Below, in pieces: positions 1 through 56,193 of a stretch of 56,193 nt of DNA. The notes under the pieces are model-generated. The model saw only the letters and a list, made by a program, of their open reading frames with translations. It made no database searches and was not told where the DNA came from. Origin of the DNA: a virus (Duplodnaviria; Caudoviricetes). A program made the translations under genes and the position numbers. The stretch is from IMG/VR virus record IMGVR_UViG_3300033513_000007, positions 1 through 56,193 of that record. One strand, 5' to 3'. The stretch's first letter is position 1. Each line of letters begins with the position of its first letter.

Positions 1-127
1 ACGCCAGCGCGCTCTTGACTTCCTCGGGCTTGTAGTTGCTGTCGTGGGCAACCTTCAAGAAGTCCTCCACGAAAGGCTTGTCGTTGTCGCCTATGACGAG
101 GCCGTTGGGGAGCGAGAGGTCGTAGCC
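1..127. repeat. 127-bp terminal direct repeat (identical to 56067-56193); circular-assembly overlap
   Basis: First 127 nt match the last 127 nt exactly; the repeat lies inside a reading frame that is continuous across the junction. Confidence 0.95.
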
Positions 128-556
128 TTTGGGGTCTTCGGGGATTCCGTTGTCGGCTCGCCACGCTTTAAGCTCTTCGGGTGTGGCATCAGGCTTGAGG
201 GCAGTCTTGAGCGATCCACTGGCGATTTTGTCTTGCGCGGCGATGAGCGCGTCAATCGCTGCTTCTGGGGAAGCGTAGCGTTCGAGACGTTTGACCCTTT
301 TCTCATCGCCTCGGGCGCTGCGGGTACGCCAATCTTCGGGCCACGCTCCCGGCTTCTCTGCGGGTTCGACTTCGCCTGCCTTGTTTGCCGGCGCTGCTGC
401 CGCTTGTTCATTCGGTTTGTCCTCCGGGGGGGTAGCCGGTTTCGCTTCAACCGGAGCAGGTTTTGCTTCAGCCGCAGCGGGTGCCGCAGCTTGGTCGTTG
501 GTTGTCGCTGGCGTGCCGGCTTCAACAGCCGGGGTGCCGTCAGTTTGTTCAGCCAT
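1..556 (-). CDS. Capsid scaffolding protein, 5' part (continues across the junction to 55621; ~333 aa total)
   Basis: ATG at 556 (MAEQTDGTPAVEAG...WPEDWR...PEDPKGYDLSLP) is in frame with ORF 55621..56136; Ala/Pro-rich N-terminus; lies between portal and capsid genes; missed by the ORF track because of the break. Confidence 0.75.
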   Translation of the reverse strand, partial: MAEQTDGTPAVEAGTPATTNDQAAAPAAAEAKPAPVEAKPATPPEDKPNEQAAAAPANKAGEVEPAEKPGAWPEDWRTRSARGDEKRVKRLERYASPEAAIDALIAAQDKIASGSLKTALKPDATPEELKAWRADNGIPEDPKGYDLSLPNGLVIGDNDKPFVEDFLKVAHDSNYKPEEVKSALA

Positions 557-833
557 TTTGTGATGCCTTTCTAAAGATGCTGGGGTTGAGTTTCAGGAGC
601 TTCACCACTTGCCGGCCTACGTGCCGGCGACCTTCAGCGAACGCCGTTTGGCGATCCCCTTCGGGTTGGTATGTCATGGCATACGTCATGCACGCTTCAT
701 TGACGAGCCATGTCAAAAATCGTTTCTGTTGATCGGGGGTGGCCTCCCCCTTCTCCAACGCTTGCGCCGCCGATACGACGGGCAGCGTGTAGTCGCATGC
801 GAGATAGAAGGGGGGCTTCTTGATTTGACCCAT
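549..833 (-). CDS. Conserved podovirus head-region protein (Bbp19-like)
   Basis: TAFAEGRRHVG motif typical of the small gene between portal and scaffold. Confidence 0.6.
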   Translation of the reverse strand: MGQIKKPPFYLACDYTLPVVSAAQALEKGEATPDQQKRFLTWLVNEACMTYAMTYQPEGDRQTAFAEGRRHVGRQVVKLLKLNPSIFRKASQNG

Positions 834-834
834 G

Positions 835-1170
835 TTATTTTCCTGCTTGTCTGAGTAGGTGGGTCATCATGTAGCAGAAGGGTTCCCCACCCGAAGACAA
901 TGGCGCGATCCCCACTCGCTCGAAGATCATAAAGATCAGATGACTCAATTCATGGGCGAGAATAGGCGTCTTCATTCCTTGTGCCCACAAAAGGTAAATA
1001 ACGGAACCATCCTTACTGTGTTGCCCATACGCGCAGTACCCATCCGTGCCGTCTTCAAGATCGCACTTCTGGTTGAAGAGAGCGGAGTATGCCTTGAGAA
1101 AATCCTTGCGGGATTTCGCCAAGAACGCGCGACCGGGGTAGGGTGTGATCGACAACTCTTTGAGCTTCAT
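835..1170 (-). CDS. Small HExxH-motif protein (zincin-like)
   Basis: ILAHELSHLIF motif plus downstream E (GGEPFCY); overlaps the portal stop codon. Confidence 0.55.
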   Translation of the reverse strand: MKLKELSITPYPGRAFLAKSRKDFLKAYSALFNQKCDLEDGTDGYCAYGQHSKDGSVIYLLWAQGMKTPILAHELSHLIFMIFERVGIAPLSSGGEPFCYMMTHLLRQAGK

Positions 1171-2816
1171 ATCACACCCCCCGCCCCACCTACGCCCACC
1201 GTGGGCGAGGCTTCCTTCAGCGTCTTGGCCACCATCGCCCCTTGCTGCGCCAGCGCCAGTTGATCCGCCAGCGCTTGCTTCTCCTGTTGTTGCTTGAGCA
1301 GTTCAGCCACCGTGCCCTCGTCGCGTATCCAGTCGTTCGGGATAACCGCGCTGAGTACGTCGCGGGTCGCCTTCTGCCCATCCACCAGATACGCGATGGA
1401 CGGATCGAGTTGGACAGCGGTAGCGATGATCTGTTGCGCTTCCATGAACTGCGAAGCCTTGATCTTTTCCACGGCCTCGTGCAGCGGTGACTCGAAGGTG
1501 AAGTCGAATTCTTGCTCCGACAGTTCGGGCGGAATTGACCGGCGCGCTTCGGGCGAGTTGTGAATGATGAGGTCGAACGTGCCTTCGGCCAATTGGCCGT
1601 TGTAGTCCGTCTCCATCGGCTCGAACAGCGGCAGCGCGTTGCGGATGAATTCCTGAATGCGCTGGCCCACTTCGTAGGCCGTCATATCGCGCCCAGCCAC
1701 GGGCGGCAGATTGAGCTTCGACAGGTAGAAGGCGTCGGCCATCTGCGCGCGCAAATCCTGCATGGTTTCCAAGCCGAGTTGGATACCCGCCTTATCCACC
1801 ATCTGCACCGCGCGCAGTACCTCGCCCAGCCGCTCGTCATACTCGGCGTCGGCGTAGGTAATGCCGCCCGCAAACAGGCTGATGTCGCCCCTGATCGCTT
1901 CCTGCACCGCGATCATCGGGGGCGTGACGGCTTTCTCGCCGGCTTCCAGCAGGATCGTTGTGATTTCTTGCAACAGGCGCGCGTCGGGCAGCGCCGCGAT
2001 GACGGCGGGGCTGTGGGCATACTGCGAGCCGCTGACGGTACTCCATCGCGGGACCGCATACCCGAGCGACCATTGGCCTGTCGCTTCCATGATCGTCTTG
2101 TGCTGGATGTCGATGTAGCACGAGACGAAAGGCTGACGCAGTTTCGTGCCGCCCATCGAAATGAACTGCTCCACCGGCATGACACAGTGATAGACCTCGA
2201 CCTCCTCGTAGAACTTGTCATTCGCATACTTGTCCTTGAGGTCTTGGTGGATGGTCTTCGGCCACAGTTGCATGAGCGTGTCGATGGTCGGCTTCCACTT
2301 GCGGTACAGGGTATCGACCTTGCCCGTGTAGTCTTCCATCCATGCGCAGTCGCGCAAGTGCCAGCAGCGGTACAACACGCCATTGAACTCGCGGTTCATT
2401 TCGTAGCTGATGACGCACTGCCCAAACGATGCGAAGTCGTGGTCGCCTTCCTTGGTCGCGCGCACGAAGCCCGAGCGGGTATCATACATCGCATTCCGAA
2501 TGAATTTGCTCATCCACTCGAACCACTGCTTTGCCCTCGTGCTTTCCTTCTCAGGCCGGCGCGACCGCATCTTCAACCATTCCTTCGCAGTCGGTCGCGT
2601 CATGGACGTGATGGCGTTGCCCAAGTCGCGCCGCACCATGATTGGGTAGCTGGTCGTGAGGTTGCGCGCCATGTCTGCGCCAAGATTGTGGCAGGTTGTG
2701 AAGTCCGCGCGCTCGGGATAGAAGTTGTCCGCAACCTCTTGCCAGTACGACAGCAACGAGCCTCGTTTCTCGAATAGCTCGTCGCCCTGCTTGATGATGC
2801 GTTCAACATATTCCAT
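1167..2816 (-). CDS. Portal (head-tail connector) protein
   Basis: 549 aa with T7/BPP-1 connector motifs (VPRW..VSG..Y..SP...ALPD, MTAYEV..R). Confidence 0.92.
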   Translation of the reverse strand: MEYVERIIKQGDELFEKRGSLLSYWQEVADNFYPERADFTTCHNLGADMARNLTTSYPIMVRRDLGNAITSMTRPTAKEWLKMRSRRPEKESTRAKQWFEWMSKFIRNAMYDTRSGFVRATKEGDHDFASFGQCVISYEMNREFNGVLYRCWHLRDCAWMEDYTGKVDTLYRKWKPTIDTLMQLWPKTIHQDLKDKYANDKFYEEVEVYHCVMPVEQFISMGGTKLRQPFVSCYIDIQHKTIMEATGQWSLGYAVPRWSTVSGSQYAHSPAVIAALPDARLLQEITTILLEAGEKAVTPPMIAVQEAIRGDISLFAGGITYADAEYDERLGEVLRAVQMVDKAGIQLGLETMQDLRAQMADAFYLSKLNLPPVAGRDMTAYEVGQRIQEFIRNALPLFEPMETDYNGQLAEGTFDLIIHNSPEARRSIPPELSEQEFDFTFESPLHEAVEKIKASQFMEAQQIIATAVQLDPSIAYLVDGQKATRDVLSAVIPNDWIRDEGTVAELLKQQQEKQALADQLALAQQGAMVAKTLKEASPTVGVGGAGGVI

Positions 2817-2820
2817 GATC

Positions 2821-3099
2821 TTAGCCCAGCGTGTCCGAATCGCCGCTCGTCAGGATCGTGGATTGACGCCCGCCGCGTTGCTGCGCCTTCTGCATGACCG
2901 CCTTTTTCTTGGCAGCAGCAGCCGGCGTCTCGGGGGTCGCCATCGGAGTCGGAGCCGGTGCCGGTGCGGCCGTAGCGGCAGGCGCAGCGGGTGTCGGGGT
3001 CGCAGGGACCGGAGCCGGGGGCGGCGCGACAACGATTTGGGGGGCGGGGGCAGAGCCGCCGCCAAAGATACTGGATATTGCTCTCGCTACACCACCCAT
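2821..3099 (-). CDS. Small Pro/Ala-rich virion assembly protein
   Basis: MGG start, Pro-rich middle and RGGRQSTILT end, typical of the gene just upstream of podovirus portals. Confidence 0.6.
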   Translation of the reverse strand: MGGVARAISSIFGGGSAPAPQIVVAPPPAPVPATPTPAAPAATAAPAPAPTPMATPETPAAAAKKKAVMQKAQQRGGRQSTILTSGDSDTLG

Positions 3100-3101
3100 G
3101 A

Positions 3102-4718
3102 TTACTTCCTCCTAAGTTGAGCCATTTGGGCAGACCGCCCAAGTAGGACCGCAGGTTTGCGTTGCACGTTACTTGCTTTGAACCCACCTTGCAAATTCTC
3201 TTGCTTAATTCCCCTCGTGTATGCCATGACCACGGCATCCCCTTCGTCTGTGCTGCGGCCTAGTCGCTTGCAGACATCTTCCTTGCTTTCTACCTCGATC
3301 ATCTTGCTGTCGGGTTTATAGGTTGAAGCGCAAAGATCGGAAAGTAATGTTGCACTGGGGGGCAACATAATCGTACTCCCCCCCGGTTGGCCGGGGTCGA
3401 GTGCTTCCCTGAACTTCCAGATCGCTTGCGTGCGCGCATTCTTGAACCGCAGCCGCCCGCTCATGTCCTTGCCCATCCCCGCAGCCGCGCCCTTGTAGCC
3501 TCGCGGGTTGATGCTGTTGTCGGACAGTTGCTCGTACATGCTGGAACCGTACCCGCCGCCAAGATCAACGATGACCTCCGCACCGTCGCGCCTGTGCATC
3601 ATCACAATGCCGGCGCAGTAGCGGCCCGCCGTCTCCATCGGGATCGTCTTCGCTTCCACGCGGATGATGGGGGCGTACCAGCCGCCATGCCTACAGGCGA
3701 TGATCATCGGGTCATTGCCGCCCCCTGACGCATCGACGCCCATCGCGCACATAGGGATGCCGTCAGGCGGGTTCTTCGTCCATCGTTCCTGCGCCGCGCG
3801 CACCCAAGCGGTCGGGATCGTCTGATATGCCCGGTCCCGCAGCCCAAGATCAAACCGGCCATTACGATACGCCTCGCGCAACTCTTCAGGCAGCGCTGCG
3901 AGCGCGGCTGCATAGTTGGTTGCTGCAAGGTCGGGGTTGTCGGCCAACTCCGCAGGGATGAACGTGCGCGACAGCGCAACGATATACTCGCCGCCAATCA
4001 GATGCGGGCCGGGTCCATCGACTTCAATCTCTTTGCCATTCTCGCCGGTCGTGTAGTAGCGCAACTCCCCGGGCTTGGCCGGGTTCGGATGCGTCGGGTC
4101 CAGCCACGCGGCCCAGCGCTTTAGCACCCATAGCCCTTCGGGTCGTGTCGGCGGGTTGCCTGCGGCCACCACGCGGCAACGCTGGCCCGGTCGTGTCGAT
4201 CTGTTCCAGCCTATGATGAACGTGTATTGCGTCTCGGTGAAGTCGGACACTTCATCGAAGCAGATCAGATCGTGCGGGGAGCCTTTGAACTTCTGCTTGT
4301 CTTCCTCAAGCTGGCACCCGCTCATTTCGATGTTGTGACCGGGCAAGCGCCAGATGCCCTGCTGCCCACTCCATCCATCGCGGTTGCCGACTATCTCGGC
4401 TGTGCGTTCGATCAGGCCCAGCGCTTCCTTGTTGGTGCGCCGCAAGATCAGCGATCGCTCATGCTCAGTGAGTGCAAGCCCTATCTCTAGGTCCGTCTTC
4501 CCACCCCCCGCCTGCCCGCCGTAGAAAATCTCATCCGCGAGGCTGAGGAACGCGGTTGTCTGCGGGCCGGGGTTGGGGAGCCATAGACGCTTGCCGATGA
4601 CTTTGTGCGCCTTGGCCCGCAGCGCCTCTATCTCATCGGGCGACATGCCGCCCAATGCCGCGAGCATTTCGGGTATGCGGGCTTGCTCAATCGCCGGCAT
4701 GGTAGGGCTGCGCGACAT
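3102..4718 (-). CDS. terL: Terminase large subunit
   Basis: Walker A YGGQAGGGKT, Walker B ICFDE, GNPP coupling motif, RNase H-like nuclease (MGVDASGGGND...STDEGDA). Confidence 0.95.
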   Translation of the reverse strand: MSRSPTMPAIEQARIPEMLAALGGMSPDEIEALRAKAHKVIGKRLWLPNPGPQTTAFLSLADEIFYGGQAGGGKTDLEIGLALTEHERSLILRRTNKEALGLIERTAEIVGNRDGWSGQQGIWRLPGHNIEMSGCQLEEDKQKFKGSPHDLICFDEVSDFTETQYTFIIGWNRSTRPGQRCRVVAAGNPPTRPEGLWVLKRWAAWLDPTHPNPAKPGELRYYTTGENGKEIEVDGPGPHLIGGEYIVALSRTFIPAELADNPDLAATNYAAALAALPEELREAYRNGRFDLGLRDRAYQTIPTAWVRAAQERWTKNPPDGIPMCAMGVDASGGGNDPMIIACRHGGWYAPIIRVEAKTIPMETAGRYCAGIVMMHRRDGAEVIVDLGGGYGSSMYEQLSDNSINPRGYKGAAAGMGKDMSGRLRFKNARTQAIWKFREALDPGQPGGSTIMLPPSATLLSDLCASTYKPDSKMIEVESKEDVCKRLGRSTDEGDAVVMAYTRGIKQENLQGGFKASNVQRKPAVLLGRSAQMAQLRRK

Positions 4719-4980
4719 GGCCGCGCTCGCAGTCGAGTTGATAGGCGAGGATGCGAATCAACGTCTGATACCACTCGGGATCATTGCGCCCCTTCTGTTC
4801 CTTGATGTCGTAGCGGATGCGATCCGTATCGATCATCGCGCATCCTTGCTTGACTGGGGGCGCAATGCGTGGCTGGGGATCAGGCTGCGCACCGTAGGCG
4901 ATCTGCCCGACGATGCACACGATGAACCAGAAGGCAACCACAGCCGCGCCGATGTACTTCGCTTTCCACGACATTGACAT
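4687..4980 (-). CDS. Hypothetical membrane-anchored or exported protein
   Basis: N-terminal hydrophobic segment; overlaps the terL start. Confidence 0.5.
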   Translation of the reverse strand: MSMSWKAKYIGAAVVAFWFIVCIVGQIAYGAQPDPQPRIAPPVKQGCAMIDTDRIRYDIKEQKGRNDPEWYQTLIRILAYQLDCERGHVAQPYHAGD

Positions 4981-4990
4981 GATGAGCAGA

Positions 4991-5009
4991 CGCCCCCTTG
5001 ACGGGGGCG
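4991..5009 (-). terminator. GC hairpin, possible terminator after gene 5030-5842
   Basis: CGCCCCC-TTGAC-GGGGGCG; weak U-tract. Confidence 0.4.
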
Positions 5010-5029
5010 CCTTGGGTTAGATACCGGGC

Positions 5030-5842
5030 TTAGAAGGCATCGCCATCTGCGCCACGGTTCGCACTGACGGCCACGTAGTCGATGTCGAGATTGACCGCAG
5101 CCGTGCCGTCCGTGTTGGAGACGAGGACCACAGGCGTCAGGTCGGTCGCGGCAGTGACAGCGGCAGTCATCGCCGTGCCGACTTGCTTGCCATCCTTGAA
5201 GAACGAGGCAACACCGGCAGCCGAGACTTCGACACGCAGGGTCGTGTAGGCATCCGCCACGGGGGCGGCAGTGATGACTTGCGTGGTTGCGTCCGTGTCG
5301 GCCGCCACGCCGACGAGGAAAAACGTGTCAGTCGCCGCGCCGGTATCGAACATGAACCCGACAGCATCGGATGCGTTGGTCGTGATACCGTCCGCCGTCT
5401 GGCTGGCAATGACCGGAGCTTCGATGGTCACCAGATCGGTGAAGCCGACGAATAAATAGGCCGTGGTGATGCGCGACACCTTGATGCGGGCTTGCATGGC
5501 GAGTCCGCCGTTGCTGGCTTGCCACGCAAGGGCAGAAGTGATGCCGGCCGCGTCAGGCAGTACGACAGCGTTGCCATCGTCGTTACCGGACACGATGCGC
5601 AGCACGCCGCCGATGCCGCCCGCGAGGATGGTTTCGGTGGCATCGACATCGGTTTCGACAGCGTTCCATTGGCCGCTCAAGGTCGGGCCGAAGAAATCGT
5701 CGAAGAGGGCGACGGTGGAGGGGCTGGAATAGTCGATCTGCGAACCATTGTCGCCGGCCCGAAACCCCTTCTTGGCGAGCAGCTTGCCGCTGTGGTCGGT
5801 GCCCACAAAGCGGCTGTCGAGAGACTGAAGAATGCGAGACAT
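5030..5842 (-). CDS. Putative structural or capsid-decoration protein (beta-sandwich, lectin-like)
   Basis: Start MSRILQ with AAAGGAAA RBS; Ala/Thr/Val/Gly-rich beta composition; DDF...DIDYV pattern; followed by a hairpin. Confidence 0.5.
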   Translation of the reverse strand: MSRILQSLDSRFVGTDHSGKLLAKKGFRAGDNGSQIDYSSPSTVALFDDFFGPTLSGQWNAVETDVDATETILAGGIGGVLRIVSGNDDGNAVVLPDAAGITSALAWQASNGGLAMQARIKVSRITTAYLFVGFTDLVTIEAPVIASQTADGITTNASDAVGFMFDTGAATDTFFLVGVAADTDATTQVITAAPVADAYTTLRVEVSAAGVASFFKDGKQVGTAMTAAVTAATDLTPVVLVSNTDGTAAVNLDIDYVAVSANRGADGDAF

Positions 5843-5910
5843 GGTATTTCCTTTCGTTGTGTGCCCGAAGGCGTTATATGCCAATTGCTTGGCGTTATGT
5901 GAATGAACGA

Positions 5911-6531
5911 CTACGCAAGCTCACTGCCGTCGCTCGGGGCAGGTTCATCTACAAAAATGAAGGGTTGCGGCTCATCCTCGCCGGCTATGGCCGGCACATC
6001 CGGCGCAGGTTGCTGGCTTTGGCCGGCATGCTGCAAGCCAAGAGCCAAGGCGAAGGCCAACTCACGAGCGACGACGGTAGGCGATTCCTCAACCTTGAAC
6101 GTCTCGCCTTCCGCGTTGGCAAGCTCTAGCCGTTGCTTTGCAGCGTACTTCTTGCTGTTGGCTTCGAGCAGCTTGCCTAGCAGGCTATCGCTGTATTCCT
6201 TGATCTTGCCCACCTTGACGCCGCCTTGATATACAGGCTTGTGGGTGCCCTCAACGGCACGGGCGAAGGCGGCGGCCTCAAGTACGTCCGCAAATTGAGC
6301 CAAGGCCAGTTCCCAGCGCGCCCTGAGGCCGGGATTCCTCTTGCGCTGGCTCATCAGCCACGCGTAGTTGAGTTGCGCCAGCTTCGACGCCTTGGTCGCG
6401 TTGCCATAGTGGGACAGATCGTCGAAGAAGATGTTGAGACGATCCTCTATCTGGCGAAGGTGTTCGGGCAACGCAGTCGGCAGGGTGTAGTCGATCTTTT
6501 CCATAGCGAGGCCATTGGGCCATAGTCGCAA
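5911..6531 (-). CDS. terS: Terminase small subunit
   Basis: HTH-like N-terminus, then LEAAAFARAVEG..KPVYQGG...KEYSDSLLGKLL motif of phage TerS; upstream of terL. Confidence 0.75.
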   Translation of the reverse strand: MRLWPNGLAMEKIDYTLPTALPEHLRQIEDRLNIFFDDLSHYGNATKASKLAQLNYAWLMSQRKRNPGLRARWELALAQFADVLEAAAFARAVEGTHKPVYQGGVKVGKIKEYSDSLLGKLLEANSKKYAAKQRLELANAEGETFKVEESPTVVARELAFALALGLQHAGQSQQPAPDVPAIAGEDEPQPFIFVDEPAPSDGSELA

Positions 6532-6648
6532 TTGGTGCGCAACCTTTGAAGGGGAGCAACCCCGGTTTGGCGCGGCGCTCCGTTTTCGGCCTGATTGTGT
6601 TCGTGCAAGAAATTACAAAGGTTCTTCTACGCTCATACATTCCCCTCC

Positions 6649-6895
6649 CCCGGTTACCCCGTTTCTCCTATAGAGAGGGAGAAACGGGGTTATGAACCGG
6701 GATGGTAGGGCGCGCTACTCCTGGGATCAACCGGGATCAACCGGGATCAACCGGGCCAAAAAAGCGCTTAATGGAATCAATAACTTAGAAACCCTACCCC
6801 GGTTATGTCTATCATCTGTCATCAACCGGGATCAACCGGGCCGTTTCTCACCCGTCATATTTTGACCCTTACCCCGGTTGATACCCTCAACCGGG
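6649..6895. repeat. Iteron-like array (ATCAACCGGG, direct and inverted) with a 13-bp hairpin
   Basis: ATCAACCGGG x3 at 6726-6755 and x2 at 6821-6840; inverted copy 6873-6882; partial copies at 6649, 6695, 6798 and 6887; hairpin 6656-6690. Confidence 0.85.
6775..6787 (+). promoter_or_regulatory. IHF consensus site
   Basis: AATCAATAACTTA matches WATCAANNNNTTR. Confidence 0.55.
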
Positions 6896-6922
6896 ATTAA
6901 GCATTCTCTAATATACCACCTA

Positions 6923-6935
6923 TAACATATTGATT
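6923..6935 (-). promoter_or_regulatory. IHF consensus site (inverted)
   Basis: Reverse complement AATCAATATGTTA matches WATCAANNNNTTR. Confidence 0.55.
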
Positions 6936-7186
6936 CTGCTCACTTTGCAAAGAATTACACACTTTCACTTGTCATTTGTTGCCTATTATTTAAGCTCCAT
7001 TGTCATATCTGTAATTTATTACAAAACGCCCTGAGTCCATAGATTTGTAAAACTTTACAATAGAAAACTTCGATTGGAACTATCGCTGGATAGTCTAGTC
7101 TGACGTATTGAACAGGCCCGAGGAAGGCGAAAGCGCCAAGGGCCAAGAATTAGGAAGCACCGATCAACCAATAGTAGGAGAGCAAC

Positions 7187-7411
7187 ATGAGATTCCAACC
7201 AGCATTCGATATATGGGCGGTTCCGGTTGATCTGCTGAAGCATGCCCAGCCGGGGCAGCACATATATGCAGGGGAACGCAGCCATCGCGGGCGCTTCCTC
7301 GGTGTGAAGCAAAGCGGCGTGGTCGTGGTTGCGTGGCGTCAGAATGCACGCAGCAGCGGCAACGCTACCGAATACCATCGCACCCTGCGCAACTACGCGC
7401 TGGGGCACTAG
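7187..7411 (+). CDS. Early hypothetical protein
   Basis: AGGAG RBS; first gene of the plus-strand cluster. Confidence 0.75.
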   Translation: MRFQPAFDIWAVPVDLLKHAQPGQHIYAGERSHRGRFLGVKQSGVVVVAWRQNARSSGNATEYHRTLRNYALGH

Positions 7412-7420
7412 GAGACTGAC

Positions 7421-7603
7421 ATGAGAGACTTACCCATTCTGAGCGCCAAGTATTCCCTCTACTCGCTGCGCTTTGTTGAAGGCCGCGACACTATCACGTA
7501 TGTCGATTTGGCAAAAGCCGAATACGAAGCCCGCATCGCCGAAGCGAGGGCGCGAGGCGTCGAGGACTTCGAGATTCGTTTGACCTACACGCCGAAGGAT
7601 TGA
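7421..7603 (+). CDS. Early hypothetical protein
   Basis: AGGAG RBS; tandem packing. Confidence 0.7.
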   Translation: MRDLPILSAKYSLYSLRFVEGRDTITYVDLAKAEYEARIAEARARGVEDFEIRLTYTPKD

Positions 7604-7606
7604 GCC

Positions 7607-7900
7607 ATGAAAAAGCACTACCACATCGAAGGCCGGCAGGTTGCACGGCGCAGAGGTGGCATGTATTGCACCGTCCGCATCTTCCACAACGGCGGGCTAC
7701 TCGTTACGTTGCCCATGATCTACGGCTGCGGCAGCTACATCGTGCAGCGTGCCGGCGAATGGCTAGCCGAACATGGGCACCCGGCGCTGAAGGAACGCTA
7801 TGAGAATGGCTTCCTGAAGCATCACTACTTCATCTATCTGCGCGAGACGCTGCTATGCAGCGTGAGCATCATCACTGTTGCGCGAGAGCGCGATCTTTAG
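7607..7900 (+). CDS. Early hypothetical protein
   Basis: Tandem packing; GGA RBS. Confidence 0.7.
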   Translation: MKKHYHIEGRQVARRRGGMYCTVRIFHNGGLLVTLPMIYGCGSYIVQRAGEWLAEHGHPALKERYENGFLKHHYFIYLRETLLCSVSIITVARERDL

Positions 7901-7909
7901 GAGTAGATC

Positions 7910-8152
7910 ATGACACCAGAATTGAAAGCCTTTGCGAAGACCATCGAGCGCCTGATTACCGAAGCCGGTGTAAAGCTGCCCTCTAACAAAGCCCGTCAGC
8001 TTGAGCAATGCCTTATACTCGGGTACTTGCACGGCGCCAAGGATGCCGGCAAGGAACAACCGTACCTCACTATCCTTGCTTCGTGTGGTCGCCGTCTGAC
8101 CGATGAGGCAAGGCGCGCGGAGAGAGAAGAGGCACAAAAGGAAGCGCAATGA
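7910..8152 (+). CDS. Early hypothetical protein
   Basis: AGGAG RBS. Confidence 0.7.
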   Translation: MTPELKAFAKTIERLITEAGVKLPSNKARQLEQCLILGYLHGAKDAGKEQPYLTILASCGRRLTDEARRAEREEAQKEAQ

Positions 8153-8382
8153 CCACCCGGCTAACCAAGCCAGTCTCTCGCGTCTCGGGTGAAGTGATTC
8201 GAGACGCGGGCAAGTTCCGGCAACTCGTGGTGACGATCTACCCGAACGGGTTGATAGGCTTGCGCCCGCAGGGCACGAGGCGCGAGGAAACGCTGTCTAT
8301 CCCTTGGGTGTATCTGCGGGCCGTAGAGGCTCGCGTGCTGCGCGAGAAGGAAGCCAAGCGCAAGGCGAAGGGCAAGCGGTAA
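8149..8382 (+). CDS. Early basic hypothetical protein
   Basis: ATGA overlap with the previous gene. Confidence 0.7.
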   Translation: MTTRLTKPVSRVSGEVIRDAGKFRQLVVTIYPNGLIGLRPQGTRREETLSIPWVYLRAVEARVLREKEAKRKAKGKR

Positions 8383-8534
8383 TGATCGAGCTATGCCTAG
8401 TCAGTGACCTGACCAATCGACTGTATGGCCGGCTCTATCTCGAATTAATTTTGTGGCTGTGGGCGAACTCTCTGCCCATGAGCCGGTCAAACGTGAAACA
8501 GTGGTTCCGATTAACAGCTATCAGAGGATTATGA
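8382..8534 (+). CDS. Small early hypothetical protein
   Basis: TAATG coupling; fills the gap between neighbours. Confidence 0.5.
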   Translation: MIELCLVSDLTNRLYGRLYLELILWLWANSLPMSRSNVKQWFRLTAIRGL

Positions 8535-8791
8535 CCATGACCAAGACCGAACAGCAAGTGCTGCGCAACATCATCGCGCGGCTCAATAGGCCCAACTGCG
8601 GGTGTTATAACTCCGACAGCGTAGCGGGCACCGTAGCCATAGCCAATGACCATGGCGTTGAGTGCGTGGCCCGTATCTACCTCGATACGTGGATCATCCC
8701 GGCGCTGGAATACCTGCTCCCCGGCAACGACCCCGGCAACCCCCTCAACAAGGTGCGTGACCCTGATCTAGCCCGTCGCCTTTCACGGTAG
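8531..8791 (+). CDS. Early hypothetical protein
   Basis: GAGGA RBS before ATG 8531. Confidence 0.65.
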   Translation: MTMTKTEQQVLRNIIARLNRPNCGCYNSDSVAGTVAIANDHGVECVARIYLDTWIIPALEYLLPGNDPGNPLNKVRDPDLARRLSR

Positions 8792-8800
8792 GAGAATGAC

Positions 8801-9520
8801 ATGACAATTGCTTACAAACTGCTGACGCAGGAAATGACTTCACACGGCGGGACGAAATGGGAAATTGGCGTTCCTGTTAGTGCCAAGGAAGAGGGCACCA
8901 AACTCTGTTCGGGGCAGGTGTTGCACCAATATGCCTCGCCCGAACAAGCGGTGCTATTCAACCCCATCCATGCCAGCTATGAGAATCCGCGGCTGTTTAA
9001 GATTCAATGTTCCGGCGTTGCCGCGGACGACGGCCTGAAACAAGGCGCGAAGGTACAAACGTTGCTGGAAGAATTACCCCTGCCTGAAATCACGACAACG
9101 CAACGGGTTGCCTTCGGCATTCTCTGCGCACTTGAAGTGTATGAAGCGCCGGCCTTCATTAGCTGGGCCGAAAAGTGGTTGAGTGGGGAAGATCGTAGCC
9201 GTTCTTCCGCCAACGCCGCCAACGCCGCCGCCTACGCCGCCTACGCCGACGCCAACGCCGCCTACGCCGCCGCCTACGCCGCCGCCGCCAACGCCGCCTA
9301 CGCCGCCGCCAACGCCGCCGCCTACGCCGCCAACGCCGCCTACGCCGCCGACGCCAACGCCGCCTACGCCGCCAACGCCGCCTACGCCGCCGACGCCAAC
9401 GCCGCCTACGCCGCCGCCTACGCCGCCGCCTACGCCGCCGCCAACGCCGACGCCAACGCCGCCGCCGGCAAGAAAATCGATTTTCAAGCGATCTGGAACA
9501 AGGCGAAGGAAATATCATGA
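8801..9520 (+). CDS. Early protein with an Ala/Tyr/Asn/Asp low-complexity tract
   Basis: AGGAG RBS; globular N-terminus followed by (AAY/AAN/AD)n. Confidence 0.8.
   Translation: MTIAYKLLTQEMTSHGGTKWEIGVPVSAKEEGTKLCSGQVLHQYASPEQAVLFNPIHASYENPRLFKIQCSGVAADDGLKQGAKVQTLLEELPLPEITTTQRVAFGILCALEVYEAPAFISWAEKWLSGEDRSRSSANAANAAAYAAYADANAAYAAAYAAAANAAYAAANAAAYAANAAYAADANAAYAANAAYAADANAAYAAAYAAAYAAANADANAAAGKKIDFQAIWNKAKEIS
9208..9466 (+). repeat. Degenerate GCC/NAC trinucleotide microsatellite within a CDS
   Basis: Built only of codons GCC, AAC, TAC and GAC. Confidence 0.9.
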
Positions 9521-9960
9521 GACACATTCGACAAGAGTATAACCAATGCTCACTGGCCGCACTGTGCCAGATCGACCCATCGCTGAACTATGCCGCCTTG
9601 GCGAGAGAGTTTGCGCAGAGCGTCGATACGGCCCCGATGGGCGGGCGGAGGATGGCGCAGGTTTATTTCTTCGAGCGAATCGCCCCCGGCTATGCAAAGG
9701 CCATGAAGCGGTACTACGACGCGAGCGCCGGCAAAGGATTGCAGGAACTTCAAGGCCGGGACGACGAGCCTGATCTGCGCGGCAAGGGCCTTCTGTTCGT
9801 CAAGTTCGACAAGGGATGCCACGTGCTCAGCTATGAAGATGGACTGGTGCTGGACTCCGCGATAGACGGGCATGAGCCGATAGACTGGCGGGACTACCGG
9901 GTTATCCACGGGGCGACGTTGCTGGAAGTCGTACCCGCCGAAACAATCAAAGGAGAATGA
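9517..9960 (+). CDS. Putative papain-fold (C39-like) cysteine peptidase
   Basis: Q-x4-C (RQEYNQCSLAAL), H in GCHVLSY and D in VLDS, in C39-like order. Confidence 0.5.
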   Translation: MRHIRQEYNQCSLAALCQIDPSLNYAALAREFAQSVDTAPMGGRRMAQVYFFERIAPGYAKAMKRYYDASAGKGLQELQGRDDEPDLRGKGLLFVKFDKGCHVLSYEDGLVLDSAIDGHEPIDWRDYRVIHGATLLEVVPAETIKGE

Positions 9961-9961
9961 C

Positions 9962-10168
9962 ATGCTGAAGATACAAACATCATTTGACGCATGTGCGTGC
10001 ATCGAAGGTTTCGACGGTCAAGAGCATGACGACAAAGACATGATCGCCGCCTTTCAATTCCTGATCGACAACGGCGATGCGTGGAGGCTGCAAGGCTTCT
10101 ACGGACGCGCAGCGCGCGACCTGATCGAGCAGGGCTACTGCCACGCGGCGGGACATTCGGAGCGCTAG
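9962..10168 (+). CDS. Conserved small phage protein
   Basis: LIDNG.AW.LQG.YGR.A..LIE.G motif common in phage early regions. Confidence 0.7.
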   Translation: MLKIQTSFDACACIEGFDGQEHDDKDMIAAFQFLIDNGDAWRLQGFYGRAARDLIEQGYCHAAGHSER

Positions 10169-10177
10169 GAGGGTATC

Positions 10178-10669
10178 ATGGCCGCTTACGCTTACCCTTC
10201 CGGGTACAACATGGTGCTGTACCGGCCGAAGGAATTCCGCAAGCTCGCGCAAAAAACGGCGAGGCTTCTGGTGCGCTTGATGGCGCACACAGGCGCGACC
10301 GCCATAGCCGTGCGCGGTAAGAGCGGCGTTGCGATGGGATTCGCGGCATCCATGTTCGCGGGCCTTCCAATAGTGACGGTGCGCAAGCCCGGAGAGTCCT
10401 CACACGGAGAGACAATCGAAGGTCCGAGGATTGACCTTGTGCGGTATCTTATCCTCGACGACTTCGTGAGCAGCGGGCACACTATCAGGAGGATAGAATC
10501 CGAGTTAAACGAGCACGCCGACAACCTAGACGAGGATCGCCCGGTATGCGTCGGCGTGGTAGAGTACCATGCGGACTCCGAAAACCGGACATGGACTCTA
10601 CCAAGCAGCGGCATGGTTCGTGTTTTCAACATCAACCGCCCGTCCGACTGGAAGGGCATTAAGAGGTAA
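10178..10669 (+). CDS. Type I phosphoribosyltransferase-domain protein
   Basis: PRPP-binding loop YLILDDFVSSGHTI; VRK loop; RGKSG. Confidence 0.8.
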   Translation: MAAYAYPSGYNMVLYRPKEFRKLAQKTARLLVRLMAHTGATAIAVRGKSGVAMGFAASMFAGLPIVTVRKPGESSHGETIEGPRIDLVRYLILDDFVSSGHTIRRIESELNEHADNLDEDRPVCVGVVEYHADSENRTWTLPSSGMVRVFNINRPSDWKGIKR

Positions 10670-10674
10670 TCATC

Positions 10675-11076
10675 ATGCGACTCACAATGAATATTCCGGA
10701 TCGCTGGGCCATCATTAGCGCCGAACTGGCGACGGCGGACAGCTATGAGAATCAGAAGCGCACGGAGTATCTGCGCGCGGCACTCGAACAGGATGGCCAT
10801 CACGCAATGCCGGTGCTGGGCTGCTACGAGGGGGTGAAGGAACATTCTTTCTTCGTGCCCGACATCTATGCATGGAAGGCTGAAGGGTACGGCGCACGCT
10901 TCGAGCAAAAGGCCGTACTCACGCATCAAGGCTTGACGATCTTGGGGTCTAACAGGCATCCCCCGCTGCCCATCGAAAAGGTTATCCTGTCGCCGTTCCG
11001 GCCTAAAGGCGACTGGACCCTGCTGCAAAGCTGCGGCCTGTATCTCAAAGTCATCTTCGAGGGAGAGGCACCATGA
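10675..11076 (+). CDS. S-adenosylmethionine lyase-like protein (T3 SAMase family)
   Basis: IISA...EN.KR...L...GCY.G..E.SF...FEQ.AVL follows the T3 SAMase motif order; early-region position. Confidence 0.7.
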   Translation: MRLTMNIPDRWAIISAELATADSYENQKRTEYLRAALEQDGHHAMPVLGCYEGVKEHSFFVPDIYAWKAEGYGARFEQKAVLTHQGLTILGSNRHPPLPIEKVILSPFRPKGDWTLLQSCGLYLKVIFEGEAP

Positions 11077-11396
11077 CATTCAAATTTCAACTCGGGCAGC
11101 GCGTTACCGTGGTCGGCGGCGAACGGTCGCCCTACGTGGAAATGGTGCTGAACAAGTTTGGCAACCCGATAGGCAAGACTGGCTTCGTCATGCAGCGCCG
11201 CTCATCGGCGCATGGCGTAACGGCCAACTGGTACCATCTCGACTGTTTCGACGCATGGCTGCACGAGCGCGTGCTGACGGTTGCGCAGCTGGTGCCGGTG
11301 GGACTCAGCACATGGGGCGACTTCCGCCAAGTCATGCACGAAGCCGGCGAGGAGTTGGACCCCAGCAAGAAACCCATTTACATGGAAGGGAAGTAA
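11073..11396 (+). CDS. Hypothetical protein (SH3-like)
   Basis: FKFQLGQRV start; coupled to the previous gene. Confidence 0.65.
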   Translation: MTFKFQLGQRVTVVGGERSPYVEMVLNKFGNPIGKTGFVMQRRSSAHGVTANWYHLDCFDAWLHERVLTVAQLVPVGLSTWGDFRQVMHEAGEELDPSKKPIYMEGK

Positions 11397-11398
11397 CC

Positions 11399-11566
11399 AT
11401 GACCCGCACATATACGGCTTGCCGGCACGCGATCTGCCGCTTCTGCCTGTTGGATATTGAGGGCTTCGCCCCGTATCGCAAAGGCGAATGGATGGACAGG
11501 GGGCGCTGCTATAGCTGCCCCGATGGGAAGCGCAAGCATGCCCCTGTTCTTTCTTACCGGAGCTAA
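11399..11566 (+). CDS. Small Cys/His-rich protein
   Basis: CRFC...C..C...H; GGGAAG RBS. Confidence 0.55.
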   Translation: MTRTYTACRHAICRFCLLDIEGFAPYRKGEWMDRGRCYSCPDGKRKHAPVLSYRS

Positions 11567-11568
11567 TC

Positions 11569-11721
11569 ATGCGCTACATCAAAGTCACATTCTCCGATGG
11601 CAACTATCTACATACCGGCATCAACGGCACCGACGAGGAAATCAAGCGGTACTACATCGGCAATCTTTTCACGGTATCCGGCAAACGAGTCAAGGCCGTC
11701 GCCGTGGAGTTTCAGGAATAG
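11569..11721 (+). CDS. Small hypothetical protein (MRYIKVTFSDG...)
   Basis: GGAG RBS; 50 aa; below the ORF-track cutoff. Confidence 0.65.
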   Translation: MRYIKVTFSDGNYLHTGINGTDEEIKRYYIGNLFTVSGKRVKAVAVEFQE

Positions 11722-11730
11722 GGCACCATC

Positions 11731-11958
11731 ATGGCAAAAGTATATCTGCGGCTAGGTGACGACGATCTTGACTTCGCCCAGCAATACCCCAGCGTCAAGC
11801 AAGCAACGACGGCATATCAGCGTATGGCCGTCGATTACCTGCCATTCAAGATCAAGGGGGAGTTGTACTTCCCCGCACCCGGCGACGTGCTGAACGAGCA
11901 ACCCGACATCGTGCTGTCACTCGACGATGATTACAACGTAATATCGAAGGGAGCATGA
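11731..11958 (+). CDS. Hypothetical protein
   Basis: Tandem packing. Confidence 0.65.
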   Translation: MAKVYLRLGDDDLDFAQQYPSVKQATTAYQRMAVDYLPFKIKGELYFPAPGDVLNEQPDIVLSLDDDYNVISKGA

Positions 11959-12364
11959 CAATGAAATACGACGGCATGATCGCGGTTATTCAAGCCGCGA
12001 AAGAAGGAAAGACCATTCAGGCTCGTGGGGCTTCTGGTTGTTGGATGGATACCGCCATTCCTGTTTTTGACTTCGCACGTTTTGACTACCGCGTCAAGCC
12101 CAGCGAACCGAAGGCGTACTTCCGGGCGATCTTCTCGAATCGGCGGGGGCATGGCGTGTGCATTAGCTCCATGCTGTTCAGGAACGAGGCGGAGGCCGTG
12201 CGCTGGTGCGGCGTCGTCGCCCAGTATATCAAGCTGGATATGGACAACCCCATCTATCTCACGGATGAAGAGGCCAAATGAATATGTTCGCTACAGGCAT
12301 TCAACGGAACCACATCGTGCTGACACTCGACGACAGCTACAACGTAATATCGAAAGGGGCGTGA
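11906..12364 (+). repeat. 53-bp imperfect direct repeat (11906-11958 and 12312-12364)
   Basis: ACATCGTGCTG.CACTCGACGA...TACAACGTAATATCGAA.GG.GC.TGA appears twice. Confidence 0.9.
11955..12281 (+). CDS. Hypothetical protein
   Basis: IQAAKEGKTIQ...W......FDF...YRVKP motif common in phages. Confidence 0.7.
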   Translation: MTMKYDGMIAVIQAAKEGKTIQARGASGCWMDTAIPVFDFARFDYRVKPSEPKAYFRAIFSNRRGHGVCISSMLFRNEAEAVRWCGVVAQYIKLDMDNPIYLTDEEAK

Positions 12365-12365
12365 T

Positions 12366-12539
12366 ATGCACAAAGAGTACGCAGAAAATCTGGAATTTCA
12401 GCTTGCCCAGCTTCGGAAAGAGCGGCAGACCATGCTAGACGCCCTCGAATACATAGCCACGTCGTACCCCGAGACGGGCGAGGGGGCGGTCCTGTCAGGA
12501 ATCGCCCGCGAAGCAATCAACAAGGCGGCGAACTCATGA
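12366..12539 (+). CDS. Small hypothetical protein
   Basis: 57 aa; MLDALE...AREAINKA coiled motif. Confidence 0.55.
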   Translation: MHKEYAENLEFQLAQLRKERQTMLDALEYIATSYPETGEGAVLSGIAREAINKAANS

Positions 12540-12727
12540 AACGCACGGCAGCAGATGAGGCCCGCAGGTACTACACCTACACCCGGAGCGCGGCATATCC
12601 GGGCAAGGTGCGGGACCGGGGCGGGCTTACACTGGGGCAGGCGCAGACAAGGTGCGCCGACTTCAACCACAACCGGACGGTCGCGCAATCGTTGCGCGGT
12701 ATCGTCATGGATTTTTCTCGGGAGTAG
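12536..12727 (+). CDS. Hypothetical protein
   Basis: ATGA coupling. Confidence 0.6.
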   Translation: MKRTAADEARRYYTYTRSAAYPGKVRDRGGLTLGQAQTRCADFNHNRTVAQSLRGIVMDFSRE

Positions 12728-12730
12728 ATC

Positions 12731-12973
12731 ATGGGCAAGGTCACTCTAGCCGAACAACGCGCGCATGACATCATCGACTACTTTCGGGGGTGGCCGGGGG
12801 AGAAACAAATATTGGGCGATTTCCTTATGTTGGATACCGCGTTGGCGGTAGGCGAGGGGAAACGCAAAGGGGAGATTGGCCGGCGTGCGATGTATAAGCG
12901 GTGCCATGTTCTGTTCGCTCGCAGGCCGTTAGTCTTTCGCGTTCTTGAGCTAAGAATGGAGGAAAAAACATGA
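12731..12973 (+). CDS. Hypothetical protein
   Basis: GGAG RBS. Confidence 0.6.
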   Translation: MGKVTLAEQRAHDIIDYFRGWPGEKQILGDFLMLDTALAVGEGKRKGEIGRRAMYKRCHVLFARRPLVFRVLELRMEEKT

Positions 12974-13041
12974 CCAAGAAGCTATTGAAGAAACGGCGCA
13001 AGGCATGGCGCAAGATGTGGCGCGCAATCCAGCCCAAATAG
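12970..13041 (+). CDS. 23-aa cationic peptide MTKKLLKKRRKAWRKMWRAIQPK
   Basis: GGAGG RBS and ATGA coupling; last ORF before the terminator. Confidence 0.45.
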   Translation: MTKKLLKKRRKAWRKMWRAIQPK

Positions 13042-13060
13042 GGCACGATCCTACCCAAAA

Positions 13061-13087
13061 GAGAAGCCCCCAATCTGGGGCTTTCTC
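13061..13087. terminator. Rho-independent terminator between convergent units (probably bidirectional)
   Basis: AAGCCCC-CAATCT-GGGGCTT with flanking A and T tracts. Confidence 0.75.
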
Positions 13088-13118
13088 GTTATGACGTTAC
13101 CCTATACTAATTTCAGGG

Positions 13119-16100
13119 CTAGGGCTGCGTGATCCTGATCTGATTCACGTTGAAGGATGTGCCAGTTGAGTAGAGCGTCAGGGTGTGGGGACCGGGGGTA
13201 AGTGTGATGCCATGCACCCCCGTCCATGAGAAACGGCACCAATTGCCTGTGTTGGGTGCCGACAGCGTGCCCGTGACGTTGGTGCTATCCACGTTGATGT
13301 GGTACGCCCCGCTGGCCCCCTTGCTCGCCACCCGAAGCTCTAGGCTGTAGTCCGCCTGCGTCGGCACCATGATGTCGTACTTGAGCCACTCCCCGTTGCG
13401 GAAGTCATTGACGACATATCTGCCGCCAAGAGGATCGCAGGACTTGATGGTATCCACGCCTTCAACGGTGCGGTACGCGGCCCCGGAGTTGGCCGTCGTC
13501 AGATCATGGTACCCGATACCTTCGCCGCCGTTGTTGTAGCTCTCGGCTTCGATGACAGCGGGCACCGTGACCCCGAACCCGGTGAAGACGGCAGAGACGA
13601 CAGGCTTGCGCGGCAAGGGCACCGTATTGACGGAGGGTGGCGGGGGCGTGAGCGGGTCCGTGGTCGTGCTCCAAGTCGAGCCGGTCCAGAGTTGGTACGC
13701 CCCCAAGATGTCCTTCACGTAGATCGTAGCGGAGTGGTACAACACATAGACGATATCCTGCGTGTAGCCGGCCGGCACCCCGTTCTTGTAGGCGGAGCCT
13801 GACACGAGCGTCCAGATGTTGAGGGCACTATCGACAAGCTGCGACTCTGCGGGGATCGTGGCATTGTTGGCCGACTCTGTGGGGGGTACCGGGATCGGGT
13901 TGGTCGTGCTGGTCCATGCCGTGCCTGTCCAGTAGAACCAAGCATTCGACGTGTTCTCGTAATAGACCGTCGAGTTGTGGTAGTAGAGTTGCGACAGGCT
14001 GGTCGTGCTGGTCGTGACGCCATTGCGATAGCCGACACCCCCGACTACCATCCAGATATTTCCCTGCGAGTCGTTGATCTGCGACTCGGATGGGATGCTC
14101 GCGCCTTCCGCAGAGGTTGCCAGCGGGATCGGGCTGGTCGTGTTCGTCCAGCCGGTACCGTTCCACTTGAACCAACCGCCGATGTTGTTTGCATAGAAGA
14201 TATCGGTGGCGTCCCAATAGACGACGGTGACATTGGCTGTGTAGTTTGCGGCGATGCCGTTCTTATAGACCGCACTAGCCGAAACCGTCCAGACATTCGC
14301 AGCGTTGTCGGTGATCGACGCAGCGGGCGGAATCGACGTGCCCGCAGAGGAGGGGGGCGGCGGGGGTGGCGGGGGTGGGGGAGGGGGCGGCGCAGGATCG
14401 GAAGCGGCTATCCAGTCCGTGCCGTTCCACGACCACCAATAAAGCGCGCTGTTCTGTTGATATATGGTATTTCCGTACCAGCCCAGCAAGATGACGTTCG
14501 CGCTGTACCCTGCGGCAACAGCGTTCTTATAGACCACGCCGGCCACCACGGTCCAGATGTCGCCATTATTATCCACGATCTGCGAGGCGTCCGGTATCGT
14601 CGTGCCATCGGCGGAAGTGGCGGGCGGTGGGGTAACGGGGCGGGGATCGGCTGACGCATCCCATACGGAAGTCGTCGTGTTCCACACCTTCCACGTACCG
14701 ACGTTGTTCTCTTGGTAGAGGGCGGCGCTGTACCACAGTAGCAGGACGACGTTGGATGTGCTGGTATCGGGCGTGCCGTTCTTGGCGATGACCCCGCCGC
14801 TCACCGTCCATACGTCATGGCTCGCATCGACCAACTGCGTTTCGGATGGGATGGTGGAGTTGTCGGCCGAAGTCGGCAGCACGGTGATCGGGTCTGCGGC
14901 TGTTACCCAAGCCGAACCGTTCCACGAGTGCCATGCGTCCGTGTTGTCTTTGTAATAGACCGTGCTGGCGCTGTAGTAGATCAGCGCGACGGTAGTGGAG
15001 GAATCGGCAGAGACGCTTGCCTGCGTCGGACCACGTATGGTGCGGTCATAATAGATGACGCTCGAAGTCCCGTAGGCACCATGGTAGTTCGGCAGTTTGA
15101 GATAGGCGCCATAGTTCTGGTACAGGTTTGGGCCGGTACGGTTGAGAATCTGCACGCCGTTCAGCCATACCGTCGTGATCCCGGTGGCGGTGTAAGACCA
15201 TTTAGTGTGCATCACAAAGTCATACCACTTGTTCTTTGTGATGGTGGCGGAACCGTAGGGATCGCTGAGCGAGAAGTTGTATCGCCCCGGCCCGTCTGTT
15301 TGCGGGGCACCGGAACCGCCATAGACGCGGCCCATCAGCCCTTCGGAACAGACTTGGATCATGAAGTTCGGCTGGGTATCGCCCGAGTAGTTGCTGTGCC
15401 ATTCCGGGCCGACAGACTGACACGCCTGCCCCGTCGTCGGAATGTGGAAGCCGTCAGGGAAATAGACCGACGATGCCCACCACATATCCGCGCCTTCGTA
15501 ATCCACGTAGTTGAAACTCAGATCGCAGCGTTCCCATGTTCCGCTACCTGCGATGTTCGTATCGCCCGATAGCGTAGTGAGCGAAAGGGCATAACTCCCC
15601 GAGCGGGGGGTGGCGACTAGCGCGGCGCGGCTGCTGTTCTTGCATTGAAGCGTCGTGCTGGGTGGGGTAACGCTGGTGGCGCTCTCGTAGTCGCCAAACC
15701 ATGTCGCGTTGGCTGGGTTGAACGTGCTGGTCGTCGTCGCTACGTTGTCTTTGTAGATGATACCGTCCGTGCCCAGCGTCCAGACCGCTCCGTTCGTGTC
15801 GGTAATCTGCGTGGCGGGGGGTATAGCCGTACCGTTCGGGGATTCGCTCAGCGGGGGCGGCGGGGGCGGGGGCGGGGGTGTGGTGAGGTAGGCATTGACA
15901 CCGAATTGCATCGGGTCCGCGCCAGTTTCAGCGGCGCCAATGTCCGGGGCGGTCCCGAGGTAGCCGTCGTTGAAGTTTGCTATCACAACGCCGGCATTGT
16001 ATCCGGGGCTGTTGGTGGCTTGCTGATACAGCCCACCACTCTCGCTCGCCCATCCGTTGTTTGTGGCATAGACCGGTGCCGAGCTTGTCTTGCCGTGCGT

Positions 16101-17600
16101 CTCGCCACTGATCGACGTGGCGTTGGTCATGTCGTAATCGAGGTCGTTGTTCGTGCCGGCTTGCTGTATAGGACTCGTGCCGTTGTTCTTCCATGTATGG
16201 AAGATATTGTTTCGGGATACTGTCTGTTGGAATAGCTGCGTGGTACCGGTGCCCGAGATACCCCAGCCCCCACCTAGCCCGTAGGTAGCGCCACCCCCTG
16301 TTGCCTGAAGCATAGTGTTGTGGAAGATATAGCGTCGGCCGGGGCCGCAAGAGCCGTTGTAATTGGGGCCGTCCGAGCAATTGGAAATCGTGCCCGACTT
16401 GGCTAGACCTTGCCGGTCATCGGAGTCAAGGGACACGCCGTAGTATTCGCGGCTGCGGTTGAAGACATTGCGGAAAACGTAAGTTGGGCCTATGACGATA
16501 GGCGTGGTAGATATGGCCGGGTTGGTCTTGTCAAAGTAGTTGGCATAGATGCGAACATTCTGCCCGCCGCCATCGGCCTCGACCCCATCATCCATCACGT
16601 TCTTGATGATGTTCCCATAAATGTCGGAGTCCTTGCCGGGAGAGCCGTACTTGGAAAAGTTCTCACCCCCCGTGATTCCGTCGTTGAAGTAGTGATCGGT
16701 AGTCGTCGTTTCACTTGAGTAGATTTCGTTGTAGCGGATGACGTTGTTGCCGTTACATTCCTGAATCATGATGCCAGCCGGCCCCCATGGGTGGCTGACG
16801 GACCAACTCACGGAGCCGTATCGGGCGTCGTGAATCTTGTTGCGCTGGATGGTGATCTTGTTCGTGGCGTTGGTGATCGGGCCATAGCCGCCACCATCGG
16901 TGATGACGCCACTCGAATTGACCTCGCACATCGACGCCACCCCAGCGTCGAGTTCTCCTACCCCGACTCCGAATGCCCCCGGCACTTGCCCCCACCCGCT
17001 GATGTCGTTGCCCTCGATGATAACATCATGCACTTGGGGCCCTAGATTGATGCCGTTTATCTGTGCCCCCTTGAGCGTCAAGCCTCGTATGATGATGTAA
17101 TTCGCAGTGACGTTGATGTTGTACTGCGCGGCGTTGGCTACGTCGATGGTCGCCGGCCCAGTGTAGAGGATGTAGCCATCGGCGGCGCCGCTGGCGGTGA
17201 TGTTCAGTTGGGTGGATCGGTCGGTAACGGGGATCGTCTGCGCAATGGGTAGGCTACTGGGGTCGGTCCATGTGCTTTGCGTAATGGCGGCGGGGTACGT
17301 GCCCGTGGTGACGCCCATCTGAAAGTCATATGACGTTCCCGAGGCCAATCCGACGACGCTGCCTCGGCATTGGCTGACGCGGGCGTCGTACCACATAGAG
17401 AGGGCGTTGTTCCAAACGCTGTCGGCAGTCTTCTTGTACTGCACGATGCACCCGGCGCTGCCGGGGTTGGACGGCGGGGTCCAGTAAAGCCCCATGTTCT
17501 CGTATGTTGGGACGGCGGTACAGTCTTGCCCGACTGTGCAGGCCGCAGATGCGACGGAAGAGACGAGGAAAGCGACTAGACCTATCAGCCAGTTTTTCAT
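13119..17600 (-). CDS. Secreted multi-domain polysaccharide-active protein: signal peptide, FN3-like domain, right-handed beta-helix, polysaccharide-lyase-like domain, six Trp-rich repeats, CBM6/35-like C-terminus (1,493 aa)
   Basis: MKNWLIGLVAFLVSSVASA signal; beta-helix stacks (IIRGLTL, IEGNDI, IRYNEI, DDGVEADG) ending in APDIGA; lyase-like motifs (NKWYDFVMH.KWS, WLNG, YLKL); IEAESYNNGGEG.GYHD CBM start; poly-Pro linkers. Confidence 0.8.
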   Translation of the reverse strand: MKNWLIGLVAFLVSSVASAACTVGQDCTAVPTYENMGLYWTPPSNPGSAGCIVQYKKTADSVWNNALSMWYDARVSQCRGSVVGLASGTSYDFQMGVTTGTYPAAITQSTWTDPSSLPIAQTIPVTDRSTQLNITASGAADGYILYTGPATIDVANAAQYNINVTANYIIIRGLTLKGAQINGINLGPQVHDVIIEGNDISGWGQVPGAFGVGVGELDAGVASMCEVNSSGVITDGGGYGPITNATNKITIQRNKIHDARYGSVSWSVSHPWGPAGIMIQECNGNNVIRYNEIYSSETTTTDHYFNDGITGGENFSKYGSPGKDSDIYGNIIKNVMDDGVEADGGGQNVRIYANYFDKTNPAISTTPIVIGPTYVFRNVFNRSREYYGVSLDSDDRQGLAKSGTISNCSDGPNYNGSCGPGRRYIFHNTMLQATGGGATYGLGGGWGISGTGTTQLFQQTVSRNNIFHTWKNNGTSPIQQAGTNNDLDYDMTNATSISGETHGKTSSAPVYATNNGWASESGGLYQQATNSPGYNAGVVIANFNDGYLGTAPDIGAAETGADPMQFGVNAYLTTPPPPPPPPPLSESPNGTAIPPATQITDTNGAVWTLGTDGIIYKDNVATTTSTFNPANATWFGDYESATSVTPPSTTLQCKNSSRAALVATPRSGSYALSLTTLSGDTNIAGSGTWERCDLSFNYVDYEGADMWWASSVYFPDGFHIPTTGQACQSVGPEWHSNYSGDTQPNFMIQVCSEGLMGRVYGGSGAPQTDGPGRYNFSLSDPYGSATITKNKWYDFVMHTKWSYTATGITTVWLNGVQILNRTGPNLYQNYGAYLKLPNYHGAYGTSSVIYYDRTIRGPTQASVSADSSTTVALIYYSASTVYYKDNTDAWHSWNGSAWVTAADPITVLPTSADNSTIPSETQLVDASHDVWTVSGGVIAKNGTPDTSTSNVVLLLWYSAALYQENNVGTWKVWNTTTSVWDASADPRPVTPPPATSADGTTIPDASQIVDNNGDIWTVVAGVVYKNAVAAGYSANVILLGWYGNTIYQQNSALYWWSWNGTDWIAASDPAPPPPPPPPPPPPPSSAGTSIPPAASITDNAANVWTVSASAVYKNGIAANYTANVTVVYWDATDIFYANNIGGWFKWNGTGWTNTTSPIPLATSAEGASIPSESQINDSQGNIWMVVGGVGYRNGVTTSTTSLSQLYYHNSTVYYENTSNAWFYWTGTAWTSTTNPIPVPPTESANNATIPAESQLVDSALNIWTLVSGSAYKNGVPAGYTQDIVYVLYHSATIYVKDILGAYQLWTGSTWSTTTDPLTPPPPSVNTVPLPRKPVVSAVFTGFGVTVPAVIEAESYNNGGEGIGYHDLTTANSGAAYRTVEGVDTIKSCDPLGGRYVVNDFRNGEWLKYDIMVPTQADYSLELRVASKGASGAYHINVDSTNVTGTLSAPNTGNWCRFSWTGVHGITLTPGPHTLTLYSTGTSFNVNQIRITQP

Positions 17601-17658
17601 AGGGCACCTGTGGGAAGCATAGCGGGAAGAGGATACTGCCGTCGTCTTAAAAAGGAAA

Positions 17659-17675
17659 GCCCCCTTGCGGGGGCG
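17659..17675 (-). terminator. Rho-independent terminator upstream of the large secreted gene
   Basis: Minus strand GCCCCC-GCAA-GGGGGC followed by TTTCCTTTT. Confidence 0.65.
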
Positions 17676-17694
17676 CCGGCAACATAGACTCGTT

Positions 17695-18087
17695 TCATGG
17701 CTTGGCCCCCCAACATACTCCACCCGGTATTGGCTCCCACGGGTATGGGGTAGTGGCGAAAAATACTTTTCCCGGTTGTGGCGCGATGTCGGATCGCTCC
17801 GCATCGATTTCCCGTTGCAGCAGGGCGAGCGCACGCCACGCCACCTTGGCGCTATGTCGCTGACCGTCCGTGTCTCGCGTGCCGCGCTCAACGAAGTGGC
17901 GCATCAAAGCGTCGGCCTCGTCTTGGCTCTTGCTCTTGTCCCAATACAGAGGTTGCCCCGGCATGTGCTGCTGGTTGCCGGCCATTGAGCATTCGGCCAC
18001 GGCGGCGAGCGCGTCAGGGAAGTAGTCGATGCAGCCGGTGGCGATGGGCACCGCCTTGCGGGCCTTGGCGTCGGTGGGTAGGCTCAT
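17695..18087 (-). CDS. dATP/dGTP diphosphohydrolase-domain protein (DUF5664-like)
   Basis: FPDALAAVA..S..GN.QH.PG.PL.W...KS....DAL.RH.......D.DG..H.AKVAWRALA. Confidence 0.75.
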   Translation of the reverse strand: MSLPTDAKARKAVPIATGCIDYFPDALAAVAECSMAGNQQHMPGQPLYWDKSKSQDEADALMRHFVERGTRDTDGQRHSAKVAWRALALLQREIDAERSDIAPQPGKVFFATTPYPWEPIPGGVCWGAKP

Positions 18088-18242
18088 CGCGTCACCTTGA
18101 TTTCGATGATCGAGGTAAGGAAGCCGTAAAGGAAGTGCCATATCCCCCCGTAGATATAGTCGATTCGGGCCTGAAGGAACAGATCGCGGAGACGTTGAAC
18201 CTCGTACTGGCTGGCATAGTAATAACGGACAGAGATTTTCAT
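18084..18242 (-). CDS. Small hypothetical protein
   Basis: AGGA RBS; coupled to the downstream gene. Confidence 0.5.
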   Translation of the reverse strand: MKISVRYYYASQYEVQRLRDLFLQARIDYIYGGIWHFLYGFLTSIIEIKVTR

Positions 18243-18255
18243 TTGATGGTTCCTT

Positions 18256-18477
18256 TCATGAGACGCTAAGGTGGGTGGATTCGGTCGTGACTTCGATGAT
18301 CTTGCAACCGCCATACTCTTTGTACCCGTGGTCGCCATAGATGAAGAGGCTACGGGCTTGGCAGTATTCGCGGAGTTCCCCCATCAGCCGATAGCCGATG
18401 TAGAGCGTCGTCGGGTAGCGCTGGTGGCGCTTGAAGTGGTCGTCGATCTTCTGCATGATTCTGTCATGTATGCTCAT
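18256..18477 (-). CDS. Hypothetical protein
   Basis: GAGG RBS; directly follows the primase gene. Confidence 0.65.
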   Translation of the reverse strand: MSIHDRIMQKIDDHFKRHQRYPTTLYIGYRLMGELREYCQARSLFIYGDHGYKEYGGCKIIEVTTESTHLSVS

Positions 18478-18478
18478 A

Positions 18479-20506
18479 TCATTCCTCGGTTTTCACAGCA
18501 ATCTTGATCATCCCTTGTTCTCGAACGAGCTTACCGCGATTGACCAGACCCTTCAGGGCGGTCTTGACGGATTCGTCTTGAGTGTGCCTGCCCTTGGCGG
18601 GGGGCATGGCCGTCTTGGTCGCCTCTATCAACTCGGCTTCCTGTATGAAATCCGCTCCGACTTCCATCATGTCGAGTACGGATTGCCATACGATTTTTTC
18701 GTTATCCCCAAGGGGCTTTTCGTTGCGGCGAATCTCTTTGGCCGTCGTCAGCGTGTGTTCGACGATGCAAGAGGTTATGTCTTCGCCATCCTCATCCCGT
18801 CCTAGTGTGATCGGCAGCAACTTGAAGCCGAAGTCGATCTTGTCGGGTCCGTCCTTCAGCTTCGATACCGTAAGCGCCCGGTCGTCTTCAGCCCGAATGA
18901 CTTCAAACTCCGCATCTGCGTTGCCCAACAAACCGGACCAGCCGCGCGCTCCCTTGCTGGAATCCTTGCCGCAGTGGTGGATCAGCATAACCGGGCAGCG
19001 ACATGTGCGGCTCAGTCCTTGGCAATGCACCAGCAGCTTACCCACGTCCTCGCTACTGTTCTCGTTGCCCCCGGCCATGACTTGCGCCATCGTATCAACG
19101 ACGATCAACTCCACATCGCCCGCAGCCTTGATCTGCCGCGCGACTTCCTTTACCGTCTCTTTGTCGAGAAAGTTAGGGGCGACAGGTATGACGATTATAT
19201 CCAGATCAGAGGGTTTGATACCGTGCTGCCAGCAGTAGGCTTGGAAGCGCAGGCGTGCGCCGCCGACACCTTCCGCGATGATGTAGGCGCAGCGGCCCTT
19301 GATGACCTTGCGGTTGCGCCACGGTACCCCACGGGCAAGGCACCCCATCATGTCAATCGCCATAAAGGACTTACCGCTGCTCGGTGCGCCGTACATGACG
19401 ATGACTTGCGCGTCGGGCAGCACACCCTTGATGAGCCACTTCATCGGCGGGGCGACGATAAACTCCGCGATGGTCTGCGGCGCATACTTCGAGTCGGACT
19501 TCGGTGGCGCTTCTTTGGGGGTCTCTTTGTCGAGGTCGTCGAACTCGCCCGATACATCCGGCGCCCAGCCGTGTTCGGCGGCTAGTCTAAGGATTGTACG
19601 GTCGGTGATTGGTTTGTCCCGAGAGTCGTCAATGTACGGCCACACCCGGTTATCAAGAAACTCCGCATCGTACTTTGAAGAACGTGCTGAAAATTCGTGG
19701 GCAAGGGCAAGGCCGTCTGGTGATCCTCCTGTCGCGTAGTGAATTCCAAAAATGACATCGCGCCACATGTCGTAATCAAGATCGTCGGCATCACAGTTGG
19801 GTATCGCATTGAGGGCGCCTTGCAAGGTTTTGAATTCGGTGGGAGTGTCGGTGCGCTCGGCAACAGGAGGACGGGGCACGACGGTAACGACGCCGCTGGT
19901 CGGCCACGGGATCGTGGCGATGGCTTCCTTGGCGAGCGGCTGGAAGTGTTCATCCAGCGGCACGCTCTTCCCCGCCAGAGGCAGTATGAATTGGTTGCCG
20001 TTGTGACCGGGAGCGACATGATCCTGCTTCGGGAAGATTTCAATCTCATGATGCTGCACCCCGCCCGCGCCATTCTTGTAGCCGATGGCTTCGAGTGCGG
20101 AGTTCATGAAGTGCCGAACGCTGTAGGCGTCTTGCGGCTCATCCCACAGCAAGAACAGGTGCATACCGTTGCCGCCCGAGGAGCGGAAGGGTACGATTTG
20201 TGCGCCTTCGGCGGACAGTGCCTCGCTCAACTGTTCGGCCACAGCGGCAAGGTCGTTCCACGATACCTCGCCCTTGTGGCTGTCCAGATCATAGAGTCCC
20301 AGCCGTGTCGTGCTTTCCCCTTCCTTGATCGGGCAGCAGCCGCGAGGCATGCCGCCGTCAAGGTGAGTTGCCATGCGCGCCTTCGTCAGCGGCTCCGTCG
20401 TCCAGCGCGACCCGTCAGCCAGCTTGATAGCTGTTATGTCGAGCCGAACACGGGAGAGGATCGGGCGAAGAGGCTCGATCAGCGGGTGATCGGTTTGTTT
20501 GGGCAT
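18479..20506 (-). CDS. Primase-helicase (AEP-type primase, PriCT-2, AAA_25/RepA-like helicase)
   Basis: DLD and SSGGNGMH primase motifs; YDMWRDVIFGIH PriCT-2; GAPSSGKS Walker A; IVVDT; IHH.GKD..KGARG. Confidence 0.9.
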   Translation of the reverse strand: MPKQTDHPLIEPLRPILSRVRLDITAIKLADGSRWTTEPLTKARMATHLDGGMPRGCCPIKEGESTTRLGLYDLDSHKGEVSWNDLAAVAEQLSEALSAEGAQIVPFRSSGGNGMHLFLLWDEPQDAYSVRHFMNSALEAIGYKNGAGGVQHHEIEIFPKQDHVAPGHNGNQFILPLAGKSVPLDEHFQPLAKEAIATIPWPTSGVVTVVPRPPVAERTDTPTEFKTLQGALNAIPNCDADDLDYDMWRDVIFGIHYATGGSPDGLALAHEFSARSSKYDAEFLDNRVWPYIDDSRDKPITDRTILRLAAEHGWAPDVSGEFDDLDKETPKEAPPKSDSKYAPQTIAEFIVAPPMKWLIKGVLPDAQVIVMYGAPSSGKSFMAIDMMGCLARGVPWRNRKVIKGRCAYIIAEGVGGARLRFQAYCWQHGIKPSDLDIIVIPVAPNFLDKETVKEVARQIKAAGDVELIVVDTMAQVMAGGNENSSEDVGKLLVHCQGLSRTCRCPVMLIHHCGKDSSKGARGWSGLLGNADAEFEVIRAEDDRALTVSKLKDGPDKIDFGFKLLPITLGRDEDGEDITSCIVEHTLTTAKEIRRNEKPLGDNEKIVWQSVLDMMEVGADFIQEAELIEATKTAMPPAKGRHTQDESVKTALKGLVNRGKLVREQGMIKIAVKTEE

Positions 20507-20528
20507 CTAAGCTCCCGTGGTCGAGAGC

Positions 20529-20726
20529 TTATTGGGAAAAGTCGTAAGGCGTCAGGGCCTTCGTGATCTGTCCGAAGGACGCAGTAATGAGCAGGGAAGT
20601 ACCGTCGTCGGCGATGACTTCCGCCCCCTCCGGGTGTGGATACACGAAGCGAACGGCCTCGAAATTCACGAGGACTTCGGTGCGACCGGGGCAGTTATCC
20701 TTCGTGGCTTTGAAGAAGAGAGCCAT
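20529..20726 (-). CDS. Hypothetical protein
   Basis: AGGAG RBS. Confidence 0.6.
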   Translation of the reverse strand: MALFFKATKDNCPGRTEVLVNFEAVRFVYPHPEGAEVIADDGTSLLITASFGQITKALTPYDFSQ

Positions 20727-20729
20727 GCT

Positions 20730-20921
20730 TTACTCCTGTGTGGGTTGCGGGATGTGGGCGACGTAGTACGGAGTCGTGTGTTCTTGCAATTCCAATTGCA
20801 AGTGGTCCATTAGCGCGGCCAGCGTGTCTTCTTGCGCAACCAGCCTTCTGCGGAGGCAAGTGACCTCGCTCTTAAGGGATTCGACTTCGCTTCGCAATTT
20901 CAGGGTTTCACTTCCAAACAT
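20730..20921 (-). CDS. Small coiled-coil protein
   Basis: Heptad pattern; GGAG RBS. Confidence 0.55.
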   Translation of the reverse strand: MFGSETLKLRSEVESLKSEVTCLRRRLVAQEDTLAALMDHLQLELQEHTTPYYVAHIPQPTQE

Positions 20922-21174
20922 TTGTCATATCTCCACAGTGTTGAACGAACGGGCACTTCTTGCAAGTGTCCGACAGAGTTTGTCGACGAACGGCCCCCCC
21001 GCTGGCCTTCTCGATGCGAACGGCGAACTCGGCGGTGATCGCCACCTTGCCTTGAGTCTTGTAGCCGTGAGCCGCGAGACGCAGCGCATCGACAGAAGAC
21101 CCAGCGCGCATGGCGAAGGCTTTCCGCTCGTCTTGCGACAACGAATTTAGGTAGGTCAGTAGGGGGTTTTTCAT
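20908..21174 (-). CDS. Cro/YdaS-like HTH transcriptional regulator
   Basis: RKAFA.RAGSS...LR..A.G...A.RIEKASGG.V.R..L pattern. Confidence 0.75.
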   Translation of the reverse strand: MKNPLLTYLNSLSQDERKAFAMRAGSSVDALRLAAHGYKTQGKVAITAEFAVRIEKASGGAVRRQTLSDTCKKCPFVQHCGDMTNVWK

Positions 21175-21231
21175 GGTACATCCTTGATCGAGAGCGCGAG
21201 CATACACCTAAAGCGTAGCCGGTGCAACAGG

Positions 21232-21501
21232 TTACTCCTGACTGAGATTCCAGAGGAACATGGCGAAATTGGCGACATCAACTTCCTGTCCATGCACGTC
21301 GGCAATGCGGAACATTTCCTGCGCCATGGCAGTTTCGTGTTTGGGGTTGTCCCACTCGCGCCAGCCCTTCACGGCCTTGGAGCAGAGCTTCGCTTTCATA
21401 TCCTTGGCAAACGCATCGACGCATTCGCACAGGACGCGGCACTCGGCTATCTCGCGCTGCGGCCCTTCGAGGGTACGGGGTACTGAGAATTTCATTGTCA
21501 T
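21232..21501 (-). CDS. Hypothetical protein
   Basis: FAKDMKAKL...KGWR.W...VDVANFAMFL motif seen in phage proteins. Confidence 0.65.
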   Translation of the reverse strand: MTMKFSVPRTLEGPQREIAECRVLCECVDAFAKDMKAKLCSKAVKGWREWDNPKHETAMAQEMFRIADVHGQEVDVANFAMFLWNLSQE

Positions 21502-21956
21502 TTTCCTGAAATATAGTGACGGCGAAGATGCTCGCATTGATATTCGAGGTTCTTGATGTGTTCTGCATAGCTGTTGGCAATGTCCTGCCAGCGAGACATC
21601 GACAGGTATAGGTCTTTAGCGTTGTCTTCGGCTTCCTTGGTGAGATATACCTGCCTGTTGAGTCGCGCTTCGAGGTAGTTGATCCATGCTTTCTGGATTT
21701 CGTTGTCTTTCTTCAGATCGGCGTAGGTGGGGCCGAGAGTGCCGTAGCGGGCACCGATGCAGGGCGGCATGCCGACTTTGCGCGGCGGTGGAGCGAATGA
21801 GGTAGGGCCTATGTTGCCGTGCAGAGGAGGGCACGGATGTAAGTACGCGGCGGCGTTGGCTTCCGGCGATGTGTCGGCCAAGTCTGTAAGGGTAATCGCC
21901 TTTGCAACCATATCCCCGAGCGCAGCACGATAGAGGGGGTCTTCCGGTTTGTTCAT
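21498..21956 (-). CDS. Hypothetical protein with C-terminal coiled coil
   Basis: AGGA RBS; tandem packing. Confidence 0.6.
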   Translation of the reverse strand: MNKPEDPLYRAALGDMVAKAITLTDLADTSPEANAAAYLHPCPPLHGNIGPTSFAPPPRKVGMPPCIGARYGTLGPTYADLKKDNEIQKAWINYLEARLNRQVYLTKEAEDNAKDLYLSMSRWQDIANSYAEHIKNLEYQCEHLRRHYISGK

Positions 21957-21968
21957 GATAGTGTCCTT

Positions 21969-23201
21969 TTAGTTCAGCGGCTCGAAGGGAACCGGCTTGA
22001 TGATGCGCGGGCGGGATGCAAACTGCATTGCCCAGCGCGCGGTGACTCCGTGCTTGGCATTGACGAATAGCAGCCATTGCTCGGGCGGCACGGGGATGAA
22101 GCGGAACTGTTTGCCGTACTGAGTGTAGCCGCAGAGGCAACCGTTGGCGAAGGTGTTGTCGATTTCCATGCGCGTGTGGAAGTGGCCCAGCAGGATGTAG
22201 TCGAGCGTCGTGCCCAGCGCGGCATAGTACTCGGTCAGCTTCTTTGCGCCTCGGGCTATCGGCGCCGCCGTGCCCACAAATCCGCGACCGCCTCCCGTTC
22301 CGATACGGTCGCCGTGCGTAGCCAAGAACGTATAGCCCAGCACGTTGAAGAGGGCGTCGCCCGACTCGGGCGTCCAGAAGGTGACGTTCTCGTTGCTCTC
22401 GAACGCCATTTCGAGCATGTATGCGGAAAGCGTATCGAAATTGCGAGCCGCATTCTCTTTGCTATGCGGCTGCACAGTGTCGCGCCCGTGGTTGCCGGGG
22501 TTGGTGATCGTCCAGACATGACCGAATTCCTGTTGAAGTTGATGGATGCCCCAGCGTTCCATCTTGACCAACTCGCGCACGGCGGGCTGTGCCTTGAGGT
22601 CGTTGGTTTCCTTGAGGTCGTGGATGTCGCCTGCCACGAGGTCGCCGTTGCGCAGGTAGATGATGCCGGGATATTGCGGGGTGACGGTGCCCATGAAGTT
22701 GTGGGCCAGCGATATGGTCTTCTCGATCATGTGGCGGTAGCGCTGCGCCGCGATGTTCTTGTTGAAGGCGTTGATGCCGTCGAGTTCTTCGGCCTTGACA
22801 TACTCGCCCAAGTGGAAGTCCGAGAAGTCAAGGATCGGAACCTGCGTATCGGCGTGGCAATCGGCCACCTTCGGGAGCCAGTCGGGCGGCGTAGTATCTT
22901 GTTGCGCTAGTCCGAACACCGTCGCCCGCAGATCGTCGGCAGTGTTGAGCGCTCGCGTCTGCCGGCGCACAGTCGCACGCAATTCTTGAATCTCGTCGGC
23001 CGCACGTTGGGCCGCGCGCCTGTCGATGTCGGGCTTGTCCTTCACTGAGGGTACTTCAAGCCCGAGGCGCTGCATGCGGTTCTGGAAAGTCGGGCGGCTG
23101 ATGCCCAGCATGATCGCAGCCTTGACTTGGTTGTAGCCGCTGGCTTCCCATGCGTCCTTGGTGCGCTTGATTTCATGCGGGGTAAGTTGCGTTCCAGACA
23201 T
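21969..23201 (-). CDS. Calcineurin-like metallophosphoesterase with N-terminal Fis-like HTH
   Basis: SDFH, GDLV, GNHGR, THGD, GHFH motifs; NQVKAAIMLGISRPTF HTH. Confidence 0.85.
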   Translation of the reverse strand: MSGTQLTPHEIKRTKDAWEASGYNQVKAAIMLGISRPTFQNRMQRLGLEVPSVKDKPDIDRRAAQRAADEIQELRATVRRQTRALNTADDLRATVFGLAQQDTTPPDWLPKVADCHADTQVPILDFSDFHLGEYVKAEELDGINAFNKNIAAQRYRHMIEKTISLAHNFMGTVTPQYPGIIYLRNGDLVAGDIHDLKETNDLKAQPAVRELVKMERWGIHQLQQEFGHVWTITNPGNHGRDTVQPHSKENAARNFDTLSAYMLEMAFESNENVTFWTPESGDALFNVLGYTFLATHGDRIGTGGGRGFVGTAAPIARGAKKLTEYYAALGTTLDYILLGHFHTRMEIDNTFANGCLCGYTQYGKQFRFIPVPPEQWLLFVNAKHGVTARWAMQFASRPRIIKPVPFEPLN

Positions 23202-23610
23202 TTCTTTTTTCCTTTGCGTTTGTCATTTTGACGACAGGTTCTGTGGGCGGGCTGGTGTCTCGGTATCCTCGTTTTTTGTAGAACCCGACGGCATCACTCT
23301 CGGCCAGAAGGGTGATGGGCAACCCTCTCTTTTCAAGATGGGACATCAGGGTGGAACCGGCCCGGTAGCGGGCGGGAGCGATGGACCCGAGATAGCTGAC
23401 ATGGATGTAGTCGCGGAAAGGCAAGTAGGCTACCGCCGCAAGCGGGTTCCCGTTGTCGTCGTACATGACATAGACCTGTTGCTCGGGGTAGCTTTTGACC
23501 GCGAGGATCAGCATGTTCAATGCCGCCTTGTTGAAGAGGGTAGGGTCTAGCTTACGAAGTTCAACCAGCAAAGCGTTGCGGCGCTTGTGGCTCTTGAGGT
23601 ATTCGATCAT
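23173..23610 (-). CDS. GNAT-family acetyltransferase
   Basis: AGSTLM and AVGFYKKRGY GNAT motifs. Confidence 0.7.
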   Translation of the reverse strand: MIEYLKSHKRRNALLVELRKLDPTLFNKAALNMLILAVKSYPEQQVYVMYDDNGNPLAAVAYLPFRDYIHVSYLGSIAPARYRAGSTLMSHLEKRGLPITLLAESDAVGFYKKRGYRDTSPPTEPVVKMTNAKEKRNVWNATYPA

Positions 23611-23810
23611 GCGGCTATGGGTTCTTCAGGTGGCAGCACGCTATCGGGATCGACGCGGAAGGCTTCGACCGTCTTGGCGGCATGCTGCGGGGGATCGTCC
23701 TTGGAGATTCGCGCCTTGTGCGTGATGCGCCGATTGTGGTAGCGCGTCCAGAGGTCACCTTCGATGAGGACGAGGTAGCGGGGATGCAAGAGGGGAACGA
23801 AGTCCATCAT
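23607..23810 (-). CDS. Hypothetical protein
   Basis: Translationally coupled. Confidence 0.55.
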   Translation of the reverse strand: MMDFVPLLHPRYLVLIEGDLWTRYHNRRITHKARISKDDPPQHAAKTVEAFRVDPDSVLPPEEPIAA

Positions 23811-23998
23811 TAGTCGTTACCCGCCAGCTTGCACATCCGAGTGTGGGCCTCGTCGAAGCCTTTAACGAAATGGGATACGACGAACTCGTGGTCCCAGTCG
23901 TAAAGCGAAACGACATACCCACCTTCGGAGGGTTCGATGACGGCCTTGCCGGCGGGGCCAACACAACTGAATGGGGGAAGATCGTAACGAGTAGCCAT
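23810..23998 (-). CDS. Hypothetical protein
   Basis: AGGAG RBS; first gene of the leftward unit. Confidence 0.6.
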   Translation of the reverse strand: MATRYDLPPFSCVGPAGKAVIEPSEGGYVVSLYDWDHEFVVSHFVKGFDEAHTRMCKLAGND

Positions 23999-24031
23999 GA
24001 TTCAGCACTCCTGATTTGCGTGACGCCCCGG

Positions 24032-24060
24032 ACTGTAGCCGAGACTACCACCCGTGTCAA
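24032..24060 (-). promoter_or_regulatory. Sigma70 promoter (leftward)
   Basis: TTGACA-17-TACAGT. Confidence 0.75.
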
Positions 24061-24083
24061 GAAAAATATTTTCTCGAAACCCC

Positions 24084-24112
24084 TTGACTTGTACTTTTCA
24101 CTACGCTAACCT
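24084..24112 (+). promoter_or_regulatory. Sigma70 promoter (rightward), back-to-back with the leftward one
   Basis: TTGACT-17-TAACCT; shared AT-rich spacer. Confidence 0.7.
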
Positions 24113-24148
24113 GCGAAGCGTTTTCCGATCAACCCACAGGAGTTCAGC

Positions 24149-24328
24149 ATGCTCTACCAGACAACCACCCCGATACTCGACCCGGACTTGGCCGCAGTCA
24201 AGGAAGAACTGCTCGCCTTCCTGAAGCAACGCGATGTGCAACTCATCGGCAACATGGCGGGCGTCGTGTTCATTGGCCCAGCGCATCCCGGCGCCAATGT
24301 TCCGACCTTCCTGTCGATCACGGACTGA
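24149..24328 (+). CDS. Small hypothetical protein
   Basis: AGGAG RBS; 59 aa. Confidence 0.6.
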   Translation: MLYQTTTPILDPDLAAVKEELLAFLKQRDVQLIGNMAGVVFIGPAHPGANVPTFLSITD

Positions 24329-24331
24329 ATC

Positions 24332-24538
24332 ATGAAGCGCGATCCACGCTTCGAGGCACCGAAGCCACAGGCGACCAACAAGTACGCGAAGTGCGGCGAG
24401 GATGAGACGACGGAGTTGTTGATGGTGGCCGCAGAGATTCGCGCGGTGCTGGCGAAGCATGGTATGGTCTTCGATGACCGGAGCGCCATCCGATACGCCA
24501 ATCGTCGTGACCCTAGCATCTTCGTGGATAAGGAATGA
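24332..24538 (+). CDS. Hypothetical protein
   Basis: Tandem packing. Confidence 0.6.
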   Translation: MKRDPRFEAPKPQATNKYAKCGEDETTELLMVAAEIRAVLAKHGMVFDDRSAIRYANRRDPSIFVDKE

Positions 24539-24540
24539 TC

Positions 24541-24728
24541 ATGCACAGCCTCGAAACCATCCATCGTCTGAATGCAGAAGCAATCGATCTGCATGTCATC
24601 GACACGCTCGCCCGCAAGCAACAGTTGCAGGCGGCAATGAATGCGGCAATCCCGCAGAAACCCGAAGCGCTCAAACTTGCCACAAGCGAGGTCGAGAGCG
24701 ACATCAGATAAAGTTTGCCCCCCTGTAA
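24541..24728 (+). CDS. Possible small hypothetical protein (boundaries uncertain)
   Basis: AAGGA RBS precedes MHSLETIHRL; reading frame and end not firmly established. Confidence 0.3.
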
Positions 24729-24877
24729 TCCGGCGCAGAGAAGTAAGAGACGAGCGTCCTCCGAACCTCGCCGTCAATCAGGGGGCTTTTTTGAGGGCAC
24801 TATATCCTTCGTGGATCGCCGGCACTGCCGGCGCCCTCAACAAAGCCTTTCATCAACAACCACAGAAGGACAACATC

Positions 24878-25339
24878 ATGCTTGAAGAGAAAGTCGAAGC
24901 GCTTACCACCGCCGTCAATGCCCTGACCAAAGCCCTCGAAAACCAGACCGCCACGATTTCCAGCATGCTCGCTGCCGGCGCCACCGCCAAGGCTTGCGCC
25001 GGTTCCTGCAAGGGTGATGCCCCGCAGGAGGGGGCGGCGAAGACCACGGGAAAGTCTGTCCAGACGGAGAAGTCTGCGGCTACCCGAACTACTGCAACCA
25101 AGACCGCTGCTGCCGAGACGAAGGCCGCAAGCTCCGAGGCGATTGACTTCGCGGAGCAAATCCAAAAGCCCATCGTCAAGCTCGCCGGCTCCGGGCACAA
25201 GACCGAAGCGCTGATGATCCTCAAGGAATGCGGCAACGCGCCCAAGGCTTCGGAAATGGACGCCAAGTTCTACGCCAAGGCCGTCGAACTGATCGCGGCG
25301 ACGAACGCCAAGATCGAAAGCGAAGGGAGCATCGCGTGA
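24878..25339 (+). CDS. Ala/Lys-rich protein upstream of DUF2800
   Basis: AAGGA RBS at MLEEKVEALT; typical of APSE-like replication modules. Confidence 0.7.
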   Translation: MLEEKVEALTTAVNALTKALENQTATISSMLAAGATAKACAGSCKGDAPQEGAAKTTGKSVQTEKSAATRTTATKTAAAETKAASSEAIDFAEQIQKPIVKLAGSGHKTEALMILKECGNAPKASEMDAKFYAKAVELIAATNAKIESEGSIA

Positions 25340-25629
25340 GAACGGACTACCAAGCCTTCAAGCGCGCGAAGGCCATGATGTCCGCAGTCTTCGCGGCGAT
25401 GAACTCGCCCAACTCGATGGAGGAGTTGGCGAAGATCGGCCCATATAAGTCGCGCGGCAAGGGCCGGAACAAGCCGTTCATAAAGTCGTGCCTGTCTCGT
25501 GCGGCCAACCACACCGGCCATACCTACCCGCACGACAGCGACCGCGAACGCGAGCGCCGGCAACGTCAAGCCTTTGCGCGAGAAGTCAAGGCGTGGAAGG
25601 GGCTGGCCTTCAAGGGGGTGTCCGAATGA
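25336..25629 (+). CDS. Basic hypothetical protein
   Basis: GTGA coupling; IGPYKSRGKGR. Confidence 0.55.
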   Translation: MRTDYQAFKRAKAMMSAVFAAMNSPNSMEELAKIGPYKSRGKGRNKPFIKSCLSRAANHTGHTYPHDSDRERERRQRQAFAREVKAWKGLAFKGVSE

Positions 25630-26981
25630 GCCAACATGCCAAACTCATGGCTCCGTCCGCTGCCGAGAAGTGGTCGAATTGTGCCGGCGCCCCCGCGATG
25701 GAAGAGGGCATCCCCGACGAGAGCAGCATCGAAGCCGACGAGGGTTCGGCTGCTCACTTCTTGGGGGCAATCTGCCTGAACAAGAACCAAGACCCGGTGG
25801 CTTTCATTCGCAAGGAAATTCTTGTCGGGCATCATGAGGCATCGGACTCGGACTTCGCGGTCTTCGCCGAAGAAGTCACGGACCTGCAACGCGCGGAGCT
25901 ATCCGTTCGCCATACATTCATAGTCGATGAAGGCATGGTGTCCGCCGTGCGCAAGTACGTGCAGCGCACGCAGAAGGCGGCGGAAGGCGGCGAGTTGATG
26001 ATCGAGCGCAAGCTGGACATCAGCATGATTACCGGCGAGGAAGGGGCTAGTGGTACGGGCGATGCGGTCATCATTCTCCCCGGAGAGTTGCAAGTCCGCG
26101 ACCTCAAGTATGGTGTTGGCATCCGCGTGTTCGCGCCCAACAACAAGCAACTCCTGATCTACGTGCTGGCTGCGTACCACGAGTTCAGTCCGTTCGCGGA
26201 CTTCGAGCGCGTCCGCATCGTCATCCACCAGCCGCGCATCAGCGCCGAACCTGACGAGTGGGTCATCACCGTCGATGAACTTCTTGAGTTCGAGAAGGAA
26301 ATCATGGGCCGCGCGGCGGATGTTCGGATCGCCTACGAGTTCCGGGCCAACTGGGTGGATACCCCGAATCTTCAGTACCTCTCCCCCGGCGCGGAACAAT
26401 GCCGCTGGTGCAGGGCCAAGGACAACGGCAAGTGCCCCGCGTTCGACAAGGCGGCGATGGAAGCAGTCGTCGGTGCCTTTGAGAATCTGGACGCAGACGC
26501 CACGCCCGAGACGGCGATCAAGGAAGCTACCGCCGTCGTAGCGGTGTCGGAAGATGCTGCCGTACTATCAGCCAAGTTCCTGTCCGTGCCGCTGGTGAAG
26601 ATGTGGTGCGATACCGTAGAGAAGCGGGCGTCTGCGGTGGCTCTGTCAGGCATCAAGCTGCCGGGGTTGAAGGTTGTGCAAGGCCGCGAGGGCAACCGCG
26701 CATGGGGCGACCCTGCCGCAGTCGAAGCCGAACTCAAGGCGAAGCGGCTGAAGCAGGACGATATGTACGACAAGAAGTTGATCGGCCCCGCTACCGCCGA
26801 GAAGCGCTTCGGTGAAGGCGGCACGATGTCGAACCCGAAACTCTGGACGAAACTTCAGACGCTCATCACGCGCGCTGCCGGCGCAAAGTCCTTGGTCCCC
26901 GAGTCAGACCGCCGCCCCGAAGTTGATACGAACGTCGCCGCTCAATTCGAGAACTTGGACGACGGTAGCGAACTGGCATAA
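25626..26981 (+). CDS. DUF2800 PD-(D/E)XK (Cas4-like) exonuclease
   Basis: HA.L.PS...W..C, EG..AH, GT.D, DLKYG.G, QPR, C..C motifs. Confidence 0.88.
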   Translation: MSQHAKLMAPSAAEKWSNCAGAPAMEEGIPDESSIEADEGSAAHFLGAICLNKNQDPVAFIRKEILVGHHEASDSDFAVFAEEVTDLQRAELSVRHTFIVDEGMVSAVRKYVQRTQKAAEGGELMIERKLDISMITGEEGASGTGDAVIILPGELQVRDLKYGVGIRVFAPNNKQLLIYVLAAYHEFSPFADFERVRIVIHQPRISAEPDEWVITVDELLEFEKEIMGRAADVRIAYEFRANWVDTPNLQYLSPGAEQCRWCRAKDNGKCPAFDKAAMEAVVGAFENLDADATPETAIKEATAVVAVSEDAAVLSAKFLSVPLVKMWCDTVEKRASAVALSGIKLPGLKVVQGREGNRAWGDPAAVEAELKAKRLKQDDMYDKKLIGPATAEKRFGEGGTMSNPKLWTKLQTLITRAAGAKSLVPESDRRPEVDTNVAAQFENLDDGSELA

Positions 26982-26991
26982 GGACAAAGAC

Positions 26992-27138
26992 ATGTTACAC
27001 AAATCTGACAATCTCATCGAACGGACGGCACGGCGCTACGGCGGAAGGTCCATCACCGAACATGTTCGGCGGGAGACGTGGTGGTTGTTCTGGATCATCC
27101 CTCTGTATTCGCGCGACACGAATCTCTCCATCAACTAA
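26992..27138 (+). CDS. Small hypothetical protein
   Basis: AAGGA RBS; WWLFWIIPLY. Confidence 0.5.
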   Translation: MLHKSDNLIERTARRYGGRSITEHVRRETWWLFWIIPLYSRDTNLSIN

Positions 27139-27150
27139 GAGAAAAACACC

Positions 27151-27285
27151 ATGCTCCCCGTTGCAACACTTCTTCCGCCTCGTGCGCGTGCGATCCTCAT
27201 CGCTGCGGCTACCACGCACAAGATCGCGGAAATCAATGCCGCGATCTACGCGGTGAAAAAGCTGTACCCTCAATTCTTCCGGTAA
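27151..27285 (+). CDS. Small hypothetical protein
   Basis: 44 aa ending YPQFFR. Confidence 0.45.
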   Translation: MLPVATLLPPRARAILIAAATTHKIAEINAAIYAVKKLYPQFFR

Positions 27286-27296
27286 AGGAACCAACC

Positions 27297-27887
27297 ATGA
27301 CGCAAAAAGTAACCCTCCGCAATGTTCGCCAATCCTTTATGGACTACTTCGTCGCCAAGGAATTCAAGACCGGCGACGGTAAGCCGCGCTTCAATAGCAC
27401 GGTCATTGTCGAACCCGGCAGCGACAACGACAAGGCCATCAGGGCGGCGATCAGCGCCGAAATGAAGGAAGTCTTCGGTGACAAGGCCAAGTCGTACTAC
27501 GACTCGTTCAAGGGCAACAGCCAGAAGTGCGCCTACTATGACGGCACGCCGATTGCCGATATGAAGGGCGACTCCTACGAGGACTATCGCGGCAAGATGA
27601 TTCTTGCGGCACATACCAAGGTGCGCCCCACCGTCATCGACCGCGACAAGACCCCGCTCACTGTCGCCGATGGCAAGCCGTATTCCGGCTGCTATGTCAA
27701 TCTCATCGTGGAAATCTACGGGCAGAAGGGCGAGAACCCCGGCCTACGCGCTTCGTTCAGCGGCGCCCAATTCGTGAAGGACGGCAAGGCGTTCGGCGGT
27801 GGCCGTGCTGCGGACCCGAACGAGTTCGAGGACTTGGGCATGGACGAAGGCGGCGGTAGCACCGATAGCGACTTCGACATCGGCTGA
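27297..27887 (+). CDS. ssb: Single-stranded DNA-binding protein (DUF2815 / gp2.5-like)
   Basis: LRNVR.SF, PYSGCYVN, QFVKDG..FGGG motifs; acidic tail. Confidence 0.85.
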   Translation: MTQKVTLRNVRQSFMDYFVAKEFKTGDGKPRFNSTVIVEPGSDNDKAIRAAISAEMKEVFGDKAKSYYDSFKGNSQKCAYYDGTPIADMKGDSYEDYRGKMILAAHTKVRPTVIDRDKTPLTVADGKPYSGCYVNLIVEIYGQKGENPGLRASFSGAQFVKDGKAFGGGRAADPNEFEDLGMDEGGGSTDSDFDIG

Positions 27888-27898
27888 TCCAACAGTCG

Positions 27899-28098
27899 CT
27901 ATTCTGTAGCCCCGTGACAGGGGGCTATGTAATAGTGGGGGCGGGAAGCTCCTAGTGTTACCAACCTTCGACTGGCCTCGAAGTAATGGACCCGGATGGC
28001 AAAGCGGCTGTGCCCACGAGAATAGCTTCACCGCCGCTGCGCGCAACGTGTTTTCCTGCCAGCAATCATAATGACACGGAATCCGGGTAATCGGCCAG
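27899..28098 (+). ncRNA. Candidate structured RNA in the ssb-polA interval
   Basis: Hairpin 27907-27927, then nested stems CTGGCC/GGCCAG, ACCCGGAT/ATCCGGGT, GCGGC/GCCGC, CGTGTT/GACACG. Confidence 0.4.
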
Positions 28099-28120
28099 CA
28101 TCATCTAACAGGAGTACGAA

Positions 28121-28357
28121 ATGAAAACGCTAGCGCAATACCAAAAAGGCATGCCCCCAGAAGTAAAGGCCAAACACGATGCTATGACGGCGGCCCGCGC
28201 ACGCCACGAAGAAGCATTGCTTCGCAACGAGAGCCTAAAGTGCGCGTACTTCGGTAATGATTGCCCGATGCGAGGACCGGACGGGCTTATGCAAGCGTCT
28301 AATAATTTCGAGGAACGGGCAAACTATTTCAAGCTGCTTGCTGAGTCGAAGGAATGA
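28121..28357 (+). CDS. Hypothetical protein
   Basis: AGGAG RBS; overlaps the polA start. Confidence 0.6.
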   Translation: MKTLAQYQKGMPPEVKAKHDAMTAARARHEEALLRNESLKCAYFGNDCPMRGPDGLMQASNNFEERANYFKLLAESKE

Positions 28358-30546
28358 TCGAGTTCGAGAAGCTGTGGTTCGACACGGAGACGTATTCCGA
28401 GGTACCTATCGAACACGGCACTTACAAGTACGCGGAGAACGCCGAGGTCATGACGTACCAATACGCCATAGACGACGGCCCCGCGTATGTGATCGACTTG
28501 ACGGAAGGCCACCCCATCGATTTGGAGTTGCTGGAATATCTGCTGAATAGCGCGGAAATCGTCGAAGCCCACAATGCCATGTTCGACAGGAACGTCCTGC
28601 GACTTGGCAATCTCAAGATCGACATACCCATCAAGAAGTGGCGCTGCTCGATGGTCAAGGCGCTGGCCCACGGCCTGCCCGGTAGCCTCGATAAACTGTG
28701 CGGCATTCTCAACGTACCGCAAGACCTCGCCAAGGTCAAAGATGGGCGCCGGCTTATCCATCTGTTCTGCAAGCCGCGCCCCAAGAACATGAAGTTGCGC
28801 CGCGCAACGCGCGAGTCGCACCCCCTCGATTGGGAAATGTTCCTTGAATATGGACGCATGGACATCCCCTCTATGCGCGCGGTGTCGAACCTGCTACCGT
28901 CGTGGAACTACGGCGAAGTCGGGGCCGGGGCCAAGGAACGCGACCTCTGGTTCCTCGATCAAGAAATGAACGACCGTGGCGTGCCCATCGACTTGGACTT
29001 GGTACAGGCCGCTATCCGCGCCACTGACGACGAACAGGCCCGCCTCAAGAAGCGGGTGCAGGTAGCCACCCGCGATCAGGTGGATGCGGCAACCCAGCGC
29101 GACAAGTTGATCGAGTTCATCTTCGCGGAGTACGGTATCGGTCTTGCCGATATGACGAAGGCCACCATCACCAAGATGCTGGACCGCGACGATCTGGACC
29201 CCGAGTTGGTGGAGTTGTTGCGCATGCGGCAACAGGCCAGCAAGTCCAGCACGGCCAAGTATAAGACCTTCGCCAATGCCGTCAATAAGGACGGTAAGCT
29301 GCGCGGCATGATTCAGTTCGACGGCGCCAGCCGCACGCGCAGGGATGCAGGCCGCAAGCCGCAGTTGCAGAATCTCGCCAGTCGCGGGCTGTTGAAACAG
29401 AAGCAGATCGAGATAGGCATCGAAGCCATGTTGGCCGGCTGCGAAGAAATTGTCTTTGATGACGTGATGTTACTGACGGCCAGCACGATACGCTCGGTCA
29501 TCGTGCCCGGTGCCGGCAAGAAACTCGTTGTGCCCGACTTGGCGAACATCGAAGGGCGTGGCCTCGCATGGGAAGCCGGCGAGGAATGGAAGCTGCAAGC
29601 GTTCCGCGATTACGACACGCTGCTAGGCGCCGATGGCAAGTGGCATACCGGGCCGGAAATCTACGACGCGATCCTGCGGCGCGAACCGATTGAGATACCG
29701 CTTGACGACGAGGGCGAACCTACGCGCTTCGGTCCTGACCTCTACAAGCTGGCGTATGCCAAGGCGATGCGTATCGCCGTGGGGGAAGTGACGAAGGACG
29801 AGCGCAAGATCGGGAAGGTCATGGAGTTGGGGCTTGGCTACATGGGCGGCATCCATGCCTTCGTGACGTTCGCGCTGGTCTATCAACTCGACCTTGAAGA
29901 AATGGCGAAGCGTGCATGGGACGCGATCCCGAACGACATGATCCTCGAAGCCACCGACTTCGTGGCGTGGCTCGAAGACAAAGGCGGTAGCTGGCCGATG
30001 TCTCGTAAAGCTGTGATCGTTTGCGAATCGTTCAAGCGCATGTGGCGCGCGGCACACCCGAAGACGGTGGCCCTCGCCAAGAACATGGAAGAGAACTGGG
30101 TGCTGGCGACGGAGAATCCCGGCGAGACATTCAAGTACGGCAAGTTCCAATTCCGCCGCGACAACGCATGGACACGCATCAAGTTGCCGAGTGGCCGGTT
30201 CCTATGCTACCCGCATCCAAAGGTGGAGGGCGGCGAGTTGTCCTTCTTGGGGTTGAACCAATACTCACACCAATGGGGCCGGGTGAAGACATACACCGGC
30301 AAGCTGGCGGAGAACGCCACGCAAAGCACGGCGAGGGATTTCATGTTCGATGCCTTGTACGGCATCGCGGGTGCCGGCTACGACTTGGTATTCCGAGTGC
30401 ATGATGAGACGCCCGCCGTCGCACCTGATCGCCCCGAGTTCAACATCGATCATATGTGTGCGCTGCTTGCGAAGCCCCCCGATTGGGCGCCTGACATGCC
30501 GCTCGCTGCGGCGGGCTTCGAGGGGTATCGCTACAGAAAGGACTAG
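28354..30546 (+). CDS. polA: DNA polymerase family A (APSE-like) with 3'-5' exonuclease
   Basis: ExoI DTETYS, ExoII HNAMFDR, motif A DLANIEGR, motif B RKIGKVMELGLGY, motif C VHDE. Confidence 0.95.
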   Translation: MIEFEKLWFDTETYSEVPIEHGTYKYAENAEVMTYQYAIDDGPAYVIDLTEGHPIDLELLEYLLNSAEIVEAHNAMFDRNVLRLGNLKIDIPIKKWRCSMVKALAHGLPGSLDKLCGILNVPQDLAKVKDGRRLIHLFCKPRPKNMKLRRATRESHPLDWEMFLEYGRMDIPSMRAVSNLLPSWNYGEVGAGAKERDLWFLDQEMNDRGVPIDLDLVQAAIRATDDEQARLKKRVQVATRDQVDAATQRDKLIEFIFAEYGIGLADMTKATITKMLDRDDLDPELVELLRMRQQASKSSTAKYKTFANAVNKDGKLRGMIQFDGASRTRRDAGRKPQLQNLASRGLLKQKQIEIGIEAMLAGCEEIVFDDVMLLTASTIRSVIVPGAGKKLVVPDLANIEGRGLAWEAGEEWKLQAFRDYDTLLGADGKWHTGPEIYDAILRREPIEIPLDDEGEPTRFGPDLYKLAYAKAMRIAVGEVTKDERKIGKVMELGLGYMGGIHAFVTFALVYQLDLEEMAKRAWDAIPNDMILEATDFVAWLEDKGGSWPMSRKAVIVCESFKRMWRAAHPKTVALAKNMEENWVLATENPGETFKYGKFQFRRDNAWTRIKLPSGRFLCYPHPKVEGGELSFLGLNQYSHQWGRVKTYTGKLAENATQSTARDFMFDALYGIAGAGYDLVFRVHDETPAVAPDRPEFNIDHMCALLAKPPDWAPDMPLAAAGFEGYRYRKD

Positions 30547-30549
30547 GAC

Positions 30550-30741
30550 ATGCGTAAGTTCATAATAGATATGTTGGACATGGCTGCGCAAGGGGCTAAG
30601 GTGATGAAGCGTCCCGACAAAGATTACGATTGGTACAGTTGCATTCACCCCACTGAGCCTAGATTAGTCTGTGTTCGCTTCGCCAAGAGAGCGTCCTTGA
30701 CAAATGATGTAGAAGCGCCTACAGTTTGTAGGAACAAATAA
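30550..30741 (+). CDS. Hypothetical protein
   Basis: Follows polA. Confidence 0.4.
   Translation: MRKFIIDMLDMAAQGAKVMKRPDKDYDWYSCIHPTEPRLVCVRFAKRASLTNDVEAPTVCRNK
30697..30725 (+). promoter_or_regulatory. Sigma70 promoter
   Basis: TTGACA-17-TACAGT, the same hexamers as the promoter at 24032-24060. Confidence 0.65.
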
Positions 30742-30753
30742 CGGACCCGCATC

Positions 30754-31026
30754 ATGAGCAAGGAATTCACAGACATGCGTCGGTACTTCGAGACTCACAA
30801 AGAAGATGAGGGCGCATCCCCCGTCTGTTGGGATGAATCAACCGCCCTCAAGCCCTTCAACTCGCACGATCTGGTGGCCTACTATCACCGCCAATCACCC
30901 GCCATGCAGGGGGCATTGAAGTCCTTCTGGCGAACGCTGTGCAGCATACCCCACGCCGGTCGCGTCTTCGATGAAGCCCTTGGCCTCATCCACCATGAGC
31001 AACATCACACCTTCGCCCCTTTTTGA
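30754..31026 (+). CDS. Hypothetical protein
   Basis: ORF downstream of the promoter. Confidence 0.55.
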   Translation: MSKEFTDMRRYFETHKEDEGASPVCWDESTALKPFNSHDLVAYYHRQSPAMQGALKSFWRTLCSIPHAGRVFDEALGLIHHEQHHTFAPF

Positions 31027-31114
31027 CATCCTCGTCGCGGGGATGTTTTTTACCGGCGCGTTCTCCCTTGCGCTTTTTGCTTTGTTCGATTACATAAAAG
31101 CGGTCCTGCAAGAC

Positions 31115-31447
31115 ATGAAAGAATCAGACATCGAAGACTACCTCAAACAGCGCGTCGAACAACTCGGCGGCGAGGTCCGCAAGACCCGATGGATCGGTCG
31201 CAGCAAAGCCCCCGACCGCTTCGTGATGATGTCATGCACATACCACCCAACACGCGGGACTTTCACCTATGCGCCTTGGACCGTTTGGGTCGAAGTGAAA
31301 GCCCCCGGCAAGAAGGCCACGTTCCCCTCCAATGCCCACGAGCGCGCGCAACAGCGCGAGCATGAGCGCATGCGTGCGTTCGGCCTTCGGGTCGAGGTCA
31401 TCGACTCAAAGCGAGACGTGGATCAATTACTAGGGGGCAAGCCGTGA
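31115..31447 (+). CDS. VRR-NUC domain nuclease
   Basis: MKESDIE, APDR, WVEVKAPG, Q.REH..MR..G..V.VIDS. Confidence 0.88.
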   Translation: MKESDIEDYLKQRVEQLGGEVRKTRWIGRSKAPDRFVMMSCTYHPTRGTFTYAPWTVWVEVKAPGKKATFPSNAHERAQQREHERMRAFGLRVEVIDSKRDVDQLLGGKP

Positions 31448-31779
31448 CCTACTGCAAGCTCGGTGATCGAGCGATCATCATCCACAGTGCGGCGGGCAAC
31501 GAAGGCAAAATCGTCAAGGTCGTCTTCAACCTTGGCTACCACACCGACATGTTCAAGTATCAAGGCCGGTACATCTGCTATCTACCGGCCAGCGGTCAAA
31601 TGTGGGAAGTCGAAAGCGAAGGCTTCCCTCTCCGTAGTACCATCGGCCCACCCTCACAATCCGGTCCTCTTCCTGATGTATGGCTCCGCCCCTTGCCGAA
31701 GGTGGGCGAAGAAGAGAAGGAATCGGAGGTAAAGAAAAATCCGGTCGCCGTGGTGAAAACAAAAGCTGTTCATGGGTGA
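31444..31779 (+). CDS. Hypothetical protein
   Basis: CKLGD.AII...N.GKIV...D.WLRPL motif. Confidence 0.65.
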   Translation: MTYCKLGDRAIIIHSAAGNEGKIVKVVFNLGYHTDMFKYQGRYICYLPASGQMWEVESEGFPLRSTIGPPSQSGPLPDVWLRPLPKVGEEEKESEVKKNPVAVVKTKAVHG

Positions 31780-31819
31780 CAGTTATTCACGGCGGGTCGG
31801 ACTCTATTAGGATAATATC

Positions 31820-31999
31820 ATGACCGTTTCTTTTTGCTGGGTGTGTGGTGGGCGCTTGTTGGGGGAACGAATTGTCGTGCTTGACCGCCTCGGGCATTCG
31901 CACCCGATTCACGTTACCTGCGTGGATCAAGACGACGAGGACTTGCGGCCCGCCATCACGGCCCAGCCGCGCGAAGAACCCCGCCATCACGACGACTGA
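31820..31999 (+). CDS. Small Zn-finger-like protein
   Basis: CWVC...H..C; AGGA RBS. Confidence 0.45.
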   Translation: MTVSFCWVCGGRLLGERIVVLDRLGHSHPIHVTCVDQDDEDLRPAITAQPREEPRHHDD

Positions 32000-32001
32000 T
32001 C

Positions 32002-32373
32002 GTGAGAGCGAAACAGACGCTACGGCGGTTCGAGACGGACGCACCCCCGTCGCTTCCTTTGAACGCTGAATTCTCGAATAAGACTCCGCTGAGTAGAATA
32101 GCCGGCTATGTCCATTTGATGTGCCCGATATGTACGATAGGATTTACACGAAAGGCGGCAGAAGCAAAAAGGAATGCCGTTAGCTACTGTAGCCGCGCGT
32201 GTAAGGCAGTCGCAGAAAGAAGGCAGGTTGAGGTAAAGTGCCGAGTGTGCGCGAAGCCTTTCACAGTCAAACAGTCGCATGTCGGTCTTATAACTTGTTG
32301 CGGAGAAGAATGTCGGCGGAAGGTTTCGTCTGAAACCTTCGCTAGAATAAACGCGCGTAATAATCATGACTAG
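32002..32373 (+). CDS. Cys-rich Zn-ribbon repeat protein (HNH-associated type, no HNH motif seen)
   Basis: Two CxxC...(Y/C)CSxxC-like units. Confidence 0.6.
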   Translation: MRAKQTLRRFETDAPPSLPLNAEFSNKTPLSRIAGYVHLMCPICTIGFTRKAAEAKRNAVSYCSRACKAVAERRQVEVKCRVCAKPFTVKQSHVGLITCCGEECRRKVSSETFARINARNNHD

Positions 32374-32737
32374 CATTGCGTCTCACATCGAGGCAGCACT
32401 GCTCCTAATTCGTCCCAAGAGCGCGACCCCAACACAGATCGCCAAGTACGTCGGGTGTTCGAGGAAGACAGCCTGCCGGTTACTATACAACGCCCGGAAT
32501 GTAGGTATCTGCCACATCACGGGCTGGTGCCCCGAATTCCAAGGCATGCGCAATAGCTGGGTTCCTTTGTACGCACACGGGGCTGGCGCCGATGCAACGA
32601 AGCCGGCACCCCTATCCGCTTGGGAGAAGGTGCAGCAACGCAAGGCCCGCCGCCAGCGTGGCAAGCCGATAGTGCCCGAGGGCGTGCGAATCCTCAACAA
32701 CGTCATCCTGCTCTGGTCCCGCATCCGTGTGTCGTAA
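32366..32737 (+). CDS. Winged-HTH DNA-binding protein
   Basis: TPTQIAKYVGCSRKTA helix-turn-helix; Y..G.G.DA.KP. Confidence 0.65.
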   Translation: MTSIASHIEAALLLIRPKSATPTQIAKYVGCSRKTACRLLYNARNVGICHITGWCPEFQGMRNSWVPLYAHGAGADATKPAPLSAWEKVQQRKARRQRGKPIVPEGVRILNNVILLWSRIRVS

Positions 32738-34181
32738 AGAATTCACCCCCCGGCTGTGGCAACCCGCGATGGCCGAACACCTACTCAACTATGACCGGTG
32801 CGCGCTATGGGCCGGCATGGGCACGGGTAAAACGACCGTGGCTGAGAATTTCCTTGACGCCCTGTACCTTGGAGGGGAGAGCCACCCTACGCTCGTCCTT
32901 GGCCCGCTACGGGTCGCCCGCAACGTGTGGAGCAACGAGACGCTGAAGTGGGAACACCTTCGTAGCCTATCGGTCATTCCCATCGTAGGCAGCGAGAAAC
33001 AACGCCTCGAAGCGCTGCGCCATGATGCACCGGTCTTCACCACGAACTACGACAACCTGATCTGGCTGATCGAACATTACGGGGATCGCTGGCCCTTCCG
33101 CAACATCGTTGCCGACGAGGCCCGCCGCCTCGCCAGCCATCGCATTTCCGAACGGGTATCCACCATTGGCAAGATGTTCCTAGCCGGCCAAGGCGCCAAG
33201 CGCGCAGGAGCGCTCGCGCGTATCTCTTGGACCCACGTGAAGCGGTTCATCGAACTGACGGGCACGCCGGCCCCCAATGGCCTTGGCGATCTGTGGGGGC
33301 AACTCTGGTATCTGGACAAGGGTAGGCGGCTGGGCCGCACACACACCGACTTCCTGAAACGCTGGTTCTGCAAGGGCTACGACGGGTATAGCGTTGGGCC
33401 AAAAAGCGAGTACGTCAGCTCCGAAATACATGAATCTGTCAAAGATATATGCCTGACCATCGACATCCGCGACTACATCGATCTGGACGAGCCGATCATC
33501 AACGACATTTTCGTCGATCTGTCGCCGCAGGCCCGCAAGCTGTACCGCGAAATGGAAAAGGAAATGTTCATCCAGATCGAGGACCGCAACGTAGAGGCGT
33601 TCGGTGCAGCGGCAAAGACGCAGAAATGTTTGCAAATAGCGAATGGCGCCGTCTATGTCGATCCGCTGGCCGACAGCGATCAACACCCTCGGGCGAAGGA
33701 ATGGCGGCTCATCCATGACGAGAAGATCGAAGCGATGGAGTCGCTTGTCAGCGAACTGAGCGGCGCCCCACTGATCGTGTCCTACGAGTTTAAGTCCGAT
33801 CTGGCGCGGCTGGTGAAGGCGTTCCCCAAGGGCCGCGTGCTGAAGACGCACCGCGATGAGGAAGACTTCAAGATGGGCAAGCTACCCCTCCTGTTCATGC
33901 ACCCGCAGAGTGGCGGCTACGGCCTCGATGGCTTCCAGAAGGTATGCAACAACATCTGTTTTTTCGGGCACAATTGGTCGCTGGAAAACTATCAGCAGAT
34001 CATCGAACGCATCGGCCCGACACGTCAATACCAAGAGAACCCGGAAAACCCCCTGCCCGTGTTCATCCACCGCATTATCGCGCGGCAGACAGTGGATGAA
34101 CTTGTCATTGAACGGCAGGAGACGAAGCGCGAGACGCAGGACATTCTGCTGGACGCCTGCAAGCGCTGGAAGAAAAGCTAG
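32727..34181 (+). CDS. SNF2-like helicase
   Basis: MGTGKT, IVADEA, LTGTP, HPQSGGYGLD, Q...RI. Confidence 0.9.
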   Translation: MCRKEFTPRLWQPAMAEHLLNYDRCALWAGMGTGKTTVAENFLDALYLGGESHPTLVLGPLRVARNVWSNETLKWEHLRSLSVIPIVGSEKQRLEALRHDAPVFTTNYDNLIWLIEHYGDRWPFRNIVADEARRLASHRISERVSTIGKMFLAGQGAKRAGALARISWTHVKRFIELTGTPAPNGLGDLWGQLWYLDKGRRLGRTHTDFLKRWFCKGYDGYSVGPKSEYVSSEIHESVKDICLTIDIRDYIDLDEPIINDIFVDLSPQARKLYREMEKEMFIQIEDRNVEAFGAAAKTQKCLQIANGAVYVDPLADSDQHPRAKEWRLIHDEKIEAMESLVSELSGAPLIVSYEFKSDLARLVKAFPKGRVLKTHRDEEDFKMGKLPLLFMHPQSGGYGLDGFQKVCNNICFFGHNWSLENYQQIIERIGPTRQYQENPENPLPVFIHRIIARQTVDELVIERQETKRETQDILLDACKRWKKS

Positions 34182-34651
34182 TCTCCGAGACTCTGGCGCC
34201 GTTGCTCGCGCGCCCAATCACGAAGTTGCACGAACATCACGGTTGTAACGGCGCAGTCTCCGAGGGCGCTGTCGATCCGTTGAGGGGTGTCAGCAGGTAC
34301 ATCGTCGGCGGGTCGCGGTCCAGTGTTTCCGGTATCGCTGGGTACGGCTGCGGCCGAACGCTTTGCTGCGGGCAGCACGCGGACAACAGGATGCTTGCTG
34401 TAGTAATCAGCAACAGCTTTGATGGAAAGAACGGTAGCATTTTGGGTTTCCTTGGTGATCTTGTCGGCCTTGTCTTTGGCGTCTTGCGTAGCCTTCTGCG
34501 CGTCTAGCTTCACCTGAACGAGTTCCTGCTGCACGGCGGTAATCCTCAGCCCTTGAAGGTACCACGCAGAGCCGAAGCCGCCACCGAACGTCAGCAAGCC
34601 GCCGAGGATGTACGGCAAGAACGGGCGCAGGAGAAGCAGCAGAGCGGCCAT
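34178..34651 (-). CDS. Inner-membrane spanin (Rz-like)
   Basis: N-terminal transmembrane segment and coiled coil; last gene of the lysis cassette. Confidence 0.75.
   Translation of the reverse strand: MAALLLLLRPFLPYILGGLLTFGGGFGSAWYLQGLRITAVQQELVQVKLDAQKATQDAKDKADKITKETQNATVLSIKAVADYYSKHPVVRVLPAAKRSAAAVPSDTGNTGPRPADDVPADTPQRIDSALGDCAVTTVMFVQLRDWAREQRRQSLGD
34237..34440 (-). CDS. Outer-membrane spanin lipoprotein (Rz1-like), embedded in the i-spanin
   Basis: Lipobox LLSAC; Pro-rich mature part; alternate frame inside Rz. Confidence 0.7.
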   Translation of the reverse strand: MLPFFPSKLLLITTASILLSACCPQQSVRPQPYPAIPETLDRDPPTMYLLTPLNGSTAPSETAPLQP

Positions 34652-34652
34652 A

Positions 34653-34871
34653 CTAGTTATCCTTCCGCTGGCCGAACCACACACCTACACCCGCCGCCAG
34701 CGCGCCGGCACCGATGCCGAACTGCTGGGCGTCGAAGGTGTGCGCCGGGTTCATTACGACGGAGACAACGCTGTTGGTGATGAATGCCAGCACCATCAGG
34801 AATGCGGCCACCCGCGCCTCATCCGGCACACCGTTGGCATCCTCGAAACACCGGGCGATCCATCTGAACAT
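34653..34871 (-). CDS. Holin-like membrane protein
   Basis: Two hydrophobic segments and a charged C-terminus; AAGGA RBS. Confidence 0.55.
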   Translation of the reverse strand: MFRWIARCFEDANGVPDEARVAAFLMVLAFITNSVVSVVMNPAHTFDAQQFGIGAGALAAGVGVWFGQRKDN

Positions 34872-34875
34872 TTGG

Positions 34876-35289
34876 TTATCCTTTTCGCATTGCGTCGGCC
34901 AGCCGCAGGGCGCGGGCACCGACTTGTTTGGCCCACTTGGAATCGAGCATCGATCTGGCCGCGTCATCGTACATGCCTTCCCGGATGAAACTGAGCGTCC
35001 GGTGGAAATCCGCGAGACGGTTGTACCCCAAGTTGAAGGCCATGTTGATGACGACGGCCTTGCGCGCATCGCTCAAGGCATCGAACTCTGGCAACAGGCG
35101 GCGGGCATCTTTCTCCGCGTCGGCTACGTCGTCCTCGAAGATGACGCGGATCGCCCGTTCGCTGATGGCTTTGTCCCGCAGATTGTGCCCGATCCCGATG
35201 GACTCGACGCCCACGGAATCGCGGTACATCCGGCTACTCTTCCCCTCGTCACGTTCGAGTTGGGGATAGAGGATATCGAGGTAGGTCAT
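34876..35289 (-). CDS. Endolysin, T4-type (GH24) lysozyme
   Basis: DEG......Y.D..G..SIGIGH; INMAFNLG; DSKW..QVG.RA.RL. Confidence 0.9.
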   Translation of the reverse strand: MTYLDILYPQLERDEGKSSRMYRDSVGVESIGIGHNLRDKAISERAIRVIFEDDVADAEKDARRLLPEFDALSDARKAVVINMAFNLGYNRLADFHRTLSFIREGMYDDAARSMLDSKWAKQVGARALRLADAMRKG

Positions 35290-35567
35290 TTGCTGTCGAG
35301 CTTGTCTTCGATGCGCTTCAACTGATCGCGGATCGGCTGCAACACACGGTCGATCATGTCATTGACCTCGGTGCGCAGCAGGAACAACCCCTCGTTCTTC
35401 GCCACCCGTTCCTTCAGGGTTTGGATGTCCCGATCCCGCTGCTCCGCATCCGTCTTGTGCCCCTTCACGATGGACCCCAATATGCCGAGGCCCGTGATGG
35501 TCACGACGGATAGAAGCGGAAGCAGAAGGTTTTCGATTACCCACATGACTATGGTTCCATTGTCCAT
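35286..35567 (-). CDS. Holin/antiholin-like membrane protein with coiled coil
   Basis: N-terminal transmembrane segment; RIEDKLD end; coupled to the lysozyme gene. Confidence 0.55.
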   Translation of the reverse strand: MDNGTIVMWVIENLLLPLLSVVTITGLGILGSIVKGHKTDAEQRDRDIQTLKERVAKNEGLFLLRTEVNDMIDRVLQPIRDQLKRIEDKLDSK

Positions 35568-35593
35568 TTTTATTATTCCTTTGGGATGGAAGA

Positions 35594-36040
35594 TTACACC
35601 TTCGGAGTCGCTAGCCGCGCGGCCTTGATTGCGGCCTGTTCCGTGGCGCGATTCGTCGCGGCAGTCTGGATCAGGGTGTCGGCCGTGGCGGGCGGGAGTT
35701 GAGCGACCAAAACGTCATATACCCGTTGCACCAACGCTTGTTGAACTTTCTCCGTCGCCAGAAGGCGAGCGATCTGTTCCCGGTGCCGATATTCCGCGGC
35801 CTGTGCCTGAAGGGCGTCGGGGATGTCGGCGGGATGCACGGTGTATTGGCCGTTCGGATGTTTCGCCACGAACGGTTGGATGGCAACCGGCACATCGCCC
35901 TGCGGCAACGCGGTAAGGATGAGGGTGTATTTGTCGATGTTCCTCTGGTAGTCGAAGATTTCATGCTCTCGTTCGACTACTTCGGCGGACAGGCGTTCTT
36001 CCTTGTGCCCGACAGTGATTGTCTTGATTGCCATTTGCAT
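35594..36040 (-). CDS. Tail-associated hypothetical protein or chaperone
   Basis: AAGGA RBS; follows the tail propeller gene. Confidence 0.55.
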   Translation of the reverse strand: MQMAIKTITVGHKEERLSAEVVEREHEIFDYQRNIDKYTLILTALPQGDVPVAIQPFVAKHPNGQYTVHPADIPDALQAQAAEYRHREQIARLLATEKVQQALVQRVYDVLVAQLPPATADTLIQTAATNRATEQAAIKAARLATPKV

Positions 36041-36048
36041 TTCCTTTC

Positions 36049-37305
36049 TTACTTGAAGGCCATACGATATGATGTCCCACCTACTGCCGTTCCGGGGTTC
36101 GCGTATTTCGATCCGAAACCAGAAACGGTTGTCCAAGGATAATTCGATATGTAAGGCGAGGTTGCATGCCCCACGGAAATATCCGAACTTCCAGAGAACT
36201 TCACCCCATATCCTACTCCTGCTGGGAGCGTTCCGGGGTTAGAATATTTCGATCCGAATCCGGTGCCTATGGTGTAGTCGTAGGCGTAGATATAGGGGGT
36301 GGCGTCGGTCGCCACGGCGCAAGCCGCGCCGTTGGAAGCAAAAGCAACCCCCCGACAAGTATTTCCACTCGGCGGGGTGGCGGGGGCCGCATAGAGGGAA
36401 CCCCATGCCGAACCGCTCCACGAGTACGTCCTGATACTTCCGTAGGACGATACGAGAACATCGCCGTTGAAATAAGCAATCCCGCGAGCCACACCGGGGT
36501 TCAGAATAGACCCCGGATCGGAAACCTTGGTGCCGAAGCCTGTGCCGGCCACCCACGGGTAGGCGGTCACATATGGCGAGGTATAGTTGCTCATGAACAC
36601 ATAGTCGTTGTAGCAGGCAATGCAAGTCGCTTCGCCTGACGGCAAGGACGCCGGGTTAGCGTACTTCGTTCCCCATCCAGAACCCGACCACGGATATGCG
36701 TAGATGTATGGAGAGGTCGCGCCTCCCGCGAACAGAGTTGTACCGGCCGGGGTAAAGGCTATAGTGCCCGCGCCAGAAGGTAGAGTCGCGGGGTCAGCGT
36801 ACTTCGTACCGAAACCGGAACCCGACCATGGATACGCATACACGAACTTTGTGCTGTACGCCCCTGCAACGGCTACCGCGCTTCCAGCGGGCGAGAAGGC
36901 CGCACCAGACATGGTATCGTTAGGCAGGGTCGCTGGGTTCGTCCATTTCGTTCCGAATCCAGAATCCCACGGATATATCTGAACGAAAGGAGAACTCACG
37001 GAAGGAACGGCTATATCGGTGGCGATAGGCGTGACCGTTTCAACCCAATCGGCGCCATCCCAATACCACCAACCTGTGTCACTATTCTCTTGGTATATTA
37101 CATCGTTCCACCAAAGCAACAACACCACGTTCGCGCTGTACCCGGCAGCGCTACCGTTCTTATAGACGACCCCCGCGCTCACCGTCCATACATCGAGGTT
37201 GTTATCGACGAGTTGAGTTTCGGAGGGGATGGTGGCGCCATTGGCTGACGGGACCAAAACGCTGGCCCCGCTTCCCACCATCAGGAGTATCTGATAGAAC
37301 GACAT
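36049..37305 (-). CDS. Tail/receptor-binding protein: Trp-rich module plus ~7-blade beta-propeller
   Basis: About 7 repeats of Y.YAYPW.GSGFG.KY.NP..LP; N-terminal module shared with 13119-17600. Confidence 0.7.
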   Translation of the reverse strand: MSFYQILLMVGSGASVLVPSANGATIPSETQLVDNNLDVWTVSAGVVYKNGSAAGYSANVVLLLWWNDVIYQENSDTGWWYWDGADWVETVTPIATDIAVPSVSSPFVQIYPWDSGFGTKWTNPATLPNDTMSGAAFSPAGSAVAVAGAYSTKFVYAYPWSGSGFGTKYADPATLPSGAGTIAFTPAGTTLFAGGATSPYIYAYPWSGSGWGTKYANPASLPSGEATCIACYNDYVFMSNYTSPYVTAYPWVAGTGFGTKVSDPGSILNPGVARGIAYFNGDVLVSSYGSIRTYSWSGSAWGSLYAAPATPPSGNTCRGVAFASNGAACAVATDATPYIYAYDYTIGTGFGSKYSNPGTLPAGVGYGVKFSGSSDISVGHATSPYISNYPWTTVSGFGSKYANPGTAVGGTSYRMAFK

Positions 37306-39345
37306 TTATGACACTCCGACGCAGACCCACTTCGACGTATCTGAGCGATATACCAGCGCGATATTGAGGCGCGCGGTCGTCACAGTCGTGGTTGGCAGAT
37401 CGATGGTGGAAGATTCGTAGGCAGTACCCCACGTCAGCGCACGCGCGGCTGTGCCGGTAACGGCGATCAGCAAACCTTGCTCATCGACGGGTGTGCCCGT
37501 GGGGTTGTTGAACAACAAGGCCCCTGCCTGTGCAGTCACCACGAACGCATCGCAGTTGTCGATGTTGAGACTGGTGCCGGTGTCCGTTGTGTAGCTCGTC
37601 GCGGAAATGACACGAGGATTGACGCGCTTGTTGGTAAGCGTCTCGGTGCCCGTCAAGCTAGCGAGGGTAACAGTACCGGGGGGATAGGTGTAGGTGTATG
37701 CCCCTTGGAAAGTAAATTGGCTGGCATAGTTGCCGCTGATCGTGATGGTACTCGCAGCGTTATTCGCTATCCCCGTCCCGCCTTTCGCGGCGGATAGCGT
37801 AGCGCTCAAGTCCGCCGCTGTACCCGTCGTGTTCTGGTTCAGCGTCGGGAAGTCGCCAGCCACGGCAATCGTCAGGGCGCCAGTCGTCGTGGTGGATTTC
37901 AGAATGCCGGTGGCAAGCGCCGAAGTGCCGCCAGAATACTCCGTTCCCTCGGTGGCAATCGAGAGCGCGCCGGTCGTCGTGGTGGATTTCAGAATGCCGG
38001 TGGCAAGCGCCGAAGTGCCACCGGAATAGTCGGTTCCCTCGGTCGCAACCGACAGCACACCGGACGTGAGCTTGGGGATACCAGTCGATGTCGAACGCTT
38101 GACGAGCTTACCGCTCGTGTTCTTGAACAGGACGAGTTCGTTATCGATGCTGCTCGCCGTGTCGCTGGACACGTCGCCTGATCCAGCAGGTGCGGTGGAA
38201 CCAAGAACAATCCGATACCAGACCTTCGGGGTCGTGGAGTCATCCGCGACCAAGTGGATCGTATCACCGACAGAATCGAGGGTACAGGTAGTGGTACCGT
38301 TATCGAAGGTGTCGGTGCCAGTAGTATTGACCGTAAGGGTATTCGACCCTGCCTTTTTCTTTATGCCAGCGGTGTAAGGAAAAGTCGTGATGGTGGAAAT
38401 CTGCAACATATTGATGACGACCGCCGCTGTCGTCGTATCCACAGAGTACAGGGCACCGGCATCGGCAACGAGAGGGGTGTAAGGGGTGTCCGTATTATCA
38501 AGGCCATAGATGACCCGCCACAGGGCACTGTCGAGCGCTTGGCTCGCATAATCCGCAGCCTCGCCTGCGGAGGTAGCGGCGGCGGTTTCACTGGCGGCGG
38601 CGGCAGTGGCGGACGCCTCGGCGGCAGCGGCTTGAGCGGCGGCGTCGATGGTACCAGCTTCCGCAGCCTCGGCGGCGAGTTGGCTGGCGAGAGCGGCGGC
38701 GGCGGATGCAGCCGAATTGGTTTCGCTCAACCCTGCGGCTACCTCACTGGCCGCAGCGGCGATTTCGCTCAACCCGGCAGCCGTTTCGCTGGCGCCGGAA
38801 TTCGTCTCACTGACGCCTGCTGCATTCTCGCTGGCTAAAGCTGCGGCGGCGCTTACGCCGGCCGCACTTGCAGCACTCGAAGCCGTGGATTGAGACGAAG
38901 CAGCAGAGGCAGCAGCGGCCTCCGCATCTACCTTGTTAGCATACGTCGATATACCAGCTTCGACGGCCGCTTCGATGGAGGTCGCCTGTACCGTGGTAAT
39001 CGAGGTCGTATCGACGACGACTGGATTCGCGGTGGCCGTGACGGAGAACCACGTATCGTGCAGCGTCGTGCCGTACTGGACGAAAATCTGCGTGCCGTAG
39101 GTAATCTCGTAGCCATTGTTGAAGTCGGTGGCACGGACCCACGCCCCGCGCATGACGTTGTAGATACCGTTCTCTGCGGTAGCCGTCTGCAACCGGACGA
39201 AGCAGCGGTCGCCTTCAACCAGCGCGATTCCGTCGATTGTCTGCTCGCCGTATAGCGTGATGTTCGCTGTGGTGGCCGCACGGCATGGCGCCTTCAACGG
39301 AAGCCCGCCAGTTTGTCCTCTGATTCGATCTACATTGATTGCCAT
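37306..39345 (-). CDS. Tail fibre protein
   Basis: K..CRAATTANITL.G.QTIDG...GDR....QT...ENGIY....W.RA.D N-terminus; AAASE coiled stalk; internal repeats. Confidence 0.85.
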   Translation of the reverse strand: MAINVDRIRGQTGGLPLKAPCRAATTANITLYGEQTIDGIALVEGDRCFVRLQTATAENGIYNVMRGAWVRATDFNNGYEITYGTQIFVQYGTTLHDTWFSVTATANPVVVDTTSITTVQATSIEAAVEAGISTYANKVDAEAAAASAASSQSTASSAASAAGVSAAAALASENAAGVSETNSGASETAAGLSEIAAAASEVAAGLSETNSAASAAAALASQLAAEAAEAGTIDAAAQAAAAEASATAAAASETAAATSAGEAADYASQALDSALWRVIYGLDNTDTPYTPLVADAGALYSVDTTTAAVVINMLQISTITTFPYTAGIKKKAGSNTLTVNTTGTDTFDNGTTTCTLDSVGDTIHLVADDSTTPKVWYRIVLGSTAPAGSGDVSSDTASSIDNELVLFKNTSGKLVKRSTSTGIPKLTSGVLSVATEGTDYSGGTSALATGILKSTTTTGALSIATEGTEYSGGTSALATGILKSTTTTGALTIAVAGDFPTLNQNTTGTAADLSATLSAAKGGTGIANNAASTITISGNYASQFTFQGAYTYTYPPGTVTLASLTGTETLTNKRVNPRVISATSYTTDTGTSLNIDNCDAFVVTAQAGALLFNNPTGTPVDEQGLLIAVTGTAARALTWGTAYESSTIDLPTTTVTTARLNIALVYRSDTSKWVCVGVS
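37866..38046 (-). repeat. 90-bp tandem duplication in the tail fibre gene
   Basis: ATEGT(D/E)YSGGTSALATGILKSTTTTGAL x2, near-identical DNA. Confidence 0.9.
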
Positions 39346-39405
39346 GCTTTTCTCCGGTGGGCCGCAGGAGCTTTTTAGACTCCCGCGATAGTATCACTGT
39401 CGTAT

Positions 39406-42400
39406 TTAGTGCTTAGATTCAGGGCTTGCGAAGCCTGTTGCTACGCCCCGCGCCACATCTATCGGTCCTGTGGGTTCTACCCTTCCGCCTGAGATATCGG
39501 CGGCGTAGCTGATAGGTCTTGCCAGCGCACTGGCGGGCACGCCAGTTGTCATGCTGATGAGAGTCGCCACATCCTTGACGGCGCGGCTAGGTTTGCCTTC
39601 GCCAGCTACGGCGTTATAAACCGACTGCGGCGCACGCAATGAACTCTCGACCATGCTGATTGCGGGCGAGGTCGAGATACGGTCGTCATAAGGCTGGTTG
39701 TTCAGCATGTTCAAGCCGGCGTTCGCCACGGGGCCGAAACCCGGCACCATCGCCACGCCGTACCGCAGCGGCGCAAGCACGAATAGATCGCGCAGCCAGT
39801 CGTCCAGATACTCGCCGTCGCCGTCGTCATCCGGGGGGCCACCGTGCATCAGTTGAATCGCCAGTTCCCCGAACACAGCCGGCAAGAAATAGCCGATCAT
39901 GAACACGTACAGGCCACGGCCTACCCCCTTGCGGACCCCCATGTCGCGCGTGATCTGCACGTACTCGTTGCCCAGCAGATTGGCGATCATGTTGAAGTAG
40001 CCGGCGAACTGCACGAACATGCGGTAGAACGGCGTGCCCGATTCAAACGAGGCTATGTCTTCCGGCGCCCATGATCCTTGCGTCTCGCGCACCGTCGAGT
40101 CAGCAAAGCGAACGGCTTCTTCCTCGCTCAGTTTGCCCTCGATGGATTGGTTGTATGCAGCGAGCCACACCGGGCCGCTCATGATGTTGTCGGCTGCGGT
40201 TTGCAGAAAGTAGCTGTGCTTCACCAGCCAATTCTTCGTGTTCTGGTAGGTGGAGGGGTTCAGCAGGATGTCGTTTATATCTTCGGTCATCGACATCGCT
40301 TCGTTGGTCATGCGATTGTTCATATACACCGACTTGTCGGTGACATACTTGGTGAAGTCGCGCGGAGACATCGCGTACTTGGCAAAGGCATCCACCAGCA
40401 TCGCGGGGCGCACCTTCACCATCGCGGTGAATGGCGAGGTCATGATCTGTTGCAGCGCGTTCGCCACGTTGCCGAACATCGCGGACATGCCGGCGTTCTT
40501 GCGCACCGCCGTCCAGAAGCGGCCCAGCCCTTCCTTGCCCGGTGTCTGCGTCTCTACGATCTGATGCGCCGCACGGTTGAGCCACGGCACAATCATCGTG
40601 TTGAACGCCTGCGGGTCTTGCCGATGTAGCGCTTGCGATACCGTCTTGCCTCGCATCAGACGCCTCACGTCATTGACTGGCTGGGCCATGTGCGTGAATA
40701 GCAGCGCCTTGTCAATGTGCTGCGACAGCGAACGCAGATCGAGTTTCAACGGGCGCGTGTAAGATTCCACGCGACCTTTCGTGAAACCACGAGCCGGTGC
40801 CGGGAACGCATACGACATATTGTTCTGTTCCTCTTCGGCCAGTGCCCGCAGATCGGCATCGCGCACGATCAGCGGATCAGTGATCGCCGGAACGTAGCCC
40901 CCAGCGTAAGTGCCGAAAGGCGTCGTGAATTCCTTGGCCGTGACCTCTGCAAAATACTTGCCGAAGACTTCGTGGTGTGCCTTCTGCGCTGCGGGCTTCA
41001 TGGCTTCCATGAGATTCCACACACCCTGTACGAAGTCGTAGTCGGCCTTCGTCAAAATCTTGCGATCCTGCATGCGGGTGATGAACGAGTCCCACTTTGT
41101 CGTATCGAGGGTACCGTCTGCGTTCTCGGTGGCCCAATGCCGGCCCAGCAGCAACTTCCGCAGGTTGCTCTCGTTGCCGGTATGCAGCAGGGCGTGCAGG
41201 AGTTCGGCCTTGCCCATGCCGCCGTCGCCCGCACCGAAGGTATATCCCAGTTCCTTGGCGTCGATCAATTGGCGTGTGAGCGTCGGTTCGACGGTCTTCA
41301 GCAATTCCTTGTACGCGCGCAGATAGCGCGCCTTGTCGAAGCGATACTTCGTCGCGGCCTCGCTGATGGGCGACCACATGAACTTGCGGAACGGGCCGGT
41401 GCTGCCGCCATCCTTCGCGTCCGTCCAATTCTCCATGCGCGTAAGCGTACCCACGAAGCGGTCGAACTTCATCTTCCGCCTCTCCGTTTCGGTCACGGCT
41501 TGGCTCTCGCCGGGTATGCTGGTCGGGATTCCGAGTTGTTCGATGCGCGCGTAGAGTTCGTTTTGCGCATCTTGCAGCGACATCAACTTGCCGCCAATCT
41601 CGATCTGGTGTGCGCGCTTGGCGAGGAACCATATCCCTTCGATTTCTTCCGCGAGGGTACGAGCATCCGCGACGGAAAGGTTCTGCCAGTTCTTCGCGCT
41701 GTTGGACAAACCAATGATGACATCGGTAAGTGATGCGGCCAACTCGGGGTCCATGCGCTTGACGACTTCCAAATACTCTTGGGCGCGCTTGCCCTTCGTG
41801 CCGATGTCGAACTCAGCCAAGATCGCACGAGTGGTGGCAACCAACTCGGCATCACGACTCTTGATCGCGGAAGAGTCTTCCTTGTACGACGCGATGGCGT
41901 GCAGGCGGTCGAAGATGCGGTGCAGTTCCTTCTCCGTCTTGTAGGCTTCCTTGGTCGAGACTTGGTTGATGAGCGCCGTCCGCTTCTGTGCAGCGGCCTC
42001 GTCGCGTTCGCCCTTACGCAGCGCCGCCTGCGCGGCCTTGTTCGCCCGCACTTCCGCTGCCGCGTACTGCATGGGCTTCAGGGTCTTGATCGTCTTGTGG
42101 GCAATGCGCTGACGTGCGAATTCCTTCGCGGCCTTGAGCAGCACACTCGGGGCGCCAATCTTGTTGTTGAGCGCTGCGAGTTCCGTCGCCAGCAGGCGCG
42201 AGTGCGCGTCGTTGTGGATCGCTTCGTCCGCCGCCTTGGCGATGACCTCGGGCGAATTCAGATCGCCGTATTGGTCGAGCATGCGCAGATCGGTCTGCGT
42301 CTCGATTTCCTCGCTCAGTTTCGGCGCGGATATGAGTTGCGCGATCATGTCCTCGCCGGATCGGAAGCCCAGCATCGACGCCACCATGTCGGGATGCAGC

Positions 42401-45400
42401 CCTTCTTTCGCCAGCAAGCCAGTGTTGCCGTACCCCAGCGTCTTCCAAACGGAGGCGGCTTCATCCGGGTACATCGCTTGCACGTCGGAGATTTGCAGCT
42501 TGTGGTTTTCCTGCTTCACCACGTTGCCTTCGACATCGACCAACTCGCCTGAACGCAGGAAGCGCGATGCCTTATAGACGGGCGAGGCCGCGAGTTCCTT
42601 GGTGACTTCGGCCTTGATTTCTGCACGCTTGGCGCGGGCGTCCGCCTGAAGTTCCTTGATCGTCTTGTCGTAGCTGTTGCGCATCCACTTCATGTCGCGC
42701 AGGCTGCGGGTCCGCAGCATGGCTTCGGCATCGTCGCGTTGCTCGCGCGTGAGTTCGGTGTATTCGACAAACTTCGCCTCGTCCATCCCGGCCTCAACTG
42801 CGTTCTGGAACAGGGCTGTGTAGTTGCGCGTTTCCGCCGCCGTTGCGATTGCCTCATCGGTAGCCAACATGCGGTCCATGACGGCCGCGACCTCTGGCGT
42901 CAAAGTGGCGCCAGTGTGTGAGGCGACGAAATCCTTGAGCGAGCCATAGACCCGCTTCAAGAATGAAGCGAATCGACGGTACAGCGGTTCCAGTTCTGTG
43001 CTGGGCGCCTTGTTGCTGAATAGATATTGCTCGAAGCTCTCCGCGAATTTCTCATGATAGGGCTTTTTCTCGTTGAGGGGGAGAGCGTTCCACGCCGCCA
43101 TATCGGGCACGCCGAACCACTTCAGCAGCGCGTTCATGTCATCCACGATGACCTTCGGCGCCGTCTCGCTGGCGGCGATGTCGCCATAGACCATCAGGAA
43201 AAAGTGTCCCGTCTCGTGCATGAACGAGGATAGATTTGCGTTTGCCAGCAGGCGCAAGTCCAGCGTCTCGGGGTTGAAGCTGGCGATGTTCTCGGCTGTG
43301 GGCGTGAAGGGCACCGGCAGGTTGTCCGTTTGTCCAAATTCACTGCTATCGATCCCGACATCCAACTGCGCGCGCGGAGCGTCGAAGTTGAGGTCGATGG
43401 TGAAGTGCGTGCCATCGGGCAGCGTAGAGTAGAAGTCAGAGGGTTCGGTGGCATGCACCGTCACTCCGGTTGCGGGCGTCACAGAGCCGTCTTGATAGAC
43501 CAGCCCCTGACGAGTCAGGACAGATTCTTGATTGAATTCTTTACCGAGCGCGAGCGCCTGTTCGGGCGTTACCCCAAGGGTGACGTAAGGGTTCTCGATG
43601 TTGCCGTACTTGCCTTTGATCTGGAAATGCTCAAGACCGAGTTGATCGAGGCGGGCGGAAAGATCGGAGTTCGCCTTCGCGTTTTCCTCCTGCGTTCCCT
43701 GCACGCCCATCGGGTTCTCTGCCGTCAGGATGCTCCACTGCGAGGCGCCCAGCACGTCCTTGATGCCTGTGCGCGTGAAGGTAGCTTTGGTCGCCACCGG
43801 GATGCCTTGGTGCAGGACCGCGCCACTCTTCTGATTGAAGGCGGCGGGGAGACGATGTTCGTCGGCCAGCTTGTTGAACGCGGCGACGATTTCTTTGTTG
43901 TAATTTCCACTCGCAAGAATGGCCCGCGCCTTTGCCAAACTGGCGTCATGAATGTATCTGTGCCCCGCGTCCTGCGAACCCACCGATGCGGCCACATCCG
44001 CGACGTGAAGCACTTGCGCACTGAAACTGAGATAGGCATCCGTCGTCGGGTACCCGCCACCAAGTTCCCGATGGTGATCGCGCACAATCTCCGCGATCTT
44101 CTGTGGGATACCCGCTTGCAATAATGCCGATGCCCCGGCCTCGGGGTGAGTCTGAACCTGTACGCGCTCCTCGGGAGTAAGCGCGCGATCCGCAGTCAGC
44201 AAACCTTCTGGCAAAGTGCCCTTGCCGATATCGTGCACCAGCGCGGCCAGTGCGATTTCGACACGGTTCTGCGACGGTACGCCGAGTTCCTTTGCCAGTT
44301 CGTTCGCCAATGCCGCCGTCGTATGCTCGTGGATGACAGTGCCCGCATCCGTGGCACCTTGCTCGATGCCCAGCACTTTGTTCGCAAGCTGGCGGTAATA
44401 GAGGATGTTCGCCTTGTTCAGCGGCACGCCCTGCGGGCCTTGTACGTTCAGGTGATACCCCCGATGCTGCTGGCCGGTGGCATCCGTCCAACCGTTCATG
44501 AGGCCCAAGGGGGTAGTGCCAAGTCGTTCAGAGGCAACAGCGAAGAAACTACTAATGAGCTTGGCGTAACTCTGGTTTGCCTGTGGTCCTGCCTTACCCA
44601 CCCGCTGAAGTTGGTCGTAAATGTCCGTCTGTACCGCCTTGGTTTCGGCAATGAACTTCTCGTTGCTCGCCTGTTCTTCCAACACACGGCCTGCTTCCTC
44701 TTGGAAGAACGCGCTTGCCTTGTCGCCGGCCGCTTTCGTTTCGGCCAGCGTGGGAGAATCCGGCGCGATCCGCAGATTCTCCACGATGGTCTGTTCGACG
44801 CCAGTGCCCCCCAGCCCTTGCAGCAATTCGCCCACCGGTACCTCGATGCCGATACCCGGCATAGGGCCGCGCTCCAACTGAGCCGCCGCCGTGGGCAATA
44901 CTTCCTTGATGTCAAGCCCTGCTTTTCCCAAAGCCGTCTTCAGGATTTCAGGGTCGATGGTGACGGTCTGATCGGGGGCGACGGATTGGAAGAATTCCTT
45001 CAGCGTTTCCGGCGCGTGTTTCAGGCTCTCCGTCGCTGTCTCGAACAACGAGGTTAGGGTGTCGGCGTTGGTCTGTGCCTGCGCGCTTTCCGTCGAGGCT
45101 TGCCCCGCGAGTTTCTGCGCGCCGTGAATGACCCCGGCCTGCAACGAACCCCCGACGAGGGTGGCTACGAAGGTTTGCCGCATCGCGCTGGGTTGTTCCA
45201 TCAAGAAATCTTTGAAGGGCTTCTCGGGGTTCAGTTGCGCCCATGTGTTGAAGTTCTGCGACAGCGTGGTCAGTTCTTCGCCTACAAGTTCTTTCTTAAG
45301 GAAATTCCACAAGAATGCTTTGAGTGGGCCGTTGTTGGCTATCTTGCCGGCGATGGCGCCGGCCGGTCCAACCTCGAAGGCGTACTCGAAAGCCGCTTGC

Positions 45401-46188
45401 GGGATAGCATACCCCAAAGCCTGCGGGGCGGTCTTGCCCTTGTCCTTCGCCTCGAAGTAGGACTGCGCCCCCTGTTGCAAACCAAACAACCCGGCTATCG
45501 CTTGTGTGGCAAATGCAACACTCTTCGTGAGCGCGAGTTCCGCCCCAAGGGGGAGCATGGCGGTAGCCAACCCCGCAGATCGGGCGCCGGCATACACGCC
45601 CGCCTCAAGGTCGCTAGTAGGCGTCGGGGCGATGTCCGTCATGGCCTGTCGCGCCCGCGCCGCATATCCGCGCGAGGCGTTTGCCGTGCGCTGAAGCGTT
45701 TTGAATATCCGATTTTCAGGCAACCCCGGAACCGATTGAGACAGCCACGCCGCGACATCGAACGGCAGCGCCGCCGCTTCAAACTCGAATGCGCCCATTT
45801 CCGCCGTGAAGCCAAGGGCATAGTTCGCTATCGTGCCCCCAAGAGCTTTCAGCCCTTTCTCCATCGCGGAGAGATTCGGCACATCGTTGCGAGCGATCCC
45901 GGCCTTCACCGGGTCGAGCAGAAAGTCGGCGGTCTTCGGGGATGTCGTGACCAACCCGGTGAAGTCGGTGCCCTGCAACGCCCGGTGCCGCGCCGCCTCT
46001 TCAGGATCGGCATGCAGCGATTGAATCGGGATCATCGTCGCCTGTGACAGTGCGATGTCCTTGGCAAACTGTTCTGGTGCTGTGCTAGCGGTATTAGCGA
46101 AATTGTTGCGCAGCGTTGCCGCCTTGAACTCTTGCTCTTGCTTCAGGAAGTCATCGATGCTTGACTGAAGATCGTTGTTGTCGGGCAT
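39406..46188 (-). CDS. Large internal virion (ejection) protein, polyvalent: HD-GYP-like domain, SAM-lyase-like domain, HExxH region
   Basis: 2,260 aa at the T7 gp16-equivalent position; HDIGK...HP..G...HH.....GYP...VAD; WSILTAENP...GKY...E...FNQESVL; FMHETGH. Confidence 0.85.
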   Translation of the reverse strand: MPDNNDLQSSIDDFLKQEQEFKAATLRNNFANTASTAPEQFAKDIALSQATMIPIQSLHADPEEAARHRALQGTDFTGLVTTSPKTADFLLDPVKAGIARNDVPNLSAMEKGLKALGGTIANYALGFTAEMGAFEFEAAALPFDVAAWLSQSVPGLPENRIFKTLQRTANASRGYAARARQAMTDIAPTPTSDLEAGVYAGARSAGLATAMLPLGAELALTKSVAFATQAIAGLFGLQQGAQSYFEAKDKGKTAPQALGYAIPQAAFEYAFEVGPAGAIAGKIANNGPLKAFLWNFLKKELVGEELTTLSQNFNTWAQLNPEKPFKDFLMEQPSAMRQTFVATLVGGSLQAGVIHGAQKLAGQASTESAQAQTNADTLTSLFETATESLKHAPETLKEFFQSVAPDQTVTIDPEILKTALGKAGLDIKEVLPTAAAQLERGPMPGIGIEVPVGELLQGLGGTGVEQTIVENLRIAPDSPTLAETKAAGDKASAFFQEEAGRVLEEQASNEKFIAETKAVQTDIYDQLQRVGKAGPQANQSYAKLISSFFAVASERLGTTPLGLMNGWTDATGQQHRGYHLNVQGPQGVPLNKANILYYRQLANKVLGIEQGATDAGTVIHEHTTAALANELAKELGVPSQNRVEIALAALVHDIGKGTLPEGLLTADRALTPEERVQVQTHPEAGASALLQAGIPQKIAEIVRDHHRELGGGYPTTDAYLSFSAQVLHVADVAASVGSQDAGHRYIHDASLAKARAILASGNYNKEIVAAFNKLADEHRLPAAFNQKSGAVLHQGIPVATKATFTRTGIKDVLGASQWSILTAENPMGVQGTQEENAKANSDLSARLDQLGLEHFQIKGKYGNIENPYVTLGVTPEQALALGKEFNQESVLTRQGLVYQDGSVTPATGVTVHATEPSDFYSTLPDGTHFTIDLNFDAPRAQLDVGIDSSEFGQTDNLPVPFTPTAENIASFNPETLDLRLLANANLSSFMHETGHFFLMVYGDIAASETAPKVIVDDMNALLKWFGVPDMAAWNALPLNEKKPYHEKFAESFEQYLFSNKAPSTELEPLYRRFASFLKRVYGSLKDFVASHTGATLTPEVAAVMDRMLATDEAIATAAETRNYTALFQNAVEAGMDEAKFVEYTELTREQRDDAEAMLRTRSLRDMKWMRNSYDKTIKELQADARAKRAEIKAEVTKELAASPVYKASRFLRSGELVDVEGNVVKQENHKLQISDVQAMYPDEAASVWKTLGYGNTGLLAKEGLHPDMVASMLGFRSGEDMIAQLISAPKLSEEIETQTDLRMLDQYGDLNSPEVIAKAADEAIHNDAHSRLLATELAALNNKIGAPSVLLKAAKEFARQRIAHKTIKTLKPMQYAAAEVRANKAAQAALRKGERDEAAAQKRTALINQVSTKEAYKTEKELHRIFDRLHAIASYKEDSSAIKSRDAELVATTRAILAEFDIGTKGKRAQEYLEVVKRMDPELAASLTDVIIGLSNSAKNWQNLSVADARTLAEEIEGIWFLAKRAHQIEIGGKLMSLQDAQNELYARIEQLGIPTSIPGESQAVTETERRKMKFDRFVGTLTRMENWTDAKDGGSTGPFRKFMWSPISEAATKYRFDKARYLRAYKELLKTVEPTLTRQLIDAKELGYTFGAGDGGMGKAELLHALLHTGNESNLRKLLLGRHWATENADGTLDTTKWDSFITRMQDRKILTKADYDFVQGVWNLMEAMKPAAQKAHHEVFGKYFAEVTAKEFTTPFGTYAGGYVPAITDPLIVRDADLRALAEEEQNNMSYAFPAPARGFTKGRVESYTRPLKLDLRSLSQHIDKALLFTHMAQPVNDVRRLMRGKTVSQALHRQDPQAFNTMIVPWLNRAAHQIVETQTPGKEGLGRFWTAVRKNAGMSAMFGNVANALQQIMTSPFTAMVKVRPAMLVDAFAKYAMSPRDFTKYVTDKSVYMNNRMTNEAMSMTEDINDILLNPSTYQNTKNWLVKHSYFLQTAADNIMSGPVWLAAYNQSIEGKLSEEEAVRFADSTVRETQGSWAPEDIASFESGTPFYRMFVQFAGYFNMIANLLGNEYVQITRDMGVRKGVGRGLYVFMIGYFLPAVFGELAIQLMHGGPPDDDGDGEYLDDWLRDLFVLAPLRYGVAMVPGFGPVANAGLNMLNNQPYDDRISTSPAISMVESSLRAPQSVYNAVAGEGKPSRAVKDVATLISMTTGVPASALARPISYAADISGGRVEPTGPIDVARGVATGFASPESKH

Positions 46189-48533
46189 TATTTCATTCCC
46201 ATTTGGAGTTGCTTGTAGAGCGTGAGGACTTGCACGTCAGTCGGATCGGTTACGCCGCCCGCCTTGAGTTTCGCCTTGAGCGAATCCCTGTCTGCCGAGG
46301 GAACGTCGGAGTATTGCATCGACATTATATTCAGTGCATGCTTGCCGCTTCCCGGTGCCCATGACGGCAGGGTAATACCGAAGAAGGTATTCTGCAAGAT
46401 GGTGTTGTGGGAGAACGTATCATTCACCAACTTGATGACCTCGACATCCGTGAGCTTGCGGCCAATCTGCTTCTGCCGTTCAAGAACGGCTTGATCGAGA
46501 ATCGCCCGCGCCGAATTGACCCGCATTCTTCCCTTCGGGTCTTTATCCCCCGGATTCGAGTCAATGTTTAGCATATTCAGACGAGCATCCAGCGCCGCCT
46601 TCACGGACCCAGCATCCATGCCTTCGGATTCCTTGACGTTGCCGCCCAGCAGTGACGACCGTTGCTTGTCGAAACGGTCCCAGTCATATGCCGACAGTTG
46701 CGTCTTCATCGGGCCAACCCATGCCGCATTGGGCACACGAGCTAAATAGTTCGGGTCGGAATTGATTTGCATCAGCAGCCCTTGATTGCTGTCGCGCGGG
46801 GCACCGCTGATATGTTCGTCGAATACCTTGCGCATCTTGTCCTGCTCGACCACCGGCAGCTTCGAGAGTTCGGAGACGGGCAACTCTTGGTAGGATTTGC
46901 CTTGGGCCATGTAGCCGTACAGTGTTTCCTGTGTCTTCTCGACTTCGCTCTTGCGCGCGTCCTTCATCAAGTCGATGGAATGCTCCACCTGTTTGGCGGC
47001 TTCGGCAGCAAGGTCAGGACGACCAGCAAAACGCACGGCCATTGACGATTCAATTTCTTGCTTCGACGGAGCGACCATATCGGGTTGCGCTTTGACCGCC
47101 GCCAAGACTCTCGACACATAGGGCTTCGTCTCTCGGGGCTTCGGCAGGAAGTCAAGGAAAGAAAGCGGGCCATCCCTCTCGGGGCTGTAACCCCCCGGCA
47201 ACACGGGCTTGCCCCCGGCTGCAAGCACTTCCATTGCCTTGGCATACTTCTTCTTAGCCTCGATGACGTTGCCTTCGCCCGCGTTGTACGCCGCCGCAAT
47301 TTCGGGCGCCGAAGAGAACATCTTCATGAGGCGGGCCAGATGCGCCTGTTGAAGTGCGTCGTGGTATTGCTGGCCTTCAGGAGTGGCGCTGAAGAACAGT
47401 TTCTCGTCCCACGGAATACCGGCCTCGGCAGCATCCTGCTTCGCGGAGTCGGGCATGAGTTGATGGGTGCCCACAGCACGTTGCCCCTTGTTCGGTCCCG
47501 ACGTAATGAAGGGACCGCGAATATTCACGCCGGCACCGGACTTGTCCTTCGCCCGCGCGGCACCGACTTCGCCCACATCGAGTGCGCCACCGAGGATCAC
47601 GCTGGACAACTTGCCCACCACGGTCTGCTTCGGATAGACCGAATCGGTGAGGTACGATGCCGCGCCGTTCTGCGCCGCCTGCGCGTCTTCACGCTTCGCC
47701 AGTTGCTCCGCGATGATGAGTTTCTTGTCAGGGTCGATAGTAAGCTGGTTCTCGTTGAAGATTTCCTTCGCGCGGCGAAGATCGCGGTTGTCGAGAGCGG
47801 AAGCGATCGATCCAACCAGCATAGGCGACATTGCCTTGCGGCGAAGCGCCATGATCGCGTTCTGCCCTTCGGGCGTGTCGCTCGTGAGGCCCGCTTCCTG
47901 CGCCTGCTGCATGACTTGCTGGTCAATCAGCATTTGCTGTTCGGTCATCTTGCCGGGATCGTTCCAGAAGGACGTGCCGAGAGACGTGAGCGTATCGATG
48001 TTGCCTTGGCGCACGATGCCCTTGAACTTCTCCGTCTCCCCCATCGAATGCCGCAGGATGTCCGATTGAAGCCCGAAGATTTCATGATCTGCGTGGGGCT
48101 TCAGCATCGCCTGTTGGGCCGGCGACAGATTCGCCATGATGCCCGTCACCTTCGTATTGAGTTGGTCTTTGTACCCGCTCATGTACGTCGGACTCAGGAC
48201 ATTGCCGCCCGTGATCTTGTACGCGCCAGTATCCCCCATCGTCAGGTCGAGACGTGCTTGCCTGATCTGGTTCAAGGCATCTTGCGCCTTGAGTGTATCC
48301 AGCTTGTCCTGCTCCTGCTTGCGCAAGGCTTCCATCTTGGCCGTGCGCTGCTCGATGGTATCGAAGAACATTTTCCCAGCTTGCTGTAGCGCTTCGCCGG
48401 TATAGACATCGGGCCGAACTTCGGTAGGAGTTTGCCGCGTGGTGTGCTGCATGGCGACCGGCACATCCACAACCCCGCGAGACGCGCGGGGGATGCTGAC
48501 ACCATAGTCTTCGGGGGCGGGTAAGCGAGCCAT
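46188..48533 (-). CDS. Internal virion (ejection) protein with lytic-transglycosylase-like domain
   Basis: AVG..QLMP, AAAYNAGEGNV, ETKPYV SLT motifs. Confidence 0.8.
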   Translation of the reverse strand: MARLPAPEDYGVSIPRASRGVVDVPVAMQHTTRQTPTEVRPDVYTGEALQQAGKMFFDTIEQRTAKMEALRKQEQDKLDTLKAQDALNQIRQARLDLTMGDTGAYKITGGNVLSPTYMSGYKDQLNTKVTGIMANLSPAQQAMLKPHADHEIFGLQSDILRHSMGETEKFKGIVRQGNIDTLTSLGTSFWNDPGKMTEQQMLIDQQVMQQAQEAGLTSDTPEGQNAIMALRRKAMSPMLVGSIASALDNRDLRRAKEIFNENQLTIDPDKKLIIAEQLAKREDAQAAQNGAASYLTDSVYPKQTVVGKLSSVILGGALDVGEVGAARAKDKSGAGVNIRGPFITSGPNKGQRAVGTHQLMPDSAKQDAAEAGIPWDEKLFFSATPEGQQYHDALQQAHLARLMKMFSSAPEIAAAYNAGEGNVIEAKKKYAKAMEVLAAGGKPVLPGGYSPERDGPLSFLDFLPKPRETKPYVSRVLAAVKAQPDMVAPSKQEIESSMAVRFAGRPDLAAEAAKQVEHSIDLMKDARKSEVEKTQETLYGYMAQGKSYQELPVSELSKLPVVEQDKMRKVFDEHISGAPRDSNQGLLMQINSDPNYLARVPNAAWVGPMKTQLSAYDWDRFDKQRSSLLGGNVKESEGMDAGSVKAALDARLNMLNIDSNPGDKDPKGRMRVNSARAILDQAVLERQKQIGRKLTDVEVIKLVNDTFSHNTILQNTFFGITLPSWAPGSGKHALNIMSMQYSDVPSADRDSLKAKLKAGGVTDPTDVQVLTLYKQLQMGMK

Positions 48534-48536
48534 CGT

Positions 48537-49256
48537 TTAGCCCTTCTCAATGTAGTACGTGGATTCCTTCCCGTACGGGTCATAGGGGGCGAGTCGAGAG
48601 AACATCGTGCCCGCTGTAGCCGCGCCGCCAATGAGGGTCGCGCTGGCACGGTTAGACGCATCGGCTATAGCCGCCGCGCTCTGGTTGCCGGCTGTGATCC
48701 TCTCGATGTTGCCGGTGTTGTACGCTTCCGTCTTCATGATGTTGCCCTTGCTCAAGGCGTCGTAAAGCGCGATGTCTCCCTGATACCTCAACCCCTTGGC
48801 TCGTTCGGTGCCCGCGTACATGGAGTACCCGGCTTGGGTTTCGCCTTGGTTCAGAATCCCCGACATCAGGGACTCCGACAAAGCCCCGCCGCCCGAGGAT
48901 GCGGCAACGGCCTGCGCCCGCGAGAGCATCAACATCGCCTTGTGGCGATCTTCCACCGCTTGTCTTTGCGACAGCGCCTCTTCCTGCCCTGCTTGGTATT
49001 CCAGTTGCTTCTTGTTCGCCTCGGCAGAGGTCCGCATCGCATCGGCGTTGGCCTGCGCGATAGCATTTGCATTCGCGGCGTTGGCATTCGCAACAGCCTG
49101 TGCGTTGGCTGCGTTGGTGGCAGCGGCCTGCTCCATCGCATCGGCTTGACTGCCTGCGCCCGCGAGCGTCAGCACAGTGCTGCCAACCGCAAGGGCCGTG
49201 CCCATTGTGGTGGCAAAGGCCGTTCCCGTGAAGATAGGTGCTGCTAAGAATGCCAT
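48537..49256 (-). CDS. Internal virion protein (gp14-like)
   Basis: Hydrophobic Gly/Ala ends with Ala/Gln/Asn-rich helices; synteny. Confidence 0.7.
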   Translation of the reverse strand: MAFLAAPIFTGTAFATTMGTALAVGSTVLTLAGAGSQADAMEQAAATNAANAQAVANANAANANAIAQANADAMRTSAEANKKQLEYQAGQEEALSQRQAVEDRHKAMLMLSRAQAVAASSGGGALSESLMSGILNQGETQAGYSMYAGTERAKGLRYQGDIALYDALSKGNIMKTEAYNTGNIERITAGNQSAAAIADASNRASATLIGGAATAGTMFSRLAPYDPYGKESTYYIEKG

Positions 49257-49627
49257 GATGGTTCCCTCTTAAATACTTCCCCCGCGTCTCCGAACATGCC
49301 GGTCGGTTTCCACCCCAATTTCACCAACAAATACATGGCGGTCGGTTCATTTCTGTTTGGTACTGCGTATGACGGGCGGTTGAATGAGTCGAGCAGGGTG
49401 AGCATAAGCCTACACCCTTTCAGAATACCCTTCTTTTCCTTCTTGCCTTCCGGGGCTATCTCACTGAAAGCAATGAGTCTTCCGCCCTCGTAATAGACAC
49501 CGAATATGCCAAGTAGAGCCCCATCTTTCTCCCCGGCGTACCCTTGGACCGTACAGGCCAGCGACTTACCGTAAAGAGTAAGAACGTCGTCTTGAGTCAG
49601 GTGCCGGAAGGTCACGCTACTTGTCAT
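49244..49627 (-). CDS. GNAT-like virion assembly protein (T7 gp13-like)
   Basis: LL..LGW motif; lies between nozzle and ejection genes. Confidence 0.55.
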   Translation of the reverse strand: MTSSVTFRHLTQDDVLTLYGKSLACTVQGYAGEKDGALLGIFGVYYEGGRLIAFSEIAPEGKKEKKGILKGCRLMLTLLDSFNRPSYAVPNRNEPTAMYLLVKLGWKPTGMFGDAGEVFKREPSWHS

Positions 49628-52277
49628 GACCTGTCACCGAAAGAATCGCAGCCAACACCGTACAAGGGCGAGGACTCGCGGCCGATAGACACAGCCGCGC
49701 ATTGTTGCTCCACTCCCCATCCACTTCGATGCTGTCTGCGCGATACGAAGTCCAGATCGAATCGGGATCGACTTCTCCGCCTTCGTCATCCACCAGCGGC
49801 ATGGGTTCCAGTTGCGTGGGGGTCATACCGAATTGAATGCCTTGGGCGTGCGTGTCCGCGAGGACAAGGCCAATGTGATGTACTTGCTGCCGCTGGCTCA
49901 GTAGCACTTGGCTGGCATCTGCAAGGACCGCGCTCGTGAAGGGGGCCGTGTATGCCAGCCCAATGTACGCAAGCGTCACGGCTTCCGTCAGAGTGATCGT
50001 GCCCCCGGCAGAGACGGTGTAGGTGCCCAAGTCCTTACCGTTGCCCCACACCACCACTTCCTTCAACGCCAGCGCGGACAGGCCCGTTACCGCCGTCGTA
50101 GCAGGATCGGCTGTAAAGGTGATCGTGCAATCCGACAGGATCGTGGTCGTCGCGCCGTGCGCTTCGCTCTCAAGCGCCCACTTTTCGAGGTAGCGTTTCG
50201 TAGAGCCGTTGATGGTTCTCTTGACCAGATAATACACAACATCTTCGCCCGAACCGGGAAGGACAACGGCATCTTCGACAAGACCGTCGGTTTCGTACAT
50301 CGTCCAGCATGTGACCTTCTCAAGACGGTCATGCACCATGATCGCAACCTTGCCGTCCGCGCGGATGCAATGGATGCGGGTGTCGGGGGTGCGCTGCACA
50401 GCGATACGCACGATGCCACCTTCGCCTACTTCGGGCACGATGGCCGATAGGTCTTCCGCCGAATAGTTCAGGCTGTACGGGTCCATAAGCAGTTCATACA
50501 CACGGGCGCCGCCGCGCTGCACGAACACACCGCCGCCGTCGATCTTCACCGCCTTGGTGGCCGCGGACCCCAGCGTCGAGGACGCCTTCATGCTGAACGC
50601 CGTGGGCGTCAGCGGCTCATCCAGCGAACTCGCCTTGGCCGTCAGTTCCGCGCTCTGCGCGCCGACGATCAAGGACGTGAGGGATAGCAGCCAGTTGATT
50701 TTATCCACCGGCCCCGATCCGATGCTACGGGTGATTGGGCCGGAATCGCCTTCGACGGTATCGTCATAGCTGGTGAAGGCGTCCGATACGGACCCGGCGA
50801 TCAAGTCCTTACCGGCCCACCATAGTCTGCCGTCATGGAACGACACAGAGGATGGATAGCCACGCCGAGGCGACCACTCGCCTTCCCACCACGTATCGGT
50901 GGCGGTCGTGCTACCGAAGTCCTTCAGGACATCGACACTTACCGACGTGGCGCTTGTGTATCCCGTCACGACGCAGATGCCTTCGATAGAACCCGCCGCA
51001 TACGACAGGTTTGCGCTGATGGTACCGGAAGTGAAATTACCTACCTTCACGCCCAAGCGGTAATAGACGATCTGGTTATCGAGCGTGTCGTCAAAGGTCT
51101 TCGACTGATTGACGGTGTAGCTCTCCACATCTGTCCAGTCGCCAATGTCGCCCACGGAGCGTTGCAAGGTAAGCGTGGCAACCCAAGTGCCCGTCGTAGT
51201 GATCGAGAAGAGGCGCCCACTATCGATACCCGTCACGCGAATGGGATCGGAATACGTGTCTTCGTTCGTGATGGATTTCGTCACGTTCTGCCCGCTCGAA
51301 GAGAGGCGGTAGAGCGATCCTACGTTCGTGGATTTGAATGTGGGCTTCGAGGCCGTGAGAGTTGTGCTGCCCGTCAGCGCCCCGGCCGTCAATGTCGTGA
51401 GCGACAGGTTCATGAAGCGGAAAGGGCCATCTTCGGCCACGTAATCCACCACGGACCACGAGCGCGTGGCCTGTCGTTCGATGCGTTGCTGACGATACCC
51501 ATAGCATGCGCAGAAGAGAACGTCGCCGGATTGGTCAGAGCGCACGTCGCTTATGGATGCAGCAGGCCAAATCGTCGTCAGTGAGACGATGCCGGCGCCT
51601 TCGACATTGACATAATCGACGAGCGTGGCCGTCGTGTCGCTCGCGGATAGCCGGATGTAGAAATCTCCGGTCGGAGTGAAAGCGATGGAGTGCACGCCTT
51701 TGGCGAGCGTCATCGTATCGATGTAGTCGATGCCCCCCAGCGTCGAACCAACACGCAAGGTAAGCGAACCTCGCACGACGGAGATTGATAGCCCATGTTC
51801 CTTGTCGCGGTCGCCCACTGCAACCGTCACTTGCTGATCGCGTATCGCGGAGGCCGTGCCGTTTCCGACAAGGGACATATACCCCGCCGCCGTCCAGAGA
51901 GATTCCCCACCGGCCTCGTCGTTGTCCTGCCAGTATGTCAAATCACTGGCGAAGTTTCCGTTCGTCGTCACCGTGCTTACGGCTACGCGCGTGAGCGGCA
52001 CATCATTGATGAGAACGCGCATGCGATAGTCCGTCAATTCCAACAGCGCTGTGTCGGTGACGGAGAACACAAAGGGAAGATACACCGCCGCTAGATCATT
52101 GTACGTCTCTTCGATCTTGCGCGTACCGGGGCGCAGCATCATCGCGCCCAACACTCTCGGCATCCAGTTCGTCATGACCTCGGCCGACAGCGCCATGCGC
52201 TTCAGATCGACACGGGCCGTGGCAAGCGGAGACACCAATCCCCGGTTAAAGGCCAGTAGAACCGGGCGTGTTTCCAT
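49617..52277 (-). CDS. Tail tubular protein B (nozzle)
   Basis: FN.G.VSP....R.DL; RPGT; GYPS.V.F..GRLW; IGL.YT; P.PCTVLA. Confidence 0.88.
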   Translation of the reverse strand: METRPVLLAFNRGLVSPLATARVDLKRMALSAEVMTNWMPRVLGAMMLRPGTRKIEETYNDLAAVYLPFVFSVTDTALLELTDYRMRVLINDVPLTRVAVSTVTTNGNFASDLTYWQDNDEAGGESLWTAAGYMSLVGNGTASAIRDQQVTVAVGDRDKEHGLSISVVRGSLTLRVGSTLGGIDYIDTMTLAKGVHSIAFTPTGDFYIRLSASDTTATLVDYVNVEGAGIVSLTTIWPAASISDVRSDQSGDVLFCACYGYRQQRIERQATRSWSVVDYVAEDGPFRFMNLSLTTLTAGALTGSTTLTASKPTFKSTNVGSLYRLSSSGQNVTKSITNEDTYSDPIRVTGIDSGRLFSITTTGTWVATLTLQRSVGDIGDWTDVESYTVNQSKTFDDTLDNQIVYYRLGVKVGNFTSGTISANLSYAAGSIEGICVVTGYTSATSVSVDVLKDFGSTTATDTWWEGEWSPRRGYPSSVSFHDGRLWWAGKDLIAGSVSDAFTSYDDTVEGDSGPITRSIGSGPVDKINWLLSLTSLIVGAQSAELTAKASSLDEPLTPTAFSMKASSTLGSAATKAVKIDGGGVFVQRGGARVYELLMDPYSLNYSAEDLSAIVPEVGEGGIVRIAVQRTPDTRIHCIRADGKVAIMVHDRLEKVTCWTMYETDGLVEDAVVLPGSGEDVVYYLVKRTINGSTKRYLEKWALESEAHGATTTILSDCTITFTADPATTAVTGLSALALKEVVVWGNGKDLGTYTVSAGGTITLTEAVTLAYIGLAYTAPFTSAVLADASQVLLSQRQQVHHIGLVLADTHAQGIQFGMTPTQLEPMPLVDDEGGEVDPDSIWTSYRADSIEVDGEWSNNARLCLSAASPRPCTVLAAILSVTGHDK

Positions 52278-52281
52278 GTGC

Positions 52282-52926
52282 TTACCCTATGAGTTGAGTA
52301 CGGCTACCCCGGTCCTGCCTGCCCGCATCGCTGCCATGCCGCGCACGAGTGAGCCTTCCGGCAGGCGGGAAAACTGTCGGTCCTTCCATCGCATCGCTGG
52401 ACTTAGCCGCGTTGCAAAGGCGATTCATGAGAGAGAACAGGGCTTGCTTATCTTCGTTGCTCTGGTTGAGTTTCTTGCAAATCTTGAACGCCAGATACGC
52501 TTCGACATATTCCACGAAATCGGCGGGCCAGAGAGACAGGTCATTGCCGAAATCGACATGGTTGCTTACGTACCGCATGAAGAGGGGGTCGGTATCCGTG
52601 AAGATGTAGTTCTGTTCCTTGGAGTAGTCCAGCACGGAAACCTTGAAGTATTCATCGCTGCACAACGCCACGGTGCGGACATGATCGACCGGCATTTCGT
52701 AGGCGTTCTGATACCCGAATTCAGACGTGATGCCCGTCTCGGGGATCATTTCGACGCTACGCTGCGCGAACTTCCACTGCCCCACACCCAGCACATAATC
52801 GACCACCCCCCGGTTCCATACGTCGTCAAGGAGTCGTCGCGGAAGACGATCTTCGCTCAGCGATGCGATACTGCGTTCGCCCACGATTTCGAGGGCGCCG
52901 TTGTAGAGGGAGAGGCGGTCGGTCAT
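52282..52926 (-). CDS. Tail tubular protein A (adaptor)
   Basis: N.AL..VGE..I.SL; W.FA; Y.MP.D; LA..I. Confidence 0.85.
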   Translation of the reverse strand: MTDRLSLYNGALEIVGERSIASLSEDRLPRRLLDDVWNRGVVDYVLGVGQWKFAQRSVEMIPETGITSEFGYQNAYEMPVDHVRTVALCSDEYFKVSVLDYSKEQNYIFTDTDPLFMRYVSNHVDFGNDLSLWPADFVEYVEAYLAFKICKKLNQSNEDKQALFSLMNRLCNAAKSSDAMEGPTVFPPAGRLTRARHGSDAGRQDRGSRTQLIG

Positions 52927-52930
52927 GGTT

Positions 52931-53368
52931 TTACGCCAGTGCAGATTCTTGTTCGGCTACGAACTTCTCGGCGTCTTCACGGGCGGTGCCGCCCTCGAAC
53001 ACGACGGTCTTGTCCGACTTCCGCTTGACGCTCCATCCGGCGCGGCCACGGAACATGACCTCGAACTCGGATGCGTCGGGGGCGGCTGCTGCCGGCGCGG
53101 GTTGCTTGTTGAACTCGACGTAGCGCAGGATGGCAACGCGCAGGCCGGTATCGGTCTTGCCACGCACCAGCAGTTCGAGGAACCATTCCCCGCTGCGGGG
53201 AATCACTTCGATGATGGCGCCCAGCTTGACTTCCTTGTCCTTGGCGACGTGTGCCCAGCATTCGGGGGCGAGCAGGTCTTCGGCGGATACCGCAGCATCG
53301 ACCTCGACTCGGTATGCGACCCGCTTGAACTCTGCGGGCACGAAATCTTTTTGCAGGACTTTGAACAT
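52931..53368 (-). CDS. Hypothetical protein
   Basis: AAGGA RBS; lies between capsid and tail genes. Confidence 0.65.
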   Translation of the reverse strand: MFKVLQKDFVPAEFKRVAYRVEVDAAVSAEDLLAPECWAHVAKDKEVKLGAIIEVIPRSGEWFLELLVRGKTDTGLRVAILRYVEFNKQPAPAAAAPDASEFEVMFRGRAGWSVKRKSDKTVVFEGGTAREDAEKFVAEQESALA

Positions 53369-53382
53369 GAGGTTTCCTTGTG

Positions 53383-53419
53383 AAAAACCCTCCTGAGTAA
53401 AAAATACTCAGGAGGGGTT
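53383..53419 (-). terminator. Rho-independent terminator after the capsid genes
   Basis: CCCTCCTGAGTA/TACTCAGGAGGG stem followed by a U-tract on the minus strand. Confidence 0.8.
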
Positions 53420-53437
53420 GCTGCGCTGAAACTACGA

Positions 53438-53734
53438 TTAGTCGGAGTTGGTCGCGGAGCCGATGACAGTGCCATCGCTCAGATCAACCGCGCCGGGGTA
53501 AGTCGTACTGACGGTCACGACTTGGTGCGAGGTCGTGGCGTTGGCCGCGGCCGTCGAGTCCTTGTGCAACACGAGGTCGCCAACCTTCATGCCGAGAGCG
53601 CCGCCGTTGGTGATGAACCCACTGGCATCGACCGCGGCGGTTGCATCCGCCGAAGTGTGGTACCAGATGCTCGGGCCGGCGCCGCCGAGTCCTTGGAGCA
53701 GGAGCCGCGGGGGTGCAGAAGTGGAGTATGCCAT
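53438..53734 (-). CDS. Capsid decoration/cement-like protein
   Basis: 98 aa directly after the capsid gene and before the terminator; D.....V...GF....LGMKVGD. Confidence 0.6.
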   Translation of the reverse strand: MAYSTSAPPRLLLQGLGGAGPSIWYHTSADATAAVDASGFITNGGALGMKVGDLVLHKDSTAAANATTSHQVVTVSTTYPGAVDLSDGTVIGSATNSD

Positions 53735-53758
53735 GATTCTATTTCCTTTCCTTGTCGA

Positions 53759-54589
53759 TTACTGCGCGGCGTAGGCCGAGCCGTCGTGGTTGATGATGAC
53801 GATCCCGGCGTTTTGCAGGAGCTTGGAACCGAGGTACGCCGTGGTGCGGGCGTAGCTGTAGTCCTGTTCCTCGTCATAGCCGACAGCCGTGGCGAGCTTC
53901 TCGGTATTGACGCAGTGGCCGATGGCGTTCTTGTGGTACATGATGCACTTCTCGGCAGCGGTGCCCTTGCCCGAAAGGTTCGGATGGACGATCCAATTGA
54001 CGCCGGCCCAGCGGAACATCGTCAGGTTGGACGAGAACGGCTTGTTGCTGACGTAATCGACGCTGGCGAATTCCTTGGTCTGCATCAGGTAGGCGTATGC
54101 AGCCGGCGTGATGAGGCAAGAAATGTTGCCGTCGATGGGCACGGCGTTGTTGCCGAGGATCGTGACCGCGTACATGGCGAGGTCAAGGCTGAACTTGTCG
54201 GCGACGCCGGTATCCTGCGTGCCATCTTCGAGCGCGTCGATGATGTCGGAGTCGATCTTGCGGTTGATGACGGCCATGCTGTTCATCTGCATGATGCGGC
54301 GACCGTCGCCTTGCGAGGCATAGATGTTGAAGCTGGTCCGACGACGCAGATCATGCCATTCCACGAGGGTCGCGGACGACTGCGTGAGGTTGTCGGCCTT
54401 GGCCGGGATCATACCGTTGGTGCCGCGCGTGACGGCTTCGGCGCCATCCGAGTCTGCGACGAGGAATACAGCGGTGTTGCCCTGAATATCCGTATCGGTC
54501 GTGACGGTGCCACGAACGAGGGACTGACGTTGCTCGAAACCGGCGATGAATTCTTCGCGGTACCGTGTTTGGAAGGCAGTGTCGCCCAT
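53759..54589 (-). CDS. Major capsid protein (BPP-1-like)
   Basis: AF...Y..EF...FEQRQS.VR.TV; INRKID.DII; KEFAS.DYV; W.G..WIVHP.L. Confidence 0.85.
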   Translation of the reverse strand: MGDTAFQTRYREEFIAGFEQRQSLVRGTVTTDTDIQGNTAVFLVADSDGAEAVTRGTNGMIPAKADNLTQSSATLVEWHDLRRRTSFNIYASQGDGRRIMQMNSMAVINRKIDSDIIDALEDGTQDTGVADKFSLDLAMYAVTILGNNAVPIDGNISCLITPAAYAYLMQTKEFASVDYVSNKPFSSNLTMFRWAGVNWIVHPNLSGKGTAAEKCIMYHKNAIGHCVNTEKLATAVGYDEEQDYSYARTTAYLGSKLLQNAGIVIINHDGSAYAAQ

Positions 54590-54640
54590 GATGTGAATCT
54601 CCCAAAAAGGAATGAATGAGTTATCGACTCACTTGCCTAT

Positions 54641-54707
54641 GGGGTATCCAACTTCTCAGGGTCGCCGGGGTGTCCTTTCGGGGCCGGCTGCTCTTTTTGT
54701 TGGGGCC
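54641..54707 (-). promoter_or_regulatory. Structured capsid-gene leader with two nested GGCCCC...GGAYACCCC motifs
   Basis: Outer GGCCCC-AAC...GTT-GGATACCCC encloses inner GGCCCC-GAAA-GGACACCCC. Confidence 0.55.
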
Positions 54708-54728
54708 GCAGCTTGAGTTGCAGGCGTA

Positions 54729-54757
54729 TTTGTACCATTGCGCATATCCCAAGTCAA
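54729..54757 (-). promoter_or_regulatory. Sigma70-like promoter for the capsid gene
   Basis: TTGACT-17-TACAAA with an extended TG. Confidence 0.55.
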
Positions 54758-54769
54758 AACTGTGCCCTT

Positions 54770-54795
54770 AAAAAGAGAGGGGGCCGAAGCCCCCA
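54770..54795 (-). terminator. Rho-independent terminator
   Basis: GGGGGC-TTCG-GCCCCC followed by TCTCTTTT on the minus strand. Confidence 0.75.
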
Positions 54796-54822
54796 AACTA
54801 GACGAAAGGACCACCCCCTTTC

Positions 54823-55461
54823 TTAGCTGTTCCCTTGCAGCACGTTGAAGCGCAGCACCCCCGACGTGTGGGAGTTGATGACCAGCTTGACCGCCTTGAT
54901 CGGGGCCACGATCCCCACATCGGAGGTTGCCGTCTTCGTGACCATCGTTCCGTCCGTAACCCCACGAGCGGCCGACGTTTCGATGTCGTCATATGTCCGC
55001 ATCAAGGAGTAGTTGGCGGAACCGGACACCAGCACCACCCCGACGCCCACGGAAAAATTCCGTTGCAGGTAGTTGAGCGGAACCCATGGGGTGCAGGCAT
55101 CCGCCGCCCAGCCGATGTCGAAGGTGTCGGCGCCAGTAGTCGAATCGACGGTCACTGACGTGACGGTCTTGAGCCGTACCGGGAAGGATACCGACGCGAC
55201 CCCGTTCGGGCCGGCGACACTCGTCGTGACGGCTACGCCGTTGGCATTGGTGCCGGTAGCGGTGAAGGTCTTGCCGCTGTGGTTCGTCGCCGCGTTGCCG
55301 AGGATCGTGACCGTATGGCTGCAATCGTCGCCCATGTCGTTTGCGGTCAGGGCAAAGCCCCCCGCGTCGTAGGCAACATCGTCTGCAAGACCGTTGGCAT
55401 CTGCCGCCGCGACGGTGAATGTCTTGGTGTAGTCGGTTGAACCGTGCTTGAGTTTGGACAT
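54823..55461 (-). CDS. Putative structural beta-rich protein
   Basis: Thr/Ala/Gly/Val-rich; located in the head module; GGAGG RBS. Confidence 0.55.
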   Translation of the reverse strand: MSKLKHGSTDYTKTFTVAAADANGLADDVAYDAGGFALTANDMGDDCSHTVTILGNAATNHSGKTFTATGTNANGVAVTTSVAGPNGVASVSFPVRLKTVTSVTVDSTTGADTFDIGWAADACTPWVPLNYLQRNFSVGVGVVLVSGSANYSLMRTYDDIETSAARGVTDGTMVTKTATSDVGIVAPIKAVKLVINSHTSGVLRFNVLQGNS

Positions 55462-55463
55462 GA

Positions 55464-55619
55464 TTACTTCCCTCCCTTCTTGGCGGGGATTTTAGCCCCG
55501 CTACGACGCGCGGTATCGAGCGCAATGGCAACAGCCTGCTTCTGCGGCTTGCCGTGTTTCATTTCCGTGGCGATGTTCTTGCCGATGGTCTTCTGCGATG
55601 TTCCCTTCTTCAACGGCAT
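55464..55619 (-). CDS. Small basic protein (DUF6496-like)
   Basis: MPLKKG.SQKTI..NI..E...GKP..QAVAIAL..AR. Confidence 0.75.
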   Translation of the reverse strand: MPLKKGTSQKTIGKNIATEMKHGKPQKQAVAIALDTARRSGAKIPAKKGGK

Positions 55620-55620
55620 G

Positions 55621-56193
55621 TTAGCGCCCCTTTCCTTTTTCCATTGCCTGCACGAGTTCGAGGTAGCGGGCTTGATTCTTCGCCGCCTTCGGTCCCTTCC
55701 AGTATTCGGATTCGGTGTCACCCATCATCTTGCGAAGGCCCGACATTTCCGTCTCCACCGCTTGCACCGCATTCGTGCCGCTGCCCGGTACGACTGAACC
55801 GATGGGGTTCAACTCGCGCCCGAGAGCGACGGCCCACCGCGCGAAGTGCGGGCTATCCCCCAGCAGAGTGCCGTCAGGCAGATATGCCTGCGTCAATTCC
55901 CGTTGCACTTCCGGGGGCGCCGACGCCACGAGGTTGTTTGCGATCTGGATGTTCTTCCGATAGTCGGTGCCGTACTCTTCGCGCAGGATGTCTTCCGTTT
56001 CCTTCACGCGATTCGCAATCGCCTGCAACTGCTGCGCCTTGCCCTCTTCCTGCTTGTTGAAGAACCACGCCAGCGCGCTCTTGACTTCCTCGGGCTTGTA
56101 GTTGCTGTCGTGGGCAACCTTCAAGAAGTCCTCCACGAAAGGCTTGTCGTTGTCGCCTATGACGAGGCCGTTGGGGAGCGAGAGGTCGTAGCC
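55621..56193 (-). CDS. Capsid scaffolding protein, 3' part (joins 1-556)
   Basis: LREEYG.DY..N; C-terminal ..YW.......Q.RY motif; in frame across the junction. Confidence 0.75.
   Translation of the reverse strand, partial: GYDLSLPNGLVIGDNDKPFVEDFLKVAHDSNYKPEEVKSALAWFFNKQEEGKAQQLQAIANRVKETEDILREEYGTDYRKNIQIANNLVASAPPEVQRELTQAYLPDGTLLGDSPHFARWAVALGRELNPIGSVVPGSGTNAVQAVETEMSGLRKMMGDTESEYWKGPKAAKNQARYLELVQAMEKGKGR
56067..56193. repeat. Terminal direct repeat copy of 1-127
   Basis: Exact match. Confidence 0.95.

Follow-up and report, generated by a model that had tools for sequence, protein, structure and literature searches.

Internal virion proteins (IVPs) host lysozyme domains as well as domains that are bound for the cytoplasm, among them the N4 RNA polymerase (PMC4819975), and Table 2 of that paper lists Bbp10 of phage BPP-1 as a homologue of IVP-D (T7 gp16). 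Polyvalent proteins are predicted to be packaged and injected, with phosphoesterase domains named as possible counters to host nucleotide signalling (PMC5512222); the terms 'HD-GYP', 'HD domain', 'HD superfamily', 'HD phospho' and 'HD hydrolase' do not occur in the main text of that paper. Phage HD-GYPs as counter-defence, with jumbo-phage examples, were predicted in PMC7824862, and one free-standing phage HD-GYP degrades 3'3'-cGAMP (bioRxiv 10.64898/2026.07.21.739742, which has Ph-HD-GYP-2). Cytoplasm-bound domains in ejection proteins, injected polyvalent anti-signalling proteins and phage HD-GYP counter-defence are thus already in print. A fusion of an HD-GYP domain to a virion protein was not found in the literature. 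The original prediction for the locus described here, whose author knew of no characterised virion-borne HD-GYP, is therefore less novel than it was presented.

The window, meaning the whole stretch of DNA that was analysed (56,193 nucleotides), is the complete podovirus record IMGVR_UViG_3300033513_000007 (56 kb), in which direct terminal repeats are present. Its virion genes are ordered major capsid, tail tubular A, tail tubular B, two small ORFs of 127 and 239 aa, a 781-aa SLT protein, the 2,260-aa gene of interest and a tail fibre (Table 1). The tail tubular A-like and B-like genes (49617..52926) fix the synteny. BPP-1 has a matching order from bbp14 to bbp9 (from the tail proteins as far as the tail fibre), except that a single small ORF, bbp12, stands where there are two here. 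The stop of the SLT gene overlaps the start of the 2,260-aa gene, which follows downstream, has the tail fibre gene on its other side and is the largest structural gene, as is the case for IVP-D.

Table 1. Features of the virion gene region and of the 2,260-aa protein (P0001), with positions in the window.
Feature	Position	Strand	Evidence
Tail tubular A-like, 214 aa	52282-52926	-	PHROG 394 1.6e-37 / PHROG 9239 'tail tubular protein'
Tail tubular B-like, 886 aa	49617-52277	-	PHROG 376 'tail protein' 6.5e-146
781-aa internal virion protein with SLT transglycosylase domain, bbp11 equivalent	46188..48533	-	Pfam SLT 1.4e-5; PHROG 10475 'endolysin' 1.5e-49
Probable polyvalent internal virion protein P0001 (IVP-D/Bbp10-type), 2,260 aa	39406..46188	-	ORF and translation; Bbp10 homology; PHROG 9880
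LPD22 domain, conserved N-terminal module, aa 29-117	45838..46104	-	Pfam PF18834, E 6.8e-13, 49.1 bits vs cut-off 28.6
Fast-evolving Ala/Gly-rich region, aa 118-590	44419..45837	-	Without family match
Divergent HD-GYP-clade HD phosphohydrolase domain, aa 600-790	43819..44391	-	Pfam, NCBIfam, PDB sequence matches, Foldseek, clade tree
DUF3293 / SAM-lyase-like domain, second cargo module, aa 801-945	43354..43788	-	Pfam, Foldseek
HETGH (HExxH) motif, aa 991-995, start of C-terminal body; candidate zincin-type metallopeptidase site	43204..43218	-	Motif only
Conserved C-terminal body, aa 970-2260	39409..43281	-	Common to Bbp10-like proteins of many podoviruses
Hydrophobic segment, aa 2093-2111, candidate membrane-inserting helix	39856..39912	-	Kyte-Doolittle, 19-residue window, mean 1.8
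Tail fibre gene, 679 aa, downstream of the 2,260-aa gene	37306..39345	-	PHROG 11518 and 4242 'tail fiber protein'

The 2,260-aa protein aligned to Bbp10 at 31% identity over aa 970-2124 (~1,200 aa, E 5e-143), with a second alignment at the N-terminus (E 2e-48), and its PHROG 9880 match spans aa 973-2254. Together with the synteny, this homology supports its assignment as a large internal-virion, ejection-type protein of a podovirus, which is what the original prediction had proposed for the carrier. In the portion of the BPP-1 work considered here, mass spectrometry identified only Bbp16 and Bbp17. The protein also has the features by which polyvalent proteins are recognized (PMC5512222), with LPD22, HD_5 and DUF3293 in one polypeptide that is encoded among virion genes; LPD22 is found in Bbp10 and in most of the 120 homologues listed. 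Relatives are numerous, with 1,327 homologues from metagenomes or genomes at E<=1e-3, and tblastn returned 121 phage records in which coverage was mostly of aa ~970-2250. As compared to a sister phage, aa identity is 83-89% in the LPD22, HD, SAM-lyase-like and C-terminal segments and 65% in a 23-codon linker. The spacer at aa 118-590 is 51% identical, has a dN/dS of 0.27 and holds 11 of the 13 indels; the A+G fraction is 0.29 for aa 120-370.

The C-terminal body has two further elements of note. A zincin-like metallopeptidase domain is frequent in polyvalent proteins and has been proposed to process the polypeptide (PMC5512222). The H, E, G and H of the HETGH motif are invariant in the protein, the sister phage and BPP-1, an HE[KQ]F...FE.YLF block is kept downstream, and the counterpart in the relative P0009 is HEMAH. 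The HExxH region had no PDB sequence match and the protein no Pfam metallopeptidase match, with a sub-threshold DUF6782 match in the relative P0185 as the sole hint from Pfam. The segment at aa 2093-2111 is the only stretch in the protein that reaches at least 1.3 on the Kyte-Doolittle scale (19-residue window) and may be a membrane-inserting helix.

Profile searches placed an HD domain in the protein with scores well above the cut-offs: Pfam HD_5 at E 9.7e-17 (61.7 bits vs 27.2), Pfam HD at 2.2e-12 (47.7 bits vs 22) and NCBIfam HDIG TIGR00277 at 9.3e-10 (38.3 bits vs 27.6). The HD-GYP-type segment that had been reported at aa ~615-775 was recovered with every quoted string; these residues correspond to positions 43864-44346, within a codon of the 43860-44345 given earlier. 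An exhaustive HMMER search with the domain returned 47,084 representatives at E<=1e-3. The best five PDB sequence matches were V-cGAP3 (5z7c), PmGH (4mcw), Bd1817 (3tm8), DvhD (9rbz) and PA4781 (4r8z), with PgpH and TmpB coming after them. The DvhD entries are titled 'HD domain/sensory box protein' in the sequence search and HD-GYP in the Foldseek listing.

The AlphaFold model of the HD segment had a pLDDT of 85.6, and the first 15 Foldseek rows listed comprised 13 HD-GYP structures (TM 0.63-0.73) and two PgpH structures, with 9rbz, 4r8z and 4mcw at the top. The HD-GYP matches ranged from E 4e-6 to 2e-4, with just 17-23% identity to the solved structures, and the HD-GYP domain of DvhD superposed at TM 0.71/0.73 over 203 columns. 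The HD-fold match for which HMM searches and AlphaFold with Foldseek had been proposed was thus obtained, at TM 0.65-0.73 for the best HD-GYP neighbours, and the assignment of aa 600-790 to the HD-GYP lineage is supported.

The HD superfamily spans many chemistries, as set out in the portion of PMC8177086 considered here, and the domain might instead be a hydrolase for a non-cyclic substrate such as pGpG or other linear dinucleotides, (p)ppGpp-type alarmones, 2',3'-cyclic ends, dNTPs or nucleic acid. Its role would then be nucleotide scavenging, control of the stringent response or processing of DNA or RNA at entry. The loss of the substrate-reading motifs of HD-GYPs, described below, fits such a role. 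However, the sequence and fold neighbours are HD-GYP and then PgpH, both of them cyclic-dinucleotide enzymes, and the Cas3 HD, SpoT-like, YpgQ, DatZ and exopolyphosphatase folds are far lower (Foldseek E 0.09-0.15, TM 0.26-0.45), with SpoT-like viral fold matches at E about 0.7. The helices that the model adds to the five-helix HD core (132-147, 161-170 and 175-186 in the modelled 210 aa) and the tyrosine loop are HD-GYP-specific features, and their retention also argues against a non-cyclic substrate, which is considered unlikely.

The catalytic residues were compared to those of PmGH. All seven core metal ligands are present (H620, H652, D653, H681, H705, H706 and D731), corresponding to H189, H221, D222, H250, H276, H277 and D305 in the ligand list of the part of PMC4159591 considered here. 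K656, the lysine of HDxGK, is kept, as are D614 and Y713. The ligands fall in the strings IHEH (with H620), HDIGK (652-656), THPEAG (with H681), DHHRELGGGYP (704-714) and HVADV (with D731). GYP is at 712-714, and Y713, the tyrosine that points at the substrate phosphate in HD-GYPs (HD-GYP family review; PMC4159591, same part), is invariant in all five clade sequences. The original prediction that all metal ligands are present holds in the sense of these seven; the eighth, third-metal ligand (E185 in PmGH) is Gly616 here, four residues before H620. The E185-type ligand is partly conserved across HD-GYPs and separates tri- and binuclear subfamilies (HD-GYP family review). Glycine at this position therefore predicts a binuclear type and is not disqualifying for membership of the HD-GYP family.

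The motifs outside the metal centre are a different matter. The signature loop HHExh(D/N)GxGYP (11 residues) is replaced by HHRELGGGYP, which has 10 residues and lacks both the E after HH and the D/N. In a set of 200 cellular domains, HHE is present in 169, [DN]GxGYP in 168 and the 11-residue length in 183, as compared to none of the five clade sequences for either HHE or [DN]GxGYP. KPG is replaced by ADR (aa 666-668) and is missing in four of five clade members, with the qualification that KPG itself is moderately conserved (K-x-G in just 73 of 200 cellular domains). RxY[K/R], present as RxY[KR] in 138 and as Rxx[KRQNHS] in 165 of the 200, is replaced by DAGH and missing in all five, and a clade-specific motif, D740-x-x-H743-x-Y745 (DxxHxY), stands in its place. 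A further loss is the PmGH pair of D308 and its partner R192, which are Ala734 and Thr623 here. The shortened loop had been noticed previously, and it is indeed one residue short, but the loss of KPG, of RxY[K/R] and of the D308/R192 pair had been missed. KPG binds the second base, RxY[K/R] reads guanine, and both are largely responsible for c-di-GMP specificity (HD-GYP family review). Judged by these motifs, the HD domain is not a canonical c-di-GMP enzyme, and the replacement of KPG and RxY[K/R] by DxxHxY leads us to expect a substrate preference unlike that of canonical c-di-GMP enzymes. The cyclic nucleotides that the original prediction had taken from HD-GYP enzymes can therefore not simply be transferred, although the lineage from which they were taken is correct.

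The consequences of such losses can be read from mutants of PmGH, as given in the portion of PMC4159591 considered here. Alanine changes of the metal ligands (except E185 and D305), D183 and K225 essentially abolish activity, and D305A (D731 here) markedly reduces it. Changes of Y285, other GYP residues, R314 and K317 to alanine do not substantially lower c-di-GMP hydrolysis, and the impact of D308A is like that of a ligand mutation. Loss of the motifs need therefore not abolish c-di-GMP activity, as R314, K317 and GYP changes are tolerated. The domain could still be a c-di-GMP phosphodiesterase for host takeover, by which c-di-GMP would be lowered at entry with effects on motility, pili, exopolysaccharide or superinfection behaviour. 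The nearest solved folds belong to c-di-GMP enzymes (DvhD in complex with c-di-GMP, PA4781 and PmGH), and the metal ligands and phosphate-contacting tyrosine are retained. Against this, KPG and RxY[K/R] are missing across nearly the whole clade or all of it, with DxxHxY conserved instead, and this, with the cargo evidence given below, makes ordinary c-di-GMP turnover improbable.

The loss of the D308/R192 pair, in view of the effect of D308A in PmGH, also means that the HD domain may have lost activity. It might then serve as a nucleotide sponge or a protein-interaction module, or do no more than fill space as a structural element in the capsid core or the ejection channel. The literature portions considered here give precedents for HD-GYP domains that have become inactive but go on binding ligands or partners; HHE and the pair are missing, and GYP degenerates within the clade to QYP in P0008 and GGY-G in P0009. 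However, the inactive HD-GYPs described in those portions have lost the HD and/or HH residues, unlike the domain here, in which the seven core ligands, K656 and D614 are kept. At 0.055, the dN/dS of the HD segment as compared to the sister phage is lower than that of any of the other five segments and indicative of purifying selection; that of the structural C-terminal body is higher (0.105). A catalytically dead domain is very improbable on this evidence.

In a tree of 200 domains, the HD domain and four others formed an exclusive clade (support 0.977). No clade sequence that reaches these positions departs from the H, HD, H, HH, D ligands or the tyrosine. The clade domain recurs in virion-type proteins other than P0001. 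P0009 (2,701 aa, 46-kb contig) has the same backbone as P0001, with DUF3293 placed before HD. The backbone of P0008 (1,795 aa, 45-kb contig) is unlike that of P0001, with an N-terminal match to the PHROG 'internal virion protein with endolysin domain'. Among other phage proteins, the HD-GYP of Microcystis phage MaAM05 is 28% identical to the domain (E 9e-8), and the fold search against BFVD gave a single match at E<=1e-3, gp79 of Bacillus phage G.

Alignment of homologous ejection proteins, which had been suggested as a check, revealed the HD segment to be a variable insert. In Bbp10 the slot is occupied by a PBECR1 RNase (aa 643-729), a short way ahead of the conserved body, whose start is at 776, and the slot cargo in the homologues listed includes ART-PolyVal, PBECR5, DUF7178, GNAT, LPD3/23, zeta toxin, RelA_SpoT and RadC. 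HD_5 is a rare cargo, found in only two of the 120 homologues listed. These comparisons support the placement of the HD domain in a variable cargo slot of Bbp10-type proteins. Relatives with the same backbone lack the HD domain, so it is not structurally required, which also argues against a dead structural role. The other cargos are counter-defence or host-shut-off enzymes, not signalling modulators, which speaks against a c-di-GMP role. The RelA_SpoT and PBECR RNase cargos indicate that alarmone or RNA targets are used by the Bbp10-type family, in favour of a non-cyclic substrate.

The second module of the slot matched Pfam DUF3293 (E 1e-10, 42.5 bits vs cut-off 25), with S-AdoMet_lyase PF23780 below its cut-off (E 0.16, 12.4 bits vs 28). 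In the relative P0155 both families fall on the same stretch, and S-AdoMet_lyase is above cut-off (29.8 vs 28 bits). The model of aa 801-945 (pLDDT 84.4) is predicted to adopt a fold like that of T3 SAM lyase, since the best Foldseek match, and the only PDB match at E<=1e-3, was 8bb1_E (E 7.6e-4, TM 0.58/0.64), followed by 7ock and 6zm9; its Atlas neighbours are viral DUF3293/S-AdoMet_lyase clusters. The DUF3293 module is common to P0001 and 18 other large relatives. As this adjoining module resembles an anti-restriction enzyme, it also counts against c-di-GMP as the substrate.

We lean towards a Bbp10/IVP-D polyvalent protein that injects a divergent HD-GYP phosphodiesterase, which would hydrolyse a defence signal, along with a SAM-lyase-fold module. 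The protein is built from an LPD22 module, then the fast-evolving spacer, the variable cargo slot and a conserved 1,300-aa body with the HExxH motif at its start and the candidate hydrophobic helix near its end, the slot holding a divergent HD-GYP-clade, putatively metal-dependent phosphodiesterase (aa ~600-790) and then the SAM-lyase-fold domain (aa 801-945). A few copies would be packed in the capsid core (~8 per virion are given for IVP-C; PMC4819975) and would leave through the tail together with the DNA or before it. On the cytoplasmic side the cargo domains would refold, either tethered to a channel-forming body or freed by proteolysis. With its binuclear metal centre and GYP tyrosine, the HD domain would cleave a 3'-5' phosphodiester bond in a cyclic di- or oligonucleotide second messenger, and do so ahead of all phage gene expression. 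The messenger would most plausibly be a defence signal of the CBASS or type III CRISPR class, and the target of the SAM-lyase-fold neighbour would be SAM or a molecule derived from it. The identity of the domain, the conservation of its ligands, the architecture, the variability of the slot and purifying selection are established by the analysis, whereas packaging, ejection, location in the cytoplasm, activity and substrate are all proposed here in this conditional sense; the injected protein may bring ready-made enzymes against host signalling or defence.

Some points count against a pre-delivered enzyme. T7 gp16 is present at about 4 copies per virion, and turnover would be limited by the few copies expected here. 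CBASS often responds at a late stage of infection, so that the benefit of an enzyme delivered in advance is less obvious. The HD cargo could also end up in the periplasm instead of the cytoplasm. A bolder version of the proposal, to which we give tentative and rather doubtful standing, would have the clade as a phage-only, HD-GYP-derived specificity class: pre-made virion cargo that erases a non-c-di-GMP defence messenger, in a cassette with a SAM-lyase-fold module that removes a SAM/SAM-AMP-like signal. If this two-enzyme cassette were real, it would mark the first case in which a virion delivers an eraser of immune signals.

To our knowledge, all phage enzymes described so far that break down nucleotide immune signals are made after entry, and an enzyme that comes in with the genome would be at work before phage transcription starts. 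Such an enzyme would apply to small-molecule signalling the principle seen in T4 Alt and the N4 polymerase, and the slot described here pairs two small-molecule-directed modules. The kept catalytic metal site and the swapped base-reading residues make the domain a compact, testable lead to a new HD-GYP substrate specificity. The Bbp10-type cargo slot, with >1,300 relatives, can be read as a catalogue of entry-stage effectors. If the HD domain is an ordinary c-di-GMP enzyme or inactive, it is one more rare combination in a class known for shuffling.

As compared to the cellular HD-GYPs, the HD domain is alike in fold (PmGH, DvhD, PA4781 and V-cGAP3, TM 0.63-0.73) and, with Bd1817 added, in the core ligands, the HDxGK lysine and the GYP tyrosine; it differs in having no sensor or receiver domain, in a loop that is one residue shorter and in its location inside a 2,260-aa virion protein. 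The anti-CBASS and anti-Pycsar nucleases Acb1 and Apyc1 have a 2H fold and a metallo-beta-lactamase fold, respectively, both unlike HD, and are made after infection, not packaged. The destruction of cyclic-nucleotide immune signals by these two phage enzymes, in the portion of PMC9117128 considered here, is the role proposed for the HD domain. Free-standing phage HD-GYPs (the jumbo-phage examples of PMC7824862, Ph-HD-GYP-2, MaAM05 and gp79) are likewise phage-encoded HD-GYP-type domains. They are small separate proteins made after entry, mostly in jumbo phages, whereas the domain here is fused to a virion protein of a 56-kb podovirus and falls in a clade of its own, in which the canonical loop and the base-reading motifs are lacking. 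The SAM-lyase-like module is similar to T3 SAM lyase (8bb1, 7ock and 6zm9) in the fold of aa 801-945 but differs from it in sequence, with 14-15% identity. Polyvalent proteins (PMC5512222) and Bbp10 share the LPD22 N-terminus, several effector-type domains, the location among virion genes and the C-terminal body; the Bbp10 slot holds the PBECR1 RNase, whereas the slot here holds HD and DUF3293. T7 gp16 and N4 gp50 resemble the protein in position, after the tail tubular genes and small IVPs, and in being the largest virion gene, with the link running via Bbp10 and PMC4819975. In contrast to both, the cargo here is a domain of the small-molecule phosphodiesterase type and not a polymerase or a muralytic enzyme, the SLT domain being on the separate 781-aa protein.

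The HD segment lies in an ORF encoding 2,260 aa (P0001); the 56,193-bp viral record that contains it is complete and has direct terminal repeats. The gene order around it is that of phage BPP-1 from bbp14 (tail proteins) to bbp9, except that two small ORFs occupy the place of the single bbp12. The C-terminal 1,290 aa of P0001 match PHROG 9880 and 121 GenBank phage records, with hosts among Bordetella, Caulobacter, Xanthomonas, Vibrio, Pseudomonas, Flavobacterium and others. The BPP-1 counterpart, Bbp10, is 31% identical over aa 970-2124 of P0001 (E 5e-143), matches its N-terminus as well (E 2e-48), and is given in Table 2 of PMC4819975 as the homologue of IVP-D (T7 gp16). An N-terminal Pfam LPD22 match places P0001 with the 'polyvalent proteins' of PMC5512222, which are predicted there to be packaged and injected. 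Because of the homology to Bbp10 and the synteny, P0001 is probably present in the virion. The available account of BPP-1 mass spectrometry names only Bbp16 and Bbp17.

Features of the phage record discussed in the text
Feature	Position	Strand	Remark
Major capsid protein	53759-54589	-	
Tail tubular A-like	52282-52926	-	
Tail tubular B-like	49617-52277	-	
ORFs of 127 and 239 aa		-	between tail tubular B-like and 781-aa SLT genes
781-aa protein with SLT domain	46188-48533	-	
2,260-aa gene (P0001)	39406..46188	-	between SLT gene and tail fibre
Ala/Gly-rich spacer of P0001	44419-45837	-	aa 118-590
HD domain of P0001	43864-44346	-	aa 615-775
DUF3293 module of P0001	43354-43788	-	aa 801-945
HETGH (HExxH) of P0001	43204-43218	-	aa 991-995
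Tail fibre	37306-39345	-	
1,590-aa ORF	13119-17891	-	far from tail module
Replication module	18479-20506 (-), 25488-26981 (+), 27078-27887 (+), 32727-34181 (+)		

The stop codon of the SLT gene and the ATG of the P0001 gene share one base, 46188 (ORF coordinates; 46186-46190), and the two large internal proteins may therefore be translationally coupled. In GenBank, bbp10 (5875-12033 of the BPP-1 locus L003, NC_005357) is labelled 'crystallin beta/gamma motif-containing protein', and derived papers name Bbp10 a lysin, one of them repeating the annotation 'lysin with crystallin motif'. Pfam found no muralytic domain in Bbp10, returning LPD22 and a PBECR1 RNase instead, and the labels 'lysin' and 'lysis protein' passed to its relatives look unfounded.

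The similarity of the P0001 segment to HD proteins is far beyond chance. Pfam HD_5 matched with E 9.7e-17 (61.7 bits; cut-off 27.2), Pfam HD with E 2.2e-12 and the HDIG model TIGR00277 with E 9.3e-10. Eight PDB sequences were matched by phmmer at E<=1; the best five, V-cGAP3 (8.5e-6), PmGH, Bd1817, DvhD and PA4781, are all HD-GYP proteins (DvhD by its name in the fold listing) and are followed by PgpH and TmpB. An AlphaFold model built on a 24-sequence alignment (pLDDT 85.6, pTM 0.84) had as its top PDB fold neighbour DvhD with c-di-GMP bound (E 4.4e-6, TM 0.71/0.73). PA4781, PmGH and Bd1817 were the other best neighbours, and the c-di-AMP enzyme PgpH ranked ninth. Family models and fold search thus agree with the original prediction of an HD-GYP-type domain; a nuclease or Cas3-like identity was rejected from the fold ranking.

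That prediction had located the domain at 43860-44345, in agreement with the mapped interval, and every string quoted for it was found in the P0001 translation. It had also held that the GYP loop and all metal ligands were present. The loop was found (G712-Y713-P714), as were H620, H652, D653, H681, H705, H706 and D731, but the equivalent of PmGH E185 is Gly616. The PmGH ligands are given in PMC4159591 as E185, H189, H221, D222, H250, H276, H277 and D305; the same article reports that activity also needs D183, K225 and D308, and that alanine changes in GYP, R314 or K317 caused no substantial drop. In P0001, D183 and K225 are kept as D614 and K656; D308 is replaced by Ala734 and R192 by Thr623. 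Since the E185 equivalent is lost, a binuclear type is predicted for this domain.

An exhaustive HMMER search gave 47,084 matches at E<=1e-3, and 205 HD domains from the best 153 of these proteins were aligned to a common profile. Five are divergent phage sequences: P0001, its sister-phage orthologue P0002, P0005, P0008 and P0009. Among the other 200, HD was found in 187, the 11-residue HH..P spacing in 183 and Rxx[KRQNHS] in 165. HHE (169/200), [DN]GxGYP (168/200) and RxY[KR] (138/200) were absent from all five phage sequences, each of which kept HD, the H of helix 8, HH and D. At the place of RxY[KR] the phage sequences share an invariant D-x-x-H-x-Y, and only one of them, P0008, has K-x-G. 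In HD-GYP proteins, KPG holds the second base and the GYP tyrosine bonds a ring phosphate (bioRxiv 10.1101/2021.11.05.467447). The metal site of the P0001 domain looks intact; its substrate-reading surface is a rebuilt one, and a stabilising pair (D308/R192) has been lost. We consider it unlikely that the domain is a c-di-GMP enzyme for host reprogramming, a reading for which the c-di-GMP-bound top fold neighbour speaks and against which the missing RxY[KR] speaks. A hydrolase of HD type with a non-cyclic substrate would accommodate the rebuilt surface and is as unlikely, given the HD-GYP proteins at the head of both PDB rankings.

In a FastTree phylogeny (LG+gamma) of the 200 domains with at least 120 match columns, 5 of the 205 being left out, the five phage sequences formed an exclusive clade (support 0.977, stem length 0.53). 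P0009 (2,701 aa, from one 46,185-bp contig) has the backbone of P0001, with DUF3293 preceding the HD domain. P0008 (1,795 aa, from one 44,961-bp contig) has the HD domain alone in common with P0001, at 38% identity and including the clade-specific C-terminal helices; its N-terminus is an SLT domain matching PHROG 342, 'internal virion protein with endolysin domain'. Occurrence on this second, unrelated backbone of internal-virion type points to repeated recruitment into virion proteins. P0008 reads QYP where P0001 has GYP. P0005 comes from a 1.2-kb contig as a fragment of 161 aa. From the backbones of P0009 and P0008, the clade appears so far confined to large phage virion-type proteins, on two backbones.

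Selection was compared between the record and its sister phage. The HD segment had a dN/dS of 0.055, below the SAM-lyase-like module (0.095), the C-terminal body (0.105), LPD22 (0.133) and aa 118-590 (0.274), all rough ratios because dS, at 0.7-1.8, is close to saturation. This ranking argues for a functional HD domain. An inactive domain with a binding or structural role would suit the lost D308/R192 pair, but set against the ranking it seems very unlikely.

Rarity of the clade is only suggested, because pattern-based scans are insensitive. Scans of IMG/VR with the HD domain and with the clade alignment found nothing beyond the sister phage. Scans of metagenomes and of genomes with the clade alignment returned four and two loci, all at 29-35% identity, and none of the six reached clade level (35-89%). 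In a tblastn search of 50,697 GenBank phage records the HD domain matched 20. No virion-protein context was visible among these, 19 of which are unannotated 'Bacteriophage sp.' contigs; the sole cultured phage, a jumbo phage of Microcystis, has the domain in a free-standing gene. The single BFVD fold match at E<=1e-3 was the 159-aa gp79 of Bacillus phage G.

The HD domain sits in a variable slot ahead of the conserved C-terminal body. Bbp10 has LPD22 at 41-138 and PBECR1 at 643-729, directly ahead of its body starting at aa 776. A search with P0001 aa 975-1475 gave 1,327 large homologues at E<=1e-3, and precomputed Pfam content was available for the 120 matches listed. Most of these 120 carry LPD22; ART-PolyVal, DUF7178, PBECR5, PBECR1, GNAT, LPD3, LPD23 and DUF3293/S-AdoMet_lyase also occur (PF11697 in 18/120), as do PF06414, PF04607 and PF04002, which we take to be zeta toxin, RelA_SpoT and RadC. 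HD_5 was found in two of the 120, P0001 and P0002, the latter from the 55,892-bp sister phage and 89% identical in the HD region. As slot contents vary and HD_5 is so infrequent among the homologues listed, the HD segment is a rare cargo in a slot filled by host-directed enzymes across the family. The Ala/Gly-rich aa 118-590 had no family match and is 51% identical to the sister phage (dN/dS 0.27); 11 of the 13 indels fall there, and the rest of the protein evolves much slower. HETGH opens the conserved body. In the record, the sister phage, BPP-1 and P0009 alike, this HExxH is followed downstream by an HE..F...FE.YLF block, and the motif may belong to a metallopeptidase that processes its own protein. 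The region matched no database model or PDB sequence, a three-sequence profile giving only chance haemoglobin matches in the PDB, so the peptidase reading comes from the HExxH motif.

The neighbouring module of about 140 aa recurs in 18 other relatives. At aa 821-890 Pfam matched DUF3293 (E 1e-10) and, weakly, S-AdoMet_lyase (E 0.16); in P0155, another relative of P0001, both fall on one stretch, the latter above cut-off. A model from a 15-row alignment (pLDDT 84.4; residues 146-165 disordered) gave one PDB fold match at E<=1e-3 in Foldseek, the T3 SAM lyase 8bb1_E (E 7.6e-4, TM 0.58/0.64). Next in the ranking were 7ock and 6zm9, with the SAM-AMP lyase 9gad far lower (E 0.35). ESM Atlas neighbours were mostly viral DUF3293/S-AdoMet_lyase clusters (scores 0.89-0.92), at a recognition value under the usual bar. 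A SAM-lyase fold for aa 801-945 is supported by the model, and DUF3293 looks like a branch of the SAM-lyase family that has gone unrecognised. A word-based search found no short relatives of the module, phmmer of aa 801-960 against the PDB gave one chance match only, and a literature search on DUF3293 returned nothing.

Taken together, we lean slightly towards a reading in which P0001 is injected as a polyvalent protein delivering an active, divergent HD-GYP-type phosphodiesterase and a SAM-directed module. The cyclic nucleotide messenger that the HD domain would remove is probably a defence signal. The main weaknesses of this reading are the lost D308/R192 pair, the GYP degenerate within the clade and the few copies expected per virion. 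The HD domain may instead end up in the periplasm, although this fold has no known periplasmic substrate.

A host among the Betaproteobacteria is hinted at by the names of distant homologues (Aromatoleum, Thauera, Azoarcus, Cupriavidus) and the BPP-1 link. No tRNA genes were found in the window. The 1,590-aa ORF carries a polysaccharide lyase domain (2.6e-22) alongside a CBM35-like module and matches D5_N weakly; it could encode either a depolymerase tailspike or a replication/depolymerase fusion. In the replication module an AEP-type primase is joined to an AAA_25 helicase-like domain, and the module also includes DUF2800, an Enc34-type ssDNA-binding protein and an SNF2 helicase. No phage RNA polymerase was found in the ten large non-structural ORFs scanned.

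The elements of this reading have precedents. Ejection proteins with cytoplasmic enzymes are described in PMC4819975, polyvalent injected proteins including phosphoesterases are proposed to act against nucleotide signalling in PMC5512222, and phage HD-GYPs are discussed as counter-defence in PMC7824862. According to a preprint, its structure database held only two phage matches with a GYP loop, one of which degrades 3'3'-cGAMP (10.64898/2026.07.21.739742). In the literature searched, including PMC5512222 apart from its supplements, no HD-GYP was reported inside a virion protein, as the original prediction had supposed for characterised examples. Because these three ideas are already in print and no report of the fusion was found, what is new here is an uncommon cargo together with a new subclade of HD-GYP domains rather than a new category.
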